Assembly: GCA_016707785.1 (NCBI GenBank)
Contig: JADJGZ010000014.1
Coordinates: 4,225 to 68,224 of the forward strand
Source: Bacteroidales bacterium
GTDB lineage: Bacteria; Bacteroidota; Bacteroidia; Bacteroidales; UBA4417
Direction: 5' to 3'
Length of the DNA stretch: 64,000 nt
Shown here: positions 1 to 64,000 of the stretch, piece by piece
Position numbering within the stretch: position 1 is the stretch's first letter
Layout of the letters: the number at the start of each line of letters is the position of its first letter
The notes under the pieces: model-generated
What the model saw: the letters and a program-made list of their open reading frames with translations, nothing else
Databases searched by the model: none
Told to the model about the DNA's origin: nothing
Program-made: the position numbers and the translations under genes

Positions 1-1201
1 TTTGAATGAGTGAATTAGTCACTAATTCCTTAGCACTAAATACATAGACAGGAACCATTTGATTCACCTGGTATTCTGTTGTGAATCCGATCTTATCGAT
101 CCTATGACTGATCCCAAAGGCGTATTGGAATGGAAAACTGCTGCCGGATGTATCCGGTTCAATATTTGAGTAAACAAAATGGTTTTCTAATTGAGTATGA
201 AAGTTAGAATCAAGTGTACTCACAGAATCTCCATATACAGTTGGATAAAACCTGGAAAGAATGGAAGTGTATGTCTTATCATCCTGGAATGCGGTGGTTA
301 AGCGCTTATATTTAAAGGTATGCACGATTCTGCCTGCATTGAATTTCTTTGTCTGACTTTCTATAGAATCTGTTTTCGATGGGCCTTGTCGCTGCAAAGT
401 AAAATAATGCTGAAGCAGGATACCTGCATTTTTTGAGCGATTGCTGGCATTATTCAGGTTAACATTAATAGTCTTGCGGTTACTTTCAGTATTCTCCTGG
501 AAGACTGAATCATAGGTGATTCCTCCGTTTTCATAATTTTGCTGCCGATCGTTCAGGTATGCAGCCATCACTCCGTATCTCTTATCAGGCAGAACATACC
601 TGACTGTGAAATAGCCGGTAGCGTAATAAGCTCTCTGGCGCAGGTATAATCCCGGGGAGTTCTGGTATCTTGCATGCAATCCAAGAGTCAGCCCTTTTTT
701 TACCTGTTGACTGTGACTGAAAAGAAGCTGTTGTTCTTTAGCTTTCCCCATTACATAATGTAGCTCTGAAAAGGGTTTCTCGAGTTCATAAAACTTTATA
801 TTCTCTATTTGATATTGATAAACGTTGAAAGCATCCTTCCTGAAAGTCATTCCCATTGTACTGTTATCAGTGAAGGTAATGGGTGTAACGGCTGAGCCAA
901 CATTGCCTAGTGAGGCATAGGTCTGTTTATTTTTTTCAAGAACACTGTATTGATGAAAAGCGTGAAGGCCGGCAGTATAGGGCTTTTGAGTATAAGAAGC
1001 GTAAAGATTAAAGGTATATACGAGAGTTCTGGCGGTATCGGGACTCAGGGCTGATTTTTCCTTACTAGTCTCCTGGTTGGTGTTCTCAGATTCCTCCTCA
1101 CCTTCAGAACTTCCCTGCCGGAATTTATTAATCTGGGCATGAAGACTAAGCGTATACACCAGTAAGGGTAGGAGGGAGGCTATTTTCAGAAATTGTTTCA
1201 A
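1..1201 (-). CDS. Outer-membrane protein of unknown function, N-terminal ~400 codons (3' end lies beyond the window start); possibly the Bacteroidota 'putative porin' family
   Basis: Absent from the ORF track because there is no stop in the window. Hand translation of the minus strand from TTG at 1199-1201 gives LKQFLKIASLLPLLVYTLSLHAQ (signal peptide). The frame then stays open to position 1 and is Y/F/N/G-rich and beta-strand-like. The family name is from memory only. Confidence 0.5.
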   Translation of the reverse strand, partial: MKQFLKIASLLPLLVYTLSLHAQINKFRQGSSEGEEESENTNQETSKEKSALSPDTARTLVYTFNLYASYTQKPYTAGLHAFHQYSVLEKNKQTYASLGNVGSAVTPITFTDNSTMGMTFRKDAFNVYQYQIENIKFYELEKPFSELHYVMGKAKEQQLLFSHSQQVKKGLTLGLHARYQNSPGLYLRQRAYYATGYFTVRYVLPDKRYGVMAAYLNDRQQNYENGGITYDSVFQENTESNRKTINVNLNNASNRSKNAGILLQHYFTLQRQGPSKTDSIESQTKKFNAGRIVHTFKYKRLTTAFQDDKTYTSILSRFYPTVYGDSVSTLDSNFHTQLENHFVYSNIEPDTSGSSFPFQYAFGISHRIDKIGFTTEYQVNQMVPVYVFSAKELVTNSLIQ

Positions 1202-1362
1202 GGCTATAATCAGGAAGATGGAAGTTAATTAATTTTTACCTTGCAAAAATACCTAAAATCCTTCTAGTTATTGCAGTAATTAACTAACGTTATGTATTAT
1301 TGGAATTAGGTGGTTTCCTCCAGTATTTCCTCAGACGATACCCTGGGTTTTCAAATCCCGAA

Positions 1363-1497
1363 GGGAAATGCTGCCAGTATCAAATTTCCTGCAAGGAATC
1401 ATGTTCATTAAAGGATTCCCGAAGGGAATCATGTTCATCAAAGAATTCCCGCAGGGAAACCATCACCGGTAGGGATTCCCGAAGGGAATCAACATCA
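1363..1497. repeat. Five tandem copies (~28-30 bp spacing) of a short hairpin TTCCC-GAA/GCA-GGGAA (e.g. GGATTCCCGAAGGGAATC)
   Basis: Read directly. Copies start near 1363, 1384, 1413, 1443 and 1472, and copies 3 and 5 are identical. The array lies between the rrn terminator and the next gene. The track ORF 1300..1527 is only a translation of this array. Confidence 0.75.
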
Positions 1498-1502
1498 ATA
1501 AC

Positions 1503-1532
1503 AAAAAAAAACCCTGCCAGAGACTGACAGGG
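1503..1532 (-). terminator. Rho-independent terminator of the rRNA operon
   Basis: On the minus strand: CCCTGTCAG-TCT-CTGGCAGGG (9-bp stem) followed by a T-run of about 9, starting about 7 nt after the 5S 3' end. Confidence 0.75.
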
Positions 1533-1539
1533 TTATAAA

Positions 1540-1650
<111 letters not shown>

Positions 1651-1734
1651 GTTTTTAATATCTTAGGTTCTATAAAGAATTGACAAACACGAAAGAAAAT
1701 ACACAATTTATATTGATGAAATGCTTGACGTCAA

Positions 1735-4628
<2,894 letters not shown>

Positions 4629-4682
4629 GATGCTCGATGTCAATTATAAACATCAATCTAATTTATGTATTTTCTTTCAGTA

Positions 4683-4694
4683 TGTCAAAGAACG
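4683..4694 (-). promoter_or_regulatory. boxA-like antitermination box in the 16S-23S spacer (copy next to 23S)
   Basis: The minus strand reads CGTTCTTTGACA. Compare the E. coli rrn boxA TGCTCTTTAACAA and the Gram-positive form TGTTCTTTGAAAA. Confidence 0.45.
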
Positions 4695-4771
4695 TAGTGA
4701 TTTCGGATTTTTGAATTCGGATTTCGGATTTTTAAAGTCCTATATTCGAAATTCGCGATCCACAATCGACT

Positions 4772-4817
4772 TGTGGAGAATAAGGAGTCGAACCCTTGAT
4801 CTGTCGTTTGACAGATC
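4772..4817 (-). pseudogene. tRNA-Ala 3' remnant (T-arm plus acceptor 3' strand only)
   Basis: The minus strand reads GATCTGTCAAACGACAGATCAAGGGTTCGACTCCTTATTCTCCACA. It matches the T-arm and 3' end of the neighbouring tRNA-Ala, but there is no 5' acceptor strand or D-arm. Confidence 0.55.
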
Positions 4818-4834
4818 TTCCAAAATTTCCAGCA

Positions 4835-4846
4835 TGTTAAAGAACG
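4835..4846 (-). promoter_or_regulatory. boxA-like box in the spacer (copy next to tRNA-Ala)
   Basis: The minus strand reads CGTTCTTTAACA, a 10/12 match to E. coli boxA TGCTCTTTAACA. Confidence 0.45.
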
Positions 4847-4915
4847 TTGTGATTTCGGATTTTTGATTTCGGATTGCGGATTTAATAAATCCAAAATTCG
4901 CAATCCACAATCCAA

Positions 4916-5012
4916 TGGTGGAGAATAAGGGATTCGAACCCTTGACCCCTAGCTTGCCCGGGGGGCGTTAGTGCAAAGCTAGTGCTCTAGTCAACAACTG
5001 AGCTAATCCCCC
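4916..5012 (-). tRNA. tRNA-Ala(UGC)-like gene, 97 nt and aberrant (17-nt insertion after the anticodon loop, oversized D-loop)
   Basis: The minus strand reads GGGGGAT TA GCTC AGTTGTTGACTA GAGC A CTAGC TTTGCAC [TAACGCCCCCCGGGCAA] GCTAG GGGTC AAGGG TTCGAAT CCCTT ATTCTCC ACCA. The G3:U70 pair, UGC anticodon, T-arm and encoded CCA are canonical. The D-loop is 12 nt and lacks the GG pair. Confidence 0.7.
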
Positions 5013-5024
5013 AAAACGACTGTG

Positions 5025-5098
5025 TAGTCCCGCGCAGAGTTGAACTGCGGACCCCTACATTATCAGTGTAGTGCTCTAACCAACTGAGCTACGGGACT
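5025..5098 (-). tRNA. tRNA-Ile(GAU)
   Basis: The minus strand reads AGTCCCG TA GCTC AGTTGGTTA GAGC A CTACA CTGATAA TGTAG GGGTC CGCAG TTCAACT CTGCG CGGGACT A. This is a full cloverleaf at the canonical spacer position. Confidence 0.9.
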
Positions 5099-5224
5099 AT
5101 TAATTCCTTTTCCCTCAGGGCAGCGCCCTCACTCACTCGCTTGGGTTAACAATAAAAACATGAAGTCAACACAGTAGTGAATATCCTTCCCGTCATTACT
5201 GACGGGACCAGAATAAATCACTCT

Positions 5225-6748
<1,524 letters not shown>

Positions 6749-6832
6749 GTAAGTTGATCTTAAATGTCTCAAGAAATATTCTACTCTTTTCTAATTGAAA
6801 AGGGATATTCGCTACTGTGTGATTGACTTCAG

Positions 6833-6846
6833 TTTTTCAAAGAACG
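6833..6846 (-). promoter_or_regulatory. boxA-like box in the rrn leader
   Basis: The minus strand reads CGTTCTTTGAAAAA. It lies about 90 nt upstream of the 16S 5' end and downstream of promoter box P1. Confidence 0.45.
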
Positions 6847-6946
6847 TTTGACTTATATTTTGCCGTTGCCGGCTTTGTCATTCAATTTCTAATTCCCAAC
6901 TTTTTCTTACCGACCCCTTTTGGGACCGTTTTTTGTTTTGGGACTG

Positions 6947-6954
6947 CAAAGGTA
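6947..6954 (-). promoter_or_regulatory. Bacteroidota -7 promoter box (rrn P1)
   Basis: The minus strand reads TAccTTTGCAGTCCC, an exact match to the TAnnTTTG consensus, about 200 nt upstream of 16S. Confidence 0.5.
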
Positions 6955-7005
6955 ATAATCTTTTTTATTCCCACAACACTTTTTATAAAAAAAATGTTAA
7001 CAATT

Positions 7006-7017
7006 TTTTAAAGAACG
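7006..7017 (-). promoter_or_regulatory. Second boxA-like box in the rrn leader
   Basis: The minus strand reads CGTTCTTTAAAA, just downstream of promoter box P2. Confidence 0.4.
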
Positions 7018-7039
7018 TTGGTTGTTTTCAAATGGGCTG

Positions 7040-7047
7040 CAAATGTA
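7040..7047 (-). promoter_or_regulatory. Bacteroidota -7 promoter box (rrn P2)
   Basis: The minus strand reads TAcaTTTGCAGCCC, an exact TAnnTTTG match. Confidence 0.45.
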
Positions 7048-7198
7048 TAACGATGTTTTGAATTGACCAAATAATTTGTGAAAAAAAATCAAAAATCTTT
7101 TAGTCTCCATATTTTCAGTGTTTTATGATTAAAACTTCTGAAACCCTCATCAATAGCGACTTGCAAACCTTCAATGAACTTGTGCTGTAAAGCGGGTG

Positions 7199-7206
7199 CA
7201 AAAGTA
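7199..7206 (-). promoter_or_regulatory. Bacteroidota -7 promoter box (rrn P3)
   Basis: The minus strand reads TActTTTGCACCCG, an exact TAnnTTTG match. Confidence 0.4.
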
Positions 7207-7318
7207 GAAAGATTTTTTATATATCCTACAACTATTTTAAAAAAAAATAAATATATTTTTTAAGTAACAGTGAATCAGTTAAATATGCTTAAAAATATTT
7301 TTGATTATCATAAATCTA

Positions 7319-7326
7319 TACTTTTG
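7319..7326 (+). promoter_or_regulatory. -7 promoter box for the 7371 gene
   Basis: TActTTTG lies 45 nt upstream of the ATG. A second exact box, TAttTTTG, is at 7296-7303. Confidence 0.4.
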
Positions 7327-7370
7327 AAGTTATTATTAAACCATCTATATCCTTCTATCTGCATGATCAT

Positions 7371-7952
7371 ATGAAGACATTCAGTACAACATTAAAATTC
7401 CCATCACTCATTATCATAGCCCTCTTATCAGGACTTTTAGCGTATTCTCAAACCCAGGATCCAGTCCTTATAGAAACAGAACCCCGAAAACCCTGGACTG
7501 AACGATTATTCTATGGCGGATCCCTGGGATTGCAATTCGGGTCTGTTACACTTGTTGATATTTCTCCTTTAATAGGGTATAAACTAACTCCCCGCATCGG
7601 CGTTGGTGTTAGCCCTACCTATAAGTATTATCGTTTCCGGAACTACTACGGACAATCCTATGATTTGAAAACAAATGTAATTGGAGGTAGTCTATTCGGA
7701 CGTGTCCTGATCCTTGAAAGTATTTTTGCCCATGCAGAATATGAATACCTGACCTATAAATCAAAGGACTTAGCAGTCTCATCTGTCTCTGTCAGGAATG
7801 AATATAACTCAGTACTGGTTGGTGCAGGTTACAGGGAACCTATTTCTTCCAATGGGTATATGTACTTATTGTTACTCTGGAATCTGAACGAAACCATAGA
7901 TTCTCCCTATACTAATCCGATTATAAGGGCAGGTTTTAGTATTGGATTCTGA
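7371..7952 (+). CDS. Small outer-membrane beta-barrel protein, function unknown
   Basis: Signal peptide (MKTFSTTLKFPSLIIIALLSGLLAYSQ), alternating aromatic/Gly beta-strand pattern, and a C-terminal ...GFSIGF ending in Phe. Confidence 0.6.
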   Translation: MKTFSTTLKFPSLIIIALLSGLLAYSQTQDPVLIETEPRKPWTERLFYGGSLGLQFGSVTLVDISPLIGYKLTPRIGVGVSPTYKYYRFRNYYGQSYDLKTNVIGGSLFGRVLILESIFAHAEYEYLTYKSKDLAVSSVSVRNEYNSVLVGAGYREPISSNGYMYLLLLWNLNETIDSPYTNPIIRAGFSIGF

Positions 7953-8018
7953 CATGATTTCTTCATACCTATTATATATAGGTATAAAATCTCGAAAAAG
8001 ATAAAGGGTGAGTCCCGA

Positions 8019-9482
8019 TTATTTCTTTACCGGAATATTACGCAGTACTTCCAGGGTAAGATCCCAGAATTTTCCTACGGTCGAAATCAGCAGGCGTTCA
8101 TCTGGTGAATGAGCACCTTTGATTGTAGGGCCATAAGAAATCATATCCATCTCAGGATACTGTTCACCAATCAAGCCACATTCCAGCCCTGCATGTATAG
8201 CCAGGACCTTAGGTTCTGTCTTGAATAGTTGCTCATAAGCATTCCTGGTGATATCCAGAACCGGAGAGGTTGGATTGGGTGTCCATCCAGGATAACCATC
8301 GCTATGCACAATCTTAGCACCTGCTAGTCGGAAAACACTCACAACCATGCTTACCACATCATCCTTTCCGCTTTCAGAGGAGCTACGCTGACTTGTACCT
8401 ATAATAATCTGTTTGTCGTTGAATTTTACCGATGCCAGGTTGGTAGAGGTTTCTACGAAATTTGGTATATCGGCTGACATGGCAATAACTCCATGAGGGC
8501 AAGCATACAGGGAGTTAAGTAACCTTTCCTGTGACGAAAGATCCATCACAAAAGAAGGCATTTCAGTGGATTGATAACTTACAAGGAGTCCCGGCTCAGT
8601 AGTCTTGAATTCAGCTTTTATAGTTGCATTAAATTCCTTTACACACTTAATGAACTCATTCTGAAATCGTTTGGGTACAGTAACTGTGGCAAAAGCTTCC
8701 CTTGAAATGGCATTTCTAAGATTACCTCCGTCAAAAGAGGAGATACGCATTTCGTATTTATTGCTGGCATTCCATAATAACCTGTTCAGGATTTTATTGG
8801 CATTACCCAGTCCTTTATTTATATCGTCTCCTGAGTGACCACCTTTCAGTCCTGTTACCTTTACAAGGAATCCACCACAATCATAGTTCACCGGTACCTT
8901 TGAAAAGGTAAAAGTGATCGTAGTATCTTTTCCCCCGGCACATCCAATAAATAATTCTCCTTCATCTTCTGAGTCAAGGTTCAATAGGATATTCCCTTTC
9001 AGAAATCCAGGACGTAGCCCTTTGGCACCGGTTAGCCCGGTTTCCTCATCAACAGTGAAAAGGAATTCAAGCGGACCATGTTCGAGGGATTTGTCTTCCA
9101 TTATGGCCAGTTGTGCGGCAATCCCAATGCCATCGTCAGCACCAAGGGTTGTCCCCATGGCTTTAACCCATTCTCCTTCAACACGAGGTACAATAGGATC
9201 TTTCTCGAAATCATGATAAGTGTCAGAATTTTTCTCACAAACCATGTCAATATGACTCTGCAGAACTACAACCTCAAGGTTTTCATACCCTTTTGATGCA
9301 CCTTTTCTGACAAGTATATTCCCGGTTTCGTCTGTCAAACATTCCAAACCAAGTTCATTGGCTACCGATTGTATATAGGCTGAAATCTTTTCTTCCTTTT
9401 TGGAAGGACGGGGAACCTTGCAAATCTGATCAAAATATTTCCAGATCAATTCCGGGTATAGGCCTTTGAAAACATCATTCAT
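8019..9482 (-). CDS. pepD: Aminoacyl-histidine (Xaa-His) dipeptidase, M20C family
   Basis: 487 aa. Motifs seen: HIDMV, GADDGIGIA, DEETGLTGA and a C-terminal GLECG...GPTIKGAHSPDERL, all typical of PepD. Confidence 0.9.
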   Translation of the reverse strand: MNDVFKGLYPELIWKYFDQICKVPRPSKKEEKISAYIQSVANELGLECLTDETGNILVRKGASKGYENLEVVVLQSHIDMVCEKNSDTYHDFEKDPIVPRVEGEWVKAMGTTLGADDGIGIAAQLAIMEDKSLEHGPLEFLFTVDEETGLTGAKGLRPGFLKGNILLNLDSEDEGELFIGCAGGKDTTITFTFSKVPVNYDCGGFLVKVTGLKGGHSGDDINKGLGNANKILNRLLWNASNKYEMRISSFDGGNLRNAISREAFATVTVPKRFQNEFIKCVKEFNATIKAEFKTTEPGLLVSYQSTEMPSFVMDLSSQERLLNSLYACPHGVIAMSADIPNFVETSTNLASVKFNDKQIIIGTSQRSSSESGKDDVVSMVVSVFRLAGAKIVHSDGYPGWTPNPTSPVLDITRNAYEQLFKTEPKVLAIHAGLECGLIGEQYPEMDMISYGPTIKGAHSPDERLLISTVGKFWDLTLEVLRNIPVKK

Positions 9483-9507
9483 GACTATTTATTATATGAA
9501 GTTGGCA

Positions 9508-9515
9508 CAAATATA
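9508..9515 (-). promoter_or_regulatory. -7 promoter box upstream of pepD
   Basis: The minus strand reads TAtaTTTG, 26 nt upstream of the start codon. Confidence 0.35.
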
Positions 9516-9599
9516 TGTTATTATTTAAAAGATTGATTTTCTTTCGACCAAGTTCTTTAAAAAAATATACCGAATTGGTAATAATTTTAGGTTATTGGG

Positions 9600-10245
9600 T
9601 TTCTAAAGAGTGCTGAGTGCGGGGGTGCAGGGGAGTGCCGGTGCTGAGTGCGAGTGCGGTGCGGCTGAGTGCCCGAGGAAGCCTGTGGCCTGGATGGGGC
9701 GGGCGGTGCCGGGGTGCCGGGTGCGGAGTGCGGTGCCCGGGGCCGGCTGAGGAAGGGGAGCCTTTGGCTCTGAGTGTTTGGTCATTTCCAAGGTTCCGAC
9801 ATCCGACATCAAACATCCGACATCCGACATCAAACATTCAGGTGCCGGAGTGCCGATGTGCCGATGTGCCGATGTGCCGAGGTGCCGAGGTGCCGGAGTA
9901 CTGAGTGCCGAAGGGAAGCCTTTGGCTCTGAGTGTCCCGAAGGGAAGCCTGTGGCTCTGAGTGTTTGGTCATTTCCAAGGATCCGACATCCGACATCCGA
10001 CATCCGACATCAAACATCCGACATCAAACATCCGACATCAAATTGTGCCGGAGTGCCGATGTGCCGAGTGCTGAGTGGGTGCTCAAATCCAGATCCGACA
10101 TCGAATGCTCAAACATCCGACATCAAGTGCCATGTGCTGACAAATCAAGGTCAAATCCGAAATCCGAAATCCGAAATCCGACATCAAACATCCGACATCA
10201 AACATCCGACATCAAACATCCGACATCAAACATCCGACATTAGGA
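9600..10245. repeat. GC-rich mosaic of short tandem 'word' repeats plus hairpins that fills the rpe-pepD intergenic region
   Basis: Runs of (CATCCGA)/(CATCAAA) heptads, (GTGCCGAT/G) octads, (AAATCCG) heptads and GAGTGC/GGTGC G-rich words. The hairpin GAGCCTTTGGCTC appears at 9758, about 9917 and about 9945. There is a ~185-bp higher-order duplication (9751-9908 vs 9936-10083). Confidence 0.85.
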
Positions 10246-10896
10246 TCAGAATGCTTTCAACTGATCAATGGCAGCGAGAGGATCAGGACTGGAGAATACG
10301 GCATTGCCGGCGACGAGAACATTAACCCCTGTTTCAACGAGTTCCCTGGCATTGCTGAGATCAACACCGCCATCCAGTTCAATTAAGGTTGAGAGTTGCC
10401 TCTCATCGATCATATTTTTCAACTTCCTTACTTTATTTAAGGAGGAAGGAATGAATTTTTGTCCCCCAAAACCTGGATTCACGCTCATGATTAGCACCAT
10501 ATCCAGATCAGGAAGGATTTCTTCCAATACTGAAACAGGAGTATGTGGATTGAGTGCAACCGCAGCTTTGACACCTAGTTCCTTAACGGCCTGAATCGAA
10601 CGATGTAAATGAACTGACGCTTCATAGTGAAAACTGATAATATCGGCACCTGCATCCACAAACTCTTTGAAATACCTCTCTGGTTGGGTAATCATGAGAT
10701 GCACATCAAGGGGTTTGCTTGTAAGTCTTCTTATAGCTTTTATGAAATGAAATCCAAAAGTGATATTTGGGACAAAAACTCCGTCCATAATATCAAGGTG
10801 AATCCAATCGGCATTGCTTTTATTCAGCATTCCCATTGCATTTTCAAGGTTCCTGAAATCAGCAGTTAAGATGGAGGGTGCCAGAAGGTGTTTCAT
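10246..10896 (-). CDS. rpe: Ribulose-phosphate 3-epimerase
   Basis: 216 aa. Motifs seen: PSILTADF, HLDIMDG.FVPN, DVHLM, MSVNPGFGGQKFI and ELDGG. Confidence 0.92.
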   Translation of the reverse strand: MKHLLAPSILTADFRNLENAMGMLNKSNADWIHLDIMDGVFVPNITFGFHFIKAIRRLTSKPLDVHLMITQPERYFKEFVDAGADIISFHYEASVHLHRSIQAVKELGVKAAVALNPHTPVSVLEEILPDLDMVLIMSVNPGFGGQKFIPSSLNKVRKLKNMIDERQLSTLIELDGGVDLSNARELVETGVNVLVAGNAVFSSPDPLAAIDQLKAF

Positions 10897-10942
10897 GAAG
10901 GTAGATTGAAAATGAACTTGGTGAATAAAGCAGAAGTTGAAA

Positions 10943-10950
10943 CAAATATA
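10943..10950 (-). promoter_or_regulatory. -7 promoter box upstream of rpe
   Basis: The minus strand reads TAtaTTTG, 47 nt upstream of the ATG, abutting the rpoD terminator T-run. Confidence 0.35.
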
Positions 10951-10979
10951 AAAAAAAAGAGCGGAGAAGATCCGCTCTG
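10950..10979 (-). terminator. Rho-independent terminator after rpoD
   Basis: The minus strand reads AGAGCGGA-TCTTC-TCCGCTCT followed by T9, 5 nt after the stop codon. Confidence 0.8.
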
Positions 10980-10983
10980 CATA

Positions 10984-11847
10984 TTATCCAAGGTAAGTTT
11001 TGAGGATTTTGCTTCTGGAGGTATGTTTCAACCTGCGAATGGCTTTTTCCTTGATTTGTCTGACTCTTTCCCGGGTGAGGTCGAATTTCTCACCTATTTC
11101 TTCAAGGGTAAGCGGATGGCTGCCATTGAGTCCGAAATAGAGTTTGATCACGTCGGCTTCACGTGGGGTGAGGGTGCTGATGGCCCTGTCAATTTCCTTG
11201 CGGAGTGATTCGTAGAGAAGTCCGGTTTCCGGTGTTGGGCCGTCTTCGCTTCTCAGCACATCATACATAGTGTTATCTTCATCCTGCACGAGTGGGGCAT
11301 CCATTGATACATGCCGGCCTGAGTTGCGCATGGATTCCTTTACTTCATTTTCGCTGATTTCAAGGAGAACTGCTATTTCGTCGCTGTTGGGTTCACGCTC
11401 GTATTGCTGTTCAAGTTTGGCATAAGCCTTATTGATTTTGTTTATGGCACCAATTTTATTAAGGGGTAGCCTAACGATACGTGATTGTTCAGCAAGTGCC
11501 TGAAGGATGGATTGACGAATCCACCATACAGCATAGGAGATAAACTTGAATCCGCGGGTTTCATCAAAACGCTGTGCAGCTTTGATTAAGCCAAGGTTTC
11601 CTTCATTAATAAGATCCGGGAGACTTAGCCCCTGGTTCTGGTATTGCTTGGAAACGGAAACAACAAAACGGAGATTGGCTTTGGTTAATTTTTCAAGAGC
11701 AGCACGATCACCTTGTTTAATTCGCTGAGCAAGCCGTACTTCTTCTTCAGCAGTGATCAGTTCTACTTTCCCTATTTCCTGGAGATACTTATCGAGCGAT
11801 GCAGTTTCGCGATTTGTAACCTGCTTTGTAATTTTGAGTTGCCTCAT
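10984..11847 (-). CDS. rpoD: Primary RNA polymerase sigma factor (Bacteroidota short sigma-70 type)
   Basis: 287 aa. Region 2 ([35 protein letters not shown]), region 3 and region 4.2 ([23 protein letters not shown]) are all seen. Confidence 0.9.
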
Positions 11848-11909
11848 AGTATTTACTGGTTGTTGGCGATGAGTTGTACGAAAAAACCTTAACTAAGGTT
11901 CCAAAAAAA

Positions 11910-11960
11910 CCTGAAAAAAATAAAAGTTTCTGTCCCGGGTCTATTTTTCAGACCCGGGAC
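11910..11960 (-). terminator. Terminator after pnp
   Basis: The minus strand has a 10-bp stem GTCCCGGGTC / GACCCGGGAC (11932-11960) followed by a T-rich tract (ACTTTTATTTTTTT). Confidence 0.65.
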
Positions 11961-11967
11961 TTGACCT

Positions 11968-14112
11968 TTATTGAGGTGCTCCTGCTTCATCCTGAGCCGG
12001 ACGAGGCAGTAATACCTTACGGGATAATTTCAGTTTTCCTGTTTTACTATCGACTTCAATCAGCTTAACTTCAATTTTGTCACCTACTTTCAAAACACTT
12101 TCAACATCCTTTAGTCTTCTCCATTCAATTTCGGAAATGTGAAGCAGTCCGTCCTTGCCGGGAAGAATTTCAACAAAGGCTCCGAAAGTGGTAATGGTTT
12201 TAACTGTTCCGGTATAGACTTCACCTACTTCCGGAATGGCAACAATGCCTTTAATCCTGGCTTTTACAGCTTCGATGGAGGCTTTGTTATTGGAAACGAT
12301 ATCGATAACACCAAATTCGCCAACTTCCTCAATCACAATTGTAGAACCGGTTTCACGCTGCATTTCCTGGATTACTTTTCCACCCGGGCCGATAACTGCA
12401 CCGATAAATTCTCTTGGGATGGTGATTTTTACAATTCTTGGAACGTGTGGTTTATAGTCCTCACGTGCTTCGGTAAGTGTTTTTGCAAGTTCGCCGAGGA
12501 TATGGATCCTGCCTTTGCGGGCTTGTTCAAGGGCTTCAGCAAGAATCTCAAATGATAGACCATCTACCTTGATATCCATCTGGCAGGCTGTAATACCATC
12601 TGATGTGCCGGTAACCTTGAAATCCATATCACCTAAATGATCTTCATCACCCAGGATATCTGACAGGATTCCATATTTTTTGGTTTTGGTATCTGTAATA
12701 AGGCCCATTGCAATTCCGGCAACCGGCTTACGAAGTTTTACGCCTGCATCCAACAATGCCAGTGTTCCGGCACATACGGTAGCCATAGATGAAGATCCAT
12801 TGGATTCGAGGATATCAGAAACGATCCTGACAGTATATGGATTGTCTTCTTTACTAGGCATCATTGCTTTAAGAGCGCGAAGTGCCAGGTTTCCATGACC
12901 GATTTCCCGGCGTCCGGTTCCACGAATAGGTTTTACCTCTCCTGTTGAGAAAGGAGGGAAGTTATAATGAAGGATAAAATCTACCTTTTCTTCGATCATA
13001 GCACCATCGATCATTTGTTCATCGAGCTTGGTACCCAGTGTAACCGTTGTAAGAGATTGAGTTTCTCCACGTGTGAAGATTGCTGAACCATGAGCCATAG
13101 GCAAATAGTCTACTTCACTCCATATTGGGCGTATTTCATCCAGTTTGCGACCATCAAGCCGACGACGTGATTCAAGTACCATGTTACGCATGGCTTCTTT
13201 TTCAGTGTCGTGGTAATAGCGATCGATAAGGGCAGATTTTGCAGCCAGGATTTCTTCGCTTAATGTAGCCTTATATTCATCTTTAATTGCATGGAAAGCT
13301 TCAGTTCTAGCATGTTTAGGCTGGCCCGACATTGCAATAGCAAGGATTTTTTCGTACGTATAATCCCTGAGTTCTTTACGGAGTTCTTCGTCGTGGTGTT
13401 CATGACAATACTCACGTTTTGGACTGGCTTTTTCAACAAGTGCAGCCAGGTCATTTTGTGCAGTACATTGAATTTTAATGTGTTTATGAGCAAAACCAAT
13501 TGCTTCGATCATATCATTCTCAGAAACCTCTTTCATCTCACCTTCAACCATCACAATATTCTCAAATGAGGCAGCAACGATGAGGTCGATATCAGCACCG
13601 GCTATTTCACTGGTGGGTGGATTAATGATGAATTTACCATTGATCCGGGCAACTCTTGCTTCAGAGATGGGTCCGTTAAAAGGAATGTTGCTGACAGCAA
13701 GTGCACTTGATGCTGCCAAACAAGCTAATGCATCAGGTAAAACCTCTGCATCAGCTGATATAAGAGTAACAATAACCTGTACTTCTGCATGAAAATCATC
13801 CGGAAACAGTGGCCGCAAGGCGCGGTCTACCAATCGGGAGATCAGGATTTCATGATCCGAAGGACGTGCTTCTCTTTTAAAGAAACCACCAGGGAAACGG
13901 CCTGCTGCGGCATATTTTTCCCTATATTCAACGGATAATGGCATAAAATCTACATTTTCGGCTGCGTCTTTTTTAGCAACCACTGTAGCCAACAACATGG
14001 TATTACCCATTCTGACTACACAGGCACCATCTGCCTGCTTGGCTAATTTACCGGTTTCAATTGAAACTACTCGGCCATCGCCAATGTCGAAGGTTTTAAC
14101 AATTCCTTCCAT
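11968..14112 (-). CDS. pnp: Polyribonucleotide nucleotidyltransferase (PNPase)
   Basis: 714 aa with two RNase PH-like halves, KH ([13 protein letters not shown]) and S1 ([33 protein letters not shown]) domains. Confidence 0.95.
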
Positions 14113-14210
14113 AATTTACCTCTTTCTTTTATAACATGTAATGTGTTGTTCAGAATTTGAAGGAATCAGGTTGACAACACAACGATCCTGTATTCCTGTA
14201 AGATTCAATA

Positions 14211-14239
14211 CAAAAAAAGGCAATTGAAAAATTGCCTTT
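14211..14239 (-). terminator. rpsO-pnp intergenic hairpin (terminator/attenuator)
   Basis: AAGGCAATT-loop-AATTGCCTT is flanked by A- and T-runs. Its position matches the known rpsO terminator / pnp leader arrangement. Confidence 0.6.
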
Positions 14240-14269
14240 TCTTTTGATATCTTTAGTATGGTCAAGTTA

Positions 14270-14539
14270 TTACTTACGGATACTTAACTTACTGATGATA
14301 GCACGGTATCTCTCAATCTCCTTCTTCTTCAAATAATCCAAAAGTTTACGACGTTTACCAACAAGACGAACCAATGACCTTTGAGTGGCCAGATCTTTCC
14401 TGTTGACTTTCAGGTGCTCTGTTAAATGCTTAATGCGGTAGGTAAACAGTGCAATCTGTCCTTCAGAAGAACCAGTATCGGCTTCTGAAGTGCCGTTTTC
14501 CTTAAAAATATCCTTCTTGATTTCAGGAGTTAAGTACAT
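14270..14539 (-). CDS. rpsO: 30S ribosomal protein S15
   Basis: 89 aa. Seen: ...GSSEGQIALFTYRIKHLTEHLK.N.KD..S.R.L...VGKRRKLLDYL. Confidence 0.95.
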   Translation of the reverse strand: MYLTPEIKKDIFKENGTSEADTGSSEGQIALFTYRIKHLTEHLKVNRKDLATQRSLVRLVGKRRKLLDYLKKKEIERYRAIISKLSIRK

Positions 14540-14583
14540 ATCTGTGTGACTATTAGTTTACTTCTATTTCAATTTTCGGGCTG

Positions 14584-14591
14584 CAAAATTA
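14584..14591 (-). promoter_or_regulatory. -7 promoter box of rpsO
   Basis: The minus strand reads TAatTTTGCAGCCCG, 45 nt upstream of the ATG. A second exact box, TAttTTTG, is at 14665-14672. Confidence 0.5.
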
Positions 14592-14725
14592 GTATTTTTC
14601 AGGCAAAGAAAAAACTTTTCTTACATTTTTTTATTTCCATTGGCAGAAGCCCTCAATCAGACTGCAAAAATAACTATTTTTATAAATAAATCTAAGAGAT
14701 TGTCTTAAAAAATGCTATTCTCCGA

Positions 14726-14757
14726 AGAATCCAGAAGTCAGAAGTCAGAATCCAGAA
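14726..14757. repeat. CAGAAGT/CAGAATC simple repeat
   Basis: gaatccagaagtcagaagtcagaatccagaat. About 40 nt downstream is a partially complementary arm, ttactgactcctgcttactgaattctg (14790-14816). The repeat is preceded by a CCGAAG core (14722). Confidence 0.6.
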
Positions 14758-14932
14758 TAATTAGCCTAATTATGGTTACATTTTTTTCTTTACTGACTCC
14801 TGCTTACTGAATTCTGTCCGCATCAGCCGAATGACTACATTTTAATAATTTTAGACAGTTTCTATTATCACTTCACGCATACATTCTTGATTCATTTTGC
14901 CAACAACAAATTGGATTCAACAGCCAATAAGC

Positions 14933-15035
14933 CACTTTTATTCACTAAGATCACTCTAACCTCTTTAGCTCACTTTAGCTCACTTTAGCTCACTTTAGTT
15001 CACTTTAGCTCACTCTAGTTCACTCTAGCTCACTC
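14933..15035. repeat. About 10 tandem copies of the 10-bp unit CACT[T/C]TAG[C/T]T
   Basis: Read directly: the printed 10-nt blocks are in register with the repeat. It lies between the divergent rpsO and crtI genes, and its right end is 92 bp from the crtI ATG. Confidence 0.9.
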
Positions 15036-15126
15036 ATCTGATTACTGTTTAATTTCAAATACAAATGATTAAACAAAAGTGCATCATTTGTGTTTATATT
15101 GTACTATCACAGCGTTAACATTCACC

Positions 15127-16605
15127 ATGAATAAAAAAGTAACCATTATCGGAGCCGGGTTTTCCGGGCTTGCAACAGCTTCTCTATTGGCAAAGAGCGG
15201 GTTCCAGGTCCAGGTATTTGAAAAGAATGAAATGGCGGGAGGCCGTGCACGCAGTTTCCAATCAGATGGTTTTACATTTGATATGGGACCTAGTTGGTAT
15301 TGGATGCCTGATGTTTTTGACAATTTCTTTTCAATTTTCGGGAAGAAGACTTCAGATTACTATGAGCTGATACGCCTGGATCCGTCATATAGGTTTTATT
15401 TTGGAAAAGATGATAAGGTTGATGTGCCTGCAGATTTTGAAGGAGTGATTGAAACTTTTGAATCGATTGAAAAAGGAAGTGGAAAACAACTTGAGAAATT
15501 TCTGGAAGAAGCTGAGTATAAATATAAGGTATCCATGAACAAATTTGTGTTCAAGCCTGGGCTATCTATACTTGAATTCATGCATCCCGAGCTTTTGTCG
15601 TCTGTCTTTAAACTGCACATGTTCAGGTCATTTGATTCTCATCTCAGGAAATTTTTTCCAAATCCCAGGTTGCGTCAAATGCTGGAGTTTCCAATTCTGT
15701 TTCTTGGCGGGACTGCTAAGAATACGCCTGCACTTTATAGCCTGATGAATTACGGAGACATTAAACTAGGCACTTGGTATCCAAAAGGAGGAATGTATAA
15801 GGTTGTAGAAGCCATGGTGGAACTTGCAGAATCACAAGGTGTTTCTATACTTTATGATTGTCCGGTTGAAAATATTATTATTCAGGATGGTTCAGTTACA
15901 GGTGTTAATACCAAGTTCGGATTTCATCCAACCGATTTATTAGTGGCTTCTGCTGATTATCAGTTTGTGGAGCAGACTTTACTTCCTTCTGCTTTTCGTG
16001 ATTATAGTAAGCAATATTGGGATTCAAGGGTGCTATCTCCATCTTCTCTCATATTTTTCCTCGGGATTGATAAGAAATTAGAGGGTATTGAGCATCATAC
16101 CTTGTTTTTTGATGAAGATCTGGGGGCTCATGCTTCCCAGATTTACAGTAATCCTTCCTGGCCTGATAAGCCCTCACTTTATTTCAGCTGTACTTCAAAA
16201 ACAGATACTACTGTTGCACCTGAAGGAATGGAGAACCTTTTTGTATTGATTCCTGTAGCTCCCGGTTTGGAAGACTCGGAGGAGATGAGAAATAGATACT
16301 ACGAAATTATCATGGACCGGTTCAAGATGATTACAGGGCAGGATTTGAGAGACCATGTGGTTTTTCAAAGAAGCTATGCTCATAAAGATTTTGAAGCAGA
16401 TTATCATGCATTTAAAGGAAATGCATACGGTTTGGCGAATACACTTATGCAAACAGCCTTTTTGAAACCAAGGATTAAAAACAGGAAACTTGATAACCTT
16501 TACTATACCGGGCAGTTGACTGTTCCGGGGCCTGGTGTTCCACCTGCGCTTATTTCAGGTCAAATTGTTGCTAATGAAATTTCTAAACGTTTCAAAAAAG
16601 GTTAA
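15127..16605 (+). CDS. crtI: Phytoene desaturase
   Basis: The track ORF starts at GTG 15079, but ATG 15127 gives MNKKVTIIGAGFSGLATASLLAKSG (a Rossmann GxGxxG motif). The C-terminal ...YYTGQLTVPGPGVPPALISG is typical of CrtI. Confidence 0.9.
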   Translation: MNKKVTIIGAGFSGLATASLLAKSGFQVQVFEKNEMAGGRARSFQSDGFTFDMGPSWYWMPDVFDNFFSIFGKKTSDYYELIRLDPSYRFYFGKDDKVDVPADFEGVIETFESIEKGSGKQLEKFLEEAEYKYKVSMNKFVFKPGLSILEFMHPELLSSVFKLHMFRSFDSHLRKFFPNPRLRQMLEFPILFLGGTAKNTPALYSLMNYGDIKLGTWYPKGGMYKVVEAMVELAESQGVSILYDCPVENIIIQDGSVTGVNTKFGFHPTDLLVASADYQFVEQTLLPSAFRDYSKQYWDSRVLSPSSLIFFLGIDKKLEGIEHHTLFFDEDLGAHASQIYSNPSWPDKPSLYFSCTSKTDTTVAPEGMENLFVLIPVAPGLEDSEEMRNRYYEIIMDRFKMITGQDLRDHVVFQRSYAHKDFEADYHAFKGNAYGLANTLMQTAFLKPRIKNRKLDNLYYTGQLTVPGPGVPPALISGQIVANEISKRFKKG

Positions 16606-16617
16606 CCTTACTGAATT

Positions 16618-17496
16618 ATGGCTACAATAGCGATACAAACCCGTGAAACAACAAATTCTATGAAGGACTTGTTTGATATGATCTCCCGAAAATCAAGTAA
16701 GATGGCTACTGTTACTTACAGTACCTCATTTTCTCTGGGTATCCGGTTTTTCAGCAAGAGATTTCATGACCCTATCTATGGCATTTATGGTTTTGTAAGA
16801 TTTGCTGATGAAATTGTGGATTCTTTTCATGGATATGATAAAGAGAAATTACTTAACCGTTTTGAGGTAGATACCTACACAGCGATTGATGAAAAGATAA
16901 GCCTGAATCCCATTTTGAATAACTTTCAGTATGTGGTCAATAAATATGGAATTGAAAAGGAGTTGATTGATTTATTCCTGAAAAGTATGAGGATGGACCT
17001 GAATAAGGTTGAATATGACCAGGCTGGTTATGAAGCTTATATTCTAGGGTCGGCAGAAGTGGTAGGACTCATGTGTCTGCGGGTTTTTACAGAAGGAAAC
17101 AGTGAGCAGTACAATGCTTTAAAAATGCCAGCAATGCGTTTAGGTTCAGCCTTTCAGAAGATCAATTTCCTCAGGGACCTGAAAGCAGATGTAAAAGGCC
17201 TGGGGCGGACTTACTTCCCGGGGGTTGATATGAAGTTGTTCAACGATCATATGAAGAAAGAGATCGAAAAGGACATAGAAATGGATTTCCAGGCCGGACT
17301 TGAAGGCATAAGGATACTTCCAAAGGGGGCCAGGTTTGGTGTATATGTTGCATATACATACTTCCACAGCCTTCTTCGAAAAATCGAAAAGATATCAGCA
17401 GCGGAACTTACCGGTAAGCGTTTGCGCATCAATGATGGACAGAAGTACCTGCTTCTGTTTACCTCTTACCTTAAACACAGGCTTAATATTATATGA
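16618..17496 (+). CDS. crtB: Phytoene synthase
   Basis: 292 aa. Seen: YGFVRFADEIVD (the first Asp-rich motif region) and the second motif region ...FQKINFLRDLKAD..GR.YFP. Confidence 0.9.
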   Translation: MATIAIQTRETTNSMKDLFDMISRKSSKMATVTYSTSFSLGIRFFSKRFHDPIYGIYGFVRFADEIVDSFHGYDKEKLLNRFEVDTYTAIDEKISLNPILNNFQYVVNKYGIEKELIDLFLKSMRMDLNKVEYDQAGYEAYILGSAEVVGLMCLRVFTEGNSEQYNALKMPAMRLGSAFQKINFLRDLKADVKGLGRTYFPGVDMKLFNDHMKKEIEKDIEMDFQAGLEGIRILPKGARFGVYVAYTYFHSLLRKIEKISAAELTGKRLRINDGQKYLLLFTSYLKHRLNII

Positions 17497-18041
17497 AACA
17501 CAGCCGTTATTTATTGTTGTTGGTTTTGATTTTCCAACTTACACATATTTCGACAGCCCAATCGGTAAAGGTTGAAAGTGTGAGGAATGATTTTTTTGCG
17601 ATGCAAATGGTAGAAGATGGTGCACTGAAACTCTATTTTCGGTTAAAACCCCTCGACCTGAAAAAGAATCCGGTCCTTATGGCCTACAGGGGTGCAAGTT
17701 CAGCTGCAGCAGCAGGCTCTGTAAGCGGTGTGCACAAGAAACTTCAGTATTTTTCCAAAGGGAAAGACGAGTTGGAGAATGCTGTCAAATCCAGTCCACA
17801 GGATGCTGAGATTCGCTTCCTCCGGTTGGCTACCCAGCTGAATGCTCCCGGATTTCTTGGGTACTCGGCAAATATATCAGAAGATAAAGAATTGATTATT
17901 AATAAGATGTCGCTGATTGAATCCAATGATCCAAATTCATACCTTTATTCGCGAATTGCGGCATTTCTGTTAAAAACAGAAATTCTGACTCCTAAAGAGC
18001 AGCAAATTGTTACTCAAATAAAGAAGAAAACAGGTAATTGA
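17493..18041 (+). CDS. Hypothetical exported protein embedded in the carotenoid operon
   Basis: 182 aa with signal peptide MKHSRYLLLLVLIFQLTHISTAQS. There is an ATGA overlap with the crtB stop, and its stop overlaps the idi start. I recognise no motif. Confidence 0.6.
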   Translation: MKHSRYLLLLVLIFQLTHISTAQSVKVESVRNDFFAMQMVEDGALKLYFRLKPLDLKKNPVLMAYRGASSAAAAGSVSGVHKKLQYFSKGKDELENAVKSSPQDAEIRFLRLATQLNAPGFLGYSANISEDKELIINKMSLIESNDPNSYLYSRIAAFLLKTEILTPKEQQIVTQIKKKTGN

Positions 18042-18577
18042 TAATGATCATGGAAGAAAAGGTAATCCTTGTTGATGTGCATGACCAAAGTATTGGTGAA
18101 ATGGAAAAAATGGAAGCGCACCTATCAGGCCATATGCATAGGGCTATTTCAGTGCTGGTTTTTAACGACCGTCACGAGATGTTATTACAGCAAAGGGCTT
18201 TTTCGAAATACCATACCCCGGGCTTATGGACCAATACCTGTTGCAGTCACCCTCGTCCGGGTGAAACAACAGAAGATGCGGCCAACCGAAGATTAATGGA
18301 AGAGATGGGGATTGAATGCAAACTAACCAAAGGATTTGATTTTATCTACAAGGCCTCTTTCGAGAATGGACTTATTGAACATGAACTGGACCATGTTTAC
18401 ATTGGGATTTACAATGATGATCCTATCATTAATATTGAGGAGGCTCATGCTTTTCGATGGGTTTCGATGGTTGAACTGAAAAAGGATATTGCAGCTTTTC
18501 CGGAGAAATATACCATTTGGTTCAGGCTGATCATGGAAAAAATAGCAGAGAAAATGCCTGAACTACTTTCTGACTAA
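18038..18577 (+). CDS. idi: Isopentenyl-diphosphate delta-isomerase, type 1 (Nudix)
   Basis: Seen: HRAISVLVFN..., WTNTCCSHP, EHELDHVY. The track start is TTG 18038; ATG 18044 or 18050 (MEEKVILVD) are alternative starts. Confidence 0.85.
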   Translation: MIMIMEEKVILVDVHDQSIGEMEKMEAHLSGHMHRAISVLVFNDRHEMLLQQRAFSKYHTPGLWTNTCCSHPRPGETTEDAANRRLMEEMGIECKLTKGFDFIYKASFENGLIEHELDHVYIGIYNDDPIINIEEAHAFRWVSMVELKKDIAAFPEKYTIWFRLIMEKIAEKMPELLSD

Positions 18578-18602
18578 ATTGTTAACTTAATAAATCAAAC
18601 AG

Positions 18603-19058
18603 ATGGACACACTAATTAGTATCCTACTCATTCTGGGAGCTTTTCTGTTCATGGAATTCATGGCCTGGTTCACGCATAAGTATGTGATGCATGGATTTTT
18701 ATGGATTTTACATAAGGACCATCATATTCGTGATGGCCGGAAAGTTGAGTGGAATGATGTATTTGCCATTATTTTCGCTCTTCCTAGTATCCTGCTCATA
18801 TATTTAGGTGTGATGAATCCTGACTTATACCTGCTGAGTATAGGACTTGGAATTGCCTTGTATGGTTTTTCCTATTTCATGTTTCATGATGTTTATGTAC
18901 ACCAGAGGGTAAAAATCCTTTCCAGGCTCAGTAACCGATATTTAAGAGCAACTGTAAAAGCACATAAAGAACATCATAATCCTCATGCTCACTATAATTA
19001 TGGGTTCCTGATAGCTCCTTTCCGTTATTATAAGGAAGAGTTTGGCCGGAAATCCTGA
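18603..19058 (+). CDS. crtZ: Beta-carotene 3-hydroxylase
   Basis: 151 aa membrane protein with the His boxes HKDHH, HDVYVHQR and HKEHH. Confidence 0.85.
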   Translation: MDTLISILLILGAFLFMEFMAWFTHKYVMHGFLWILHKDHHIRDGRKVEWNDVFAIIFALPSILLIYLGVMNPDLYLLSIGLGIALYGFSYFMFHDVYVHQRVKILSRLSNRYLRATVKAHKEHHNPHAHYNYGFLIAPFRYYKEEFGRKS

Positions 19059-19125
19059 TTATCTGCTCCTGTATTCTGGTTATCCTATCCTTCAATTATT
19101 TGAATAACAACATTGATCATCAGGA

Positions 19126-19866
19126 ATGATTTCTTTTAATGATAACTGGCTTTACCTGCTGATTGACCTCGGAGCCATCAGTATTCCGTTTATTGCCACA
19201 TTTGATAAGCGCTTACGTTTTCATAAGCAATGGCGGTTTCTTTTTCCAGCCATGCTGATGACCATGTTATTATTCATTCCCTGGGATATGCTTAAAACAT
19301 GGCTCGGAGTATGGGGATTCAACCCCCGTTACCTGCTGGGTTATTATATTGGCAATCTTCCTGTTGAGGAATGGCTTTTTTTTATCGCGATTCCATATGC
19401 CTGTCTTTTTACGTATCATTCCCTCAATTACCTGGTAAAACCAGATCTCCTGGGCAGATATGCCAAAAATATTGCCTTATTTCTGGGGATAATTCTAGTG
19501 ACTGTTGGTCTGTTTAACCTGAATCGTCTTTATACCTCTGTGACTTTCATCTCAACGGGCCTTTTTCTGCTTTTACATGTTTTTTGGTTTAAAGCAATGT
19601 ACCTGGGCCGCTTCTTCCTGATGTATTTTGTTACACTAATTCCATTTTTCATAGTAAATGGCTTGTTAACAGGCGCTTACATACCGGAAGAGGTTGTGCA
19701 CTATGATGATGGTCAGAATCTTGGCATCCGACTTGGTACCATACCTTTAGAAGATATGGTATATGGCTTATTTATGCTACTATTGAACGTAACCCTCTAT
19801 GAATTCCTGAAAAGTAAATATCAAATTAATCAGACAGTGGGTCCGGATTCATTGCGTTCCCAATAA
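19126..19866 (+). CDS. Lycopene cyclase domain protein (fused CrtYc/CrtYd-type)
   Basis: 246 aa polytopic membrane protein with two PxE(E/D) motifs (LPVEEWLFF, IPLEDMVYG). Its 3' end overlaps the convergent mscS by 37 nt. Confidence 0.75.
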   Translation: MISFNDNWLYLLIDLGAISIPFIATFDKRLRFHKQWRFLFPAMLMTMLLFIPWDMLKTWLGVWGFNPRYLLGYYIGNLPVEEWLFFIAIPYACLFTYHSLNYLVKPDLLGRYAKNIALFLGIILVTVGLFNLNRLYTSVTFISTGLFLLLHVFWFKAMYLGRFFLMYFVTLIPFFIVNGLLTGAYIPEEVVHYDDGQNLGIRLGTIPLEDMVYGLFMLLLNVTLYEFLKSKYQINQTVGPDSLRSQ

Positions 19867-21125
19867 GCAACCTGGCTTTGTCTGAGATCCTCGCCTGTTG
19901 GGCTTTGGAAAACCCGAAGATCAAATTCCGGGACAATGGCAAGAATGTGATCAAAAATGTCAGATTGTACATTTTCAAACTTAATAAATTCCGTCTCCTG
20001 TATAAAAGCATAAATTTCTATGGGGATTCCTGTAGAGTGAGGCTGTAATTGCCTGACCAGCTGATCGCTTTCATTGTGAATCAATGGGTGTTGAGTCAGG
20101 TATTTTTCGAGGTAAGCCCGGAATACGCCAATATTGGTCTGACGTCTTCCGTTCACTGAAACAGAGTTGTCAATACTATTTTCCTTATTGTATTTTTCCA
20201 GTTGAGCCTGGGTTTCATTGATATAATTATGGAGCAGGCTAATTTTACGAAATTTCTCAAGCATCTCATCGGTACAGAACCGTACACTTGACATATCTAT
20301 GCTGATAGAACGTTTGATTCTCCTTACTCCGGATTCCTTCATGCCCCGATAATTCTGAAAGGATTCTGACACCAGCGCATAGGTGGGGAGAGTTGTTATG
20401 GTATTGTCAAAATTCTGAACCTTAACAGTTGTCAGGGAAATTTCCATTACAGTTCCGTCTGCCCCAAATTTTGGCATATTAATCCAATCACCCTGCCGAA
20501 CCATATCGTTGGCTGAGAGCTGAATTCCCCCGACAAATCCAAGTATAGGATCCTTGAAAATGAGAAGCAGAACCGCAGAAAAAGCGCCAAGACCTCCCAG
20601 CATATAAATCGGCGATTGATTAAAGAGATAAGAAAGGATCAATAGAGAGCCGATAATAAACATCACAATTTTGCCTACCTGAATATAGCCTTTGATTGGA
20701 TGATGAACGGCATACTCGCTTTTTTGGTAAACTTCATAAATGGCATTGAAGAAGGAGTTTATCACCATCAGGAAAATGATGATAATGTAGATATTCGTGA
20801 GCTTTAATGCCAGGGTAGTCAGAGCAGGAGAAAATTCATCCAGTGCAGCCGGAACCGACTGATAGATCAGGATTCCGGGAATCAGGAAGGCAAGGCGGTT
20901 AAAAACTTTTTTCTCTATCAACACATCGTCCCAAATACTTGAAGTCTTTGAAGCAATTCGTTTCAACACCCGTATGATGATGTATTTGGTGATATAATAA
21001 AGTGCAATACTTATCACCATTATTATCAGGAAGTCAGTAATTCCTGCCATTACCGAAGCGTTGGAACTACTGATCCCTACTTTGATAAGCCAGATTCTTA
21101 AGGATTCTGTTAATGAAACAAACAT
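19830..21125 (-). CDS. Mechanosensitive ion channel (MscS family)
   Basis: N-terminal TM helices, then the MscS beta-domain motif (GDWINMPKFGADGTVMEISLTTVKVQNFDNTITTLPTYALVSESFQNY). The track start is TTG 21128; the adjacent ATG 21125 is preferred. Confidence 0.85.
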   Translation of the reverse strand: MFVSLTESLRIWLIKVGISSSNASVMAGITDFLIIMVISIALYYITKYIIIRVLKRIASKTSSIWDDVLIEKKVFNRLAFLIPGILIYQSVPAALDEFSPALTTLALKLTNIYIIIIFLMVINSFFNAIYEVYQKSEYAVHHPIKGYIQVGKIVMFIIGSLLILSYLFNQSPIYMLGGLGAFSAVLLLIFKDPILGFVGGIQLSANDMVRQGDWINMPKFGADGTVMEISLTTVKVQNFDNTITTLPTYALVSESFQNYRGMKESGVRRIKRSISIDMSSVRFCTDEMLEKFRKISLLHNYINETQAQLEKYNKENSIDNSVSVNGRRQTNIGVFRAYLEKYLTQHPLIHNESDQLVRQLQPHSTGIPIEIYAFIQETEFIKFENVQSDIFDHILAIVPEFDLRVFQSPTGEDLRQSQVAYWERNESGPTV

Positions 21126-21130
21126 CAATT

Positions 21131-21170
21131 GAGAATTTGAGAATTTGAGAATTTGAGAATTTGAAAATGA
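21131..21170. repeat. (GAGAATTT)x4 plus a degenerate copy, abutting the mscS start codon
   Basis: Read directly. The array begins 6 nt upstream of the mscS ATG (minus-strand reading AAATTCTC). Confidence 0.9.
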
Positions 21171-21190
21171 GCATATTAGCTCAATCTAAT

Positions 21191-21295
21191 CACTTTCGTT
21201 CACTTTAGGAACTCTAGCTCACTTTAGCTCACTCTAGTTCACTCTAGCTCACTCTAGCTCACTTTAGTTCACTCTAGCTCACTCTAGATCACTTA
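21191..21295. repeat. About 10.5 tandem copies of the same 10-bp unit CACT[T/C]TAG[C/T]T as at 14933-15035
   Basis: Read directly. It has the same orientation as the first array and ends 3 nt from the SUI1 stop codon. Confidence 0.9.
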
Positions 21296-21298
21296 GTT

Positions 21299-21637
21299 CT
21301 ACCCACCGGCTTGCTTGGCTTTGTAACCTGATTTGATAAGGAATTCAAGGATTTTTGTGCGGTTGTCTCCCTGGATTATGATTTCACCATCCTTTACAGA
21401 TCCCCCTGTCCCACATTTCGATTTTAATAATTTACCAAGCGTTTCAAGGTCTTCTTCTCTGCCAATATAACCGGTAATCAACGTAACCTGTTTTCCTCCT
21501 CTTTGTTTTTTATCAAGCATAACCCTAAGGTTCTGTTGCTGGGGAGGGAGAGTAGCCGTTTCTGCTTTCTCTGTTGCATATTTGAAATCAGGATTGGTTG
21601 AGTAGACGATGCCTCCGTTTTTATTTTTTGAACTCAT
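21299..21637 (-). CDS. SUI1/YciH-type translation initiation factor
   Basis: 112 aa. Seen: ...[12 protein letters not shown]...[32 protein letters not shown]...L...G. Confidence 0.85.
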
Positions 21638-21666
21638 AGTATTAATGTGTTAGGGAGATCTATGAA

Positions 21667-22551
21667 CTATCGTACAATCATCTTGAGTGACAGTGGATTA
21701 ATGTTTATCTGCACATCTTCATCAATTTGAAATGCTTCCCCATCAAGATTTACCTTACTGCCGGCAGTTTTGGTAATTGTAACTTCTTTTGCCTTGAAGT
21801 ATTCGGCATAACCTGTTTTCCCGAAGGTCCCGAAGAAAACTCTGGGAGCAGAAAACACCACCTTTAGGATTGAAGGTTTTGTGACAACACAGATATCTAT
21901 GAATCCATCATCAATTTTTGCCTGGGGGGCGATTTTAGAGTGAAAGCCAAATTGGTCACTATTGGCAAATGAAATCATCAATGCTTTCCTGGTCACTTCA
22001 TGCCCATCAATAAACATCTGATAATCCAGTGGTTGATAGGTGCGGTATTCTTGCAGGATTATCCTTACATAAGAAATAAGTCCCCGCACGCCAGAGGATG
22101 CAAACTTCTCGGCTACTTTGGCGTCGAATCCGATGCCTGCAATGCTTGTAAAGACTTTATCGTTGAGGTTTACGGTGTCGATGTATTTTGTATTTCCCCG
22201 ATTAATTACCCTTAAAGCCTGGAAGATATTCATCGGAATTTTCAGGTGATGGGCAAGGCCATTTCCAGAGCCTGTTGGCAAAATACCCATAGCAGTTTTT
22301 GTGTTTATAAGTGCACGGGCCACTTCATTAACTGTGCCATCACCACCAACAGCGATCACAAAGGGAATGCCTGATTCAACCGCTTCTTTCGCCAGTTCAG
22401 TTGCATGCGTGGCATATTTTGTAAACTGGACTTCTGGTTTATAACGTTCATTATCCAGGTACTGACCCGCCAATAGTCGTATCAGGAACTTACTTTTAAT
22501 GGTAATTCCGGCCCTGGGATTCACAATAAAAAGAATATTTGTTTTTGTCAT
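21667..22551 (-). CDS. Diacylglycerol/lipid kinase family protein (YegS/BmrU-like)
   Basis: 294 aa. Seen: NPRAG, AVGGDGTVNEV and LPTGSGNGLA motifs. Confidence 0.85.
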   Translation of the reverse strand: MTKTNILFIVNPRAGITIKSKFLIRLLAGQYLDNERYKPEVQFTKYATHATELAKEAVESGIPFVIAVGGDGTVNEVARALINTKTAMGILPTGSGNGLAHHLKIPMNIFQALRVINRGNTKYIDTVNLNDKVFTSIAGIGFDAKVAEKFASSGVRGLISYVRIILQEYRTYQPLDYQMFIDGHEVTRKALMISFANSDQFGFHSKIAPQAKIDDGFIDICVVTKPSILKVVFSAPRVFFGTFGKTGYAEYFKAKEVTITKTAGSKVNLDGEAFQIDEDVQININPLSLKMIVR

Positions 22552-22553
22552 AT

Positions 22554-24512
22554 CTATTGGAGCGTGAGCCGGTTATCAATCATTCGGTCATTATATTGCT
22601 GAACCAGAGATTTCAGAAGCATTTCCATTTCTTCCGCTTCCCGATGATTTTGCAATGGTAAGGGATATTTTAATAATGGATCCTGCTCATAGTTAAATAA
22701 CAGTTTCTTACCGTCTTCATTCCACTGCAAGACAAAGTTACCTTTAATCAGTTGATAGGAGTTGCCTGAAAGAGACAGGCTGAATCTCTGGCTGGAGTTA
22801 CTAAAGACAGATGAACCAAATGAAATGAATGGTTTCGTATAACCCAAATAGTCAAGGATACTGGGCATAATATCTGTTTGCTGCATGAGCTTTTCGTTCT
22901 TAACTTCAAATTTTTCAGAAGGTGAAAAGAAAACAATAGGGATTCGATAGTAACCGACCCTCGTTTTATATTCAGGAAGATTGGCTTCTGATGTGTGATC
23001 AGCTGTGATAATGAATATTGTATTATTGAACCATGCTTGTTTACTGGCTGTCTTAAAGAATTCTTTCAACGCATAATCGGTATACATAATGGTTTCCTGG
23101 ATAGGGATGGCACCTTTCCGGAACTTCCCCCTGTATTTTTCAGGTACTTTATAGGGGTGATGTGATGAAAGTGTGAATACAGATGCAAGAAACGGCTGCT
23201 TTAATCCGGTGATTTCCCTGGCAAAATACTGTAGGAAAGGCTCATCCCAGATCCCCCATTGTCCATCAAAATCGGCTTCATTCCCATATTCATTTCTGCC
23301 GGCATAACGTTCAAATCCTGTTGATTTTGAATAAGCATCAAATCCCATGGTGCCATTGGTTCCACCATGGAAAAAGGCCGTACTGTAACCTTCAGGTTTA
23401 AGTAATGAAGGCAGGCTGTTGGTTTTATTGGCTGAATATTGTGAAGTTATATAATCCTGGTCCATCCATGTGGGGAGTCCACCAATGATCGCCGGGATTC
23501 CTTCGATTGATCTTTTACCATTCGCAAACCCGTTGAAATGGGCTGAGTGATCACACAGGCTATCCAGGAAAGGGGTGAATCCCTGGTAAGTTTTATGTAA
23601 ACTGTTCTTGTTGTAGTACCCGATATGCTCCCTGGAGAAGCTTTCCAGGATGATAATCACTATATTTTTCTTACGCATAGGAATTGGGTTTCCCAGGCTG
23701 TCATTTTTAAGGTATCCTTGTTCAGCATTGAAATAACTGAGTAATTCGTCCTTATTCGTAAAGTACTCCTTTTTATCAAGTCCTTTCTGATCGAATGTTT
23801 TCATAATCGTGAAAGCAGAGTTCAGGACTAAAGGAACATCCTGGGCATCAGCATAGGCTGAAGCTGTCATAATGCCAATAGGTTTCAATTGAAAGCCTCC
23901 CCTCATTCCAAGGATAGTCAATCCTCCCAAAACAACAGTAAGCAATAGTTGTCCGGCAAAGTGGAATCGATTCCTGGAGTTGTTGACGGAAGCGACGATT
24001 TTAATGCGTTTGCTTATCCAAATGATCAGGAAGATGAATAGGGCAAATAGAAGGAACAGGAACCAGAAATCCTTAACGAATTGTAGCCATAAATTTGATT
24101 CCATGCCTACTGTAAGATAAGAAAAGATATCCCCTGTTAACCTTTTCATGGTAAACCGATAATAAACAATATCTACAAGGTTGGGAATCAGAAGAATGAT
24201 ATTCACAAGACAAAACAGAAATCCGGTAATTGACTGATATATGGCAGACTTCCGCTGTTTCAGGGGCAAAAGCAATAATATGATAACAGGACTATTGGCA
24301 TAAAGTACGGTTGAAAGATCGAAACGTAAACCAACCAGGAATAATTGCAGGATGGAGCCGAAGGAATGACCCGGGAATAAACCTGGATTGAAGAAATAGA
24401 TTAGAGTCCGGCTAAATGCCAGTAGCAGCAATGAAGCGAATAATCTAAGAATCAATGCTACCTGTGGATTGCCACTATAAATCAGGAACTGTTTTTTGGC
24501 GGGCTGTTTCAT
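22554..24512 (-). CDS. LTA-synthase-family sulfatase/phosphoglycerol transferase (membrane anchored)
   Basis: 652 aa with multi-TM N-terminus and an alkaline-phosphatase-superfamily domain (NIVIIILESFS..., FHGGTNGTMGFD, IIITADH). Confidence 0.8.
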   Translation of the reverse strand: MKQPAKKQFLIYSGNPQVALILRLFASLLLLAFSRTLIYFFNPGLFPGHSFGSILQLFLVGLRFDLSTVLYANSPVIILLLLPLKQRKSAIYQSITGFLFCLVNIILLIPNLVDIVYYRFTMKRLTGDIFSYLTVGMESNLWLQFVKDFWFLFLLFALFIFLIIWISKRIKIVASVNNSRNRFHFAGQLLLTVVLGGLTILGMRGGFQLKPIGIMTASAYADAQDVPLVLNSAFTIMKTFDQKGLDKKEYFTNKDELLSYFNAEQGYLKNDSLGNPIPMRKKNIVIIILESFSREHIGYYNKNSLHKTYQGFTPFLDSLCDHSAHFNGFANGKRSIEGIPAIIGGLPTWMDQDYITSQYSANKTNSLPSLLKPEGYSTAFFHGGTNGTMGFDAYSKSTGFERYAGRNEYGNEADFDGQWGIWDEPFLQYFAREITGLKQPFLASVFTLSSHHPYKVPEKYRGKFRKGAIPIQETIMYTDYALKEFFKTASKQAWFNNTIFIITADHTSEANLPEYKTRVGYYRIPIVFFSPSEKFEVKNEKLMQQTDIMPSILDYLGYTKPFISFGSSVFSNSSQRFSLSLSGNSYQLIKGNFVLQWNEDGKKLLFNYEQDPLLKYPLPLQNHREAEEMEMLLKSLVQQYNDRMIDNRLTLQ

Positions 24513-24618
24513 TCAACGGTTGTGGTAGCAAAGATTAAGTCAATAAAGTTCCATTATAACTCTTGCACCGGAAGGCTTGGTCAGGAATGTGCTTTGACAA
24601 TTTGTCCAGGATTTAAGC

Positions 24619-24927
24619 CTAGAAATATTTTACAATGACTTGTCTGGTAACCTCCTGTGCGGATTGTCCATCACTGTCGGTAACATTATATTTTATTGTA
24701 TAAGTCCCAATTGCACCTGTGTCGACAGTACTATTTACTATGATTTTATCGGAGATATCTCCATCTTCTTCATCAATGGCTTTGGCCCCGGCGTCGTTAT
24801 AGGGGTAACCTATTCCTGTTTCAGCCGGGTTGTTGCCCAGGAGTGTTATTACCGGTGCCTTTCCATCTTTTTTACAGGAAATTATTGTGAGAGATAGCAG
24901 CAGAATAATGGACAGGATCTTTTTCAT
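24619..24927 (-). CDS. Small lipoprotein with an Ig-like (DUF5011-type) domain
   Basis: Lipobox LTIISC. Seen: APVITLLGNNP...Y.D.GA.A.D..DGDIS..I.V...VDT...G.Y...Y.V.DS.G. Confidence 0.6.
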   Translation of the reverse strand: MKKILSIILLLSLTIISCKKDGKAPVITLLGNNPAETGIGYPYNDAGAKAIDEEDGDISDKIIVNSTVDTGAIGTYTIKYNVTDSDGQSAQEVTRQVIVKYF

Positions 24928-24952
24928 ACAAACGCAGGGTTAATGGGTGTGA

Positions 24953-24960
24953 CAAATTTA
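24953..24960 (-). promoter_or_regulatory. -7 promoter box for the 24927 lipoprotein gene
   Basis: The minus strand reads TAaaTTTG, 26 nt upstream of the ATG. Confidence 0.35.
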
Positions 24961-24988
24961 AAAAAAAGAGGTGCAAGAATGCACCTCT
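24958..24988 (-). terminator. Terminator after the 25013..25885 gene
   Basis: 9-bp stem AGAGGTGCA / TGCACCTCT with a 4-nt loop. A T-run follows on the minus strand. Confidence 0.7.
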
Positions 24989-25012
24989 TTTAAAAGCATT
25001 TGTCAGAATGAA

Positions 25013-25885
25013 CTATTTCTGAACTTTAACATCATATGTGATAGTGCCTGCACCGGTTCCGGTTATTTCTGTGATCTTTATCAGTCCAATTTTATTACCG
25101 GCAGTTTTGAAAGCAACAATATTACCTACCTGAAGTTGGTTTGCCTTGGTTTCAGTGGTATTGATTGCAATGTCGGCGATATTGGCAGCAGTTGTAACGT
25201 TATCCCAAACAACGGCAGTGGTTACCTTGTTAAAACGGGTTCCGTTTAATGTAGCCCAGGTTTGAAGACCACTGGTTCCGTCAAATATAGTAGCGGCATC
25301 CACATCATCTGGAGAAGCTAAAGTAGCCATGTTGCTTACACCATAGAAATATAGCCAGTCTATTTTAGCTGAATTTGCTTTTGCATCAACCATTTTATAG
25401 ACTGTTCCATCAGCAGATGCAAAAGAACTGCCGTAAGTAGAGTTGTCATATGAACCCAGGATCTTTTGAGTATAAGTTGTAACATCGTCTACCTGGGTTG
25501 CTGTGATGGTCAGGGAAACAGTAGCTGTTTCACCATCTTTATCTGTAATGGTGAAATTAAGTTTGGTTTCACCGATTTCATCAATAGTTAATGTATAATC
25601 TTTTGAAAAACTATCTGAGGAACTGGCATCAATTGTTTCAGTATGCACAGGAACAGGGGTATTGCTATGGATTGCAACAATTTCTAATGTTTCCAGTTTT
25701 GCGCTTCCACTTTGAGCGGTGATTCCAATTTTAATGTCTGTGCCAGCAACTATAGTAGCATCAGAGGATGTATAACCTGCACCGCCGAGGAAATTAATAG
25801 TAGGAGGAGTAGTATCCTTGGTACATGAAGTCAGGAAGGTAACTCCTGCCAAAAGAACAACAAAGAATAAGCTGATTTTTTTCAT
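25013..25885 (-). CDS. Lipoprotein of unknown function (Ig-like N-terminal part)
   Basis: The track ORF extends to 26041, but MKKISLFFVVLLAGVTFLTSC (signal peptide plus lipobox) starts at 25885 and a promoter box lies 67 nt upstream of that. Confidence 0.6.
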   Translation of the reverse strand: MKKISLFFVVLLAGVTFLTSCTKDTTPPTINFLGGAGYTSSDATIVAGTDIKIGITAQSGSAKLETLEIVAIHSNTPVPVHTETIDASSSDSFSKDYTLTIDEIGETKLNFTITDKDGETATVSLTITATQVDDVTTYTQKILGSYDNSTYGSSFASADGTVYKMVDAKANSAKIDWLYFYGVSNMATLASPDDVDAATIFDGTSGLQTWATLNGTRFNKVTTAVVWDNVTTAANIADIAINTTETKANQLQVGNIVAFKTAGNKIGLIKITEITGTGAGTITYDVKVQK

Positions 25886-25951
25886 TTCTTGATTTTTATT
25901 TATGATTATTAATTGTGTGAATTGGTTTTTGGTCGAATTTTTAATCGACTG

Positions 25952-25959
25952 CAAAGTTA
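25952..25959 (-). promoter_or_regulatory. -7 promoter box for the 25885 lipoprotein gene
   Basis: The minus strand reads TAacTTTGCAGTCG. Confidence 0.45.
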
Positions 25960-26117
25960 ACAACTTTTGTGCCAAAATGCTGTTAAATCTTCTAAATAGG
26001 CTGAATGGCAGTCGTATCCCGATAATAAAGATATTAACCATGTCATTGTTAAGAAATAAAAAATAGAAATGATAGACATAATTTAGAAATAATTTGCTTT
26101 AGCCTTTAATATTTATA

Positions 26118-26125
26118 TATTTTTG
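26118..26125 (+). promoter_or_regulatory. -7 promoter box for the small lipoprotein gene
   Basis: TAttTTTG, 35 nt upstream of ATG 26160. Confidence 0.4.
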
Positions 26126-26159
26126 CGTCAAAATTAACCACCTTTAAAACAAACAACAC

Positions 26160-26321
26160 ATGAAAAAACTGTTTTTCTTACTTGCTGTTGCTGGTATGAT
26201 CTCATTTGTCGCATGTAAATCAGGCGAAAACAAAACCGAAGCCACCGCTGATACTACAGCAGTTCAAGAAGCTCCTGTTGACACAACAGCAGCTCCAGCA
26301 GATACTACTGTTGCTCAGTAA
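26160..26321 (+). CDS. 53-aa lipoprotein (below the track length cutoff)
   Basis: Hand translation: MKKLFFLLAVAGMISFVACKSGENKTEATADTTAVQEAPVDTTAAPADTTVAQ*. It has a lipobox, and it has its own promoter box and terminator. Confidence 0.5.
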   Translation: MKKLFFLLAVAGMISFVACKSGENKTEATADTTAVQEAPVDTTAAPADTTVAQ

Positions 26322-26354
26322 GTAAAACTACCAGTTGTACTGGTTATCTGTATA

Positions 26355-26385
26355 AAAAAGGAAGCCCTTAGGCTTCCTTTTTTTA
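26355..26385 (+). terminator. Rho-independent terminator
   Basis: AAGGAAGCC-CTTA-GGCTTCCTT followed by T7. Confidence 0.8.
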
Positions 26386-26496
26386 ACTCTGTAGTGGGAA
26401 AGAGTTTCTTATTATGATATTTACTTTTTTTAGTCTTACTCAAATTATCATTTTTGAAAAATGGTTTTATTTGTTTGTAGAATTGAATAGCAAACG

Positions 26497-26504
26497 TAAA
26501 TTTG
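26497..26504 (+). promoter_or_regulatory. -7 promoter box for the citrate lyase genes
   Basis: TAaaTTTG, 64 nt upstream of ATG 26568. Confidence 0.4.
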
Positions 26505-26567
26505 TTTTATAAAATCAGGAAATATTTCCTGGTAGTGCTTCATTTTAACTTAATAATAATCAAGCAT

Positions 26568-27803
26568 ATGGAGTTTACATCCGACAAATTGGCAGCCATT
26601 GGTAATAAAGGAAAGGGAATTCGTTCTGATTGTTTTGTTACCATTGAATTGACTGGAACCGGTGGTATAGAACTGGAGCTCATCAGCAAGGTTCAAAGCA
26701 TGTATGGAGAAAGTAACAGGAAACTGATCAGTGAGATCCTCAGTTTTTTCGGTGTTGATAACGCAAAGGTTCTTATAGAAGATAGCGGAGCGCTTCCTTT
26801 GGTTATAGCCGCCCGGATGGAAGCTGCCATAAGGTTACTGACAAAAACGGAAAAAGAGTTTTTACTCCCGATGCTCCCTGAGAATGAGTATTCCACAACA
26901 CGCGACAGAAATCGTTTTTCGAGGCTATACTTACCCGGAAACACACCAAGTCTGGCAATCAATGCCGGAATTCATAAACCGGATGGGATCATACTTGACC
27001 TTGAAGATGCGGTAGCGCCTGCGAAAAAGTACGAAGCCAGTTTCCTCGTAAGAAATTCACTCAGAAACATTGATTTCTATGGTGCAGAAAGGATGGTTCG
27101 GATTAACCAGGTTCCCCGTGGACTTGATGATCTTGATTTCATTGTTCCTCATCATGTGAACCTTATATTATTACCGAAATGTGAGAGCGCTGAGCAGGTG
27201 AATTCAGTAAATGAGAGAATTGCTCTTATCAGAAAACGGACTGGTGCAAAACAGCCGATATGGATTATGCCAATTATAGAAAGTGCTTTGGGCGTTTTGA
27301 AATCACTGGAAATTGCTCAATCGGAGAATGTTGTTGCAATGGCAATAGGACTTGAGGATTACACTGCCGATCTGGGCACCAGGCGTACAATGGAAGGCAC
27401 TGAATCCTTCTTTGCCCGCAGCATGGTGGTAAATGCCTGCAAAGCAGCAGGGATACAGGCTATTGACTCTGTTTTCAGTGATGTTGCCGATATGGAAGGA
27501 TTAAAGCAAAATGTGATTAGGTCGAAAGCCCTGGGATTTGATGGGATGGGTTGTATTCATCCCCGGCAGATCAGGGTCATTCATGATAATTATGCACCTG
27601 ATACAGAAGAAATTGAAAAAGCAAAAAAAATAGTCAATGCTTTCATAATTGCCTCCGAGAAAGGATTAGGGGTTGTATCACTTGGAACAAAAATGATTGA
27701 TCCGCCTGTTGTTAAAAGGGCCCAGAAGGTTATAGACCTGGCAATCACCATGAATAAGCTTTCTGCGGATTGGAGAGTTGAATTCTTGTCATCAATAAAT
27801 TGA
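26568..27803 (+). CDS. citE: Citrate lyase fused gamma (acyl carrier, CitD) and beta (citryl-CoA lyase, CitE) subunits
   Basis: The first ~95 aa resemble CitD (GIRSDCFVTIE...DSGALPLVIAARMEAAI, with Ser aligned to the prosthetic-group Ser). The rest is HpcH/CitE-like (RLYLPGNTP..., DGIILDLEDAV, ...IESA.G, GLEDYTADLG). Start chosen at MEFTSD; the track start is 26502. Confidence 0.8.
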   Translation: MEFTSDKLAAIGNKGKGIRSDCFVTIELTGTGGIELELISKVQSMYGESNRKLISEILSFFGVDNAKVLIEDSGALPLVIAARMEAAIRLLTKTEKEFLLPMLPENEYSTTRDRNRFSRLYLPGNTPSLAINAGIHKPDGIILDLEDAVAPAKKYEASFLVRNSLRNIDFYGAERMVRINQVPRGLDDLDFIVPHHVNLILLPKCESAEQVNSVNERIALIRKRTGAKQPIWIMPIIESALGVLKSLEIAQSENVVAMAIGLEDYTADLGTRRTMEGTESFFARSMVVNACKAAGIQAIDSVFSDVADMEGLKQNVIRSKALGFDGMGCIHPRQIRVIHDNYAPDTEEIEKAKKIVNAFIIASEKGLGVVSLGTKMIDPPVVKRAQKVIDLAITMNKLSADWRVEFLSSIN

Positions 27804-27851
27804 TCGATCCCAAATTGTTAAATAAGATTTTGAAAAAAAAGACTTCCTATT

Positions 27852-29414
27852 ATGTCAAAATACGATAAACTCATTAGCAATGCATTAGGCCGGACGGTTC
27901 CACAGGTTATTAACGGAAAGGATGCTATTCCTTACCTTGGAGTAGGGAAATATCATCCAACCGGCCGAAAGCATGCCCCTCTCATTTCCAGCTTGTCTGA
28001 TTATCCTGAAGATGGGAACAAGGTACTTCCGTCATTGAGGGAAGCCCTGGAGAGAGCCGGATTAAAGGATGGAATGGTGATTTCAACCCATCACCACTTC
28101 AGAAACGGGGATCTTATTGCCGTGCAGATTTTTGATATAGCTGCAGAGATGGGGGTCAAAGACCTGACATGGGTTCCATCAGCTTCATTTGAGTGTCATT
28201 CTCCCTTGATTAAGTACCTGGAAGATGGTACCATTCATCACATTGAAGGCAGTATGAACGGAGCCTTGGGAAAATTTACTTCTGAAGGAGGAATGAAAGG
28301 TTTGGGTATTCTGAGGTCACATGGTGGAAGATACCAGGCCATCCAGGATGGTGATGTGAAAATCGATATTACGGTGATTGCAGCACCCACAGCAGATCCA
28401 TTTGGAAATGCAACCGGCGACAGGGGTCCGGCTGCATGCGGATTGCTGGGATTTGCTCTCGCAGATTCTCAATATGCTGATAAAGTAATTGTAGTAACAG
28501 ATAACCTGGTTCCCTTTCCATGTATTCCCTGGCAAATTCAGGGGAACTATGTGGACTTTGTTGTTAAAGTAGAGAAAGTTGGGATTCCTGAAAAGATAGT
28601 ATCAGGAACTACGGAAATTACCAAGAGTCCGGATCGCTTACTGCTGGCAGAAATGACAGCGCAATTCTGTGATGAAGCAGGAATTGTGACTGATGGCTTC
28701 TCCTTCCAGGCCGGGGCCGGGGGGACAGCCCTAAGCATCGGAATTTATTTTGCTGAAATGTGTCGGCAAAGAGGAATTAAAGCGCGTTTTGCCCGTGGAG
28801 GATCCAATAAATACCTGGTGAAAATGCTGGAAGAAGGCCTGGTAGAGTATATTCTTGATGGACAGACCTTTGATCTCGAAGGAGTACGTTCGATGAGAGA
28901 AAATGCCGGCCATGTAAATACAAGTCCTTTTACCAGTTATAACTACCACGGGAAAGGTAATTTCGCACAGTTCGTGGATGTTGTAATCCTTGGAGCTACT
29001 GAGGTAGATGTACATTTTAATGCAAATGTGGTTACTCACAGTGATGGATACCTTTTACACGGGATCGGTGGCTGGATGAACTGCCTGCTTTCAAAATGTG
29101 TGATTCTGCCCGTTCCTTTGTTCCGTGACAGGATGCCGGTTATTTTGGATGATGTGACAACAATATGCGGACCCGGTGAACTCATTGATGTGATTGTAAC
29201 CGAAAGAGGAATTGCAATTAATCCCCTCAGAACCGACCTCATTGAAAAAATGAAAGGATCCCGCCTACCCATCCGAACAATACAGGAGTTGAAAGCCGAA
29301 GCTGAGAAAATCTGTGGTAAGCCCTCAAAACCGCGCTTAACTGATGAGATTGTTGCTGCCATAAAATGGGTGGATGGAACAGTTATCGATTCTGTTTTCA
29401 GGGTTGAAAAATAA
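27852..29414 (+). CDS. citF: Citrate lyase alpha subunit (citrate CoA-transferase)
   Basis: 520 aa, colinear by eye with E. coli CitF (LKDGMVISTHHHFRNGD, RSHGGR, DPFGNA..., GAGGTAL, C-terminal ...IKWVDGTVIDSV). Confidence 0.9.
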   Translation: MSKYDKLISNALGRTVPQVINGKDAIPYLGVGKYHPTGRKHAPLISSLSDYPEDGNKVLPSLREALERAGLKDGMVISTHHHFRNGDLIAVQIFDIAAEMGVKDLTWVPSASFECHSPLIKYLEDGTIHHIEGSMNGALGKFTSEGGMKGLGILRSHGGRYQAIQDGDVKIDITVIAAPTADPFGNATGDRGPAACGLLGFALADSQYADKVIVVTDNLVPFPCIPWQIQGNYVDFVVKVEKVGIPEKIVSGTTEITKSPDRLLLAEMTAQFCDEAGIVTDGFSFQAGAGGTALSIGIYFAEMCRQRGIKARFARGGSNKYLVKMLEEGLVEYILDGQTFDLEGVRSMRENAGHVNTSPFTSYNYHGKGNFAQFVDVVILGATEVDVHFNANVVTHSDGYLLHGIGGWMNCLLSKCVILPVPLFRDRMPVILDDVTTICGPGELIDVIVTERGIAINPLRTDLIEKMKGSRLPIRTIQELKAEAEKICGKPSKPRLTDEIVAAIKWVDGTVIDSVFRVEK

Positions 29415-29462
29415 AGCATGCTATATTCTTAAATACACGTATACGAGATTCATTATGTAAAT

Positions 29463-29502
29463 GCCCTGCTTCTTTAGAAAAAGGAGCAGGGCGTTTTGTT
29501 TT
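29463..29502 (+). terminator. Terminator after citF
   Basis: GCCCTGCT...AGCAGGGC stem followed by GTTTTGTTTT. Confidence 0.7.
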
Positions 29503-29678
29503 GGATTTGTTGAATAGTGTAAATTGTTAATTCATAGCACTTTGTTTAATTTTTCAGGATGCATTTTTTGTATATAGGTAGGGTATTCTGATCAAGAGAT
29601 TGAGGAGGATTTTATTTTTCTGTATCTTAGTATCATAAAAGCTATTTCTATACGTTTCTCTGTTGATTTTTGATTCAG

Positions 29679-30224
29679 ATGGATTTCCCTGATAGCCGAC
29701 CTACTATTAAAACTGAGAGATTAATTCTTCGCCCATTACTAATAAGTGATGGTTGGGAGATTCGTCGGATGGCTGGCAATAGCAAGGTTGCGGAAAACAC
29801 TCTTTATATGCCATTTCCTTATCCCGAAGGCATAGCAGAAGAATGGATCAGTACTCATTCCAATGAATTTTTTGAGAAAAAGCAACTAGTCCTGGGTATT
29901 TGTCTGAAACCGGAGAAGACCCTCATAGGTTGTATCGGCCTCACCCTTAAATTGGATATTGCCAACGCGGAATTAGGCTATTGGATAGGGGAGGAGCATT
30001 GGAATAATGGATATGCTACGGAAGCTGCTTTTGCATTGATTGATTATGGTTTTAAATCGCTTGGACTGCATAAAATATTTGCATATTATTTTTCAAACAA
30101 TGAAGCCTCAGGGCGTGTTATGGAGAAAGTAGGGATGAAGCAGGAAGGTTATCTCAAGGAACATGTCAGGCATTGGGGCGAATATAAGGATCTGTTTATC
30201 TATGGAATTTTGAATAAGGATTAA
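29679..30224 (+). CDS. GNAT family N-acetyltransferase (RimJ/RimL-like)
   Basis: Seen: TERLILRPL..., ...GYWIGEEHWNNGYATEA..., NEASGRVMEKVGM. ATG 29679 is preferred over the track TTG 29670. Confidence 0.8.
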   Translation: MDFPDSRPTIKTERLILRPLLISDGWEIRRMAGNSKVAENTLYMPFPYPEGIAEEWISTHSNEFFEKKQLVLGICLKPEKTLIGCIGLTLKLDIANAELGYWIGEEHWNNGYATEAAFALIDYGFKSLGLHKIFAYYFSNNEASGRVMEKVGMKQEGYLKEHVRHWGEYKDLFIYGILNKD

Positions 30225-30342
30225 GCCAGTTGCAATAATTGAGTTAATTGGTCTTAAATATTTTTTTGCCGGAACGCCTGAAAATAATTGCATAAGGAGT
30301 ATCAGAACTGCTTTTAAATACGACCAGATATAATTTTCTCCC

Positions 30343-33300
30343 ATGAAAAGGACCATTTTCAATCTTTTGATGATTGCCATTCTGGCTTCATCCTGCACAA
30401 ACTTTAATACAGTAAGGATTAAAAAGACAAATTTTGATGAAGAGGTTCAGCGAGCTCAGAATCTTGTCTTTACATTCAATAAAGAACTCCTGGCAGATAC
30501 TTCTTTCCTGAATAAATGGGATACTACTGTATACATGCGATTTGAACCCGGGATACAGGGGAAGTTCATGTGGACTGCCAAAAATGAACTTACTTTTTCT
30601 CCATCCGGGCAGATGAGCCCATCGACTAATTACAAGGCAACCCTTTTACCCGCATTATTGGGTAAAATAAAGAAAAATTATAAGCTCGAAAGCGATCCGT
30701 TTTTATTCCACACGCCATACCTGGATGTTACATCCATCAATACGTTCTGGGCTTTAAGTGATGATCCTGCAGCAAAGGTTGAAGCGAGGTTACAGCTTTC
30801 ATTTAATAATCCGGTATTGCCCGTTAAACTTCAGCCTCATGCAACTATCCAGGTTGAAGGTAAAACTATTCCCTATTCGATTCTTACTACTTCTGAAAGT
30901 GAAACTATTGAAATCGCATTAAAACCTGAAAATGGTGAGTTTGCAGAGAATGCGGAAGGTAAACTCAGTATTTCTGTGGGAATGCCTTCTTCTGGCGGAA
31001 ACGCTTTAACCCAAAAGATTATCACCCATTCATTCAATATTCCTTCAAAAGACCAACTTTCAATTTCATCGGTGGAAACCGGTTTTGATGTTGGCAAAGG
31101 AATTATATCAGTTTTTACTACTCAACCTGTAATTGAAGAGGGACTCGCCGGGGCTGTGAGCGTGGATCCAGCTGTTGAATTCACTGTGTCCACCCTTTCA
31201 GGAGGATTTCTTATTAAAGGTAATTTTCATGAGAATCAAGCTTATACACTGAGAATAGGCCCGTCATTAAAAAGTGTATTTGGTAAAACACTTGATGAGG
31301 AATATGTTGAGACAGTTGCATTTGGAGCGATTGAACCATTTGTCGGATTCATGGATGAGACTGCAATGTATTTGTCATCAAGAGGTTATAGAAATCTCGC
31401 CATCAGTATCATAAATGTCCCTGTTATTAAGGTTTCTGTATTTAAAATCTTTGAGAATAATATTCAGCATTATATGCGGCAGGGGAAAAACTGGGATTAT
31501 GTATATGATAATGATGAATACTACGACATGTATGGCTATTCATTTGATGAAAACTATGGCAAGCCGGTAATGACCAAAGTAGTGCAGACCCGTTCATTAC
31601 CTAAAAACGGGAATATTTCGCTCCTGAACCTGGATCTGGATGAGTTACAATTTTCTGATCCTTTCAAAGGGGTATTCCTGGTTAAAGTAGAATCAACGGA
31701 TCGCAGGTGGTTACAGGATGTTCAGCTGCTATCTCTCAGTGACATGGGGATGATTGTGAAACAAGGTTCTGAGCAAGTCATGGTTTTTGTGAACTCTTTG
31801 AAAGATGCCAGTCCTGTAAAAAGCGCTAAAGTTGATTTCATCAGCACCAACAATCAGAAAATATTTACTGCAATTACTGATAATTATGGTGTAGCGGTGA
31901 TGAAGAATAAGGATCAGCTGGCTGCGGGATTTCAGCTTGGAATGGTGAGTGTGAGAAAGGAAAGCGATTTTAACTTCATACTATTAAATAATTCAAGGGT
32001 TGAAACTTCCAGGTTTGAAGTAGGAGGAAAGAGTGTAAATGCCCTGGAATATGATGTGTTCATTTATGGTGACCGCAATCTTTACCGTCCCGGAGATTCA
32101 GTAAACATCAATGTATTGGTCAGAACCTTGCGCTGGGAGACGGTGAAGAACATTCCATTAAAAATTAAACTAATTAATCCAGGCGGGAAAGAATTCATTT
32201 CGTTGAAGAAACAATTAAGTGAGAATGGATCCGCAGCAAGTTCCTTTTATATTCCTCCCCAGGCTATGACGGGTACCTATTTGATTGAGGTATATTCTGC
32301 AAACAATATTCTACTCGAATCCAGGCGCATCTCTGTGGAAGAGTTTGTCCCTGACAGAATAAAAGTTAGTGTCAAATTAGATAAACAGGTATATAATCCC
32401 GGAGAAAAAATAAAGGTATCCACCCTCGCGGAGAATCTGTTTGGTACAGTTGCATCCGGAAAGAAAGTAGAGACGGAATTACGCTTAATGAGAAAGCAAC
32501 TGCAACCTAAAGCGTTCCCTCAGTATAATTTTGGGATCACCACACAAAATTTGCCGGTATTGACAAGCCTGGTTCAGGAAACAGTGACCGATCAGGCTGG
32601 TAAAGCTGAGCAGGAGATCATTGTTCCAACCGTCGAAAATATCGGAATCCTGGAAGGCTCGATTTTCAGTACTGTATTTGATGAAACGGGCCGGCCGGTA
32701 AATCGCTTGAATATTGTAACCATTCCTACCCAGGGATTGTTTTTTGGGATCAAGGAGCAAGACCGATGGGTGAATACCCGTAAGCCTCTCAATTTCAGTT
32801 TTGTGGCTGTTGATAAGGAGGGTAAAGCTGTGAAATCAGCCAAAGCAGCAATAACAATAATTTATTCAAGGTATGAAACTGTAATTGAACGTGGTTACAA
32901 CCGGTATAATTATGTGTCGCAACGCAAGGAAACAGTTGTTTTTTCAAAGGAGATGAACTTCGCCGGGAATGGGTTAAATCTGCCATTTGTACCAGGCAGA
33001 TCGGGAGAATATGAAGTGCGGATTGCAATTCCCGGAAGTGTGAATTATGTGTCCCATTCATTTTATGCTTATGGATGGGGAGATACTGATTTTTCATCCT
33101 TTGAGGTGGATCGGGATGGCGAGATTACCATTACATGTGATAAACAGAACTACAAACCGGGAGAAAAGGCTAAATTGTTATTTAAGGCTCCTTTCGATGG
33201 ACAGATGCTTGTCACATATGAGCAGAATAACGTGTTGGAATACAAATACATTGAATTAAAGAATAAATCAGCCAGCCTGGATATTTCCGTTTCCAAAGCT

Positions 33301-35751
33301 CATCTCCCCAATATTTATATTGATGCTACCGCTTTCAGAAAAACCCTGGATGAGTTCATGCCTTTAACAGTTGCACATGGAGTCATTTCATTGAAAGTAG
33401 ATGATCCGGATCTAAAACTAAAGGTAGGGATAAAGGCTGCAGAGAAGTCGCGATCTGGTGTCAGGCAGATAATCACTTTAAATACCATCCCAAATGCTGA
33501 GGTAACGATAGCTGTTGTTGATGAAGGGATACTGCAAGTAACTGACTTTAAAACACCGGATCCATATGCCTGGTTTTATCAGAAAAGGGCCCTGGGAGTC
33601 AGTTCTTTTGATGTGTATGCCCTGCTTATGCCTGAAATGAGATCCAGCTCAAGTGTCGCTGGGGGAGAGGCTTTCGATCTTTCACGAAGGATCAATCCGC
33701 TGACCAATGAAAGAGTGAAACTCATCTCAAAATGGAGCGGTATAATGAAAGCTAATCATTCAGGCCAGGTTAGCTTCCCCATTGATATTCCTCAATTTTC
33801 AGGTGCATTAAGGGTAATGGCAGTAGCCTATAAGGATAATAAATTTGGTGTGGCTGAACATATGATGAAAGTTGCTGATCCTGTGGTTATCAGCATGGCA
33901 TTGCCCCGGTTTCTTAGTCCGGGTGATAAGGTAAAGATGTCGGCGTCCTTAACAAATACCACGGCCTCCGGCGGGAATGCGGAGGTACAGATTCAAACCA
34001 GCGGACCACTTTCGGTGGTTAGTTCAAAATCCAGTAAATTATACCTGAAAGCCGGGAAAGAGGAAACTGTTGATTTTGAAATTCAGGCACTTGCCAATTC
34101 GGGAAATGCTACCGTTACCTTAAAAGTGAAGGCACTGGGACAATCATTTTCACAGGAGATTGTGTTACCAGTAAGGCCTGCCGGAGGTTTGACATTCTCA
34201 ACCGGATCTGGTGCTGTTAAGGCCGGATCAACAGGTACATTTAAAACTGGAGGAGAACTGATTCCATCATCTGTTCAATCGAGCCTTTATATAACAAGAT
34301 CACCTGTTGGCAGATTTCTCACCAATCTCAACCAGTTGTTAAGATATCCCTATGGATGCCTTGAACAGACTGTTTCTGTGGCTTTTCCGCAGTTATATTT
34401 CAAAGACCTTGTTCAGTACATGGGTACAGCGAAGAATGATGATTCTTTTCACAATAATAATTCGGATCACAATGTTCAGCAGGCGATTCTCAAAATAGAA
34501 TCCATGCAACTCTACAATGGTGGGTTTAGTTTGTGGGAAAATGGTGGTATTGCTGATTGGTGGCCAAGTGCTTATGCCATTCACTTCCTGATGGAGGCTC
34601 AGAAAGCAGGATTCGATGTTAACAGGAAAGTAGTGGAAGGAGGTTTGGGATTCCTTGAACAGAAGGTTAAAGAAAAGGAGATGAATACCTGGTTCTATTA
34701 TGAGAATAATGTGCTGAAGTCGAAAAAAGTTCCACGACAGGAAATATTTTATTCTTTATATGTTCTTGCAATTGCTGACAGACCGTCAGTTTCGGTAATG
34801 AATTTCTACAAAAGCCAGGCTAATCAACTATCTCCTGAAAGCCGATACCTGCTTGCCTCATCATTCTTGCTTGCCGGTGATCGCAAAAGCTATCAATCCA
34901 CTCTTCCCAGGGCATTTGGTGCAGAGAGAGCTGAGCCAGCTTCTTCAGGATACTATGGGTCCTACCTTCGTGATCTGGCTATTTCGTTGAATGCAATACT
35001 TGAAGCTGATCCCGAAAATCCACAAGTGGGAGAGTTAATGGGACAAATAGTGGAAGAAGCTAAACGTCCTAATTATTATTATACTACCCAGGAAAATGCT
35101 TTTACCTTACTGGCAGTTGGGAAGCAGGTCAGAAAGGCCATGAATTCCAATATTAATGCATCCGTCAAGATAAATAGCAAACCAATTGGTTCATTTAATA
35201 ACAAGGATATTCGGTTTAAAGATGATTTGCTTAATAAAACAGTTTCTATTGCCGCTTCCGGAAGTGGGATGCTGTATTATTCCTATGAATTATCGGGTAT
35301 CAGTACTGTAGTTCCCAAGGGGGCCAAAGACAATTATATAAAGGTTCGGAAGAGGTATCTTGACAGGAATGGCCGCGAAGTAAGCCAGGGAAGATTTAAG
35401 CAAAATGAGTTGGTGGTTGTAGAGATATCTGCCCAGGCGATTACCGGGAAATCAATTGAAAATGTTGCCATCACTGATTTATTACCCGCATGTTTTGAAA
35501 TTGAGAATTCAAGGCTAGTAGCTGAACGGGAATTTTCCTGGATAAAATCCAAAGACCAGGCGGATTATGTGGACATCAGGGATGACAGGATTTCCTACTT
35601 CACTGGTTTAAATTCCGAAATCAAGTATTTTTATTACACTGTGAGGGTAGTAGGCAAAGGGCAGTTTACAGTAGGCCCGGTTACCGCTGATGCAATGTAT
35701 AATGCAAGTTACAATTCATTTTCGGGCAGCCAGGTATTCCTGGTTGAATGA
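30343..35751 (+). CDS. Bacterial alpha-2-macroglobulin family lipoprotein with an intact thioester motif
   Basis: 1802 aa with lipobox ILASSC. The repeated MG-domain-like pattern is seen, along with the thioester YPYGCLEQT (CLEQ at 34357-34368) and a C-terminal receptor-binding-like domain. Confidence 0.9.
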   Translation: MKRTIFNLLMIAILASSCTNFNTVRIKKTNFDEEVQRAQNLVFTFNKELLADTSFLNKWDTTVYMRFEPGIQGKFMWTAKNELTFSPSGQMSPSTNYKATLLPALLGKIKKNYKLESDPFLFHTPYLDVTSINTFWALSDDPAAKVEARLQLSFNNPVLPVKLQPHATIQVEGKTIPYSILTTSESETIEIALKPENGEFAENAEGKLSISVGMPSSGGNALTQKIITHSFNIPSKDQLSISSVETGFDVGKGIISVFTTQPVIEEGLAGAVSVDPAVEFTVSTLSGGFLIKGNFHENQAYTLRIGPSLKSVFGKTLDEEYVETVAFGAIEPFVGFMDETAMYLSSRGYRNLAISIINVPVIKVSVFKIFENNIQHYMRQGKNWDYVYDNDEYYDMYGYSFDENYGKPVMTKVVQTRSLPKNGNISLLNLDLDELQFSDPFKGVFLVKVESTDRRWLQDVQLLSLSDMGMIVKQGSEQVMVFVNSLKDASPVKSAKVDFISTNNQKIFTAITDNYGVAVMKNKDQLAAGFQLGMVSVRKESDFNFILLNNSRVETSRFEVGGKSVNALEYDVFIYGDRNLYRPGDSVNINVLVRTLRWETVKNIPLKIKLINPGGKEFISLKKQLSENGSAASSFYIPPQAMTGTYLIEVYSANNILLESRRISVEEFVPDRIKVSVKLDKQVYNPGEKIKVSTLAENLFGTVASGKKVETELRLMRKQLQPKAFPQYNFGITTQNLPVLTSLVQETVTDQAGKAEQEIIVPTVENIGILEGSIFSTVFDETGRPVNRLNIVTIPTQGLFFGIKEQDRWVNTRKPLNFSFVAVDKEGKAVKSAKAAITIIYSRYETVIERGYNRYNYVSQRKETVVFSKEMNFAGNGLNLPFVPGRSGEYEVRIAIPGSVNYVSHSFYAYGWGDTDFSSFEVDRDGEITITCDKQNYKPGEKAKLLFKAPFDGQMLVTYEQNNVLEYKYIELKNKSASLDISVSKAHLPNIYIDATAFRKTLDEFMPLTVAHGVISLKVDDPDLKLKVGIKAAEKSRSGVRQIITLNTIPNAEVTIAVVDEGILQVTDFKTPDPYAWFYQKRALGVSSFDVYALLMPEMRSSSSVAGGEAFDLSRRINPLTNERVKLISKWSGIMKANHSGQVSFPIDIPQFSGALRVMAVAYKDNKFGVAEHMMKVADPVVISMALPRFLSPGDKVKMSASLTNTTASGGNAEVQIQTSGPLSVVSSKSSKLYLKAGKEETVDFEIQALANSGNATVTLKVKALGQSFSQEIVLPVRPAGGLTFSTGSGAVKAGSTGTFKTGGELIPSSVQSSLYITRSPVGRFLTNLNQLLRYPYGCLEQTVSVAFPQLYFKDLVQYMGTAKNDDSFHNNNSDHNVQQAILKIESMQLYNGGFSLWENGGIADWWPSAYAIHFLMEAQKAGFDVNRKVVEGGLGFLEQKVKEKEMNTWFYYENNVLKSKKVPRQEIFYSLYVLAIADRPSVSVMNFYKSQANQLSPESRYLLASSFLLAGDRKSYQSTLPRAFGAERAEPASSGYYGSYLRDLAISLNAILEADPENPQVGELMGQIVEEAKRPNYYYTTQENAFTLLAVGKQVRKAMNSNINASVKINSKPIGSFNNKDIRFKDDLLNKTVSIAASGSGMLYYSYELSGISTVVPKGAKDNYIKVRKRYLDRNGREVSQGRFKQNELVVVEISAQAITGKSIENVAITDLLPACFEIENSRLVAEREFSWIKSKDQADYVDIRDDRISYFTGLNSEIKYFYYTVRVVGKGQFTVGPVTADAMYNASYNSFSGSQVFLVE

Positions 35752-35874
35752 TTCCGGAATGCTAACCAGCATTGTGTTCGTAGAGTCTGGCAACAGGATT
35801 GGAGGTGAAGCCTTTGTAAAATTGGCCAGAGGTTTTTGATTTGATGATGTATATGTAAAACATGATAAATTAAA

Positions 35875-35901
35875 TAAAAAAAGCCCTCAATTTGAGGGCT
35901 T
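35875..35901 (-). terminator. Terminator after the distal tRNA-Asp fragment (also usable for A2M on the plus strand)
   Basis: AGCCCTCAA-T-TTGAGGGCT with T7 on the minus strand and TTTT on the plus strand. Confidence 0.7.
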
Positions 35902-35904
35902 TTG

Positions 35905-35981
35905 CGGTCCGGACGGGACTCGAACCCGTCCCGTCTCGTCACCAGTGACGAGACGGGATGCCATGCACGTATTCTAACCAA
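35905..35981 (-). pseudogene. tRNA-Asp-derived 3' fragment (D-loop to 3' end) with the anticodon-arm 3' half and variable region replaced by a perfect GC hairpin
   Basis: The minus strand reads TTGGTTAGAATACGTGC ATGGCAT CCCGTCTCGTCAC-TGG-TGACGAGACGGG AC GGGTTCGAGTCCCGTCCGGACCG. The flanks are identical to the intact tRNA-Asp, but there is no 5' acceptor strand or D-stem. Confidence 0.6.
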
Positions 35982-36258
35982 TTTCTTGTTTATTAAAGTC
36001 TTTAACAGAATTCATCTCCGATTGAATCAATTTCTCAATAGACCTAACTTTCAGTCGCTTAAGCCGAAGTTCTTCAATTAAGGCGTCCCTTTTGGTTTCA
36101 TAGGAATGCAAATAAACCAGCACCCATGGACCTTTAAGTGCAGTATGACGACTTTTGTTGGAGTTATGTTCAGTAAATCTTCTCAAAGGATCCTCAGAAA
36201 CTCCTTTGTAGTATTCATTGACAGACTGTGAAAAAATGATATAAACGTAATAAGGCAT
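35974..36258 (-). CDS. Small GIY-YIG nuclease family protein (94 aa)
   Basis: MPYYVYIIFSQSVNEYYKGVSEDPLRRFTEHNSNKSRHT..KGPWVLVYLHSYETKRDALIEELRLKRL: the GIY (YVYII) ... YIG-like (YYKG) ... R ... H-N ... E pattern is present. The track ORF start (36369) lies inside the tRNA-Asp gene and is rejected. The stop codon TAG lies inside the tRNA fragment D-loop (GGTTAGAAT). Confidence 0.8.
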   Translation of the reverse strand: MPYYVYIIFSQSVNEYYKGVSEDPLRRFTEHNSNKSRHTALKGPWVLVYLHSYETKRDALIEELRLKRLKVRSIEKLIQSEMNSVKDFNKQEIG

Positions 36259-36281
36259 AATAAATAATGAATAGTATAAAT

Positions 36282-36305
36282 GAAAAAAGGGAGCAAATGC
36301 TCCCT
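36282..36305 (-). terminator. Terminator directly after tRNA-Asp
   Basis: The minus strand reads GGGAGCA-TT-TGCTCCC followed by T6. Confidence 0.6.
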
Positions 36306-36310
36306 TTTTG

Positions 36311-36384
36311 CGGTCCGGACGGGACTCGAACCCGCGACCCCGTGCGTGACAGGCACGTATTCTAACCAACTGAACTACCGAACC
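36311..36384 (-). tRNA. tRNA-Asp(GUC)
   Basis: The minus strand reads GGTTCGG TA GTTC AGTTGGTTA GAAT A CGTGC CTGTCAC GCACG GGGTC GCGGG TTCGAGT CCCGT CCGGACC G. This is a complete cloverleaf. Confidence 0.9.
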
Positions 36385-36426
36385 AATATTTTAATGAACG
36401 CTGTTAATTTTATTTCAGTACTTGTT

Positions 36427-36501
36427 GTTGGGACTCGAACCCGTCCCGTCACTCGTGACGAGATGTCAGGCACGTATTCTAACCAACTGAACTACCGAAC
36501 C
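36427..36501 (-). pseudogene. tRNA-Asp-derived 5' copy lacking the anticodon-stem 3' strand and the acceptor 3' strand
   Basis: The first 35 nt are identical to tRNA-Asp (through G34). They are followed by ACATCTCGTCACGAGTGACGGGAC, then GGGTTCGAGTCCC, then unrelated AACAACAAG. Confidence 0.55.
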
Positions 36502-36532
36502 AATATTTTAAAGAACTCTCGTTAAAGGACTG

Positions 36533-36540
36533 CAAAGATA
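36533..36540 (-). promoter_or_regulatory. -7 promoter box of the tRNA-Asp cluster
   Basis: The minus strand reads TAtcTTTGCAGTCC, about 32 nt upstream of the first tRNA-like copy. A boxA-like GTTCTTTAAAA follows at 36506-36518. Confidence 0.45.
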
Positions 36541-36628
36541 AAACAATTTCAGGATTGTAAAAATAATTGATTGGATTTTTGGAAAAAAACTGGAAATATT
36601 ATCTATTGTTCTAAAAATGAGTACTTTG

Positions 36629-39508
36629 TTACCTGTTACAAAGGGATTTATAAGGACAATAGGTACAATGATCCAGGTTTTCTGTCTGTTGAAAGGAAGT
36701 ATTAGGATTAAATATATCCTCAACTATGGAGTAAATAAGCATTTCGATATCTGCAATGATTTGATCAGAGAGATCATCGGTTTTATTAATGGTAGCATTA
36801 ATCAGGTACTGAGAGGACTGGCGTAAGGAGATGATACCGGATACCAGTGAAATGTTTGCAGGCCATGAGTTATTGTTCATCTTCCTGTACATCCAGGCAT
36901 AAATCAATAGTTGCAGTAATTTTGAAGGGTTATCCATCTCTCTGAGCTGCTCTACATTCTCAATTTTTAAATCATTTTTATCAACTAACCCTGTTTTATA
37001 ATCAATCACCCTGATTTTATTTCCAATCCGATCAATTCTGTCTGCTTTCCCCCGCAGCAACACCTTTAGTGGTATTTCAGAATTTAGATCCTGGATTTCA
37101 ATTTCAGAATTCAACCACTCTTCCAGTTGAATAATTTCTATTCCTGTTACGGAAGAATCAGCTTCTTCAAGATGCTCTTTCTCAGCAATAAGAAACCTTT
37201 TAACCATGTTTTCAGCTACCTTCAGGATCAGGAGGTTTTTTCCTGAATCCATGTCATTCTGCTTAAACCGGGAAGCGAAAACCTTCTTTACATTGGCAAT
37301 TGCTGTAGGAATTATAGCATCAATTTCCTTGGTGGTGATGATGTTGTGTTTGAAAGGTAAGAATACCTGGTAAAGAGCCTCATGAACTGCTTCCCCAAGA
37401 GTGGCTGCATCCAAAGTGTCTTCTACTTCCTCGGGCTCCTTGATTTCCATCACCTGGGAATAGCAAAACTGGAGACTACAATTCAGGTATTTGCTTAAGG
37501 CTGTCGGTGAAAATCCACGTTCTGCCAGCTGTTTTAGCTTTAATTGTATATCAGCAGTCTTTCTGATCTCAATAACGGTCTCCTTAGCCTTTTCTGGAGG
37601 AATGGCGCAAATAGACTCTGAAATAGTGATGGCTGGGTTGTATTGAGGCAGTTCGAGTTGAATTTGTGTAATAAACCGGCTCTTTTCACCACCTCCTAAG
37701 TCTGTTCCTTCCGTATTATATAAAAGGTAAACATTTTCTGCCCGCTGCAGAAGCCGGTAGAAGTGATAGGAAAATACTGCATTCCTCTCACTGTATAGCT
37801 GGAGGTTAAAGGCTTTCCTTACTTCAAACGGAATAAATGTGTTCTGGTGTTTTCCTTTAGGAATCATGCCTTCATTCGCTGACAGCATGATGACATTCTT
37901 AAAATCCAAAGTCCTGGTTTCAAGAACGCCCATCATCTGTAATCCATTAAGTGGCTCACCATAAAAAGGAAGTCTTAAAGCTGAAGCCTGCGATTTGAAT
38001 ACTTCGTATAAAGTACCAACTCCATCCAGTAAATCAGTTTCCTGCACTGCTTTTTTGAGCTGACGGGTCAATAAAGCGAATTGATATAAGAACTCGGTGT
38101 CTACATCAGAACTACCATGCCTGGGGTTGTCAGGAGCTTTTGCTGAGGGCCGCAGGTAATTGATCAACTGCTGAATGAGATCGAGGATGGCAGAAGAATC
38201 GACTAAACCTGATTTGATGACAGTTTCAAACATACCAGATATTTCCGGCAATGATTGTTGTATATGATGAATGAATTCTTCCGGGGCAAGAAATGACTTT
38301 CCGGCATAGTCAGAAGAACCATTTTGCGTTTTCTTTTCTTTATTGATGAATGGCTGAAAATAAGGATGCTTTAGGAACCGATCAATGTCCTTGTGATAGA
38401 ACCGGAGATTCAGGCTATTTTTTGACTTTCCGGAATTCAGCCTTTCGGATTGATATAATGCCTGTATCCATAATCTGAAAACAGAATCAAAGAGTGAAAA
38501 GGCAGGGGTAAGTTTTAATGGATACCCCATCGTTACATTAAATTTATTCAACTCTGCCGGCATTGAATTCATTACCGGAAGTAAAAGGCTCTCATCCACA
38601 AGCACCAGGGCAATGTCGGAGGGATTTTCAGAAACCACCAATTCACTGATTAATTGTCCTGCCAGTTTCGCCTGACCGATGTTTCCAGGCACTCCAATTA
38701 CTGAGATTTTTTTGGAATCATTCCTGAACGACTGTCCGATCCATCGAGGTTCGCCAAAAGCTTTATCCTTCAGAAAGTTTCTGAGAAATACTCCGGCTTC
38801 CTGTCTTTTATCATCTAAATAATAGGCGTCTGCATCCCAGATGACCTCAGCTTTGCCTCTCTCAATAAAATGTTTGATGAGTTTCTCTTCAGCAGTTGTT
38901 AATGCATTAAAGCCTGCAAAAATGATGGTATCCCAATGATCCCATTCATGGTCATCCAGGGTGCTTAACATTTGTTCAAAAGCCATCCCAAAATATCCTT
39001 CATTCCTCTCATTGAGGATTTCTTTGAAGTTCCTGTAAATGGGAGCAAGTGAATTAAAAAATTTGAGGTAATCCGTTTCAAATGCTGAAAGTGCTTCCCC
39101 ATCGGGATTCCAGTGATTCATCGCTTTTATCTCATCAAGGTATCCGAATACTTCTTCACCATCGACAAGGTATTGATCCAATTCATCAAAGTCATTCAGG
39201 AGCATTGTGCCCCACGACTGGAATTCAGCAAATGATTTGGCTTTTATTTCATCAATAGACTGATAGGTCTTGTATAGTTGAACAAGCAAGGATAACTGAT
39301 CAGGGATCATGAGTCCTGATTTCAGCGTGACAAAATCTTCGAGTGCAAAAATATCCGGGAGCCAAACCGGTTTATTAATCTGTTTTGATATGTATTGACT
39401 AAGGAATAATCCCGCCCTGCGGTTTGGAAATACAACACATAACCGGCTAAGACCATCTTTGTAGTTTTCAGTCAGATATACGGCAAGTTGATGTAGAAAT
39501 GGTTGCAT
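36629..39508 (-). CDS. PD-(D/E)XK nuclease family protein, AddB-like
   Basis: 959 aa. The C-terminal RecB-type nuclease motifs are seen (GKADRIDR..., VIDYKTG, QLLIYAWM), and the protein ends with a Cys cluster, HCTYCPYKSLC. Confidence 0.75.
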   Translation of the reverse strand: MQPFLHQLAVYLTENYKDGLSRLCVVFPNRRAGLFLSQYISKQINKPVWLPDIFALEDFVTLKSGLMIPDQLSLLVQLYKTYQSIDEIKAKSFAEFQSWGTMLLNDFDELDQYLVDGEEVFGYLDEIKAMNHWNPDGEALSAFETDYLKFFNSLAPIYRNFKEILNERNEGYFGMAFEQMLSTLDDHEWDHWDTIIFAGFNALTTAEEKLIKHFIERGKAEVIWDADAYYLDDKRQEAGVFLRNFLKDKAFGEPRWIGQSFRNDSKKISVIGVPGNIGQAKLAGQLISELVVSENPSDIALVLVDESLLLPVMNSMPAELNKFNVTMGYPLKLTPAFSLFDSVFRLWIQALYQSERLNSGKSKNSLNLRFYHKDIDRFLKHPYFQPFINKEKKTQNGSSDYAGKSFLAPEEFIHHIQQSLPEISGMFETVIKSGLVDSSAILDLIQQLINYLRPSAKAPDNPRHGSSDVDTEFLYQFALLTRQLKKAVQETDLLDGVGTLYEVFKSQASALRLPFYGEPLNGLQMMGVLETRTLDFKNVIMLSANEGMIPKGKHQNTFIPFEVRKAFNLQLYSERNAVFSYHFYRLLQRAENVYLLYNTEGTDLGGGEKSRFITQIQLELPQYNPAITISESICAIPPEKAKETVIEIRKTADIQLKLKQLAERGFSPTALSKYLNCSLQFCYSQVMEIKEPEEVEDTLDAATLGEAVHEALYQVFLPFKHNIITTKEIDAIIPTAIANVKKVFASRFKQNDMDSGKNLLILKVAENMVKRFLIAEKEHLEEADSSVTGIEIIQLEEWLNSEIEIQDLNSEIPLKVLLRGKADRIDRIGNKIRVIDYKTGLVDKNDLKIENVEQLREMDNPSKLLQLLIYAWMYRKMNNNSWPANISLVSGIISLRQSSQYLINATINKTDDLSDQIIADIEMLIYSIVEDIFNPNTSFQQTENLDHCTYCPYKSLCNR

Positions 39509-39633
39509 TAATATTGGATCATGGAAATTTTAATGGGTTGGAATTCCTGATGCCAAGTTACAAAGAATAGTGAACCTGAAGGTGATCCATTTATCATACA
39601 CCTTGATTTCTGACTCCTCGTTAGGTGATAACT

Positions 39634-40389
39634 TCAGAGATTCAAAGATTCCAGTCCTTTAAACCTTCCGGCCCTTATAAGAAGAGCAGCCTTCTCCAGA
39701 TCAGCAGGTTTGCCCATATCAATCCAATCACCTGCATCATGAGCGATCCCTTGTATCAGGTTATTTCCGGCTAAACGAAGATAGAGATCAATCAATGAAA
39801 ATCGTCCTGCTTCCTGGATCATTCCAAAGATAGATGGGTCAATGATATGAATTCCACTGAAAGCGTAACGATGTAAGTTGCCAGCTTTACTATCAACAAT
39901 AATTTCCTGGTTTGTCCGGGTATTTTCCCAACCTGATAGTTTCATAGCATTGTCAAAGAGAAAATACCGGGAAGAGGTTCTTTCACTTACTGCCAGTGTT
40001 ACTAAGGCTTTATTATTTTTATGAAATTGCAGGAGTTGGTTTAGATTTACATTACTAAGCACATCAACATTGTGCAGGATGAAAGGCTTATCATCACTAA
40101 AAAACCACGATGCTTTCTTCAGCCCTCCACCTGTATCGAGAAGTTCTTCTCTCTCCTCGGATACCTCTATGTGTAAATCAAAATTGTTATTTGCTTTAAT
40201 AAAGTCGATTAATTGGTCAGCAAAGTGATGGACATTAATGATAATATCAGTGACGCCAGCATGTTTGAGCTGATGAATAACCAATTCAAGCATGGTAGTG
40301 TTACCAACCTTTACAAGTGCTTTTGGCTGTTTCTCAGTGAATGGATGAAGACGTGTGCCAAGCCCGGCAGCAAATATCATAGCCTTCAT
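39634..40389 (-). CDS. Sugar-1-phosphate nucleotidyltransferase, MurU-like
   Basis: 251 aa with an N-terminal AAGLGTRLHPFTEKQPKAL signature of the NTP_transferase fold. Its start overlaps the upstream ORF by 4 nt, and it shares an operon with the AmgK-like kinase. Confidence 0.7.
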   Translation of the reverse strand: MKAMIFAAGLGTRLHPFTEKQPKALVKVGNTTMLELVIHQLKHAGVTDIIINVHHFADQLIDFIKANNNFDLHIEVSEEREELLDTGGGLKKASWFFSDDKPFILHNVDVLSNVNLNQLLQFHKNNKALVTLAVSERTSSRYFLFDNAMKLSGWENTRTNQEIIVDSKAGNLHRYAFSGIHIIDPSIFGMIQEAGRFSLIDLYLRLAGNNLIQGIAHDAGDWIDMGKPADLEKAALLIRAGRFKGLESLNL

Positions 40390-40751
40390 GAACCGGCTTT
40401 TTGATTTTTAAAATAATTCCTTAAGATCACCTTTTTTAATTCCCGGTGGATTACCAGTTCTGAGATCACTTCTGCATAACTCCATTCCGGATGTTGATCA
40501 ATAGATTCCCTGATCTTGTGTTCGTTGAGATCAACCTGATAGAGCAGTGCGCTTAATTTTCCCTGGTCAATTTCAAGGAGGTTATGAATGATGGCGCTTA
40601 ATTGGTGAAACAGTTCGGAATATGCCATTTCTGTATTCCCGGTAAACTCAATATCCATTCCGAACATTAAAAAGTCCTTTTTTACCTGGGCTACAGTCTG
40701 AAGAATGATTTCAGTGCGGTTCTTGTAAACTTCAATGTCGAGTTTTTCCAA
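40386..40751 (-). CDS. Hypothetical protein (121 aa)
   Basis: TTG start 3 nt after the stop of the preceding small ORF, and a 4-nt overlap with the downstream gene. I recognise no motif. Confidence 0.5.
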   Translation of the reverse strand: MEKLDIEVYKNRTEIILQTVAQVKKDFLMFGMDIEFTGNTEMAYSELFHQLSAIIHNLLEIDQGKLSALLYQVDLNEHKIRESIDQHPEWSYAEVISELVIHRELKKVILRNYFKNQKAGS

Positions 40752-40753
40752 TC

Positions 40754-40891
40754 TTATTTATATGTTTCAGGTTTACAAAGGTGCTTTTCCTTATGTGCTT
40801 TATTCCCACACTTTTTACACTTAAACCTGGGGTTTTCCTGTTTTTCCTCCAATCTCCTGGAGTCGTTTGTTTTGCATAGTGTTTTTGTCAT
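40754..40891 (-). CDS. Possible 45-aa four-cysteine (zinc-ribbon-like) protein
   Basis: Hand translation: MTKTLCKTNDSRRLEEKQENPRFKCKKCGNKAHKEKHLCKPETYK*. It is not in the track (under 60 aa) and is tightly packed within the operon. Confidence 0.35.
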   Translation of the reverse strand: MTKTLCKTNDSRRLEEKQENPRFKCKKCGNKAHKEKHLCKPETYK

Positions 40892-40953
40892 TTCGACACT
40901 TTCCTTTAATGAAAACCTGAACATTAAGATTTACACTGAACAATAACAGCAAA

Positions 40954-42423
40954 TCATAACCATTGTTTGTCAAGTTCGGTATGATAAAGGATTACTTTCA
41001 GAGAGTATTTCTCTTCAAGGTACCTGGCAAGCTTTTCGGCACAATAAACTGAACGATGCTGGCCGCCGGTACAACCAAAATTAACCTGCAGATTTGAAAA
41101 CCCCCTGTTCATGTATTCCAGAATAGATTGATCAACCAGTTTGAATGTGTTAGTCAGAAAAGTATTCACTTTCTGCTCCCTCTCCAGAAACTGTATCACC
41201 AATGGGTCTCTGCCTGTATATGACTTAAAGTGCTCATACCTGCCCGGGTTAGGTAAAGCCCTGCAGTCAAAAATAAAGCCCCCTCCATGTCCTGAATAAT
41301 CAGGAGGAGGGCCATTTTTGAAAGCGAAGCTGTTTACTGAAATTGTAAGTCCCTCTCCTTCTCCAGGTTGAAAAGATTTAACTTCTGTATCAGCTAGGGT
41401 TTTCAGTGCTTTGATAAGTTCCGGAAGTTCTGGCTCAATCTTTACATTATCAAGCCACCACCGGAGATTATCGATAGCATAAGGGATGCTTTGAAGAAAA
41501 TGTGCTCTTCTTTCGAAATGTCCGCGGAATCCATATGCTCCCATTACCTGAAGCAACCGAATCAATACAAAGCCATAATAATGCTGAGTGAAAGAATTAT
41601 TATCAATTTTTCGGTGATGGGAAAGGCAACCCAGGTAATGCTCCAGCATTTCTTCCCTAAAATCGTAGGGTAATGCCGCTTTCACCTGGAATAATAAGGA
41701 TGCAAGGTCATATTGCAGAGGCCCTCGTCTTCCACCCTGGTAATCAATGAAGTGAGGAGAGCCTTTATGAATAAGTATATTTCTTGCCTGGAAATCCCGA
41801 TACATAAAAGACTGATTTCCAGCTTTTAATAAATAAAGAATAAGGCGATCAAAATCATTTTCAAGGGCATATTCGTTATGTGGGATTTTTAATAACCTCA
41901 GGAAATAGTATTTGAAGTAATTCAGATCCCATCTCATGCTTCTCGCATCGAATTCTTTTACGGGGTAACACTGGTTATAGTCGAGGTCATTGCCTGCTTC
42001 TATCTGAAATCTTGGTAATTCGGTAATTGTAGCCTTGTAAAGATCTTTCGTAACCGCGTCGGGTCTCCCATCTTTTCTGCCTTGCTCCAATTTCTGAAGT
42101 AATGACAGGTCCCCAAGATCACTAATCAGGTAACAATCGGTTTCTGTATTTTCTGAATAAATCTCAGGCACAGCCAGTCCACATTTATGGAAGTGCCTGG
42201 TGAATGACATAAATGCCCTGTTTTCTTGTTTGTCAGGACTATATACCCCGATGGCAATTTTCGACTGACCGTTTATCCGGTAATATTGTCTGTATGATCC
42301 GGCGGCAGGTAATGCAGTAATTTCAATACCTTGTTCACCTGACCAATCCATGAACAATCGTCTAAGTTCTTCCAGATGCTTCTGTTCCAAGTAGTTGGTA
42401 TTTATTCCGATGATGATATTCAA
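40954..42423 (-). CDS. Fusion of an AmgK-like anomeric sugar kinase (APH fold) with a RapZ/YvcJ C-terminal domain
   Basis: Residues ~1-345 show YRQYYRI, DLGD, YRDFQARNILI and IDYQGGRRGPLQYDLASLL. Residues ~355-489 show FDCRALPNPGRYEHFKSYTGRDPLV...FGCTGGQHRSVYCAEKLA. No RapZ N-terminal Walker A motif is present. Confidence 0.7.
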   Translation of the reverse strand: MNIIIGINTNYLEQKHLEELRRLFMDWSGEQGIEITALPAAGSYRQYYRINGQSKIAIGVYSPDKQENRAFMSFTRHFHKCGLAVPEIYSENTETDCYLISDLGDLSLLQKLEQGRKDGRPDAVTKDLYKATITELPRFQIEAGNDLDYNQCYPVKEFDARSMRWDLNYFKYYFLRLLKIPHNEYALENDFDRLILYLLKAGNQSFMYRDFQARNILIHKGSPHFIDYQGGRRGPLQYDLASLLFQVKAALPYDFREEMLEHYLGCLSHHRKIDNNSFTQHYYGFVLIRLLQVMGAYGFRGHFERRAHFLQSIPYAIDNLRWWLDNVKIEPELPELIKALKTLADTEVKSFQPGEGEGLTISVNSFAFKNGPPPDYSGHGGGFIFDCRALPNPGRYEHFKSYTGRDPLVIQFLEREQKVNTFLTNTFKLVDQSILEYMNRGFSNLQVNFGCTGGQHRSVYCAEKLARYLEEKYSLKVILYHTELDKQWL

Positions 42424-42513
42424 CGAATTACAAACTTACCGACTTTTTAGCTATAATTTTCTAAGTATTTTATGGAATTCTATTCAACTACAGTTTTCAT
42501 TCTTTAAACATTT

Positions 42514-42521
42514 ATCTTTGT
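42514..42521 (+). promoter_or_regulatory. -7 promoter box for the ferritin-like gene
   Basis: TAtcTTTG, 36 nt upstream of ATG 42557. Confidence 0.45.
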
Positions 42522-42556
42522 TGTCTCTCTCTGACAGAATTAAAATAACTATACCT

Positions 42557-43057
42557 ATGGAAAACAATAAAGCGCTGGAAATCTTGAAGACTGCTATCCT
42601 TATGGAGAAGCGTGGCAAGGCATTTTATGAGAAAATGGCAGAACAGACACAGAGTCCTGAAGCCCGTAAGATTTTCTCAATCATGGCTGAAGAGGAGAAA
42701 ACCCATGTAGAATTCCTTTCTGTTCAATTCAGTCATTACATAAAGGAACACAGTTTCCTGAAACCAGACAAATCAATGGCCCAGGAAGATGTGGCTCATG
42801 AAATTTTAAATGCAGACCTGGTCAAGCAAATTTCAGCAGCCAGTTTTGAGGCCGCTGCAATTTCTGCTGCAATGGATTTTGAAACAAGGGCTGTTGAGGT
42901 GTATTCAAAACGCGCAGCTGAAACAGAGGACCCTAATGAAAAAGAACTTTATCTATGGCTGGCTGAATGGGAAAGTGGTCATCACAAGATTCTGCACGAT
43001 CTGAATGAGCAACTAAAAGAAGATATCTGGTTTGACAACCAATTCTGGCCTTTCTAA
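42557..43057 (+). CDS. Ferritin-like / rubrerythrin-family di-iron protein
   Basis: Start chosen at MENNKALEIL (track start 42395). Two E..(E)..H motifs are seen (MEKRG...AEEEKTHVEFL and FETRA...AEWESGHHKIL). Confidence 0.75.
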   Translation: MENNKALEILKTAILMEKRGKAFYEKMAEQTQSPEARKIFSIMAEEEKTHVEFLSVQFSHYIKEHSFLKPDKSMAQEDVAHEILNADLVKQISAASFEAAAISAAMDFETRAVEVYSKRAAETEDPNEKELYLWLAEWESGHHKILHDLNEQLKEDIWFDNQFWPF

Positions 43058-43078
43058 ACGAAAGGGAAACTTATTCTG

Positions 43079-43105
43079 AGCCTCTGAAAAGAGGCTTTTT
43101 TTTTG
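43079..43105 (+). terminator. Rho-independent terminator
   Basis: AGCCTC-TGAAAA-GAGGCT followed by T9. Confidence 0.8.
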
Positions 43106-43442
43106 TAGTCAGGATCTTCCGAAAGTTCTCAAATGCTGCGTTTATTAATAGGTATTTAAAGATCTGAATTCATTGTGAGTTAAAAAAGCAACATCATGTA
43201 ATAATCAGGATATCAAGTTTTTATAATTGCATGTTTTAATAGTATCATCATGAAAACGATAAAAAAATTTGGATTACACTATTACTTTTTTAGGGATTGT
43301 CAATAAATAATAAAAACCCTGTTTTAACTAGTTTATAACATTCACCTATTCTGATCAGGTATAACAGAAAAATTCTTCAAATCTGAATGTTTGTGTCTAG
43401 TAAGAGCATGCAACCTAAAAAAAACTCCCAAACTATCTCACA

Positions 43443-43769
43443 ATGAAACTATTTTCCAATTTAATCAGTGTAAAGAAGAAGGATACTGAATCAACCAGGA
43501 GAAGTGTTAATCAACAAACTGACCTTCTGATTGAAATCATCAATGAGTCAATTGAAATTGCTAAAGTATCTCCAAACCTGGAGGTTAAAAAAGCTCGTCT
43601 TGACTATGCAATGAAAAAAGTGATTGACCTGATTGCTCTTGCTAATCGTTATCCATTCATTGCTTCTAAAAGGTTAGCACCTTTATATGCCTCCATCAGA
43701 GAAGTGAGAAATGACATCAAATCGATGGAAAATGTAATGGTAAGATTCGGAAAAAAGGAAGTAGCCTAA
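43443..43769 (+). CDS. Hypothetical protein (108 aa)
   Basis: An ORF followed by its own terminator. I recognise no motif. Confidence 0.5.
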   Translation: MKLFSNLISVKKKDTESTRRSVNQQTDLLIEIINESIEIAKVSPNLEVKKARLDYAMKKVIDLIALANRYPFIASKRLAPLYASIREVRNDIKSMENVMVRFGKKEVA

Positions 43770-43799
43770 GAAATTCCGGTAATTCCTCAAAATATTTTA

Positions 43800-43861
43800 C
43801 TGCGGATCAGGAAAGATGAATGGATTAAACCCCATCATGATACCTGATCCGCAGTTTTTTT
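43800..43861 (+). terminator. Terminator (long-loop hairpin plus T-run)
   Basis: CTGCGGATCAGG ... CCTGATCCGCAG followed by T8. Confidence 0.6.
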
Positions 43862-43974
43862 ATTTCTCAAAGCTGGGAAAAATCTGAAAACTGGTGATGT
43901 TGCCTTTTGTCCCTGCCCGAATGAAGCACTTTTCATCCGCCAGCCTAACGGACTAAATCCCCTCGTTCAGGCTG

Positions 43975-44040
43975 GTTTTGCCCCAAAGGGGAGCCTTTGG
44001 CTCATTTTGCATTTTTCATTTTGCATTTTTCATTTTGCAT
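43975..44040. repeat. Hairpin GGGGAGCCTTTGGCTC followed by (CATTTTGCATTTTT)x2.7
   Basis: Read directly. The hairpin core is the same as in the 9600-10245 mosaic. It lies just downstream of the TonB-dependent receptor stop codon. Confidence 0.8.
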
Positions 44041-44059
44041 AACTACAATGAGCAAGATG

Positions 44060-46510
44060 TTAAAAAAGTCCACCACCTTTAAAACTGGCGTCATCAGCAC
44101 GTCCTCTTTGTTTATTCTGGAAATTATTAAAGGAATAGGATGCCGTTACCATAAAAATAGGACCTTCGGCTCTGATCTGGTATGAATTATCAAAGCTGCT
44201 TCCCTTAACAGTATAATCAAATTTTATGGAGTTGAGGACATTTTGAGCCGAGAGACCAATATTTGCTTTACCCTTCATAATAGGTTGGTTTACTGCCAGG
44301 TTTACAGTATAGAATCCTGAGCTGTTGCCTTGTGCATCAATTCCTGCTCCCTGGAAGTACCCTACTCCCTGAATCCTGGTTCCCCATTTCAGCGTGAAGT
44401 TTGATATCAGCCTGGCATCCCATGAATTGGCATCTTTTGTATTTTGTTTGTTTTCGACCAGACTTTCAATGGAGTAATGGTAAAGATTTCCCCCTGTACT
44501 TAGCTGCCACCATTTTGTCAGGTTAAAATCCATACTGGCCTCAAAACCATAAGATTGCTGTTGGTTGGTATTGATCAGCTGATGAATCATGATCCCATCA
44601 TCCTGGAGTAATCGCAGGGTATTGAAGCTGTTTGATGTATTCCTGTAATAAGTTTGAATGGAAAGTGTTGAGATTTTATATACCAATCGGTAGTTCAACT
44701 CAAATGCATCAGTGTATTCTGGTTCAAGATATGGGCTGCCCTGGAAAATGTTATAAGGATCAACATAACCGGGTTGTTTGTTGAGTAACCAGGGTTGAGG
44801 GCGATTAATTCGTCTGCTGTAACTTAGCTGGAACTGGTGTTTTCCTTTAATATCCTTTGAAAGGTGAACACTGGGATAAAGCATGAATTTATCAAAGTTG
44901 TATTTTTCAGTGTCGTTTGTAAAAGTAATCTGCCTGGTGAAATACTCTGACCTAAGTCCCAGCATATATCCAATTCCCCATTGTGTTCCTGAATAGGTAG
45001 CATACCCTGAATATATATCATTCAGGTAATCCAGGAAATAAGTGAATTGCTCATTAGGGATCCAAACATTACTGTCTACATCGAAGTTGAAAAATCTGAG
45101 GTCATCTTCCCTGTCTTCATGGCGATACTGGATGCCCATTTCCAAAGTCCCTTTACCCACTGGCTGTTTATAGTCGGCATTGAACCGATATTGGTAGTTA
45201 AAATTATCTTTAACGTAATTCAAATCGGATTGTAAGCCTGTTACATGGTAATTCTCGTCAGCTATCTGTTCAGTAAGGAAGTTTTCATCACGCCCGTCCC
45301 ATGCTGAAAAGGTGGAGCTGAAGGATAAGGTATGATTCTCCTTGAACTTATGAAGGTAATCAAGTGTCAGACTAGGCACATTTCCGGTTACATCCATGAA
45401 ATTGGAGCTGGCCCTGAATGCTTTAATGTCTGAAGATCCAAGCTGGTAACTATATCTGGCATCCGTACCCCGATCATAGCCCTGTTTTCCATAACTGCCT
45501 GAAAAAGTAAAGGAGTTTTTATCATTCAGATCATAGTCGATGCCTACTTTCCCTGTAAGATTTTCATTCTTGAAATATTGATCGGCTGTTTCTTGAACTG
45601 ATTGATTTCCTGATGGTAAATAGCTGGTATTATTGATTGTAAGATAACCACGATTTATATTATCAGCATAGTCGACCCCTGCAAAAACATTCACCTTCCC
45701 TTTACGGTAATTTATCAATGCATTGGCAGTATATTTATCTGTGGTGCCAATGGAAGTATTTATTGTTCCGTTTAAGCCTTGCAGGTAGTCTTTTTTACGG
45801 ATGATATTAATTATTCCGGCTTGTCCTTCTGAATCATATTTAGCAGAAGGATTTGTGATAACTTCGATCTGTTTGATAGAGGCCGCATTGATTTGTTTTA
45901 AAGCATCGCTGCCTTTTAAAACACTGGGCTTGCCATCGATCAGGACTATAAAGTCAGAGCTTCCCCTGAGCGTCACATTTCCCTGGGGATCCACCTGGAT
46001 GGATGGAGTATTTTCAAGGATATTAACAGCAGAACCTGCTTTATTTACAGCGGTCTGATCAACATTTATTACCCTTTTGTCGATCTGGTATTCCACTTTT
46101 GACTTTTCAGCGACAACCGACACCTCACTCAGGTTGGAACTTGACGATGACATATTGATGATTCCAAGATCAGCCACTGGTTTATTTGGCGTGATCGTGA
46201 CTTTTTCAGTTTGGTGTTTATCAAACCCTAAGAAGGATATCTTGACAAAATAATCGCCATGGGGAAGTTTTTCAATCCTGAATTCACCATTTTCTGAGGT
46301 AATTGTGCCGGTAACCATCGATGAATCATTTGCTTTATATACAGCGATATTGACATATTCCATTGGCTTGTTGGTAGCTGCATCAATGATTTTTCCATTG
46401 ATAATTCCACCTTTAGGATCGGGTGTAAATTCACCAGCCAAAGTTTTATAACCGCCAGCAAGAATCAATAGTACAATGCTTACTATTAAAAGAATGTTTT
46501 GTTTTTTCAT
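44060..46510 (-). CDS. TonB-dependent receptor / outer-membrane beta-barrel with an N-terminal CarboxypepD_reg-like domain
   Basis: 816 aa with a signal peptide. Seen: GKIIDAATNKPMEYVNIAVYK (carboxypeptidase-regulatory-like) and plug motifs (ENTPSIQVDPQGNVTLRGS). The long beta-barrel ends ...FKGGGLF. Confidence 0.85.
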   Translation of the reverse strand: MKKQNILLIVSIVLLILAGGYKTLAGEFTPDPKGGIINGKIIDAATNKPMEYVNIAVYKANDSSMVTGTITSENGEFRIEKLPHGDYFVKISFLGFDKHQTEKVTITPNKPVADLGIINMSSSSSNLSEVSVVAEKSKVEYQIDKRVINVDQTAVNKAGSAVNILENTPSIQVDPQGNVTLRGSSDFIVLIDGKPSVLKGSDALKQINAASIKQIEVITNPSAKYDSEGQAGIINIIRKKDYLQGLNGTINTSIGTTDKYTANALINYRKGKVNVFAGVDYADNINRGYLTINNTSYLPSGNQSVQETADQYFKNENLTGKVGIDYDLNDKNSFTFSGSYGKQGYDRGTDARYSYQLGSSDIKAFRASSNFMDVTGNVPSLTLDYLHKFKENHTLSFSSTFSAWDGRDENFLTEQIADENYHVTGLQSDLNYVKDNFNYQYRFNADYKQPVGKGTLEMGIQYRHEDREDDLRFFNFDVDSNVWIPNEQFTYFLDYLNDIYSGYATYSGTQWGIGYMLGLRSEYFTRQITFTNDTEKYNFDKFMLYPSVHLSKDIKGKHQFQLSYSRRINRPQPWLLNKQPGYVDPYNIFQGSPYLEPEYTDAFELNYRLVYKISTLSIQTYYRNTSNSFNTLRLLQDDGIMIHQLINTNQQQSYGFEASMDFNLTKWWQLSTGGNLYHYSIESLVENKQNTKDANSWDARLISNFTLKWGTRIQGVGYFQGAGIDAQGNSSGFYTVNLAVNQPIMKGKANIGLSAQNVLNSIKFDYTVKGSSFDNSYQIRAEGPIFMVTASYSFNNFQNKQRGRADDASFKGGGLF

Positions 46511-46843
46511 GAGTGTTTATTGCCTTTTGTGAATGAATGATTCAGAGTTTAAAAATCAATTGTTGTGACGCAAAATTGAGACAGCTGTTACTCATTCTAA
46601 AAATATTTCCGGTGAAAGCATGAAATCACTAGGTGAACAAGTGAAATGTCAGGTTGAAAATGAACAGTCTACTCTTTCTGTATTTACCGATTAATGAGCG
46701 GTGTTTAATGATCCGGATAATATTAATAAGTCATTCAAGTAATAGATATACAGATAGTTACATGTTGATAAAAGAATGTTATTATTCAATAGTTGTGAGA
46801 TTGCATTTCCTATCTTTAAAGCCTGAAAACTAAATAAATTGTA

Positions 46844-48886
46844 ATGACAGATTTGATTACCCAAAAGGCAGCTGACAATATTAGAATTCTTGCAGCATCA
46901 ATGGTTGAGAAGGCCAAATCAGGACATCCTGGAGGAGCGATGGGAGGGGCCGATTTTATCAATATCCTGTATACCGAGTTCCTCAGGTATGATCCTTCTG
47001 ATATGAATTGGCATATGCGTGACCGCTTTTTCCTTGATCCTGGTCATATGTCTCCCATGCTTTATTCGGTTCTGGCACTATCAGGAAATTACTCGTTAGA
47101 GGATCTTAAAAGTTTCAGGCAATGGGGAAGTTGCACTCCCGGCCATCCCGAGGCGGATCCGGCAAGAGGTGTTGAAAATACATCCGGACCTTTAGGACAA
47201 GGGCATACTATGGCTGTAGGAGCAGCAATTGCAGAGCGGTTTCTGTGTGCCCGATTCGGAGAATGGATGTCGCATAAAACCTATACCTATATTTCAGATG
47301 GAGGTATCCAGGAAGAAGTTTCTCAATCAGCAGGTCGAATTGCAGGATTTCTGGGGTTGAATAACCTGATTATGTTTTTTGACTCGAATGATATTCAGCT
47401 TTCAACACCAACCAATGCTGTTACAAATGAGGATACAGCAATGAAATACAGGGCATGGGGCTGGAATGTAATTACGATTGATGGGAATGATGCTAACCAG
47501 ATACGAACCGCTTTAAAGGAAGCAAATTCAGAGAATGAAAGGCCTACCCTCATCATTGGAAAGACGATCATGGGTAAGGGAGCTGTTACTGCAGAGGGTA
47601 TTTCTTATGAAAGAAACTGTGCAACTCATGGTATGCCATTAGGAGAATCCGGAGCATCATTTGAATTGACAATCAAAGGGTTGGGTGGAAATCCTCAGGA
47701 TCCGTTTACAGTTTTTCCTGAAGTTAAAGATTTCTATTTACGTACTAAAGAGGAGAAAGTCAAGCAGGCAGCTATTCGGAAATCCATAGAAAATGAATGG
47801 AAACAAAATCATCCGGAATTAGCATTGAAATTGAAATCATTTTTTGCAGGTGAATTGCCAGATCTTGATTATGCTTCAATCGTTCAGAAAGAGAATATCG
47901 CAAGCAGGGCTGCTTCCTCAGTAGTACTGGGTTACCTGGCTCAACATGTTGAAAATATGATCGTGAGCTCTGCTGATCTTGCAAATAGTGATAAAACGGA
48001 CGGCTTCCTGAAATATACCAGGCCATTTGCAAAAAATGATTTCTCCGGCGCCTTCCTGCAAGCCGGGGTGAGCGAATTAACCATGGCTGCGATCTGTAAT
48101 GGAATAGCACTTCATGGGGGTGTATGGGCAGCTTGTGCAACATTCTTTGTTTTTAGTGATTATATGAAGCCTGCAATCAGGCTTTCTGCACTCATGGAAT
48201 TACCTGTAAAGTATATATGGAGCCATGATGCTTTCAGAGTTGGAGAAGATGGACCTACCCATCAACCTATCGAACAGGAAGCCCAGATCAGATTGCTGGA
48301 GCAACTTAAGAATCATCACGGGAAAATGAGTTTGCTGGCGTTAAGGCCTTCAGATGCTTACGAAACTTCAGTTGCCTGGAAAATGGCAATGGAGAATAAG
48401 TCTACTCCTACCGCATTGATACTGTCAAGGCAAAATATAATTGATATTCCAGCTAAAACAGATTCCCTGAGGTACAAGGATGCTCTTCAGGCTGAGAAAG
48501 GAGCTTATATAGCTGTTGATTCCGATGGTATTCCTGATGTTATTTTGTTAGCCAGCGGTTCCGAAGTTTCCACATTAGTGCAGGCGTCGTATTTATTGAA
48601 AGAGAGAAAATCTATCAATTCAAGAATCGTATCTGCAATATCTGAAGGCTTATTCCGACAGCAACCTGCATCATACCAGGAACAAGTGATTCCCGGAGAC
48701 ATTCCTGTTTTTGGACTCACAGCAGGCTTGCCAGTCACACTTTCCGGACTTGTTGGTAAAAGTGGCTTTATCTGGGGTGTTGATCATTTTGGGTATTCTG
48801 CCCCAGCTAAAATACTTGATGAGAAGTTTGGGTTTACGCCAGAAAGTGTTTATAGTCAGGTAATTAATTTTCTTGGGATTAAGTAA
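46844..48886 (+). CDS. tkt: Transketolase
   Basis: 680 aa. Seen: SGHPGGAMG, GPLGQGH, the ISDGG..EEVS TPP-binding region, and GEDGPTHQPIE. Confidence 0.95.
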   Translation: MTDLITQKAADNIRILAASMVEKAKSGHPGGAMGGADFINILYTEFLRYDPSDMNWHMRDRFFLDPGHMSPMLYSVLALSGNYSLEDLKSFRQWGSCTPGHPEADPARGVENTSGPLGQGHTMAVGAAIAERFLCARFGEWMSHKTYTYISDGGIQEEVSQSAGRIAGFLGLNNLIMFFDSNDIQLSTPTNAVTNEDTAMKYRAWGWNVITIDGNDANQIRTALKEANSENERPTLIIGKTIMGKGAVTAEGISYERNCATHGMPLGESGASFELTIKGLGGNPQDPFTVFPEVKDFYLRTKEEKVKQAAIRKSIENEWKQNHPELALKLKSFFAGELPDLDYASIVQKENIASRAASSVVLGYLAQHVENMIVSSADLANSDKTDGFLKYTRPFAKNDFSGAFLQAGVSELTMAAICNGIALHGGVWAACATFFVFSDYMKPAIRLSALMELPVKYIWSHDAFRVGEDGPTHQPIEQEAQIRLLEQLKNHHGKMSLLALRPSDAYETSVAWKMAMENKSTPTALILSRQNIIDIPAKTDSLRYKDALQAEKGAYIAVDSDGIPDVILLASGSEVSTLVQASYLLKERKSINSRIVSAISEGLFRQQPASYQEQVIPGDIPVFGLTAGLPVTLSGLVGKSGFIWGVDHFGYSAPAKILDEKFGFTPESVYSQVINFLGIK

Positions 48887-49056
48887 GGCCAAAGCTGTAT
48901 TAATTGCTTCATTACTGGAACTATCTGTTTTAAATTTGAACATTTAGATGCAGGTACTTTTTCATCAATAAAAATTCCAGGTTTGTTTTTGAACCTTTTC
49001 ACTGGTACAATTTGATTTTTTGGATAATTTCCATTGTAAACTAAAACCAGAATTTT

Positions 49057-49096
49057 AAAAAGGTGTCCGACTTCCAGAAGTCGGACACCTTTTTAT
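49057..49096. terminator. Strong bidirectional terminator hairpin
   Basis: 13-bp stem AGGTGTCCGACTT-CCAG-AAGTCGGACACCT, flanked by A4 and T4. Confidence 0.75.
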
Positions 49097-49535
49097 TGCC
49101 TATTCTATTTTAAAGAAAGTCATAATTATAGGATTTGCACATCTATCAATTAATTGCTAAATACATTCTGTTGTTTTACTGCATAAGCAATTCTTTTTCA
49201 GATAACTAGAGCAATTTGTCAGTTGCAATCCCAATATCGGAGTAAAAATATGTTTTTTTGTTCCAAAATAGGAAATTGTGAGTAATATTTGAATGGTTTT
49301 ACGATGAAAACTGTACTAAAAAGTATTATATATATCACATAATCAGTAGCTTGATATGTTTGGCAAAATTTTTGAAATCTGAATAATCCGAAATTGATGG
49401 GTTTCATTAATAGTCCATCCGTTCAAATGTTTGCTGATAAAGACTTTCAGTCATGAATGATATACAGAATTCTGTCGTGAAAGTCTTATAATTGGTTTAA
49501 TATCAAGAAGTTGACAAAAATCAAAGATAAGTAAA

Positions 49536-49793
49536 ATGCTGATAAATCCAAAATTAGTGTTCCTGTATCTATTTCTATTTTGTCTGGCAATAACTAGTTT
49601 GCAGGCACAGGAGCCTCCACATCCTCCTTCAGGAAATCATGGGCTACATGGTAATCAACCTGCTGGAGGTAATGCCAGAGTAGGAGATGGAATTGGAATA
49701 GTGATTGCATTTGCCTTAGCTTATAGCTATAGGAAACTTAATAGAACCAAAAAAAATAATACTTCGGAACAAGTAAATGAACCATCAGAATAA
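49536..49793 (+). CDS. Small exported/membrane protein (85 aa)
   Basis: Signal peptide ending SLQAQ, then a Pro/Gly/His-rich linker (EPPHPPSGNHGLHGNQPAGGN), one TM helix (GIGIVIAFALAYSY) and a basic tail (RKLNRTKKN). Confidence 0.45.
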   Translation: MLINPKLVFLYLFLFCLAITSLQAQEPPHPPSGNHGLHGNQPAGGNARVGDGIGIVIAFALAYSYRKLNRTKKNNTSEQVNEPSE

Positions 49794-49977
49794 AATCTTG
49801 CCGATTTATCAGATTTTTGATTTCTAAAGGCTGTATGTTGCTTAAAAACACTTGATCAAAGCTTGAAACCTGTTTGGATAATAAACTTATCTTTTTAACT
49901 TTGGATGCCCTGAGGAAACTACCTTACTAAAATGCAACTTCGTTTACTCCGACCCGTTGAGGTCTTACATATTTTTT

Positions 49978-50012
49978 CACCTTGACCGGAGATTTCTTAC
50001 CTGGTCAAGGTG
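49978..50012 (+). other. Hairpin upstream of giant gene A (terminator or 5' regulatory structure)
   Basis: 10-bp stem CACCTTGACC / GGTCAAGGTG with a 15-nt loop, followed by TATTATTTTTA. That tail contains a one-mismatch promoter box, TAttTTTA. Confidence 0.4.
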
Positions 50013-50096
50013 TATTATTTTTATCTGAATGGTATGCCAGATTTGATTACAAAATAACCAACCCACAATACATAAGTAACTAATAATTAAGATTAT

Positions 50097-53000
50097 ATGA
50101 AGTTTTTTTGTACGCTTGCATTACTCTTCTTACTTGGTAGTTTCATTAATCCTCTCCGAGCCCAGGATATTCCAATTCATCCAACTCATATGGGCACCGG
50201 CACTTTTCTTGGAGAAACAAAACCACTTAGAGATTTACCAGTTCTGACGCCTGAAGAAGTTCAGTTTTTGAAAGAGAAGGCATTAAAAAAGGCCGCTAAT
50301 AAGAAAATTAAGCCCAGGGAGTATCCATTTGCAGAAACTGCTCTTCCAAATGGAGCGGATGAAGCCTGGCAAAAAACGATGGGTTCAACAGGTGGGAGTA
50401 AAGCTCCAATCGTCAATTTTGAAGGTCAGTCAACTTCATCCTTCCCTCCTGATTGCAATGGCGCGGTGGGCCCAAGTCACTATATGCAGACTGTGAATGT
50501 AACCTATTCAATTTATAACAAGACTGGTACTTTACTTGCCGGCCCCACAGCTTTAAATACGCTGTTCACTGGTGTTCCGGGAGCCACAGTAAATGATGGA
50601 GATCCGATTGTGCTTTATGATGAGATGGCGGATCGCTGGTTAGTGGCTGAGTTTACAATGAATCTATCTAACGATTATATGTTAGTTGCTGTATCTGCTA
50701 CCAATGACCCTACTGGCACATGGTACAAGTACTCTTTTGATGTTACCAATGATCCTGATTACCCTAAGTTTGGTGTTTGGCAGGATGGCTATTATATGGG
50801 TATCAACAGTACAGCCGGAAATGATATTTATGTGTTTGAAAGATCTAAAATGCTTCAGGGACTTACAGCCCAGATGGTAGGATTTGATAATGCATGGCGT
50901 CCCGGAACGGGATTTTTATGCGTACCACCTTTGGATAACGATGGAATTGCTGCTCCAGCCGGTGCTCCGGGTACTTTCATTGCTTTTAACGATGATGCAG
51001 TAGCCGGAGGGTCAGATCAGCTATGGATTTATGAGTTAAATGCCAACTGGACAACACCGGCATCTTCAACATTTTCAAGGGTACAACAGTTAGCTGTTAC
51101 AACATTTGATAGCCAGTTTACCGCCTCATGGGATGATATTGCTCAGCCAACCAGTCAAAAACTTGATGGTGTACCACAGGTTATAATGAATGCTCCACAA
51201 TACAGAAATTTTGGGAGTTATCAAACCATTGTTTGTTGTCATACAGTAGATGTAGATGCGACAAATCATGCAGGTATCCGCTGGTATGAGCTTAGAAGAG
51301 GCACGCAGACTTCCGGCAACTGGGCTGTTCGGCAGCAGGGGACTTATGCACCTGATGCTAATTCCCGTTGGATGGGCAGCATTATGCTGAATAATAGTGG
51401 GAAGATCGGACTTGGATATTCAATTTCCAGTTCTACGGTATATCCTGGAATCAGATACTGCGGGCAATCATCAAGTGCTTACGCAGCTGCTTCAGGAGTG
51501 CTTGATTTACCTGAAACAGTGATTCATAGTGGAACAGTTGCACAAACTACTTACAACCGCTGGGGAGATTATGCTCTCTTATCTGTTGACCCTCTTGATA
51601 ATGAAACTTTCTGGTTTACATCTGAATACGTGAAAACAGGAGGCACAACCAAAGGGACAAAAATTGCATCTTTCAAATTTGGGAATGCCCCGGCTGTTAC
51701 TACTCTAGCTGCCACTGCTATAACTTCCACTTCCGCAACACTTAATGGAACTGTTAATCCGTCAGGTTTGGCTACAACTTATTACTTCCAGTATGGAACT
51801 ACAACAAGTTATGGAAGTGTTACTTCAACCATTTCCGCCGGTTCTGGTACATCTGCAGTTACAGTAAGTGCAAATATTTCAGGATTAATCACTGGTCAGA
51901 CCTATCATTTCAGACTGGTTGCCACTAATACAGATGGTACTTCCAATGGAAGTGATCTTACTTTTGTACCTGGAGGAGCCATACTCACCACTACAGCAGT
52001 CAGTTCAATTACAATGTCAACTGCCGTTTCCGGTGGTACAATTACCACTGATGGAGGTTCAGCTATCACTGCCAGAGGTGTTTGCTGGTCAACCACTGCA
52101 AGTCCGGTAGCAACAGGATTACATACAACTGATGGTTCCGGAACTGGTACGTTTTCCAGTAGTATTACCGGATTGTCATCCAATACCACATACCATGTCC
52201 GTGCATATGCAACTAATGCCAATGGTACATTCTATGGACAGGATATTACTTTTGCTACATCATGCGGTATTATTACCTCTTTTCCCTGGAATGAGGGATT
52301 TGAAAATGCAGGTTCTATTCCATCTTGCTGGTCACAGGAATATGTTGGCAGTTCTGTATTAAACTGGGTATTTATTACTGGAAATGGAACAGGATATCCT
52401 GCAACTGCACATGGAGGTACCTATGATGCCTGTTTAAAAGATAATACTACAACCGCCAATATAACCAAGTTGGTCACTCCCCCACTCAATTTAACTGGTG
52501 TAAGCACTCCTCAACTCAAATTCTGGCATACCCAGGCTTTATGGAGTCCGGATCAGGATATTCTGACTGTTTATTACAAAACCAGTGTTGGAGGAACATG
52601 GACACAACTAGCCACTTATACAACCAGCGTAACTACCTGGACTGAGAGGACAATTGTCCTGCCTAATCCATCCAGTAGTTATTATATTGCTTTCGAGGGA
52701 AATGCCCTGTATGGCAGGGGTGTATGCGTGGATGATGTTTCGGTTTCAAGCCAATGTGTAACCACGTATCCTGTAAGTGTTGCAATTAGTGCTTCTGCTA
52801 ATCCCTCTTGTTCCGGGGTTGCTGTTAATTTTACAGCAGTGCCGACCAATGGAGGTACTACCCCGGCATATCAATGGAAAGTTAATGGCGTAAATGCAGG
52901 AACGAATAGTGCAACTTTCTCATATTCTCCTGTGAATGCTGATGTAGTGACCTGTGTATTAACCTCTAACCTGGCATGTGCAACAGGTAGTCCGGCTACC

Positions 53001-53216
53001 TCAAATTCTATCACAATGTCAGTAAGTGCTTCTGTTGCAGCATCTGTTAGTGTTTCTCCTTCAGCTAACCCGGTATGTGCCGGCACTTCAGTGACATACA
53101 CAGCGGTTCCTGCAAATGGCGGCACAACGCCTGTTTACCAGTGGAAAGTGAATGGCGTAAATGCAGGGACGAACAGTTCCACTTATGCATTCGTTCCATC
53201 AAATGGAAATGGGTAA
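50097..53216 (+). CDS. Giant secreted modular protein A, segment 1 of 3 (signal peptide, ~530-aa unknown head, two FN3-like modules, a MAM/cleaved-adhesin-like module, first Ig-like repeats)
   Basis: Signal peptide [23 protein letters not shown]. Modules were recognised by eye. The frame is lost in a degenerate repeat at about 53211. Confidence 0.8.
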
Positions 53217-56035
53217 CGCGACTGGCAGTCCGACACTCAAGAACGAGAGTGAATCCAACTGTAACCGCATCTGTGGCAATATCACACAATCCAGTGTGTG
53301 CAGGCACTTCAGTTACATACACTGCAACCCCAACCAATGGCGGCACAACGCCTGTTTACCAGTGGAAAGTGAATGGCGTAAATGCAGGAGAAAGTTCAGC
53401 ACTGTTCCATCAAATGGAAATGTGGTAACCTGTGTGATGACCAGCAATGCCACATGCGTGACTGGCAGTCCTGCCACTTCCAACAGTGTAACGATGACAG
53501 TGAATCCAACTGTAACCGCATCTGTGGCAATATCAGCATCAGCAAATCCAGTGTGTGCAGGCACTTCAGTCACTTTCACAGCCGTTCCCACCAATGGGGG
53601 CACAACTCCTTCATATCAGTGGAAGGTGAATGGCGTGAATGCCGGCACCAACAGTCCGAACTATTCTCATACTCCGGCAAATAATGATGTTGTAACTTGT
53701 GTAATGACATCCAATGCCAGTTGTGTGATCGGTAGTCCTGCAACTTCAAGTGGGATAACCATGACCGTGAATCCGCTTGTCACTGCTTCCGTCAGTATTT
53801 CAGCTTCGGCAAACCCAATCTGTGCAGGCCTTAGTTACTCGAGTCGGCCGGGTGCGCGCGCCTTTTCCAGCCCCTCGCTGCGTTGTGTTTGCGGCTGTGG
53901 TGTTGTCCTGTGGTCGCCTCAGTCCTGTTTCACCCCAGTGTCCTGTAGTGCAGGCACTTCAGTTACATTCACAGCAGTCCCCACAAATGAAGGCACAACT
54001 CCTGTCTATCAATGGAAGGTGAATGGCAACAATGCAGGAACCAATAGTGCAACATTCAATTATGTTCCAGCCAATAACGACCTGGTTACCTGCGAACTAA
54101 CATCAAATGCAGTTTGTGTTTCCGGCAGCCCGGCAACCTCCAATAGCATTGTAATGAGTGTTGATCCTGTGGTAACAGCCTCAGTCCTGATTTCACCCTC
54201 AGTGAATCCTGTATGTGCAGGCACTTCAGTTACATTCACAGCAGTCCCCACAAATGAAGGCACAACTCCTGTCTATCAATGGAAGGTGAATGGTAATAAT
54301 GCTGGAACCAATAGCGCAACATTTAATTATGTTCCAGCTAACAACGACCTGGTTACCTGCGAACTCACATCAAATGCAGTTTGTGTTTCCGGCAGCCCGG
54401 CAACCTCCAATAGCATTGTAATGAGTGTTGATCCTGTGGTAACAGCCTCAGTCCTGATTTCACCCTCAGTGAATCCGGTATGTGCAGGCACTTCAGTTAC
54501 ATTCACAGCAGTCCCCACAAATGAAGGTACAACTCCTGCTTATCAATGGAAGGTGAATGGCAACAATGCAGGAACCAATAGTGCAACATTCAATTATGTT
54601 CCAGCCAATAACGACCTGGTTACCTGCGAACTAACATCAAATGCAGTTTGTGTGAATGGCAGCCCGGCAACATCGAATAGCATTGTAATGAGTGTTGATC
54701 CTTTGGTAACAGCCTCAGTCCTGATTTCACCCTCAGTGAATCCTGTATGTGCAGGCACTTCAGTTACATTCACAGCAGTACCCACAAATGAAGGCACAAC
54801 TCCTGTCTATCAATGGAAGGTGAATGGCAATAATGCAGGAACCAATAGTGCAACATTCAATTATGTTCCAGCCAATAACGACCTGGTTACCTGTGAACTA
54901 ACATCAAATGCTGTTTGTGTTTCCGGCAGCCCGGCAACCTCCAATAGCATTGTGATGAGTGTTGATCCAGTGGTAACAGCCTCAGTCCTGATTTCACCCT
55001 CAGTGAATCCGGTATGTGCAGGCACTTCAGTTACATTCACAGCAGTACCCACAAATGAAGGTACAACTCCTGTCTATCAATGGAAGGTGAATGGCAATAA
55101 TGCGGGAACCAATAGTGCAACATTTAATTATGTTCCAGCCAATAACGACCTGGTTACCTGCGAACTCACCTCAAATGCAGTTTGTGTTTCCGGCAGCCCG
55201 GCAACGTCGAATAGCATTGTAATGAGTGTTGATCCTGTGGTAACAGCCTCAGTCCTGATTTCACCCTCAGTAAATCCGGTATGTGCAGGCTTCAGTTACA
55301 TTCACAGCAGTCCCCACAAATGCAGGCACAACTCCTGTCTATCTATGGAAGGTGAATGGCAACAATGCAGGAACCAATAGTTCGACATTCAATTATGTGC
55401 CTGCCAATAACGACCTGGTTACCTGTGAATTAACTTCAAATGCAGTTTGTGTGAATGGCAGCCCGGCGACCTCCAATAGCATTGCAATGAGTGTTGATCC
55501 AGTGGTAACAGCCTCAGTCCTGATTTCACCCTCAGTGAATCCTGTATGTGCAGGCACTTCAGTTACATTCACAGCAGTACCCACAAATGAAGGCACAACT
55601 CCTGTTTATCAATGGAAGGTAAATGACAATAATGAAGGAACCAATAGTTCAACATTCAATTATGTTCCAGCCAACAACGACCTGGTTACCTGTGAATTAA
55701 CATCAAATGCAGTTTGTGTTTCCGGCAGCCCGGCAACATCGAATAGCATTGTAATGAATGTTGATCCGTTATTAACTGTTAGTGTCAGTATCAATGCTTC
55801 CTCTAACCCTGTATTAGCTGGTACAGAAGTAAGCTTTACAGCCATCGGAGTAAATCAGGGATCCAACCCGGTTTATCAGTGGAAGGTGAATGGTTTGGCT
55901 GTGGGAATAAATGCAACAATGTATTCCTATGTTCCGAATAATGGGGATATCATCTTATGTGAACTTACCTCAGATGCTTTATGTGCAACAGGCAATCCGG
56001 CAGTATCTGAACCGGTGGTTATGGGAGTAGATCCC
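52773..56035 (+). repeat. 12 tandem 267-bp (89-aa) Ig/PKD-like coding repeats of gene A (types A, B and C)
   Basis: Unit: [88 protein letters not shown]. The type-B copies are near-identical at the nucleotide level. Confidence 0.9.
53161..55380 (+). CDS. Giant protein A, segment 2 of 3 (Ig-like repeats 3-10)
   Basis: Genuine repeat coding in this frame starts at about 53400; the earlier part of the track ORF is out of frame. Repeat sequence at 53255-53390 is in the third frame (track ORF 53075..53428). Contains an aberrant 126-nt block at 53830-53955. Confidence 0.7.
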
Positions 56036-56869
56036 CTTGCATTATCAGTCAATCCTCCAAGTCAGTCGGTGGGTCCATCAGCCGGAACAATTCAATACAC
56101 TGTAACCTCAAATACATCCTGGACTGTTGAAAGTGATCAGCCATGGTGTTTAGTAAGTCCTGCAGGAAGTGGCAATGGATTGGTGACAGTGAATTATGAT
56201 GCGAATACATCAGGTTTGAGCAGGAGTGCAGTGATTACTGTAACAGTAATTGGTTTACCTGCAGTCAGTGTTTCCTTAGTACAGGATGCTGAAACTACAA
56301 AGCAGCTCAACTTGAGTGTATTACTGGAAGGTTTGTATAATGGTGTTTCTCTTAATAAGGCACAAAATGCAAGCGGATCGCAATTCCCTGGTTCTGTGGC
56401 CGACCGGATCATTGTTGAATTACATGAATCTGTATCGCCTTATTCCATAGTAGGAGGGCCTTATGAAGTGGATATTCAAACCGATGGTACAGCTCAGGTT
56501 ACAATACCTTCTATGTTAGGATCATCCTATTACCTGATTGTTAAGCACAGGAATAGTTTGGAGACCTGGTCAATGAATCCTGTTTCATTCAGTGGCGCAA
56601 CAATCAGCTATGATTTTAGCAGTTCTGCAAGTCAGGCAATGGGAGGAAATATGAAATCGGTGGCCGGGAAATTTGTTGTGTATTCAGGTGATATTGATCA
56701 GGATGGGCAGATTGATTCAGATGATATGATCCTGATGAATACGGAGGCTGAAAATTTCATCTCAGGATATGTAGTATCTGATTTGAATGGAGATGGATTG
56801 ATTGATGCCGGTGATATGATCCTTTTGGATAATAATGCAGCAATTCTGGTTGTAAAGGTTACTCCTTAA
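55283..56869 (+). CDS. Giant protein A, segment 3 of 3 (repeats 10-12, BACON-like module, ~130-aa beta-rich module, dockerin-type double EF-hand)
   Basis: The frame changes at a 2-nt deletion (gcaggc/ttcag, 55290). BACON-like: TVTSNTSWTVESDQPWCLVSPAGSGNG...SRSAVITVT. C-terminus: DIDQDGQIDSDD...DLNGDGLIDAGD. Confidence 0.8.
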   Translation: MQASVTFTAVPTNAGTTPVYLWKVNGNNAGTNSSTFNYVPANNDLVTCELTSNAVCVNGSPATSNSIAMSVDPVVTASVLISPSVNPVCAGTSVTFTAVPTNEGTTPVYQWKVNDNNEGTNSSTFNYVPANNDLVTCELTSNAVCVSGSPATSNSIVMNVDPLLTVSVSINASSNPVLAGTEVSFTAIGVNQGSNPVYQWKVNGLAVGINATMYSYVPNNGDIILCELTSDALCATGNPAVSEPVVMGVDPLALSVNPPSQSVGPSAGTIQYTVTSNTSWTVESDQPWCLVSPAGSGNGLVTVNYDANTSGLSRSAVITVTVIGLPAVSVSLVQDAETTKQLNLSVLLEGLYNGVSLNKAQNASGSQFPGSVADRIIVELHESVSPYSIVGGPYEVDIQTDGTAQVTIPSMLGSSYYLIVKHRNSLETWSMNPVSFSGATISYDFSSSASQAMGGNMKSVAGKFVVYSGDIDQDGQIDSDDMILMNTEAENFISGYVVSDLNGDGLIDAGDMILLDNNAAILVVKVTP

Positions 56870-56896
56870 CTACCTGTTTGCCCTTATAATATAGAG

Positions 56897-56935
56897 TTCC
56901 GGGGAATTTCACATTCCCCGGAATACTGCTTTTCT
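56897..56935 (+). terminator. Terminator after gene A
   Basis: 11-bp stem TTCCGGGGAAT / ATTCCCCGGAA followed by a T-rich tail. Confidence 0.6.
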
Positions 56936-57057
56936 GATGATTCTTTGAACGCACACACTAGAATGCCAAGAATTCAAATGAAGTTTGCAGAGCAATTAAA
57001 TGATCATTGTTTAATGCTTAAGCAACCAAAAAAACTCTGAACAACAAAAGAAATACT

Positions 57058-60000
57058 ATGAATTTAATTTCTAAGTCCCTGACACTTGTTTTATGTTTTG
57101 TCTCAGTTTTGGTTTATTCTCAAACCAAAGATCAAACAGAAAACTTGAAAAGCATTGCTGAAAAGGCAAAAGACTCATATTTGCTCAATAGGGCTGCTGC
57201 TGAAAAAACAGCAATTCAAAAAGGATGGCCGATTAAGGCAGAAGTGGATGGGTCACTTATTGAAATTCAACATCTTAATGAAAGAGGAATTCCACAATAT
57301 TATAAAACTGATAATTCGAATGCGGCAGCAACAATTTCGACCAATAAAGTATATTCAGGTGGTGGTGCCGGTTTAAGTTTGACCGGATCCGGAATAATAG
57401 TAAGAGAATGGGATGGTGGAAGTGTTTTGAATACACATCAGGAATTTGGCACACGGGTTACAGTGGTAGATGCAGTTGCTACTCATTATCATGCAACCCA
57501 TGTAGCTGGAACTATTATGGCCTCAGGTGTGGTTGCTAATGCAAAAGGAATGGCCTATGAAGCCGGGCTTCGATCCTTTGACTGGAATACTGATGTTACA
57601 GAAATGGCAACAGAAGGTGCTGCTGGTGCATTAATCAGTAACCATTCCTATGGTTATATAAGAGGTTGGTATAGCGGTACCTGGTATGGTGACCCTGCAA
57701 TTAGTACTACTGAAGATTATCTGTTTGGATTTTATGACTCATATACGCAACAGTGGGATCAGATAGCCTATAATGCTCCGAATTTCCTAATCTGTAAATC
57801 AGCAGGAAATGACAGGGGGGATTCAGGTAGTGGTTACCCTGCTGATGGACCCTATGATTGTATTGGTCAACAAGGCGTCGCAAAAAATATTCTTACTGTA
57901 GGTGCTGTTGACGATATTCCCGGAGGTTATACAACACCAGCTGGTGTATCTCAAACCAATACCTACTTTAGTTCATGGGGCCCGGCTGATGACGGTCGTA
58001 TTAAGCCTGATATTGTTGCCAACGGGTACTCATTGTATTCTACTTATAATACCAATAATACCAGCTATTCGAGTTTAAGCGGGACATCCATGTCAACTCC
58101 CTCTGCTTCCGGATCTCTGGCTTTACTTCAACAACATAGGTTTGCCCTGACCGGATCTTATTTGAAAGCAGCTACTTTAAAAGCTGTGGTGATTCATACT
58201 GCTGACGAAGCTGGTGCCAATACAGGCCCTGACTATAATTATGGTTGGGGATTGATGAATACAAAGAATGCAGCCCTTAAGATTTCTTCTGATCAAACTG
58301 TTGATGTTATCAGTGAATTGACGCTCAATAATGGTGCTACATATACAAGAAATATTATTGCTTCTGGCACTGAACCGATAAAGGTGACTATTGTCTGGAC
58401 TGATCCTGCCGGTACTCCTCCGGCTGCAGCTCTGGATCCAATTACTCCTATGCTGGTGAATGACCTGGATCTCCGACTCAGTTATTCATCAAATACCTAC
58501 TATCCCTGGAAATTGAACCGCGATACTCCAACTGCCGCTGCTACCAATTCAACAGAAAATAATGTGGATAATGTAGAAGTGGTATATATAGCAAGTCCTG
58601 TTGCTGGTGCCACCTATACTATTACAGTGGATCATGATGGCTCCTTAACCGGAGGTTCACAGGCCTATTCCGTAGTTATTAGCGGAATTCTTGCCACAGT
58701 TGCACCTGTAGCTGATTTTTCTGCCAGTACAACAACACCAGCTGTGAATGCCCAGGTAAACTTTACTGATATTTCATCCAATGTCCCTACAAGTTGGGCA
58801 TGGAGTTTCAATCCGGCTACAGTAACCTATCTGAATGGGACAACTTCAGCTTCTCAAAATCCACAAGTGAAGTTTACTGCTGCGGGCTCTTACTCTGTAA
58901 CGCTTACTGCAACTAATGCATATGGGAGTGATGGTGAAACTAAAACTAATTATATTAATGTAACTAATTGTACTTTTAATAGCTTGCCTTTTATTCAAAA
59001 TTTTGATGCAACCACACTACCTACTTGCTGGTCGCAAATTGACAATATAGGTAATGGACAGATATGGCAATTCGGAACCATTACCGGCTATACACCATTG
59101 CCTTCCCTAAATGGTAATTATGCTTATCTGAATTCAGATGCCTATGGAAGTGGGAGCAGTCAAAATGCTGACCTGATTACGCCTACTCTTGATTTAACTA
59201 ATTATACAGGAGTAAATCTGACATTTAGCTATTATTTTAGATCTTATACTGGTTCTTCTGGAAACCTGTTTTATAGTATCAATAATGGAGTAACCTGGAC
59301 ATCGTTACTATCGGTTTCTGCAACATCTTCGAATCCAACAGTGTTCAACCAGACAATTGCAGCTCTGGCAGGTCAATCGCAGGTGAAATTTAAATGGAAT
59401 TATACAGGTAGTTATGGCTATTATTGGGCAATAGACAATGTTTCTGTAACTGGAACAGTTGCAGCTATTCCAACAGTTACCACTACTGCTGCCTCAGCAA
59501 TTACCACATCTTCAGCTACTGCAGGAGGAAATGTAACAGCAACTGGCGGCTCATCAGTTACAGCCAGGGGTGTTTGTTGGTCAACATCTATTGATCCTGT
59601 TGCTTCAGGTAATCACACTACTGATGGGAGCGGAACCGGTGCATTTACAAGTTCTATAACTGGTTTATCAGCTAACTCCCTCTATTATGTAAGAGCCTAC
59701 GCGACCAATAGCAGTGGTACAGCTTATGGAATTAACCAGACATTTACAACCTGTGCTGCAATGTTACCTGCTTCTGTAAGTATCAGCGCATCTGTTAATC
59801 CTGTTTGTGCTGGTACTTCTGTCACTTTTACAGCCGTTCCCACCAATGGGGGTACAACTCCTTCATATCAGTGGAAAGTGAATGGGGTGAATGCTGGGAC
59901 GAACAGTTCCACCTATGCATTCGTTCCATCAAATGGAAATGTGGTAACCTGTGTGATGACCAGCAATGCCACATGCGTGACTGGCAGTCCTGCCACTTCC

Positions 60001-60123
60001 AACAGTGTAACGATGACAGTGAATCCACCGCATCTGTTGCAGTTCGGTATCCAGTGTGTGCAGACCGCACTTTCACAGCCGTTCCCACCAATGGGGTGCA
60101 ACTCCATTCATATCGGGAAGTGA
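57058..60123 (+). CDS. Giant secreted subtilase B, segment 1 of 2 (S8 peptidase, P-domain-like, PKD, MAM/cleaved-adhesin-like, FN3-like, first Ig-like repeat)
   Basis: Signal peptide, then the S8 motifs VREWDGG (Asp region), HATHVAGTI (His), NHSYG (Asn) and SGTSMSTPSASG (Ser). P-domain-like: TIVWTDPAG...LVNDLDLRL. PKD: ADFSAS...SYSVTLTATNAYG. The frame is lost at about 60030. Confidence 0.85.
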   Translation: MNLISKSLTLVLCFVSVLVYSQTKDQTENLKSIAEKAKDSYLLNRAAAEKTAIQKGWPIKAEVDGSLIEIQHLNERGIPQYYKTDNSNAAATISTNKVYSGGGAGLSLTGSGIIVREWDGGSVLNTHQEFGTRVTVVDAVATHYHATHVAGTIMASGVVANAKGMAYEAGLRSFDWNTDVTEMATEGAAGALISNHSYGYIRGWYSGTWYGDPAISTTEDYLFGFYDSYTQQWDQIAYNAPNFLICKSAGNDRGDSGSGYPADGPYDCIGQQGVAKNILTVGAVDDIPGGYTTPAGVSQTNTYFSSWGPADDGRIKPDIVANGYSLYSTYNTNNTSYSSLSGTSMSTPSASGSLALLQQHRFALTGSYLKAATLKAVVIHTADEAGANTGPDYNYGWGLMNTKNAALKISSDQTVDVISELTLNNGATYTRNIIASGTEPIKVTIVWTDPAGTPPAAALDPITPMLVNDLDLRLSYSSNTYYPWKLNRDTPTAAATNSTENNVDNVEVVYIASPVAGATYTITVDHDGSLTGGSQAYSVVISGILATVAPVADFSASTTTPAVNAQVNFTDISSNVPTSWAWSFNPATVTYLNGTTSASQNPQVKFTAAGSYSVTLTATNAYGSDGETKTNYINVTNCTFNSLPFIQNFDATTLPTCWSQIDNIGNGQIWQFGTITGYTPLPSLNGNYAYLNSDAYGSGSSQNADLITPTLDLTNYTGVNLTFSYYFRSYTGSSGNLFYSINNGVTWTSLLSVSATSSNPTVFNQTIAALAGQSQVKFKWNYTGSYGYYWAIDNVSVTGTVAAIPTVTTTAASAITTSSATAGGNVTATGGSSVTARGVCWSTSIDPVASGNHTTDGSGTGAFTSSITGLSANSLYYVRAYATNSSGTAYGINQTFTTCAAMLPASVSISASVNPVCAGTSVTFTAVPTNGGTTPSYQWKVNGVNAGTNSSTYAFVPSNGNVVTCVMTSNATCVTGSPATSNSVTMTVNPPHLLQFGIQCVQTALSQPFPPMGCNSIHIGK

Positions 60124-62138
60124 ATGGCGTAAATGCAGGGACGAACAGTTCCACTTATGCATTCGTGCCATCAAATGGGAATGTGGTATCCTGTGTGATG
60201 ACCAGCAATGCCACTTGCGTGACTGGCAGTCCAGCCACTTCTAATAGTGTAACGATGACAGTGAATCCAACCGTAACCGCATCTGTTGCAGTATCAGCAT
60301 CGGCAAATCCAGTGTGTGCAGGCACTTCAGTCACTTTCACAGCCGTTCCCACCAATGGGGGTACAACTCCTTCATATCAGTGGAAGGTGAATGGTGTGAA
60401 TGCAGGGACTAATAGCTCCACTTATGCATTCGTACCATCAAATGGGAATGTGGTATCCTGTGTGATGACCAGCAATGCCACTTGCGTGACTGGCAGTCCA
60501 GCCACTTCCAATAGTGTAACATTGACAGTGAATCCAATGGTTACGGCATCTGTAGCAATTTCAGCATCTGCAAACCCAGTTTGTGCAGGTACATCAGTTA
60601 CGTACACTGCTGTTCCTGCTAATGGAGGAACAACTCCAATTTATCAATGGAAGGTGAATGGTAACAATGCAGGAACCAATAGTGCAACATTCAATTATGT
60701 TCCAGCCAACAACGACCTGGTTACCTGTGAACTAACATCAAATGCAGTTTGTGTTTCCGGCAGCCCGGCAACCTCCAATAGCATTGTAATGAGTGTTGAT
60801 CCTGTGGTAACAGCCTCAGTCCTGATTTCACCCTCAGTGAATCCGGTATGTGCAGGCACTTCAGTTACATTCACAGCAGTACCCACAAATGAAGGCACAA
60901 CTCCTGTCTATCAATGGAAGGTGAATGGCAACAATGCAGGAACCAATAGTGCAACATTTAATTATGTTCCAGCCAATAACGACCTGGTTACCTGCGAACT
61001 AACATCAAATGCAGTTTGTGTGAATGGCAGCCCGGCAACCTCCAATAGCATTGTAATGAGTGTTGATCCTGTGGTAACAGCCTCAGTCCTGATTTCACCC
61101 TCAGTGAATCCTGTTTGTGCAGGCACTTCAGTTACATTCACAGCAGTACCCACAAATGAAGGTACTACTCCTGCTTATCAATGGAAGGTGAATGGCAACG
61201 ATGCAGGAACCAATAGTGCAACATTTAATTATGTTCCAGCCAATAACGACCTGGTTACCTGCGAACTAACATCAAATGCAGTTTGTGTGAATGGCAGCCC
61301 GGCAACATCGAATAGCATTGTAATGAGTGTTGATCCTGTGGTAACAGCCTCAGTCCTGATTTCACCCTCAGTGAATCCGGTCTGTGCAGGCACTTCAGTT
61401 ACATTCACAGCAGTACCTACAAATGAAGGTACAACTCCTGTTTATCAATGGAAGGTGAATGGCAACAATGCAGGAACCAATAGTGCAACATTTAATTATG
61501 TTCCAGCCAACAACGACCTGGTTACCTGCGAACTAACATCAAATGCAGTTTGTGTTTCCGGCAGCCCGGCGACCTCCAATAGCATTGTAATGAGTGTTGA
61601 TCCTGTGGTAACAGCCTCAGTCCTGATTTCACCCTCAGTGAATCCGGTATGTGCAGGCACTTCAGTTACATTCACAGCAGTACCCTCAAATGAAGGCACA
61701 ACTCCTGTCTATCAATGGAAGGTGAATGGCAACAATGCAGGAACCAATAGTGCGACATTCAATTATGTTCCAGCCAACAACGACCTGGTTACCTGCGAAC
61801 TAACATCAAATGCTGTTTGTGTTTCCGGCAGCCCGGCAACCTCCAATAGCATTATTATGAGTGTTGATCCGTTATTAACTGTTAGTGTCAGCATCAACGC
61901 TTCCTCTAACCCTGTATTAGCTGGTACAGAAGTAAGCTTTACAGCCATCGGAGTAAATCAGGGTTCCAACCCGGTTTATCAGTGGAAGGTGAATGGTTTG
62001 GCAGTAGGAACAAATGCAACAATGTATTCCTATGTTCCGAATAATGGGGATATCATCCTATGTGAACTGACCTCAGATGCTTTATGTGCAACAGGCAATC
62101 CGGCGGTATCTGAACCGGTGGTTATGGGAGTAGATCCC
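59771..62138 (+). repeat. 9 tandem 267-bp Ig/PKD-like coding repeats of gene B (3 type A, 1 A/B hybrid, 4 type B, 1 type C)
   Basis: Same unit as in gene A. A 105-nt stretch, 59923-60027, is identical to 53404-53508. Confidence 0.9.
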
Positions 62139-62972
62139 CTTGCGTTATCAGTCGATCCTCCAAGTCAGTCGGTGGGTCCATCAGCCGGAACAATTCAATA
62201 CACTGTAACCTCAAATACAGCCTGGACTGTTGAAAGTGATCAGCCATGGTGTTTAGTAAGTCCTGCAGGAAGTGGCAATGGATTGGTAACAGTGAATTAT
62301 GATGCGAATACATCAGGTTTGAGCAGGAGTGCAGTGATTACTGTAACAGTAATTGGTTTACCTGCGGTCAGTGTTTCCTTGGTACAGGATGCAGAAACTA
62401 CAAAGCAGCTCAATTTGAGTGTTTTATTAGAAGGTTTATATAATGGGACTTCACTTAATAAGGCACAAAGTACAAGCGGTGACCAATTTGCAGGAACAAT
62501 TGCTGACCGTATCATTGTTGAGTTGCATGAATCTGTTTCACCCTATTCCATAGTTGGAGTGCCCTATGAAGTGGATATCCACACTGATGGTTCAGCACAA
62601 GTAGCAATTCCATTATCACTAGGTTCCTCATACTACCTTGTAATTAAACACAGAAATAGTTTGGAGACATGGTCAGCAAATCCGGTTTCATTCAGTGGCG
62701 CAACAATCAGCTATGATTTTAGCAGTTCTGCAAGTCAGGCACTTGGAGGAAACATGAAATCGGTGGCCGGCAAGTTTGTACTGTATTCAGGAGATATTGA
62801 TCAGGACGGGCAGATTGATTCAGATGATATGATCCTGATGAATACGGATGCGGAAAGCTTTATCTCAGGATATGTGGTTTCCGACCTGAATGGTGACGGC
62901 TTGATCGATGCAGATGATATGATTCTGCTTGATAATAATGCAGCAAATACGATTAGTGTCGTGAGGCCTTAA
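59805..62972 (+). CDS. Giant subtilase B, segment 2 of 2 (repeats 2-9, BACON-like, beta-rich module, dockerin-type double EF-hand)
   Basis: Genuine coding in this frame starts at about 60120. The C-terminal ~370 aa are colinear with and highly similar to gene A, ending DIDQDGQIDSDD...DLNGDGLIDADD. Confidence 0.8.
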   Translation: MCWYFCHFYSRSHQWGYNSFISVESEWGECWDEQFHLCIRSIKWKCGNLCDDQQCHMRDWQSCHFQQCNDDSESTASVAVRYPVCADRTFTAVPTNGVQLHSYREVNGVNAGTNSSTYAFVPSNGNVVSCVMTSNATCVTGSPATSNSVTMTVNPTVTASVAVSASANPVCAGTSVTFTAVPTNGGTTPSYQWKVNGVNAGTNSSTYAFVPSNGNVVSCVMTSNATCVTGSPATSNSVTLTVNPMVTASVAISASANPVCAGTSVTYTAVPANGGTTPIYQWKVNGNNAGTNSATFNYVPANNDLVTCELTSNAVCVSGSPATSNSIVMSVDPVVTASVLISPSVNPVCAGTSVTFTAVPTNEGTTPVYQWKVNGNNAGTNSATFNYVPANNDLVTCELTSNAVCVNGSPATSNSIVMSVDPVVTASVLISPSVNPVCAGTSVTFTAVPTNEGTTPAYQWKVNGNDAGTNSATFNYVPANNDLVTCELTSNAVCVNGSPATSNSIVMSVDPVVTASVLISPSVNPVCAGTSVTFTAVPTNEGTTPVYQWKVNGNNAGTNSATFNYVPANNDLVTCELTSNAVCVSGSPATSNSIVMSVDPVVTASVLISPSVNPVCAGTSVTFTAVPSNEGTTPVYQWKVNGNNAGTNSATFNYVPANNDLVTCELTSNAVCVSGSPATSNSIIMSVDPLLTVSVSINASSNPVLAGTEVSFTAIGVNQGSNPVYQWKVNGLAVGTNATMYSYVPNNGDIILCELTSDALCATGNPAVSEPVVMGVDPLALSVDPPSQSVGPSAGTIQYTVTSNTAWTVESDQPWCLVSPAGSGNGLVTVNYDANTSGLSRSAVITVTVIGLPAVSVSLVQDAETTKQLNLSVLLEGLYNGTSLNKAQSTSGDQFAGTIADRIIVELHESVSPYSIVGVPYEVDIHTDGSAQVAIPLSLGSSYYLVIKHRNSLETWSANPVSFSGATISYDFSSSASQALGGNMKSVAGKFVLYSGDIDQDGQIDSDDMILMNTDAESFISGYVVSDLNGDGLIDADDMILLDNNAANTISVVRP

Positions 62973-63072
62973 TAGATGCTCAGGCTGAAAATGTTAACAT
63001 TGGCCGAAACTTTTAAATAATAACTTAAACGAATCAAGGGTTGATAACAAAACATTCATATTTACAGCAAAA

Positions 63073-63099
63073 CCTTACAGGATTTCAAATCCTGTAAGG
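63073..63099 (+). terminator. Hairpin after gene B (weak terminator)
   Basis: 10-bp stem CCTTACAGGA / TCCTGTAAGG. There is no clear T-run. Confidence 0.4.
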
Positions 63100-63161
63100 C
63101 TTAGACCCTAAATATTTGAATATTAGTTCAATTCTTGATTCGCATAATTTACTCTTTTACC

Positions 63162-64000
63162 ATGAAGCTTAAAACTAGTTTACTTATCATTGCCGGACTG
63201 ATGATCTTCCGGTTTTCTTTCAGCCAGACTGTAAAAGAGTTCTATTTCTCATTTCCACTGCCATCAAAAGAAAAGGTCCATACACTGACAAAACAAATTT
63301 CAATTGATAATGTCAGGAATGATACCGTCTGGGCATATGCTACCCCGGCACAATTTGTTAGGTTTCTTAAGGAAGGGTATGCTGTAACATTGCTTCCATC
63401 ACCTGGCTATGCACCAGATGTATTCATGAATGACAATCCCGTTCTTGCCCCTGCCACAACATGGAATTTTTATCCGACGTATTCTGCCTATGAGAGTTAC
63501 ATGGCCCAGTTTGAGTCGAATTATCCTGCTATATGTAAACTATCTACAATAACTACTTTAGCCAGTGGGAGGAAGATTCTGGTGGTCAAAATTTCAGATA
63601 ATGTGGCTATAGATGAAACTGAGCCGGAGTTTTTATATACTTCTTCGATTCATGGTGATGAAACCACCGGATATATCCTGATGATGCACCTGATTGATTA
63701 TTTATTGTCCAATTACGGTACAAATGCCGAAGTGAATGACCTGGTAAATAATATGGAGATTTATATAAATCCATTATCCAATCCTGATGGAACCTATGCC
63801 GGAGGAAATGCTTCAGTCAGTGGAGCTACAAGAGGAAATGCTAATGGAGTAGATATGAACAGGAATTATCCTGATCCGGAAGATGGCCAGCATCCTGATG
63901 GCAATGTATGGCAGCCTGAGACAATTGCTTTTATGGATTTTGCCGGTCAACATCACTTTGTGGCTTCAGCTAATTTTCATGGTGGGGCAGAAGTGGTAAA
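63162..64000 (+). CDS. M14 family zinc carboxypeptidase, N-terminal part (continues beyond the window end)
   Basis: Hand translation: MKLKTSLLIIAGLMIFRFSFSQ (signal peptide) ... PEFLYTSSIHGDETTGY (HxxE zinc motif) ... NPDG ... GVDMNRNYP ... ANFHGGAEVV. Not in the track because there is no stop in the window. Confidence 0.85.
   Translation, partial: MKLKTSLLIIAGLMIFRFSFSQTVKEFYFSFPLPSKEKVHTLTKQISIDNVRNDTVWAYATPAQFVRFLKEGYAVTLLPSPGYAPDVFMNDNPVLAPATTWNFYPTYSAYESYMAQFESNYPAICKLSTITTLASGRKILVVKISDNVAIDETEPEFLYTSSIHGDETTGYILMMHLIDYLLSNYGTNAEVNDLVNNMEIYINPLSNPDGTYAGGNASVSGATRGNANGVDMNRNYPDPEDGQHPDGNVWQPETIAFMDFAGQHHFVASANFHGGAEVV

Follow-up and report, generated by a model that had tools for sequence, protein, structure and literature searches.

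The rRNA (rrn) operon of a Bacteroidales genome carries, at the spacer position of tRNA-Ala(UGC), a gene with an insertion beside its anticodon and an abnormal D-loop. We asked what such a gene can be. The first-pass annotation of this DNA had left three answers standing: a recently inactivated spacer tRNA, a tRNA with a short intervening sequence that must be removed, or a consensus error in a collapsed operon. The window referred to throughout is the whole 64,000-nt stretch analyzed, which belongs to contig C14 of the genome under study (G000). The assembly of this genome comprises 61 contigs and is 96.5% complete.

A spacer tRNA-Ala(UGC) gene with three lesions

The operon lies on the minus strand and reads 16S, tRNA-Ile, tRNA-Ala-like gene, 23S, and 5S (Table 1). 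Rfam model RF00005 matched the tRNA-Ala-like gene from window position 5012 to 4919 with 53.1 bits (E = 1.4e-8 for the window), above the cut-off of 29 bits, and left 19 bases unaligned in the anticodon loop. The covariance model run that had been recommended as a check therefore returned a tRNA. ARAGORN did not call the gene with its intron option on or off. A protein gene was also sought in the spacer; the 76-aa open reading frame 3' of the tRNA-Ala-like gene is a low-complexity translation of heptamer repeats.

Direct reading gives an acceptor stem of GGGGGAU/AUUCUCC with the G3:U70 pair, a D-stem of GCUC/GAGC around a 12-nt loop (AGUUGUUGACUA, also written GUUGUUGA), and an anticodon stem of CUAGC/GCUAG with the anticodon UGC. 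The order in the anticodon region is UUUGCA, then CUAACGCCCCCCGGGCA, then A. The acceptor stem with its G3:U70 pair, the T-arm, the CCA end, and the complementary stem strands CTAGC/GCTAG are thus all present, as initially described.

Table 1. Coordinates of rrn operon features in the window, with the evidence for each
Feature	Window position	Strand	Evidence or remark
16S rRNA	6750-5227	minus	
Hairpin UCCCGUCA-GUAA-UGACGGGA, 16S-tRNA-Ile spacer	5188..5207	minus	Same family as hairpins of crippled tRNA-Pro copies
Intact spacer tRNA-Ile(GAU)	5024..5098	minus	ARAGORN and Rfam, 69.9 bits
tRNA-Ala(UGC)-derived spacer gene, 97 nt including CCA, three lesions	4916..5012	minus	RF00005 and identity to G042
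D-loop AGUUGUUGACUA: GUU duplication and G19 to A	4988..4999	minus	G042 alignment, fold
Nucleotides 32-37, UUUGCA, with anticodon UGC	4972..4977	minus	Direct reading
17-nt insert CUAACGCCCCCCGGGCA at 37/38, mini-hairpin GCCC-CCC-GGGC inside	4955..4971	minus	G042/G016 alignment, fold
T-arm, acceptor 3' strand (U70), and discriminator A, intact	4919..4943	minus	Identical to G042 and G016
Hairpin GAUCUGUC-AAAC-GACAGAUC directly beside the stump, at the site expected for the remainder of the tRNA	4798..4817	minus	Direct reading
Decayed 3' stump of a second tRNA-Ala (T-arm, acceptor 3' strand)	4773..4797	minus	Self-match 82.5%, direct reading, G042 alignment; belongs to the ~152-nt spacer duplication
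23S rRNA	4625-1733	minus	

The nearest species in our collection, G042 (16S rRNA 97.8% identical), has an intact 77-nt tRNA-Ala(UGC) at the corresponding location that scores 70.8 bits with RF00005. Relative to this gene, the copy in G000 has the 17-nt insert, a GTT duplication in the D-loop, a G19-to-A change, and nothing else. Outside the insert and the duplication, 76 of 77 aligned positions match, so the gene is not a chance resemblance. Comparison with a second relative, G016, gave the same picture. The initial description of a 97-nt spacer tRNA-Ala(UGC) carrying a 17-nt insertion was accordingly borne out by direct reading, by RF00005, and by both alignments. Its 12-nt D-loop lacking the conserved GG can be traced to the two D-loop changes: where G042 has AGUUGGCUA, G000 keeps G18 and has lost the GG pair. 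The insertion site required refinement. The length of 17 nt stands, but the loop had been read as TTTGCAC with the insertion at its boundary with the 3' stem strand; because the intact G016 and G042 orthologues have the loop UUUGCAA, the insert is best written as CUAACGCCCCCCGGGCA between A37 and A38. GCA is repeated at both ends of the insert, and the placement can therefore slide by 3 nt, from 34/35 to 37/38.

All three changes fall within 45 nt, at the tips of the D and anticodon hairpins, and every stem is spared. The anticodon arm in this lineage is a near-palindrome, CTAGCTT-TGC-AAGCTAG, and the insert lies at its apex. Instead of a seven-nucleotide anticodon loop closed by a 5-bp stem, the stem strands are separated by 24 nt. 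The predicted fold retains the acceptor and T arms, turns the D-arm into an extended hairpin, and places the anticodon in a 9-nt internal loop, with a 4-bp mini-hairpin (GCCC/GGGC) alongside. From established tRNA structure, such an RNA would be unable to present a normal anticodon loop.

Relatives, tRNA complement, and assembly quality

The lesions are private to G000. None of 44 congeners carries the 17-nt insert, and a gapped pattern with Bacteroidota-type flanks had no match among ~185,000 species representatives (GTDB). In the species-representative genomes, a looser gapped pattern matched only ten intron-bearing genes of archaea, one scaffold gap, one false positive, and an unusual Flavobacteriaceae tRNA. 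A scan of metagenome contigs for the insertion gave one unrelated 15-nt tandem duplication only. Searches of G000 and the genus for a second copy of, or donor for, the 17-mer produced chance-level matches only, and the GC patch of G042 is not a repeat family. The Flavobacteriaceae gene, from an uncultured metagenome-assembled genome (L059:898-951), is tRNA-like, with an additional hairpin of ~14 nt (TGAAACAGATTTCA) placed after TTGCAAG and ahead of the T-arm; this gene is the sole bacterial match of the loose pattern that is not obviously an artifact.

The 16S-Ile spacer of G000 is 86.8% identical to that of G042 (~13% divergence), while the tRNA-Ala-like gene has zero substitutions outside its lesions, which argues for a recent event. 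A 77-nt pseudogene that had long been dead would carry about five substitutions on the G000 lineage; this one has none beyond the lesions. We infer a recent event, or else continued selection on the acceptor and T halves as an rRNA-processing signal. Gene conversion in a single tract, with a crippled paralogue as donor, would also be compatible with three changes clustered within 45 nt.

A check for other tRNA-Ala(UGC) genes or rrn copies in the assembly, also recommended in the first-pass annotation, came back negative. No intact tRNA-Ala(UGC) was found on any of the 61 contigs by DNA search, by ARAGORN with and without introns, or by RF00005; the only other alanine tRNA is GGC. In long open reading frames, GCA accounts for 32% and GCG for 6% of alanine codons, and a working UGC tRNA must therefore exist. 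The assembly also lacks tRNA-Asn(GUU) and contains only two tRNAs with a CAU anticodon, of which bacteria normally need three, so the tRNA set of the draft is incomplete. It holds one rrn operon, with no rRNA fragments elsewhere.

Members of this genus tend to have two rrn operons that are unequal in tRNA-Ala content. The closed congeners G005 and G057 have two operons each, with intact tRNA-Ala in just one; G014 has the intact gene in both. The other operon of G005 and G057 has no intact tRNA-Ala and retains only a degenerate tRNA-Ala-like element with a CCCGRT...ATCGGG hairpin for an anticodon arm. Four of the congeners examined carry this element as a second, degenerate copy 3' of tRNA-Ala: G005 (L073/L077), G057 (L074/L078), G022 (L071), and G014 (L075/L079). 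It may act as a conserved, tRNA-like signal for processing. In G005, the region collinear with the rrn locus of the window comprises the outer flanks of a tandem rrn pair. Given this synteny and the two operons of closed congeners, a second rrn operon, either unassembled or collapsed, is reasonably expected in G000. With one rrn operon, no tRNA-Asn, and one CAU tRNA short, the absence of an intact tRNA-Ala(UGC) is weak evidence.

The quality of the assembly varies by region. Patches with internal poly-G/poly-C and homopolymer stutter occur mostly in G-rich heptamer-repeat spacers (C26:45732-46001, C24:34032-34333, C60:43827-44043, C2:274628-274740, and about 30 more). They reach up to 270 nt of near-pure G, and some contain CCCCCCGGG-type runs like the insert. 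Within the 16S rRNA, at window position ~5835 (16S position ~916), the universal run GACGGGGGCCCGC appears with four Gs rather than five, G000 reading GACGGGGCCCGC; this is probably a homopolymer error in the assembly. It is the only clear homopolymer error in the rRNAs of G000. In the 20 kb adjoining the operon, all 23 matching G042 open frames (at least 120 aa) align in one piece and one frame.

Hairpins in damaged tRNA copies and spacers

Several other tRNA copies in G000 are damaged in the anticodon region, as this gene is. A 94-aa GIY-YIG gene in the window (35974-36258; Pfam E = 1.6e-14) has two tRNA-Asp copies with CCCGTC...GACGGG hairpins next to it, and tRNA-Pro copies carry a TCCCGTCA...TGACGGGA hairpin. 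This hairpin family, TCCCGTCA-NNNN-TGACGGGA, is found in the 16S-Ile spacer and, repeatedly, around duplicated Ser/Pro tRNA loci that include the crippled tRNA-Pro copies (C1:13805-15119 and C58:1017-2553). At C58:1668-1725, the 3' part of a tRNA-Ser has a ~37-nt insert in its T-loop. On the minus strand of C5:9000-9700, a tandem array of about seven ~100-nt units comes after a tRNA-Gly(CCC). Each unit consists of a tRNA-Gly copy without an anticodon arm (Rfam tRNA, ~27 bits) and a terminator-like hairpin with a T-run. In one of these units, a CCCCGCAGCTGCGGG hairpin replaces the anticodon arm.

Comparable structures occur in the rrn operon itself. At the site of the hairpin that abuts the tRNA-Ala stump (Table 1), G042 has a different GC-only sequence; the stump hairpins of the two species contrast as GATCTGTCAAACGACAGATC versus CCGGGGGGGCCCG. 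A ~152-nt tandem duplication of the spacer (window 4683-4947) takes in the tRNA-Ala 3' part, heptamer repeats, and a GTTCTTTGACAT 23S-leader box. Because this duplication is common to G042, it is older than the tRNA-Ala lesions. Variable helix tips of the 23S rRNA, at 23S positions ~1206, ~1756, and ~2223 (CCGTCATTTATGACGG, CCCCGCATCTGCGGGG, and CCCGCATCTGCGGG), resemble the hairpin motifs of the spacer and of the crippled tRNA copies.

Intron, artifact, or disabled copy

That the insert is a true short intervening sequence at 37/38 of the sole tRNA-Ala(UGC), removed or tolerated so that the gene remains functional, strikes us as highly improbable. The position is compatible with the canonical 37/38 site (PMC4033280), as the 3-nt repeat makes the placements from 34/35 to 37/38 equivalent. 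The gene is also the sole UGC alanine tRNA in an assembly where GCA codons are abundant, its stems are all intact, and its exon sequence is perfectly conserved. The insert is nonetheless absent from congeners having the gene and from every other bacterial genome scanned, and the loss of G19 and the D-loop expansion would persist after splicing. A bulge-helix-bulge (BHB) has two 3-nt bulges, with a 4-bp helix between them, at the exon-intron junctions; the minimum-energy fold here has, on the 3' side, a continuous 7-bp helix, CUAGCUU/AAGCUAG, with no 3-nt bulges, and hence no BHB. Profile searches of G000 (96.5% complete) for the endonuclease (PF01974) and the RtcB ligase (PF01139) found no match, whereas control genomes matched both families. 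A permissive Rfam scan of window positions 4600-5240 found no intron families. Self-splicing group I (and II) introns are the only other interruptions known in bacterial tRNA genes, and the group I introns in anticodon loops of cyanobacteria and alpha- and beta-proteobacteria have a catalytic core of ~100 nt (PMC4033280), in agreement with the background given in the first-pass annotation. The gene resembles those cases in being a bacterial tRNA gene interrupted beside the anticodon, but 17 nt is too small for a group I core. It resembles archaeal and eukaryal genes with protein-spliced introns (PMC4033280) in the shortness of the insert, in its 37/38-compatible site, and in the partial pairing of the insert with the anticodon region. 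It differs from them in its bacterial host and in having no BHB fold, no endonuclease or ligase gene that could be found, and no conservation. A literature search turned up neither short non-group-I insertions in bacterial tRNAs nor GIY-YIG or hairpin insertions in anticodon loops. In view of the missing conservation, BHB, and endonuclease and RtcB genes, a conserved, spliced intervening sequence is unlikely. A route of removal or tolerance that uses no group I core, BHB, EndA, or RtcB would be one not known in Bacteria, and we give it very little credence.

An assembly or consensus artifact deserves considerably more weight, although we think it the lesser possibility. The true gene would then be intact, and the anomaly would come from a local mis-consensus or from the merging of two unlike rrn copies into a collapsed operon, one with an intact tRNA-Ala and one with a crippled, hairpin-bearing tRNA-Ala-like element. 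G000 does contain homopolymer-rich junk patches by the dozen, and most occurrences of CCCCCCGGG, a motif enriched several-fold, lie in them. Poly-G tracts of at least 14 occur in G000, G042, and G057 and in neither G005 nor G016; they therefore depend on the assembly rather than on genus biology. The 16S rRNA has G4 where every relative has the universal G5, the counterpart of the locus in G005 is a tandem pair, and the second, hairpin-bearing tRNA-Ala-like copy of congeners could contaminate a consensus. The paradox of a missing essential tRNA would also disappear. On the other side, contig C14 has no clustered G/C-run junk patches, the 20 kb beside the operon has no frameshift, and the rRNAs differ from those of relatives almost only by compensated helix-tip changes. 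The patches elsewhere lie in G-rich simple repeats and not in unique conserved sequence. This insert has sharp boundaries, and the sequence flanking it is perfect on either side. Random noise would rarely place three changes exactly at hairpin tips and leave the stems intact. Locally, errors run at about one single-base slip per 4 kb, a rate far too low to predict two multi-base indels in 97 nt. Such indels could arise if two unlike rrn copies had been collapsed into one consensus.

If the lesions are real, a cause can be proposed, though the one we can name is doubtful. It is a sub-case of the real-lesion reading in which the 22-nt twin-hairpin mini-element of G000 (CCCCGAAGGGGAGCCTTTGGCT, also written CCCCRAAGGGGAGCCTTYGGCT) was inserted at the apex of the anticodon arm, or in which a small GIY-YIG/Ssn-like nuclease cut the hairpin tip there and repair of the cut left the insert. 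The element has 41 to 57 copies in G000, 34 of 41 inserted after TG and usually before C. The insert has a TG^C flank that fits these 34 copies, with the caveat that its placement is ambiguous. Read on the plus strand at cttG^Caaag, the insert is CCCGGGGGGCGTTAG and shares CCC..GGGG.GC.TT.G with the element, of which a similarly garbled copy occurs on C13. Crippled tRNA copies with anticodon-loop hairpins also adjoin the 94-aa GIY-YIG gene of the window. Several observations weaken this proposal. The best alignment scores 6, which is not significant against composition-preserving shuffles (p = 0.065), the CCC..GGGG pattern was drawn after the insert had been seen, and the insert, at 17 nt, falls 5 nt short of the element and has no second hairpin. 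The degenerate SRM search sequence of Ssn nucleases, taken from PMC11893778, matches 0 sites in the window and 11 in the genome, and the spacer contains no nuclease gene. The hairpin-bearing crippled tRNA copies of G000 (Asp, Pro, Gly), a genome with a small, Ssn-like GIY-YIG gene in the window, are alike in placing GC-rich hairpin sequence at the anticodon-loop position, but the change here is a clean insertion in the primary copy and not a replacement in a side copy. The locus further departs from Ssn/SRM systems (PMC11893778) in having no adjacent nuclease gene and no SRM match at the tRNA-Ala-like gene. We accordingly treat the link between a hairpin-tip event and hairpin/nuclease elements, as the cause of the insert, as a lead only.

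The reading we favor, with confidence that stops at about even, is a real, recent, non-decoding copy of tRNA-Ala(UGC), with the working gene in an unassembled rrn operon. Of the three answers first offered, recent inactivation fits best: the lesions are private while the remainder of the gene equals its orthologues, the predicted fold keeps the acceptor and T arms with no 7-nt anticodon loop, G005 and G057 carry intact tRNA-Ala in one of two rrn operons, and in G000 hairpins occupy the anticodon-loop position of several crippled tRNA copies. Counted against the disabled copy are the lack of an intact UGC gene in a 96.5%-complete assembly despite 32% GCA, the flaws of that assembly, the possible collapse suggested by the G005 tandem pair, and the want of a donor for the insert. 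In common with tRNA pseudogenes and non-decoding relics, the gene keeps its acceptor and T arms and has an unusable anticodon loop. It is unlike them in having no intact paralogue in the G000 assembly and in the very young age of its lesions, with zero substitutions elsewhere. There is also a parallel to the unequal spacer tRNA content known among rrn operons, as the gene occupies an rrn spacer in which the operon copies of congeners differ in tRNA-Ala.

As a mechanism, we propose that the spacer tRNA-Ala(UGC) descendant was recently disabled as a decoder. Together, the GTT duplication, the change of G19 to A, and the 17-nt GC-rich insert would remove the G18-G19 elbow contact and hide the anticodon within an extended helix and an internal loop. 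The lesioned transcript could probably still be charged by AlaRS; it would not read GCA or GCG. Since the acceptor stem with G3:U70, the T-arm, and CCA are untouched, the transcript could still act as an RNase P or 3'-end processing signal in the rRNA precursor. Decoding would fall to a working tRNA-Ala(UGC) in a second rrn operon, one that the draft assembly lacks or has collapsed.

What the locus means depends on which explanation holds. Were the gene an artifact, the draft assembly would be untrustworthy at the single-gene level in the rrn operon, and annotation pipelines would report the organism as having no tRNA-Ala(UGC). In the unlikely event that it is the sole working gene, it would bear on short tRNA introns in Bacteria. 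If the lesions are real, the locus would not establish a new principle; it would be a further case in which one rrn operon has had its spacer tRNA gene disabled and would provide context for the hairpin/GIY-YIG tRNA cassettes of G000. It would then point to a genus in which rrn operons are unequal in tRNA-Ala and tRNA genes are repeatedly affected at their hairpin tips.

Follow-up and report, generated by a model that had tools for sequence, protein, structure and literature searches.

The nucleases of the Ssn family (cd10448) bind the hairpin repeats that flank their genes in single-stranded form and cleave the DNA a short way upstream (Chenal et al. 2025; PMC11893778). SsnA from Nm (CAX49033.1) is a single-domain protein of 94 amino acid residues carrying Y6, Y17 and E64; its hairpins are situated on either side of its gene. 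Cutting by SsnA is governed by the three bases that lie 5' of the palindrome, and binding by the C that follows it (PMC11893778). Another GIY-YIG enzyme, SegB of the phages T4 and T6, is a free-standing homing endonuclease encoded in a tRNA gene cluster and drives tandem tRNA gene amplification through recombination (PMC2330249, PMC13096335). In REP/RAYT systems, a domesticated IS200/IS605 HUH transposase likewise provides a small nuclease gene flanked by hairpins that are recognised as single-stranded DNA, and the nuclease–hairpin pair is long-lived in the chromosome. The UPF0213/YhbQ/YazA and Slx1 proteins are structure-specific nucleases.

The locus described here is situated on the minus strand of the window, that is, of the whole 64,000-nucleotide stretch of DNA analysed. 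Its closest known counterpart is the Ssn family, of which it is a candidate member on account of protein features and hairpin layout. On balance, the locus probably represents a conserved tRNA-Asp-linked cassette, composed of an Ssn-like GIY-YIG nuclease and a cognate DNA hairpin located in tRNA-derived repeats. Read along the minus strand, its features are:

36533..36540, minus strand: putative -7 promoter motif of the Bacteroidota type, TATCTTTG, ahead of copy C (read from the sequence)
36521..36527, minus strand: putative boxA-like element CTTTAAC between promoter and copy C (read from the sequence)
36430..36501, minus strand: copy C (X-H-y''), a partial tRNA-Asp with hairpin (sequence comparison; covariance model R1, 49.3 bits)
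36310..36384, minus strand: intact tRNA-Asp(GUC) gene (ARAGORN; Rfam RF00005, 65.7 bits)
36284..36309, minus strand: predicted intrinsic terminator after tRNA-Asp, AAAAAGGGAGC-ATTT-GCTCCCTTTTT
35974..36258, minus strand: 94-aa single-domain GIY-YIG nuclease gene, Ssn-like (Pfam PF01541, E = 1.6e-14)
35904..35981, minus strand: copy A (x'-H-Y'), a partial tRNA-Asp with hairpin (sequence comparison; covariance model R1, 69.1 bits)
35879..35903, minus strand: predicted intrinsic terminator after copy A
35762..35863, minus strand: N-terminal part (33 aa) of another, divergent GIY-YIG gene (Pfam E = 4.6e-8; tblastn; ORF list)

The promoter box and boxA-like box, the intact tRNA gene with its own terminator and the 94-aa ORF between the tRNA copies were all reported in a preliminary description of this DNA and were found again; the functions of the two boxes are putative. 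A TAnnTTTG box also precedes the array in the related loci L001, L003, L006, L008, L070 and L087, and the boxA-like element is kept in L001 as gtcctttaacgg. The terminator after copy A is matched by one after the homologous module in L010. The 33-aa fragment, absent from the preliminary description, shares 36% identity with the 94-aa nuclease and is cut off beside the end of a convergent 1802-aa ORF; it is what remains of a second unit of the cassette.

Copy C and the true gene agree in a leader of 15 nt and in the 35 nt that begin the gene (50 nt at 98%). The copy consists of tRNA-Asp nucleotides 1-37, with A in place of T35, the hairpin TCTCGTCA-CGAG-TGACGGGA (36463-36444) and then CGGGTTCGAGTCCC, and it ends after the T loop. 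The previously noted identity over the leading 35 nt and the missing 3' acceptor strand thus hold, but the foreign part starts after A37 and not directly after G34: G34 is followed by the T35-to-A change, then by CA and only then by the hairpin, at the same junction as in all relatives. Homologues of copy C form one to six upstream units in L001, L003, L006, L070, L082 and L087. The elements of copy A given in its earlier account, from the start in the D loop through hairpin, T arm and 3' acceptor strand to the terminator, are all present. It opens with TTGGTTAGAATACGTGC-ATGGCA-T, which corresponds to the stretch of tRNA-Asp between the D loop and A37, with A in place of C32 and G in place of T35, and it lacks nucleotides 1-16. 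A 12-bp hairpin follows, CCCGTCTCGTCA-CTGG-TGACGAGACGGG (35957-35930), with the core TCTCGTCA/TGACGAGA at 35953-35934. As had been noticed, the stop codon of the nuclease (TAG, 35976-35974) lies within copy A, where it forms the end of the D-loop sequence GGTTAG; in L001 and L005 the nuclease ORF stops ahead of this TAG, and the D-loop stop codon is clade-specific and incidental.

Neither copy was recognised as tRNA by ARAGORN or Rfam, and 36384-36310 was the sole tRNA call in this region. Rfam at permissive thresholds returned nothing besides the true tRNA in this region, and only tRNAs at the gathering threshold in eight related loci. A mini-cloverleaf of copy A, in which the GGTT of the D loop pairs with the 3' acceptor strand, was considered and dropped, since this pairing does not track the acceptor-stem variants of other lineages. 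Partial 3' tRNA copies are typical of att scars, and the divergence starts where canonical introns sit (position 37/38); both features would fit att-site duplications left by an integrase-mediated island, or a split or intron-containing tRNA. Copies with a 5' part occur too, however, and the ORF list contains no integrase gene near the tRNA-Asp locus. The 3' strand of the anticodon stem and the variable loop (positions 38-48) are missing from copies A and C alike, so the two halves cannot rebuild a tRNA, which rules out the split or interrupted gene. The same layout is present in independent JGI, ENA and NCBI assemblies, complete isolate genomes among them, and this excludes an assembly chimera, which had been named as a possible refutation. 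As a group, these explanations are extremely improbable. We read the partial copies instead as products of recombination.

Copies A and C carry one and the same hairpin element, as first suggested, so that hairpins stand on both sides of the nuclease gene (36463-36444 and 35957-35930) in the common form GTCA + TCYCG...CGRGA + C. The hairpin TCYC...GRGA begins exactly after A37 (CTGTCA) and takes the place of tRNA positions 38-49; this is a precise replacement and not a random insert. Chance is excluded as its source by the six matches to the hairpin pattern in the window against 0.10 expected, and by the four occurrences of GGGTTCGAGTCCC against 0.01 expected. Across relatives the stem covaries: 97% of cells are paired, six of the eight pairs show changes on both sides, and Watson-Crick pairs make up 95% of pairs among 43 distinct stems. 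The observed stem score was reached by none of 500 shuffles, with slid controls at 37-56%. The loop is unconstrained and tolerates insertions of 45 nt. Among 117 distinct hairpins, GTCA stands ahead of 49 and GTCC ahead of 11, and 74 are followed by C.

These properties bear on the simplest account, in which an old tandem duplication of tRNA-Asp is passively degenerating and an unrelated nuclease gene lies there by chance. Tandem tRNA genes are common and slippage yields partial copies of them, but hairpins of one type recur, with identical junctions (after A37 and before the T stem), across the phylum and in other tRNAs, the stem covaries, and arrays of identical units indicate recent amplification. 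Passive decay is accordingly very improbable. A mechanism shared with a tRNA-Ala of the window, as once proposed, found no support either: this gene carries a 17-nt insertion unlike TCYC...GRGA, is otherwise intact and has no nuclease gene nearby.

The nuclease consists of 94 amino acid residues with GIY-YIG as its sole Pfam domain (PF01541, E = 1.6e-14) and the conserved residues Y6, Y17, G19, R27, H31 and E63. With its motifs and the conserved Arg, His and Glu, it is a member of the GIY-YIG superfamily. The AlphaFold model (pLDDT 92) displays the beta-beta-alpha-beta-alpha core in the expected order. A dN/dS of about 0.1 (0.09, and 0.10-0.20 against close relatives), as calculated from the coding sequences, places the gene under purifying selection. 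Its predicted activity, by analogy, would be an Ssn-like cutting of single-stranded DNA. The closest solved structures and sequences belong to UPF0213 (PDB: 1ZG2 and 1YWL) and Slx1, and I-TevI is reached in Foldseek only at E = 0.9. Searches of NCBIfam, PADLOC and PHROGs gave no match, no relatives were found in phages or IMG/VR viral contigs, and a plasmid collection contributed only three matches, all of the UPF0213 type.

A kinship with homing endonucleases, as raised in the preliminary description, finds no backing in these data, since the protein lacks both a DNA-binding domain and phage relatives and is more similar to UPF0213/Slx1 than to I-TevI. Nonetheless, a free-standing endonuclease of the Seg/I-TevI type would explain part of the anatomy: it would cut the tRNA-Asp gene as double-stranded DNA in genomes that are still naive and be copied in, with the tRNA halves as homology arms and the hairpin copy as resistant allele. 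The nuclease gene does have a native tRNA copy on one side and a disabled one on the other, both orders being found, and the partial copies are homologous to the tRNA on either side of the hairpin. SegB offers a precedent, as it sits among tRNA genes and cuts within them; breaks in tRNA sequence repaired by recombination and tandem amplification of tRNA plus nuclease are further likenesses to the proposed cassette. SegB is, however, a larger, two-domain and double-strand-cutting enzyme of the I-TevI/Seg clade without a hairpin partner, whereas the present protein lacks a second domain at 94 aa and is structurally nearer to UPF0213/Slx1. The adjacent intact tRNA moreover retains the presumed target, a resistance allele alone needs no covarying hairpin, and the syntenic relatives offer no empty site. 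Homing of this type is therefore considered unlikely.

Relatives of the nuclease, collected by a genome scan with the narrow nuclease alignment A2, are encoded directly downstream of tRNA-Asp(GTC) in 78 loci across Bacteroidota, often as tandem arrays. The distance from the tRNA-Asp(GTC) end to the nuclease start has a median of 58 nt, on the same strand, in 49 of the 63 evaluable loci, which cover many Bacteroidota families. Flavobacterium, represented by L012-L027, is among the carriers. A perfect TCYY hairpin is found in 69 of the 78 loci, at a density of 0.71 per kb as compared with two sites in the 64-kb window. The x'-H-Y' module follows at least 61 of the 92 nuclease copies in relatives. 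Two or more nuclease copies occur in 18 loci, and the tandem arrays comprise five units plus one full-length unit in L070, five in L043, at least 12 in L059 and at least five in L020; their identical units show recent amplification. In the syntenic relatives L001, L006 and L009/L010 the same arrangement is present, without an empty site among them, and copy number alone varies; the cassette looks vertically inherited within genera. This speaks against the earlier idea of a mobile cassette hitting a tandem array. The underlying notion of a rearrangement stands insofar as the nuclease and a GC-rich hairpin are tied to the rearranged copies; it is no local accident but a conserved module. More distant homologues have the same hairpin in copies of other tRNAs (tRNA-Val, tRNA-Pro, tRNA-Ala or a type II tRNA), where it again takes the place of an arm. 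Homologues of the UPF0213 type are different: those examined (L089-L091) have neither TCYC hairpins nor adjoining tRNA copies. Neighbouring tRNA-Gly genes, guessed from translated N-terminal extensions, were discarded because the peptides encode tRNA-Asp.

Whether the hairpin acts as DNA or as RNA is a separate matter, as the covariation would be compatible with either, and G:T and A:C stem pairs number 5 versus 2 in a test for DNA-versus-RNA asymmetry. The hairpin-bearing tRNA-like sequences could function as RNA, either as a 3' UTR or processing module or as a repeated RNA restraining the nuclease in the layout of a type III toxin-antitoxin system. The units lie on the sense strand within the tRNA transcription unit, the order in some loci is upstream array, terminator, nuclease, a G:U-type intermediate pair is present in copy C, and the RNA of copy A folds well (z = -2.6). 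Conversely, copies A and C each lack parts of a tRNA-like fold, no covariation links GGTT to the 3' acceptor strand, PADLOC gave no match, the protein is a GIY-YIG nuclease and not a ToxN-type endoribonuclease, and SsnA does not bind RNA (PMC11893778). Furthermore, the anticodon-stem strand in x' has the sequence variant of the host tRNA (ACATG 20 times, ACGTG 12, ACCTG 9); that it tracks the host gene despite having no pairing partner points to DNA exchange. A role as RNA thus appears improbable to us, and the reading as a DNA hairpin with its nuclease is preferred.

Several features link this nuclease–hairpin pair to the Ssn family. Both nucleases are 94-aa single-domain GIY-YIG proteins with the catalytic residues Tyr6, Tyr17 and Glu63 here or Glu64 in SsnA, and oriented hairpin repeats flank both genes. 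The core TCCCG...CGGGA, with GTCA(T) before and C after, parallels the NTS, CGTCATTCCCGCG...GCGGGAATC. Stems vary between lineages, as expected for co-evolving nuclease–hairpin pairs. In contrast to Ssn repeats, which are spread as hundreds of copies, the present hairpins lie in tRNA-derived sequence, where they stand in for a tRNA arm, the cassette keeps to a single tRNA gene, and tandem arrays are common. REP/RAYT systems differ by an HUH-Y1 fold in place of GIY-YIG and by dispersed, extragenic REPs that are not tRNA-embedded. The published degenerate SRM pattern HGTCWY...RNCYNB had no match in the window or in any of the loci, whereas the positive control was matched. This mismatch, the missing empty site and the position of UPF0213/Slx1 as nearest solved relatives count against the proposed cassette. 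It also leaves unaccounted for why the hairpin replaces tRNA arms at structural boundaries and why the module is confined to one tRNA locus, unlike the genome-wide NTS repeats of Neisseria. The main text of the Ssn paper mentions neither tRNA nor Bacteroidota (PMC11893778), and nothing on a tRNA-Asp cassette was found in searches of the literature on GIY-YIG nucleases and UPF0213/YhbQ/COG2827; the tRNA embedding of an Ssn-like hairpin appears to be undescribed.

By analogy with the Ssn family, we infer single-strand specificity, a cleavage position and a dependence of the rearrangements on the nuclease. The enzyme would bind its hairpin sequence-specifically and only as single-stranded DNA, recognising TCYCG...CGRGA with GTCA before and C after, and would cut a few nucleotides 5' of it. 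As the anticodon loop CTGTCA would serve as the 5' flank and the hairpin occupies positions 38-49, cutting is predicted in DNA that shares homology with the functional tRNA gene next to it. Repair of such breaks may then draw on the tRNA gene and on other units, through recombination or gene conversion. Such repair could turn upstream tRNA copies into the hairpin form (copy C), create tandem arrays of nuclease plus hairpin-tRNA 3' module (copy A and the truncated second nuclease gene) and generate units without an ORF, while one intact tRNA-Asp would be kept because it is needed. Expression of the nuclease is probably driven by the tRNA-Asp promoter via terminator read-through.

If true, Ssn-type nucleases would gain a natural context outside Neisseria, in a stable tie to an essential tRNA gene across Bacteroidota, and the locus would suggest that the SegB-driven amplification of tRNA genes has a counterpart in chromosomes. 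CTGTCA followed by the lineage-specific hairpin would be a concrete predicted substrate. The co-varying stems, e.g. TCTCGTCA, TCCCCAA, TCTCGCC and TCCCGAT, would represent enzyme–hairpin pairs and possible single-strand DNA tools. As a tentative generalisation, which we consider rather unlikely, Ssn-type nucleases and their hairpins may form selfish elements resident in tRNA genes of several phyla: the hairpin would stand in place of one arm of a duplicated tRNA, the tRNA halves would serve as universal homology arms, and single-strand cleavage beside the hairpin would drive gene conversion and tandem tRNA amplification. The Ssn hairpin repeats could then themselves be tRNA-derived.

The cassette also poses a problem for annotation and assembly. 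Pseudo-tRNA-Asp copies are sometimes annotated as tRNA (in L070, as tRNA-SeC by ARAGORN and as tRNA by Rfam), and the nuclease ORFs of some relatives are over-extended through tRNA sequence. In many loci, the nuclease match is located near a contig end.

Reading the minus strand, the layout proposed earlier from the sequence, with partial tRNA-Asp copies, an intact gene and a nuclease gene between them, proved real, and its elements were identified again as follows.

Features of the tRNA-Asp locus in the window
36540-36533, minus: putative promoter box of the Bacteroidota type, TATCTTTG (read directly)
36527-36521, minus: CTTTAAC box (read directly)
36501-36430, minus: copy C (tRNA-Asp 5' part with hairpin), after the CTTTAAC box and before the intact tRNA-Asp
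36384-36310, minus: intact tRNA-Asp(GUC) (ARAGORN; Rfam 65.7 bits)
36309-36284, minus: terminator after tRNA-Asp
36258-35974, minus: GIY-YIG ORF, 94 aa (Pfam E = 1.6e-14)
35981-35904, minus: copy A (tRNA-Asp 3' part with hairpin)
35903-35879, minus: second terminator, after copy A
35863-35762, minus: N-terminal GIY-YIG fragment, 33 aa (Pfam), absent from the preliminary description

The tRNA-Asp repeats in the window occur far more frequently than expected by chance, and neither copy A nor copy C was scored as a tRNA by ARAGORN or Rfam. Copy C is indeed a partial tRNA joined to foreign sequence, but the divergence does not start directly after G34 as first read: T35 is changed to A and CA follows, hence the foreign sequence begins after A37. 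In pseudo-copies T35, the middle base of the anticodon, is recurrently G or A (window 36466 and 35962; many loci), with the loop variants CCTGGCA and CCTGACA, while the surrounding bases stay conserved. A split tRNA, encoded in two parts by copies C and A, is contradicted by the loss of positions 38-48 from both. The terminator of tRNA-Asp and the start codon of the nuclease are separated by just 25-30 A/T-rich bases, in which no promoter box of the nuclease gene's own was seen; the nuclease would probably be transcribed by read-through from the tRNA-Asp promoter.

The cassette is preceded by a gene for a 959-aa PD-(D/E)XK protein and followed by a convergent 1802-aa ORF, a site kept in the closest relatives. 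Locus L001, whose nuclease has 80% identity, contains three copy-C units and the intact tRNA, together with two or more nuclease units. Loci L009 (at least five units) and L010 represent either flank of a window-type locus in one Bacteroidales MAG; in L010 a nuclease copy is broken off at codon 28 and adjoins IS21-family remnants, namely of istA/istB (L010:1-1500, with L009). In L006 a copy-C unit is retained, preceded by a PD-(D/E)XK homologue of only 40% identity. No empty site was found among the syntenic loci L001, L006 and L009/L010, where the arrangement is conserved and copy number alone differs. An assembly artefact is contradicted by the recurrence of this layout in independent assemblies. 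In the MAG of L009 and L010 (JADJHD010000010.1), the flanks of the window's locus lie 31 kb apart.

The module that follows most nuclease copies, x'-H-Y', runs from about the D loop of the tRNA to A37 (CCTGTCA), continues with a hairpin (H) and then CGGGTTCGAGTCC, and usually ends with the acceptor 3' strand. The hairpin substitutes for exactly the tRNA positions 38-49, CGCACGGGGTCG in the true gene. It has the form TCYY...RRGA in all cases, with lineage-dependent stems (TCTCGTCA, TCCCGTCA, TCTCGTC, TCCCCAA, TCTCGCC, TCCCGGC and TCCTCACG) and unconstrained loops that tolerate insertions of 35-45 nt. In an alignment of 24 sequences the stem covaries: 97% of the cells were paired, six of eight pairs had changed on both sides, and none of 500 shuffles reached the observed score; slid controls had 37-56% of cells paired. 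Such covariation speaks against passive decay of the tRNA copies and would suit an RNA hairpin as well as a DNA one; a function at the RNA level is held to be unlikely. Among 117 distinct hairpins, 60 are preceded by GTCA or GTCC and 74 are followed by C. Within one genome the same hairpin may also stand elsewhere in tRNA-derived sequence: after the T loop in place of the acceptor strand (polymorphic within Flavobacterium), instead of the T arm (in 12 or more tandem units of L059) or instead of the D-stem 3' strand (L074, L050). A covariance model of the module matched copies A (69.1 bits) and C (49.3 bits) as well as related loci throughout.

Scanning genomes with an alignment of the nuclease yielded 78 loci in Flavobacterium, Bacteroidales, Prolixibacteraceae, Chitinophagales, Saprospiraceae, Cytophagales and others; besides the closest relatives above, a metagenome scan with the junction sequence gave six loci of the same design in other neighbourhoods. 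A tRNA-Asp(GTC) precedes the first nuclease copy on the same strand in 49 of 63 evaluable loci, with a median of 58 nt between the tRNA end and the nuclease gene. The module follows within 160 nt downstream of at least 61 of 92 nuclease copies; in the genome-scan set 18 loci have two or more such copies, and hairpin units lie 5' of the first copy in 14 loci. In some loci, the window's among them, the nuclease gene follows the native tRNA; in L074, L051 and L086 it has a disabled copy on one side and the native tRNA on the other. All four more distant relatives examined carry arm-replacing hairpins on other tRNAs: the anticodon arm of tRNA-Val(GAC) is replaced by TCCCGAT-TGC-ATCGGGA (L086), the T arm of a pseudo-tRNA-Pro(GGG) by TCCCGAT-GCA-ATCGGGA (L092) and the anticodon arm of tRNA-Ala(GGC) copies by TCCCGAA-GGCG-TTCGGGA (L093); L088 has at least eight nuclease units in tandem, every one with TCCCGA-CTAG-TCGGGA and the 3' portion of a type II tRNA.

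The nuclease conserves the catalytic residues Y6, Y17, G19, R27, H31 and E63 and is under purifying selection (dN/dS 0.09 among Flavobacterium-type orthologues, 0.10-0.20 for the window's gene against close relatives). Its AlphaFold model is confident (pLDDT 92); among solved structures it comes closest to the UPF0213 proteins 1ZG2 and 1YWL, then to Slx1. A classical homing endonuclease is unlikely, given a far weaker structural match to I-TevI and no empty site among the syntenic loci. No relatives were found in PHROGs, PADLOC, NCBIfam, GenBank phages or IMG/VR. The reading of the partial tRNAs as att scars of integrated elements is contradicted, with no integrase gene nearby. UPF0213-type homologues from a plasmid collection had neither hairpins nor tRNA copies. 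Many database ORFs of the family (P0007, P0013, P0074, P0111, P0128 and others) are over-extended, either into the tRNA upstream or into the hairpin module on the other side, as betrayed by peptides such as RGRGFESRP and ACHLVSDETGSSPVRTAK.

The closest analogue is SsnA of Neisseria meningitidis, a single-domain GIY-YIG protein of 94 aa with catalytic Y6, Y17 and E64, which binds a hairpin repeat, NTS (CGTCATTCCCGCGMAVGCGGGAATCYRG), exclusively in single-stranded DNA and cuts a few nucleotides upstream of it; three bases 5' of the palindrome govern cutting and the C after it governs binding, and ssn genes are typically flanked by their own hairpins (PMC11893778). With this repeat the window's element has in common a GTCA(T) flank, a core of TCCCG...CGGGA, the C that comes next, its orientation and its position at the flanks of the gene. 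The window element is nonetheless not classed as an Ssn member, because the published degenerate SRM pattern had no match among the tRNA-embedded hairpins, the main text of PMC11893778 mentions neither tRNA nor Bacteroidota, and SsnA was compared by description. The locus appears to belong to a conserved and seemingly undescribed form, embedded in tRNA sequence, of the nuclease-plus-hairpin systems that Ssn typifies. Phage SegB, a second analogue, differs in being another, larger GIY-YIG enzyme; it cleaves within tRNA genes and thereby causes a tRNA-plus-segB unit to be amplified in tandem through recombination (PMC2330249, PMC13096335).

The anticodon-stem 5' strand of x' has no pairing partner, yet equals the variant of the host tRNA (ACATG 20 times, ACGTG 12, ACCTG 9), which fits a continuing exchange with the functional tRNA gene. 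Arrays of identical units occur: five X-H units of identical sequence and then a single full-length X-H-Y' in L070, four identical units in L082, five units without any ORF in L043 and at least five nuclease units in L020. Upstream units stop within or just past the T loop. We favour, with moderate confidence, cleavage-driven recombination by an Ssn-like nuclease whose recognition hairpin lies within tRNA-Asp-derived DNA, as the source of the partial copies. The anticodon loop would supply the 5' flank of the hairpin, and the cut in the single-stranded form would fall in DNA that shares homology with the neighbouring tRNA gene. Its repair by recombination would then generate tRNA copies that have taken up the hairpin (copy C), units in tandem (copy A with the truncated second nuclease gene) and units lacking the ORF, the intact tRNA-Asp being retained because it is needed. 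Of this scheme, the analysis shows the anatomy and its conservation, the stem covariation, the purifying selection on the nuclease, the differences in copy number among relatives and the way pseudo-copies track the host tRNA by homology; the form of the substrate, the position of the cut and the nuclease as cause are inferred.

Of the proposal that a nuclease cassette and/or a hairpin had rearranged the array, the tie of nuclease and hairpin to the partial copies holds, whereas a mechanism shared with the tRNA-Ala of the rRNA operon is unsupported. This tRNA-Ala(UGC) (window 4919-5012, minus; 53 bits with the Rfam model, missed by ARAGORN) has an enlarged D loop and 17 extra nt (CTAACGCCCCCCGGGCA) directly after the anticodon, at position 37/38, where the hairpin of the tRNA-Asp copies also starts. 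The extra bases are an insertion into an otherwise complete tRNA and not a replacement, are not of the TCYC...GRGA type, and no nuclease gene is nearby.

At L070:1388-1466 the full-length hairpin-bearing pseudo-tRNA-Asp was called tRNA-SeC(tca) by ARAGORN and reached 44.3 bits with Rfam, above gathering, so hairpin-bearing units are open to mis-annotation as tRNAs; the locus has no native tRNA-Asp. A conserved motif of ~100 nt, GTTGTGTTGT...GGTTTAGTAGTTAGACCAATGAAAAGC plus terminator, lies downstream of tRNA-Asp or within cassette units in Flavobacteriia (L016:984-1085; L028, L036, L039, L067) and had no Rfam match at gathering score. The hairpin 5' arm of the window clade, TCCCGTC (compare L001:5303-5322), is identical to tRNA-Asp positions ~60-66 (window 36321-36333), i.e. 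the T-stem 3' strand and the start of the acceptor strand, so that the hairpin 3' arm could pair with either; this may point to where the hairpin came from. Across its 64 kb the window has just one more perfect hairpin of the TCYY kind, TCCCGTCA-GTAA-TGACGGGA (5188-5207, minus); it is situated 17 nt past the 16S rRNA 3' end, without the GTCA 5' flank or the following C, and its 8-bp stem is identical to that in copy A of L001. In Flavobacterium intergenic DNA (L013, L016, L017, L018, L021, L027, L041) the palindrome TCCCGATAGCTATCGGGA recurs within a longer repeat (…gcggttaaa…), and its stem equals that of the arm-replacing hairpins in L086 and L092.

Follow-up and report, generated by a model that had tools for sequence, protein, structure and literature searches.

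The question raised by this locus is how a Bacteroidales bacterium might display giant secreted proteins that end in a dockerin-like module. Assembly through cohesins and dockerins is taken as the signature of cellulosomes in Gram-positive bacteria. The surface enzymes of Bacteroidota are thought to be displayed via T9SS sorting domains or lipidation. The window, which is the whole stretch of 64,000 nt of Bacteroidales bacterium DNA that was analysed, contains two such genes in tandem, here called A and B, followed by an M14 carboxypeptidase gene (Table 1). The start and stop coordinates of A and B in the first-pass annotation hold, and the M14 gene, which had been placed 190 bp downstream, starts 189 bp after gene B. 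Its product matches Peptidase_M14 with 132 bits (Pfam, E 3e-38), and profile positions 1-188 are covered up to the window end. The locus had been described as a secreted hydrolase cluster. This description suits gene B, with its S8 peptidase, and the M14 gene, but is too strong for gene A.

Table 1. Features of the locus, with positions counted from the first nucleotide of the window.
Feature	Position	Strand	Remarks
Gene A, whole	50097..56869	+	~2,257 aa if repaired
Signal peptide and head A	50097..51686	+	signal peptide ~aa 1-22, then Q
FN3 (aa 533-619) and second FN3-like module (aa 632-724), gene A	51693..52268	+	Pfam
MAM-like beta-sandwich, gene A	52269..52757	+	MAM 24.4 bits vs cutoff 26.4, E 2.9e-5
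Repeat array, gene A: 12 PKD/Ig-like units of 89 aa (267 bp)	52758..56029	+	PKD_3 and PKD matches
Damaged zone, gene A	53211..53410	+	unit 2 truncated, unit 3 with several small indels; frame 0 -> 2 -> 1
Foreign-looking in-frame 126-bp insert, gene A	53830..53955	+	~60% GC
Frameshift, gene A repeat unit 10	55290..55297	+	2-bp deletion vs intact units
BACON module, gene A	56030..56299	+	BACON_2 49.8 bits, BACON 41.3 bits; above cutoff
X-module-like beta-sandwich, gene A tail	56300..56680	+	tail aa 1-127; motifs LEGLY, KHRNSLETWS
Dockerin-like module, gene A	56681..56866	+	Ca loops DIDQDGQIDSDD and DLNGDGLIDAGD, helix after each; final residue Pro
Terminator-like hairpin	56896..56924	+	12-bp stem, then T-rich run, right after gene A
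Gene B, whole	57058..62972	+	~1,971 aa if repaired
Subtilase (S8) catalytic domain, gene B	57409..58251	+	Peptidase_S8 117.5 bits, E 8.9e-34
PKD module, gene B	58699..58962	+	PKD_4 38.2 bits
MAM/cleaved-adhesin-like sandwich, then FN3-like module, gene B	58963..59757	+	order reversed vs gene A
Repeat array, gene B: 9 units of 89 aa	59755..62132	+	
Damaged repeat unit 2, gene B	60015..60263	+	249 bp vs 267, several indels; source of frame change
BACON module, gene B	62133..62402	+	BACON 33.1 bits; colinear with gene A, offset 6103 bp
Tail dyad, gene B (beta-sandwich and dockerin-like module)	62403..62969	+	86% protein identity to A tail
M14 carboxypeptidase gene, 5' part, ended by window edge	63162..64000	+	Pfam

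Genes A and B have in common a stalk of PKD-like 89-aa repeats, followed by a BACON module and then by a tail of 189 aa. The number of tandem repeats (12 versus 9 in this assembly) agrees with the earlier count, and the BACON module is recovered (Pfam, E 3e-13), with scores above cutoff in both genes. The claim that A and B carry the same module series is right about the shared modules but not about their order, which is FN3, FN3-like, MAM-like and repeats in A and PKD, MAM-like, FN3-like and repeats in B. The proposed MAM/cleaved-adhesin-like beta-sandwiches are recognised in both. Gene B matches Reelin_subrepeat-B with 33.8 bits and Cleaved_Adhesin with 22.3 bits, each above its cutoff, and MAM with 20.2 bits, and in A the MAM match lies just below cutoff. 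The first FN3 module of A reaches 24.4 bits against a cutoff of 25; the second is weak (fn3 E 0.03) and also matches the N-terminal region of NF049889.

From its sequence, the head of gene B is a member of Peptidase S8, as first proposed. The domain match is joined by an Asp/His/Ser triad and an oxyanion Asn; the motifs WDGG, HATHVAGT, NHSYG and SGTSMSTP give D119, H145, N195 and S344. The PKD module that had been noticed behind it is also recovered. The P-domain-like module is not: residues 400-560 match no Pfam family at E<=1, and a kexin-type P domain (PF01483, P_proprotein) was rejected for this segment. Head A was described as some 530 aa with no recognisable motif, and this stands, as no Pfam, NCBIfam or PDB sequence match was found in aa 1-530, even with a 42-sequence profile. 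Its AF2 model is all-beta (pLDDT 87, pTM 0.88), and Foldseek gives fold-class matches only, to sialidase/GH43-type propellers (TM ~0.33, range 0.25-0.35; rmsd 9-11 Å). Head A is predicted to be a beta-propeller of ~500 aa, with a function unassigned by sequence or fold. A glycoside hydrolase or sialidase-type propeller was considered and set aside, as head A matches no characterised catalytic family in sequence, nor closely in structure. Head A has more than 3,376 homologues, most of which end in a T9SS CTD (PF18962). Two of its relatives that carry the tail of A instead (L001 and L002) are single ORFs.

The tail is the part of these proteins that would bear on their attachment. The ~130-aa module reported before the Ca loops is present and measures ~127 aa. 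In the AF2 model of gene A its strands span aa 2-127 with pLDDT above 96; it is conserved across 62 relatives and matches no Pfam family. The paired Ca-loop motifs occur in both tails. Loop positions 1, 3, 5, 9 and 12 are D, D or N, D, D and D in both DIDQDGQIDSDD and DLNGDGLIDAGD, and they are invariant or nearly so in the alignment of the 62 relatives. The first reading put 30 aa between the motifs. In fact, the 30 residues run from the start of one loop to the start of the next, which leaves 14 aa between the motifs as quoted. Structure prediction gives two loop-helix units, with helices at tail aa 140-151 and 170-181.

The family profile of the tail matches solved dockerins at E 1e-7 to 1e-4 (5lxv_B, 1.5e-7; 2vn5_B, 2.8e-5; 6kg9_A, 4.4e-5; also 3ul4_B, 1daq_A and others). 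Single-sequence scores for Pfam Dockerin_1 straddle the gathering threshold of 22.9 bits. The 189-aa tails reach 19.7 (A) and 12.1 (B), and the 67-aa C-terminal segment of A reaches 23.1. Many relatives of the tail bear a precomputed PF00404 assignment. The tail is modelled as a single rigid unit (pLDDT 97.3, pTM 0.90). Its ten best PDB fold matches are all type II X-Doc dyads (E 1e-5 to 1e-4), at TM 0.50-0.54 and rmsd ~5 Å over 182-200 columns that cover both modules, with 14-19% identity. In the PDB profile search, matches fall in the dockerin part of the profile only (positions ~197-259), and no sequence homology to clostridial X modules was found. The tail is thus modelled as a dyad of beta-sandwich and dockerin, with type II X-Doc, and not bare type I dockerins, as its nearest structural analogues. 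The type I dockerin of the first-pass annotation is borne out as a dockerin at the profile level with two Ca loops, but its class is not, as the sandwich dyad is nearest to type II X-Doc. As that reading implied, the tail is not a T9SS sorting domain: neither the type A (PF18962/TIGR04183), nor the type B (TIGR04131), nor the CHU_C model matches it in Pfam or NCBIfam, even at E<=10. The same models readily match neighbouring genes and scaffoldins.

The dyad defines a large uncharacterised family, which counts 796 representative clusters at E<=1e-30, a number that rises to 4,376 at E<=1e-10. A search for other proteins with the same tail returned many, often several per genome, and related loci hold 2-5 tail-bearing genes in tandem. 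Among the 148 best matches, the dyad lies within 12 aa of the C-terminus in 138 (93%), and 114 end in Pro. The heads include the head A family, trypsin-like, M14, sortilin/BNR, cytochrome-like and other types. Named sources are Bacteroidales, Ignavibacteria and Flavobacterium. The M14 protein of the window is 70% identical to an M14 protein of locus L010, whose C-terminus is the same dyad. T9SS cargo genes adjoin tail genes in some neighbourhoods.

A dockerin calls attention to cohesins. The statement that no cohesin-like partner is visible in the window stands, as none was found in any ORF of the 64 kb with Pfam or a local cohesin HMM. The sequence up to 10 kb from the closest tail relatives (L001-L004) and four other neighbourhoods likewise contained none. 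Related Bacteroidales assemblies encode proteins that consist of a signal peptide and four cohesins, (Coh)4, with Pfam Cohesin scores of 68-87 bits against a cutoff of 24.1. The profile of these modules aligns with solved cohesins along almost its whole length, and cohesins make up all of its 15 best matches. The architecture occurs in ~25 metagenome loci. Three of these proteins (L029, L035 and L039) match Por_Secre_tail with 35-40 bits against a cutoff of 27, and two (L017 and L037) end in the same dyad. The same type of dyad is found on enzymes and on putative adaptor scaffoldins, which blurs who would bind whom. Cohesin-like modules are also present in 11 of the 148 top dyad proteins, and dyad-tail genes adjoin cohesin genes in L017 and L028.

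On balance, we favour the reading that the dyad-tailed products of A and B, and probably of the M14 gene, dock on cohesin scaffoldins and are displayed on stalks. These genes would encode Sec-exported giant modular proteins, each built of a head (the beta-propeller of A or the S8 subtilase of B), beta-sandwich modules, a PKD-like rod of 12 or 9 units, BACON and the rigid dyad. In the dyad, the X-module-like beta-sandwich would be packed on a two-loop Ca-binding dockerin, which would dock in a Ca-dependent manner onto the cohesin modules of scaffoldin-like proteins. Scaffoldins with a T9SS type A sorting domain would attach to the cell surface, the (Coh)4 proteins that end in the dyad would serve as adaptors, and the stalk would keep the enzyme head tens of nanometres off the surface. 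Because (Coh)4 proteins with a T9SS sorting domain or the dyad occur in related Bacteroidales, a T9SS-anchored cohesin-dockerin display system is plausible. We infer cohesin binding, a cohesin partner in the source genome and the surface location. We know of no outer-membrane route for Bacteroidota proteins that have neither a T9SS CTD nor a lipoprotein signal, and this counts against the model. So do the lack of cohesins in the window and in the neighbourhoods covered, the Dockerin_1 scores on both sides of the threshold, the only moderate likeness of the fold to X-Doc and the broken frames. None of the outcomes that the first reading had named as refuting it was observed. The long-stalk, dockerin-anchored protease display first suggested retains its dockerin, its stalk and, from related loci, cohesin proteins, but its protease part applies only to B and the M14 gene.

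To our knowledge, many non-cellulosomal dockerin-like modules have no known cohesin. The dyad could likewise be a Ca-stabilised module for a non-cohesin ligand, such as a glycan of the surface or of a substrate, or a lectin-like protein of the Fib_succ_major/Lcl_C kind. The lack of cohesins in the window and near most tail genes would agree with this, as would the position of BACON directly before the dyad in both A and B. In fold searches, the sandwich of the dyad resembles the transthyretin-like and DUF3823 sandwiches of Bacteroides carbohydrate-binding proteins. Fib_succ_major/Lcl_C genes directly adjoin tail genes in L013, L014, L020 and L023, and a Fib_succ_major domain follows the dyad in six of the eight proteins in which the dyad is not C-terminal, although these fusions may be read-through of adjacent genes. 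However, genuine cohesins share a polypeptide with the dyad in L017, L037, P0252 and P0326, cohesins occur in ~7% of the top dyad proteins, and no ligand-binding site was identified in the dyad. We consider a non-cohesin ligand unlikely.

A and B had been treated as continuous genes, but neither is one ORF here. Gene A consists of three overlapping ORFs (50097-53216, 53161-55380 and 55283-56869), with frame changes near 53211-53251, 53395-53410 and 55292, and gene B of two (57058-60123 and 59805-62972). All of this damage sits inside repeats. The central units of A are 93-96% identical to one another in DNA, and units 5-8 of B are 93-98% identical to them. The insert of A begins with ~86 nt that have no match elsewhere in the window and continues as a decayed copy of the start of a repeat. 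The most likely cause of the frame breaks is faulty assembly or polishing within near-identical repeats, and the true repeat numbers of A and B are therefore uncertain. If the frameshifts, the truncated unit and the insert were real, A and B would be decaying pseudogenes without full-length products. Decay is suggested by the number of defects: gene A has at least four frame disruptions and the 126-bp insert, and one unit of B is badly damaged. The confinement of the damage to near-identical repeats, where assembly and polishing fail, and the clustering of the indels, as in low-quality sequence, speak against it. Away from the damaged spots the frames are open, both heads and both tails are undamaged and conserved (the two tails at the identity given in Table 1), other long genes of the window are intact, for example, a 1,802-aa alpha-2-macroglobulin gene, and homologous genes are fragmented likewise in long-read MAGs. 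Decay is, in our view, improbable.

It is improbable that the dyad serves chiefly for export or sorting, as a signal that replaces the T9SS CTD and is read by T9SS or another outer-membrane machine: A, L001 and L002 do carry it where most head A relatives have PF18962, its extreme C-terminal position and conserved terminal Pro, its sources in lineages with T9SS and its T9SS cargo neighbours would fit, and no other outer-membrane route is evident for dyad-tailed proteins, but neither its sequence nor its profile resembles type A or type B CTDs, its extreme C-terminus is predicted to be a helical dockerin and not the Ig-like sandwich of known CTDs, L057 bears a dockerin plus a terminal Por_Secre_tail, which indicates that the modules are not simply interchangeable, and a C-terminal position is typical of cellulosomal dockerins as well.

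The docked-display reading can be compared with known systems. The top fold matches of the tail are the X-Doc dyads of Clostridium thermocellum CipA and Acetivibrio cellulolyticus ScaA (PDB 2b59, 4fl4, 5g5d, 4u3s and 4wi0). As in these, a beta-sandwich lies directly N-terminal to a two-loop dockerin, and is predicted to pack on it, at the C-terminus of a large modular protein, and some dyad carriers are multi-cohesin scaffoldins like CipA. In contrast, the sandwich of A and B is larger (~127 aa), transthyretin-like and without sequence similarity to clostridial X modules (TM ~0.5), the two dockerin segments are nearly symmetrical, as is more usual in type I, the dyad is found on enzymes as well as on scaffoldins, and the host is a diderm Bacteroidota and not a Firmicute. 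Type I dockerins (PF00404) share the duplicated 12-residue EF-hand-like loop with its helix and the C-terminal position on secreted enzymes. Here, however, the loop spacing is shorter, the dockerin is always fused to the conserved beta-sandwich, the Dockerin_1 scores are borderline, and the cargo consists of peptidases and unassigned heads instead of cellulases. T9SS type A cargo (PF18962/TIGR04183) is known from the same phylum and has a similar layout of a signal peptide followed by Q, a head, PKD/FN3/BACON modules and a C-terminal targeting module, but the tails of A and B lack a CTD match and end in a predicted helical dockerin instead of an Ig-like sandwich. A precedent comes from MAGs of Candidatus Stygibacter (Cloacimonadota), for which S8 and C25 peptidases with dockerin tails were inferred, along with a cohesin scaffoldin that carries a T9SS CTD; this scaffoldin has 3,755 aa and CBM2/CBM3 modules (Williams et al. 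2021, PMC8542988). The phylum is different, the (Coh)4 proteins here are compact (~1,100 aa) with Ig linkers, and the description of Stygibacter mentions neither an X-like sandwich nor a giant PKD stalk nor an adaptor scaffoldin with a dyad tail. Both systems are known from in silico analysis alone.

A broader reading is possible, though doubtful. The dyad might mark a widespread and so far undescribed display of enzymes in Bacteroidales and other members of the FCB group, in which T9SS-fixed compact (Coh)4 scaffoldins, extended by dyad adaptors, would hold hundreds of dyad-tailed enzymes, including many peptidases with PKD stalks of great length, and the dyad might itself be a new signal for export across the outer membrane. 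Should the dyad indeed dock on cohesin scaffoldins that are anchored by T9SS, a dominant environmental phylum would have a third way of displaying enzymes, modular in kind, and cohesin-dockerin display would be used there largely for proteases and not for cellulases. It would raise the question of how dyad-tailed proteins cross the outer membrane and would give protein engineering new orthogonal cohesin-dockerin pairs. A family of at least 800 clusters, now labelled "hypothetical", would gain a role as well.

Genes A and B are tandem giant genes on the same strand, and the starts and stops first assigned to them were matched in the sequence. From the N- to the C-terminus, A encodes a signal peptide whose probable cleavage site is followed by Q, a head of ~500 aa, FN3, FN3-like and MAM-like sandwich modules (the sandwich at 24.4 bits, slightly below the cutoff), 12 PKD-like repeats of 89 aa, BACON and a 189-aa tail; B encodes a signal peptide, an S8 subtilase, a ~150-aa segment, PKD, a MAM/cleaved-adhesin-like sandwich, FN3-like, 9 repeats, BACON and the tail, and both repeat numbers, as read here, are uncertain. 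The subtilase head of B was confirmed by an S8 domain of 117.5 bits, with D119, H145, N195 and S344 present. The segment after S8, which the first-pass annotation described as P-domain-like, has no family match, and a kexin P-domain was rejected on this ground. Both genes do have the common module series ascribed to them, although the sandwich and the FN3-like module stand in opposite order in A and B. An M14 carboxypeptidase gene does start downstream, 189 bp past B. A strong terminator-like hairpin is found 3' of gene A, the A-B and B-M14 spacers are not duplicates of each other, and in the promoter scan the real sequence did not outscore shuffled sequence.

Location of features in the window and, where a locus is named, in related genomes or metagenomes
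Feature	Position	Strand	Remarks
Gene A	50097-56869	+	
Gene A, overlapping ORFs	50097-53216; 53161-55380; 55283-56869		
Gene B	57058-62972	+	
Gene B, ORFs	57058-60123; 59805-62972		
A repeat unit 2			truncated
A repeat unit 3	near 53211-53410		several small indels
A repeat unit 5	near 53830-53955		126-bp in-frame insert, ~60% GC
First ~86 nt of the insert	53830-53915		GC-rich
A repeat unit 10	near 55292		2-bp deletion
B repeat unit 2	60015-60263		249 bp vs 267, many indels
Mosaic stretch (last repeat, BACON, tail), A vs B	55763-56869 vs 61866-62972		last repeat, BACON and tail start 96-99% identical (DNA), rest of tail 70-85%
Fib_succ_major/Lcl_C genes directly adjoining dyad-tail genes	L013:1241-1906; L014:12266-17681; L020:5054-7255; L023:8941-9924		
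Variant dyad, in (Coh)4 proteins and proteins with one cohesin	L041:9911-13387; L048:6863-10342; L053:1772-2917; others		two more variant-tailed genes immediately downstream in L041
Multidomain protein of 2,072 aa	L057:5342-11557		M6 peptidase, BNR/sortilin, CARDB, one cohesin-like module, Dockerin_1 match and terminal T9SS sorting domain in one polypeptide
rRNA operon, complete	1540-6750	-	5S 1540-1649, 23S 1733-4625, two tRNAs 4919-5098, 16S 5227-6750
Carotenoid-type cluster	15079-19866	+	amine-oxidase/phytoene-desaturase-like, phytoene/squalene synthase, unknown ORF, NUDIX, fatty-acid-hydroxylase-type, lycopene cyclase
Citrate lyase pair	26502-29414		
Bacterial alpha-2-macroglobulin gene, intact, 1,802 aa	30343-35751	+	MG2, bMG3/5/6/10, bait region, TED; protease cluster 14 kb further downstream; product a broad protease inhibitor
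85-aa ORF	49536-49793	+	300 bp upstream of gene A; signal peptide, Pro/Gly-rich stretch, C-terminal hydrophobic helix, then basic residues

Judged by sequence profiles and a predicted structure, the reading of the tail as a sandwich-dockerin dyad resembling X-Doc holds. Tested alone against the T9SS CTD (type IX secretion C-terminal sorting domain) models, the tail gave no match even at E<=10, and this identity was rejected. The Pfam Dockerin_1 score is borderline, 12.1-23.1 bits where the cutoff is 22.9. A word-indexed protein search returned 95 relatives, many with precomputed PF00404, and the best match in a scan of species-representative genome contigs was 65% identical. The profile of 62 tail relatives matches solved dockerins of Ruminococcus flavefaciens, C. 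cellulolyticum, C. thermocellum and others with E values from 1.5e-7 to 1e-3. Family-wide, both Ca loops carry D, D or N, D, D and D at positions 1, 3, 5, 9 and 12. In the AlphaFold2 model (pLDDT 97.3, pTM 0.90), all 189 aa form a single rigid body, in which two loop-helix segments come after a beta-sandwich at aa 1-127. Every one of its top ten fold matches in PDB is a dyad of an X module and a type II dockerin (CipA, ScaA, CipB), and these matches span both modules with E values of 1e-5 to 1e-4 and TM scores of 0.50-0.54. The dockerin part of the original proposal thus stands on profile, loops and model, but the C-terminus is an X-Doc-like dyad and not a bare type I dockerin. The sequence of the sandwich has no similarity to clostridial X modules, and it belongs to no Pfam family.

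The dyad forms a large family. Exhaustive phmmer against 1.84 billion representatives finds 4,376 clusters at E<=1e-10, 796 of them still at E<=1e-30. Among the best 148 matches, the dyad lies <=12 aa from the C-terminus in 138, the final residue is Pro in 114, and 59 proteins are longer than 1,000 aa. Among species-representative genomes, several copies occur within one MAG in Bacteroidales, Lentimicrobiaceae, Prolixibacteraceae and Ignavibacteria, and tandem sets of 2-5 dyad-tailed genes are frequent. The heads joined to it include the head-A family, trypsin-like peptidase, M14 carboxypeptidase, sortilin/BNR and cytochrome-like domains. The M14 gene of the window, which is cut by the window end, is 70% identical to a dyad-tailed M14 protein of L010 and is probably dyad-tailed as well.

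Sequence searches of Pfam, NCBIfam and PDB gave no match for head A itself; both phmmer and a 42-sequence profile against PDB were empty. Its AlphaFold2 model, built from the 42-sequence alignment, is all-beta (pLDDT 87, pTM 0.88), and Foldseek relates it to sialidase, GH43 and other propellers at fold-class level only (TM 0.25-0.35, rmsd 9-11 A). Assignment of head A to a catalytic family was rejected, as sequence searches were empty and the fold matches were generic propellers. Because no function can be assigned to head A from sequence or fold, the label of hydrolase given to gene A is unproven. The family is very large in Bacteroidota (>3,376 matches), and its members mostly end in the T9SS type A sorting domain PF18962; the nearest match, from a Lentimicrobium MAG, is 76% identical.

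Candidate cohesin partners were found outside the window. No cohesin was detected in any window ORF by Pfam on ORFs >=120 aa or by a local cohesin HMM on ORFs >=50 aa, and all-against-all clustering of the flanking ORFs of tail genes revealed none near the closest relatives; the conserved neighbours that it gave were T9SS cargo and Fib_succ_major/Lcl_C proteins only. In two of the rare proteins with a non-terminal dyad (P0252, P0326), Pfam Cohesin scores above threshold directly upstream of the dyad, and a dyad-tailed protein of the Bacteroidales MAG L017 carries four cohesin modules. The profile of seven such modules matches solved cohesins near full length, and its top 15 matches are all cohesins. 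A metagenome scan with the close cohesin alignment A5 gave 31 loci, ~25 of which encode proteins of 1,110-1,160 aa consisting of a signal peptide and four cohesin modules, (Coh)4, with Pfam Cohesin scores of 68-87 bits. Three types of C-terminus follow these modules: a T9SS type A domain in L029, L035 and L039 (Por_Secre_tail 35-40 bits, cutoff 27), the dyad of the window genes (L037, L017), and a variant dyad (L041, L048 and others). The variant has the motifs LKAFLEGPF, VVWHRNHL, SGDGNGDG and GDFNMN and matches the middle of the tail HMM only. Cohesin-like modules occur within 11 of the 148 best dyad proteins, and dyad-tail genes adjoin cohesin genes in L017 and L028. The word-indexed search with the cohesin profile gave 9 matches, which are N-terminal fragments of larger frameshifted genes.

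The dyad might instead bind a non-cohesin ligand, with the lectin-like Fib_succ_major/Lcl_C proteins among the candidates. The recurrent fusion and neighbourhood link of the two points in this direction: a Fib_succ_major/Lcl_C domain follows the dyad in the same polypeptide in 6/8 proteins with a non-terminal dyad (P0273, P0302, P0312, P0326, P0356, P0357), although these fusions may be read-through artefacts. Such a ligand is considered unlikely. Fib_succ_major/Lcl_C proteins may be functional partners of dyad proteins.

Neither A nor B is a continuous reading frame in the present assembly. The consensus 89-aa repeat was mapped back onto the DNA and damaged units were aligned against intact ones; in both genes, all frame damage proved to be confined to the 267-bp repeat arrays. 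The first part of the insert in A unit 5 (CTTAGTTACTCGAGTCGGCCGGGTGCGCGCGCC...) has no match elsewhere in the window and may stem from adapter or vector, or from a read that is chimeric or of low quality. The frame breaks are taken to be errors that assembly or polishing introduced into near-identical repeats, because the damage lies only in repeats, the frames are open outside the damaged spots with well-conserved heads and tails, other long window genes such as that for alpha-2-macroglobulin are unbroken, homologous genes are fragmented in a like manner in long-read MAGs, and L001 and L002 encode head A and the dyad tail as single ORFs. That A and B are real pseudogenes is quite improbable. 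In the long-read MAGs L024, L026, L027 and L028, many "small" dockerin and cohesin database proteins are likewise pieces of frameshifted giant genes, so that counts of short dyad and cohesin proteins in public collections are inflated.

The arrays also suggest exchange between the two genes. Central repeat units of A and B share 93-98% DNA identity, and the high identity continues into the start of the tail and falls to 70-85% beyond it. The mosaic points to recent recombination between the stalks, as by gene conversion while the tails diverge.

Dyad-tailed proteins have a Sec signal and neither a T9SS domain nor a lipobox; it is improbable that the dyad is an export signal in place of the T9SS domain.

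Non-cellulosomal dockerins in Bacteroidetes were reportedly described by Peer et al. in 2009, a study in the reference list of PMC8542988. Bacteroidetes dockerins from rumen metagenomes were reported by Bensoussan et al. (PMC6487960). From Cloacimonadota MAGs, a 2021 study inferred a cellulosome-like system in which S8 and C25 peptidases have dockerin tails and a cohesin scaffoldin bears a T9SS-type C-terminal domain (PMC8542988). In the searchable literature, no account turned up of the family of sandwich-dockerin dyads, of giant PKD-stalk proteins that carry such a dyad, or of Bacteroidales scaffoldins with the compact (Coh)4 plan. The finding in A and B is real and goes beyond an ordinary T9SS cargo cluster, yet it is no new category.

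Cohesin-dockerin display joined to type IX secretion is the best-supported reading, known here from computation alone, and the window holds only its dockerin side, in frame-broken form. T9SS-sorted (Coh)4 scaffoldins would be placed on the cell surface and, through Ca-dependent contacts of cohesin with dockerin, would bind both the dyad-tailed enzymes and the dyad-tailed adaptor scaffoldins. The heads would be kept at a distance from the cell by the PKD-like stalks.
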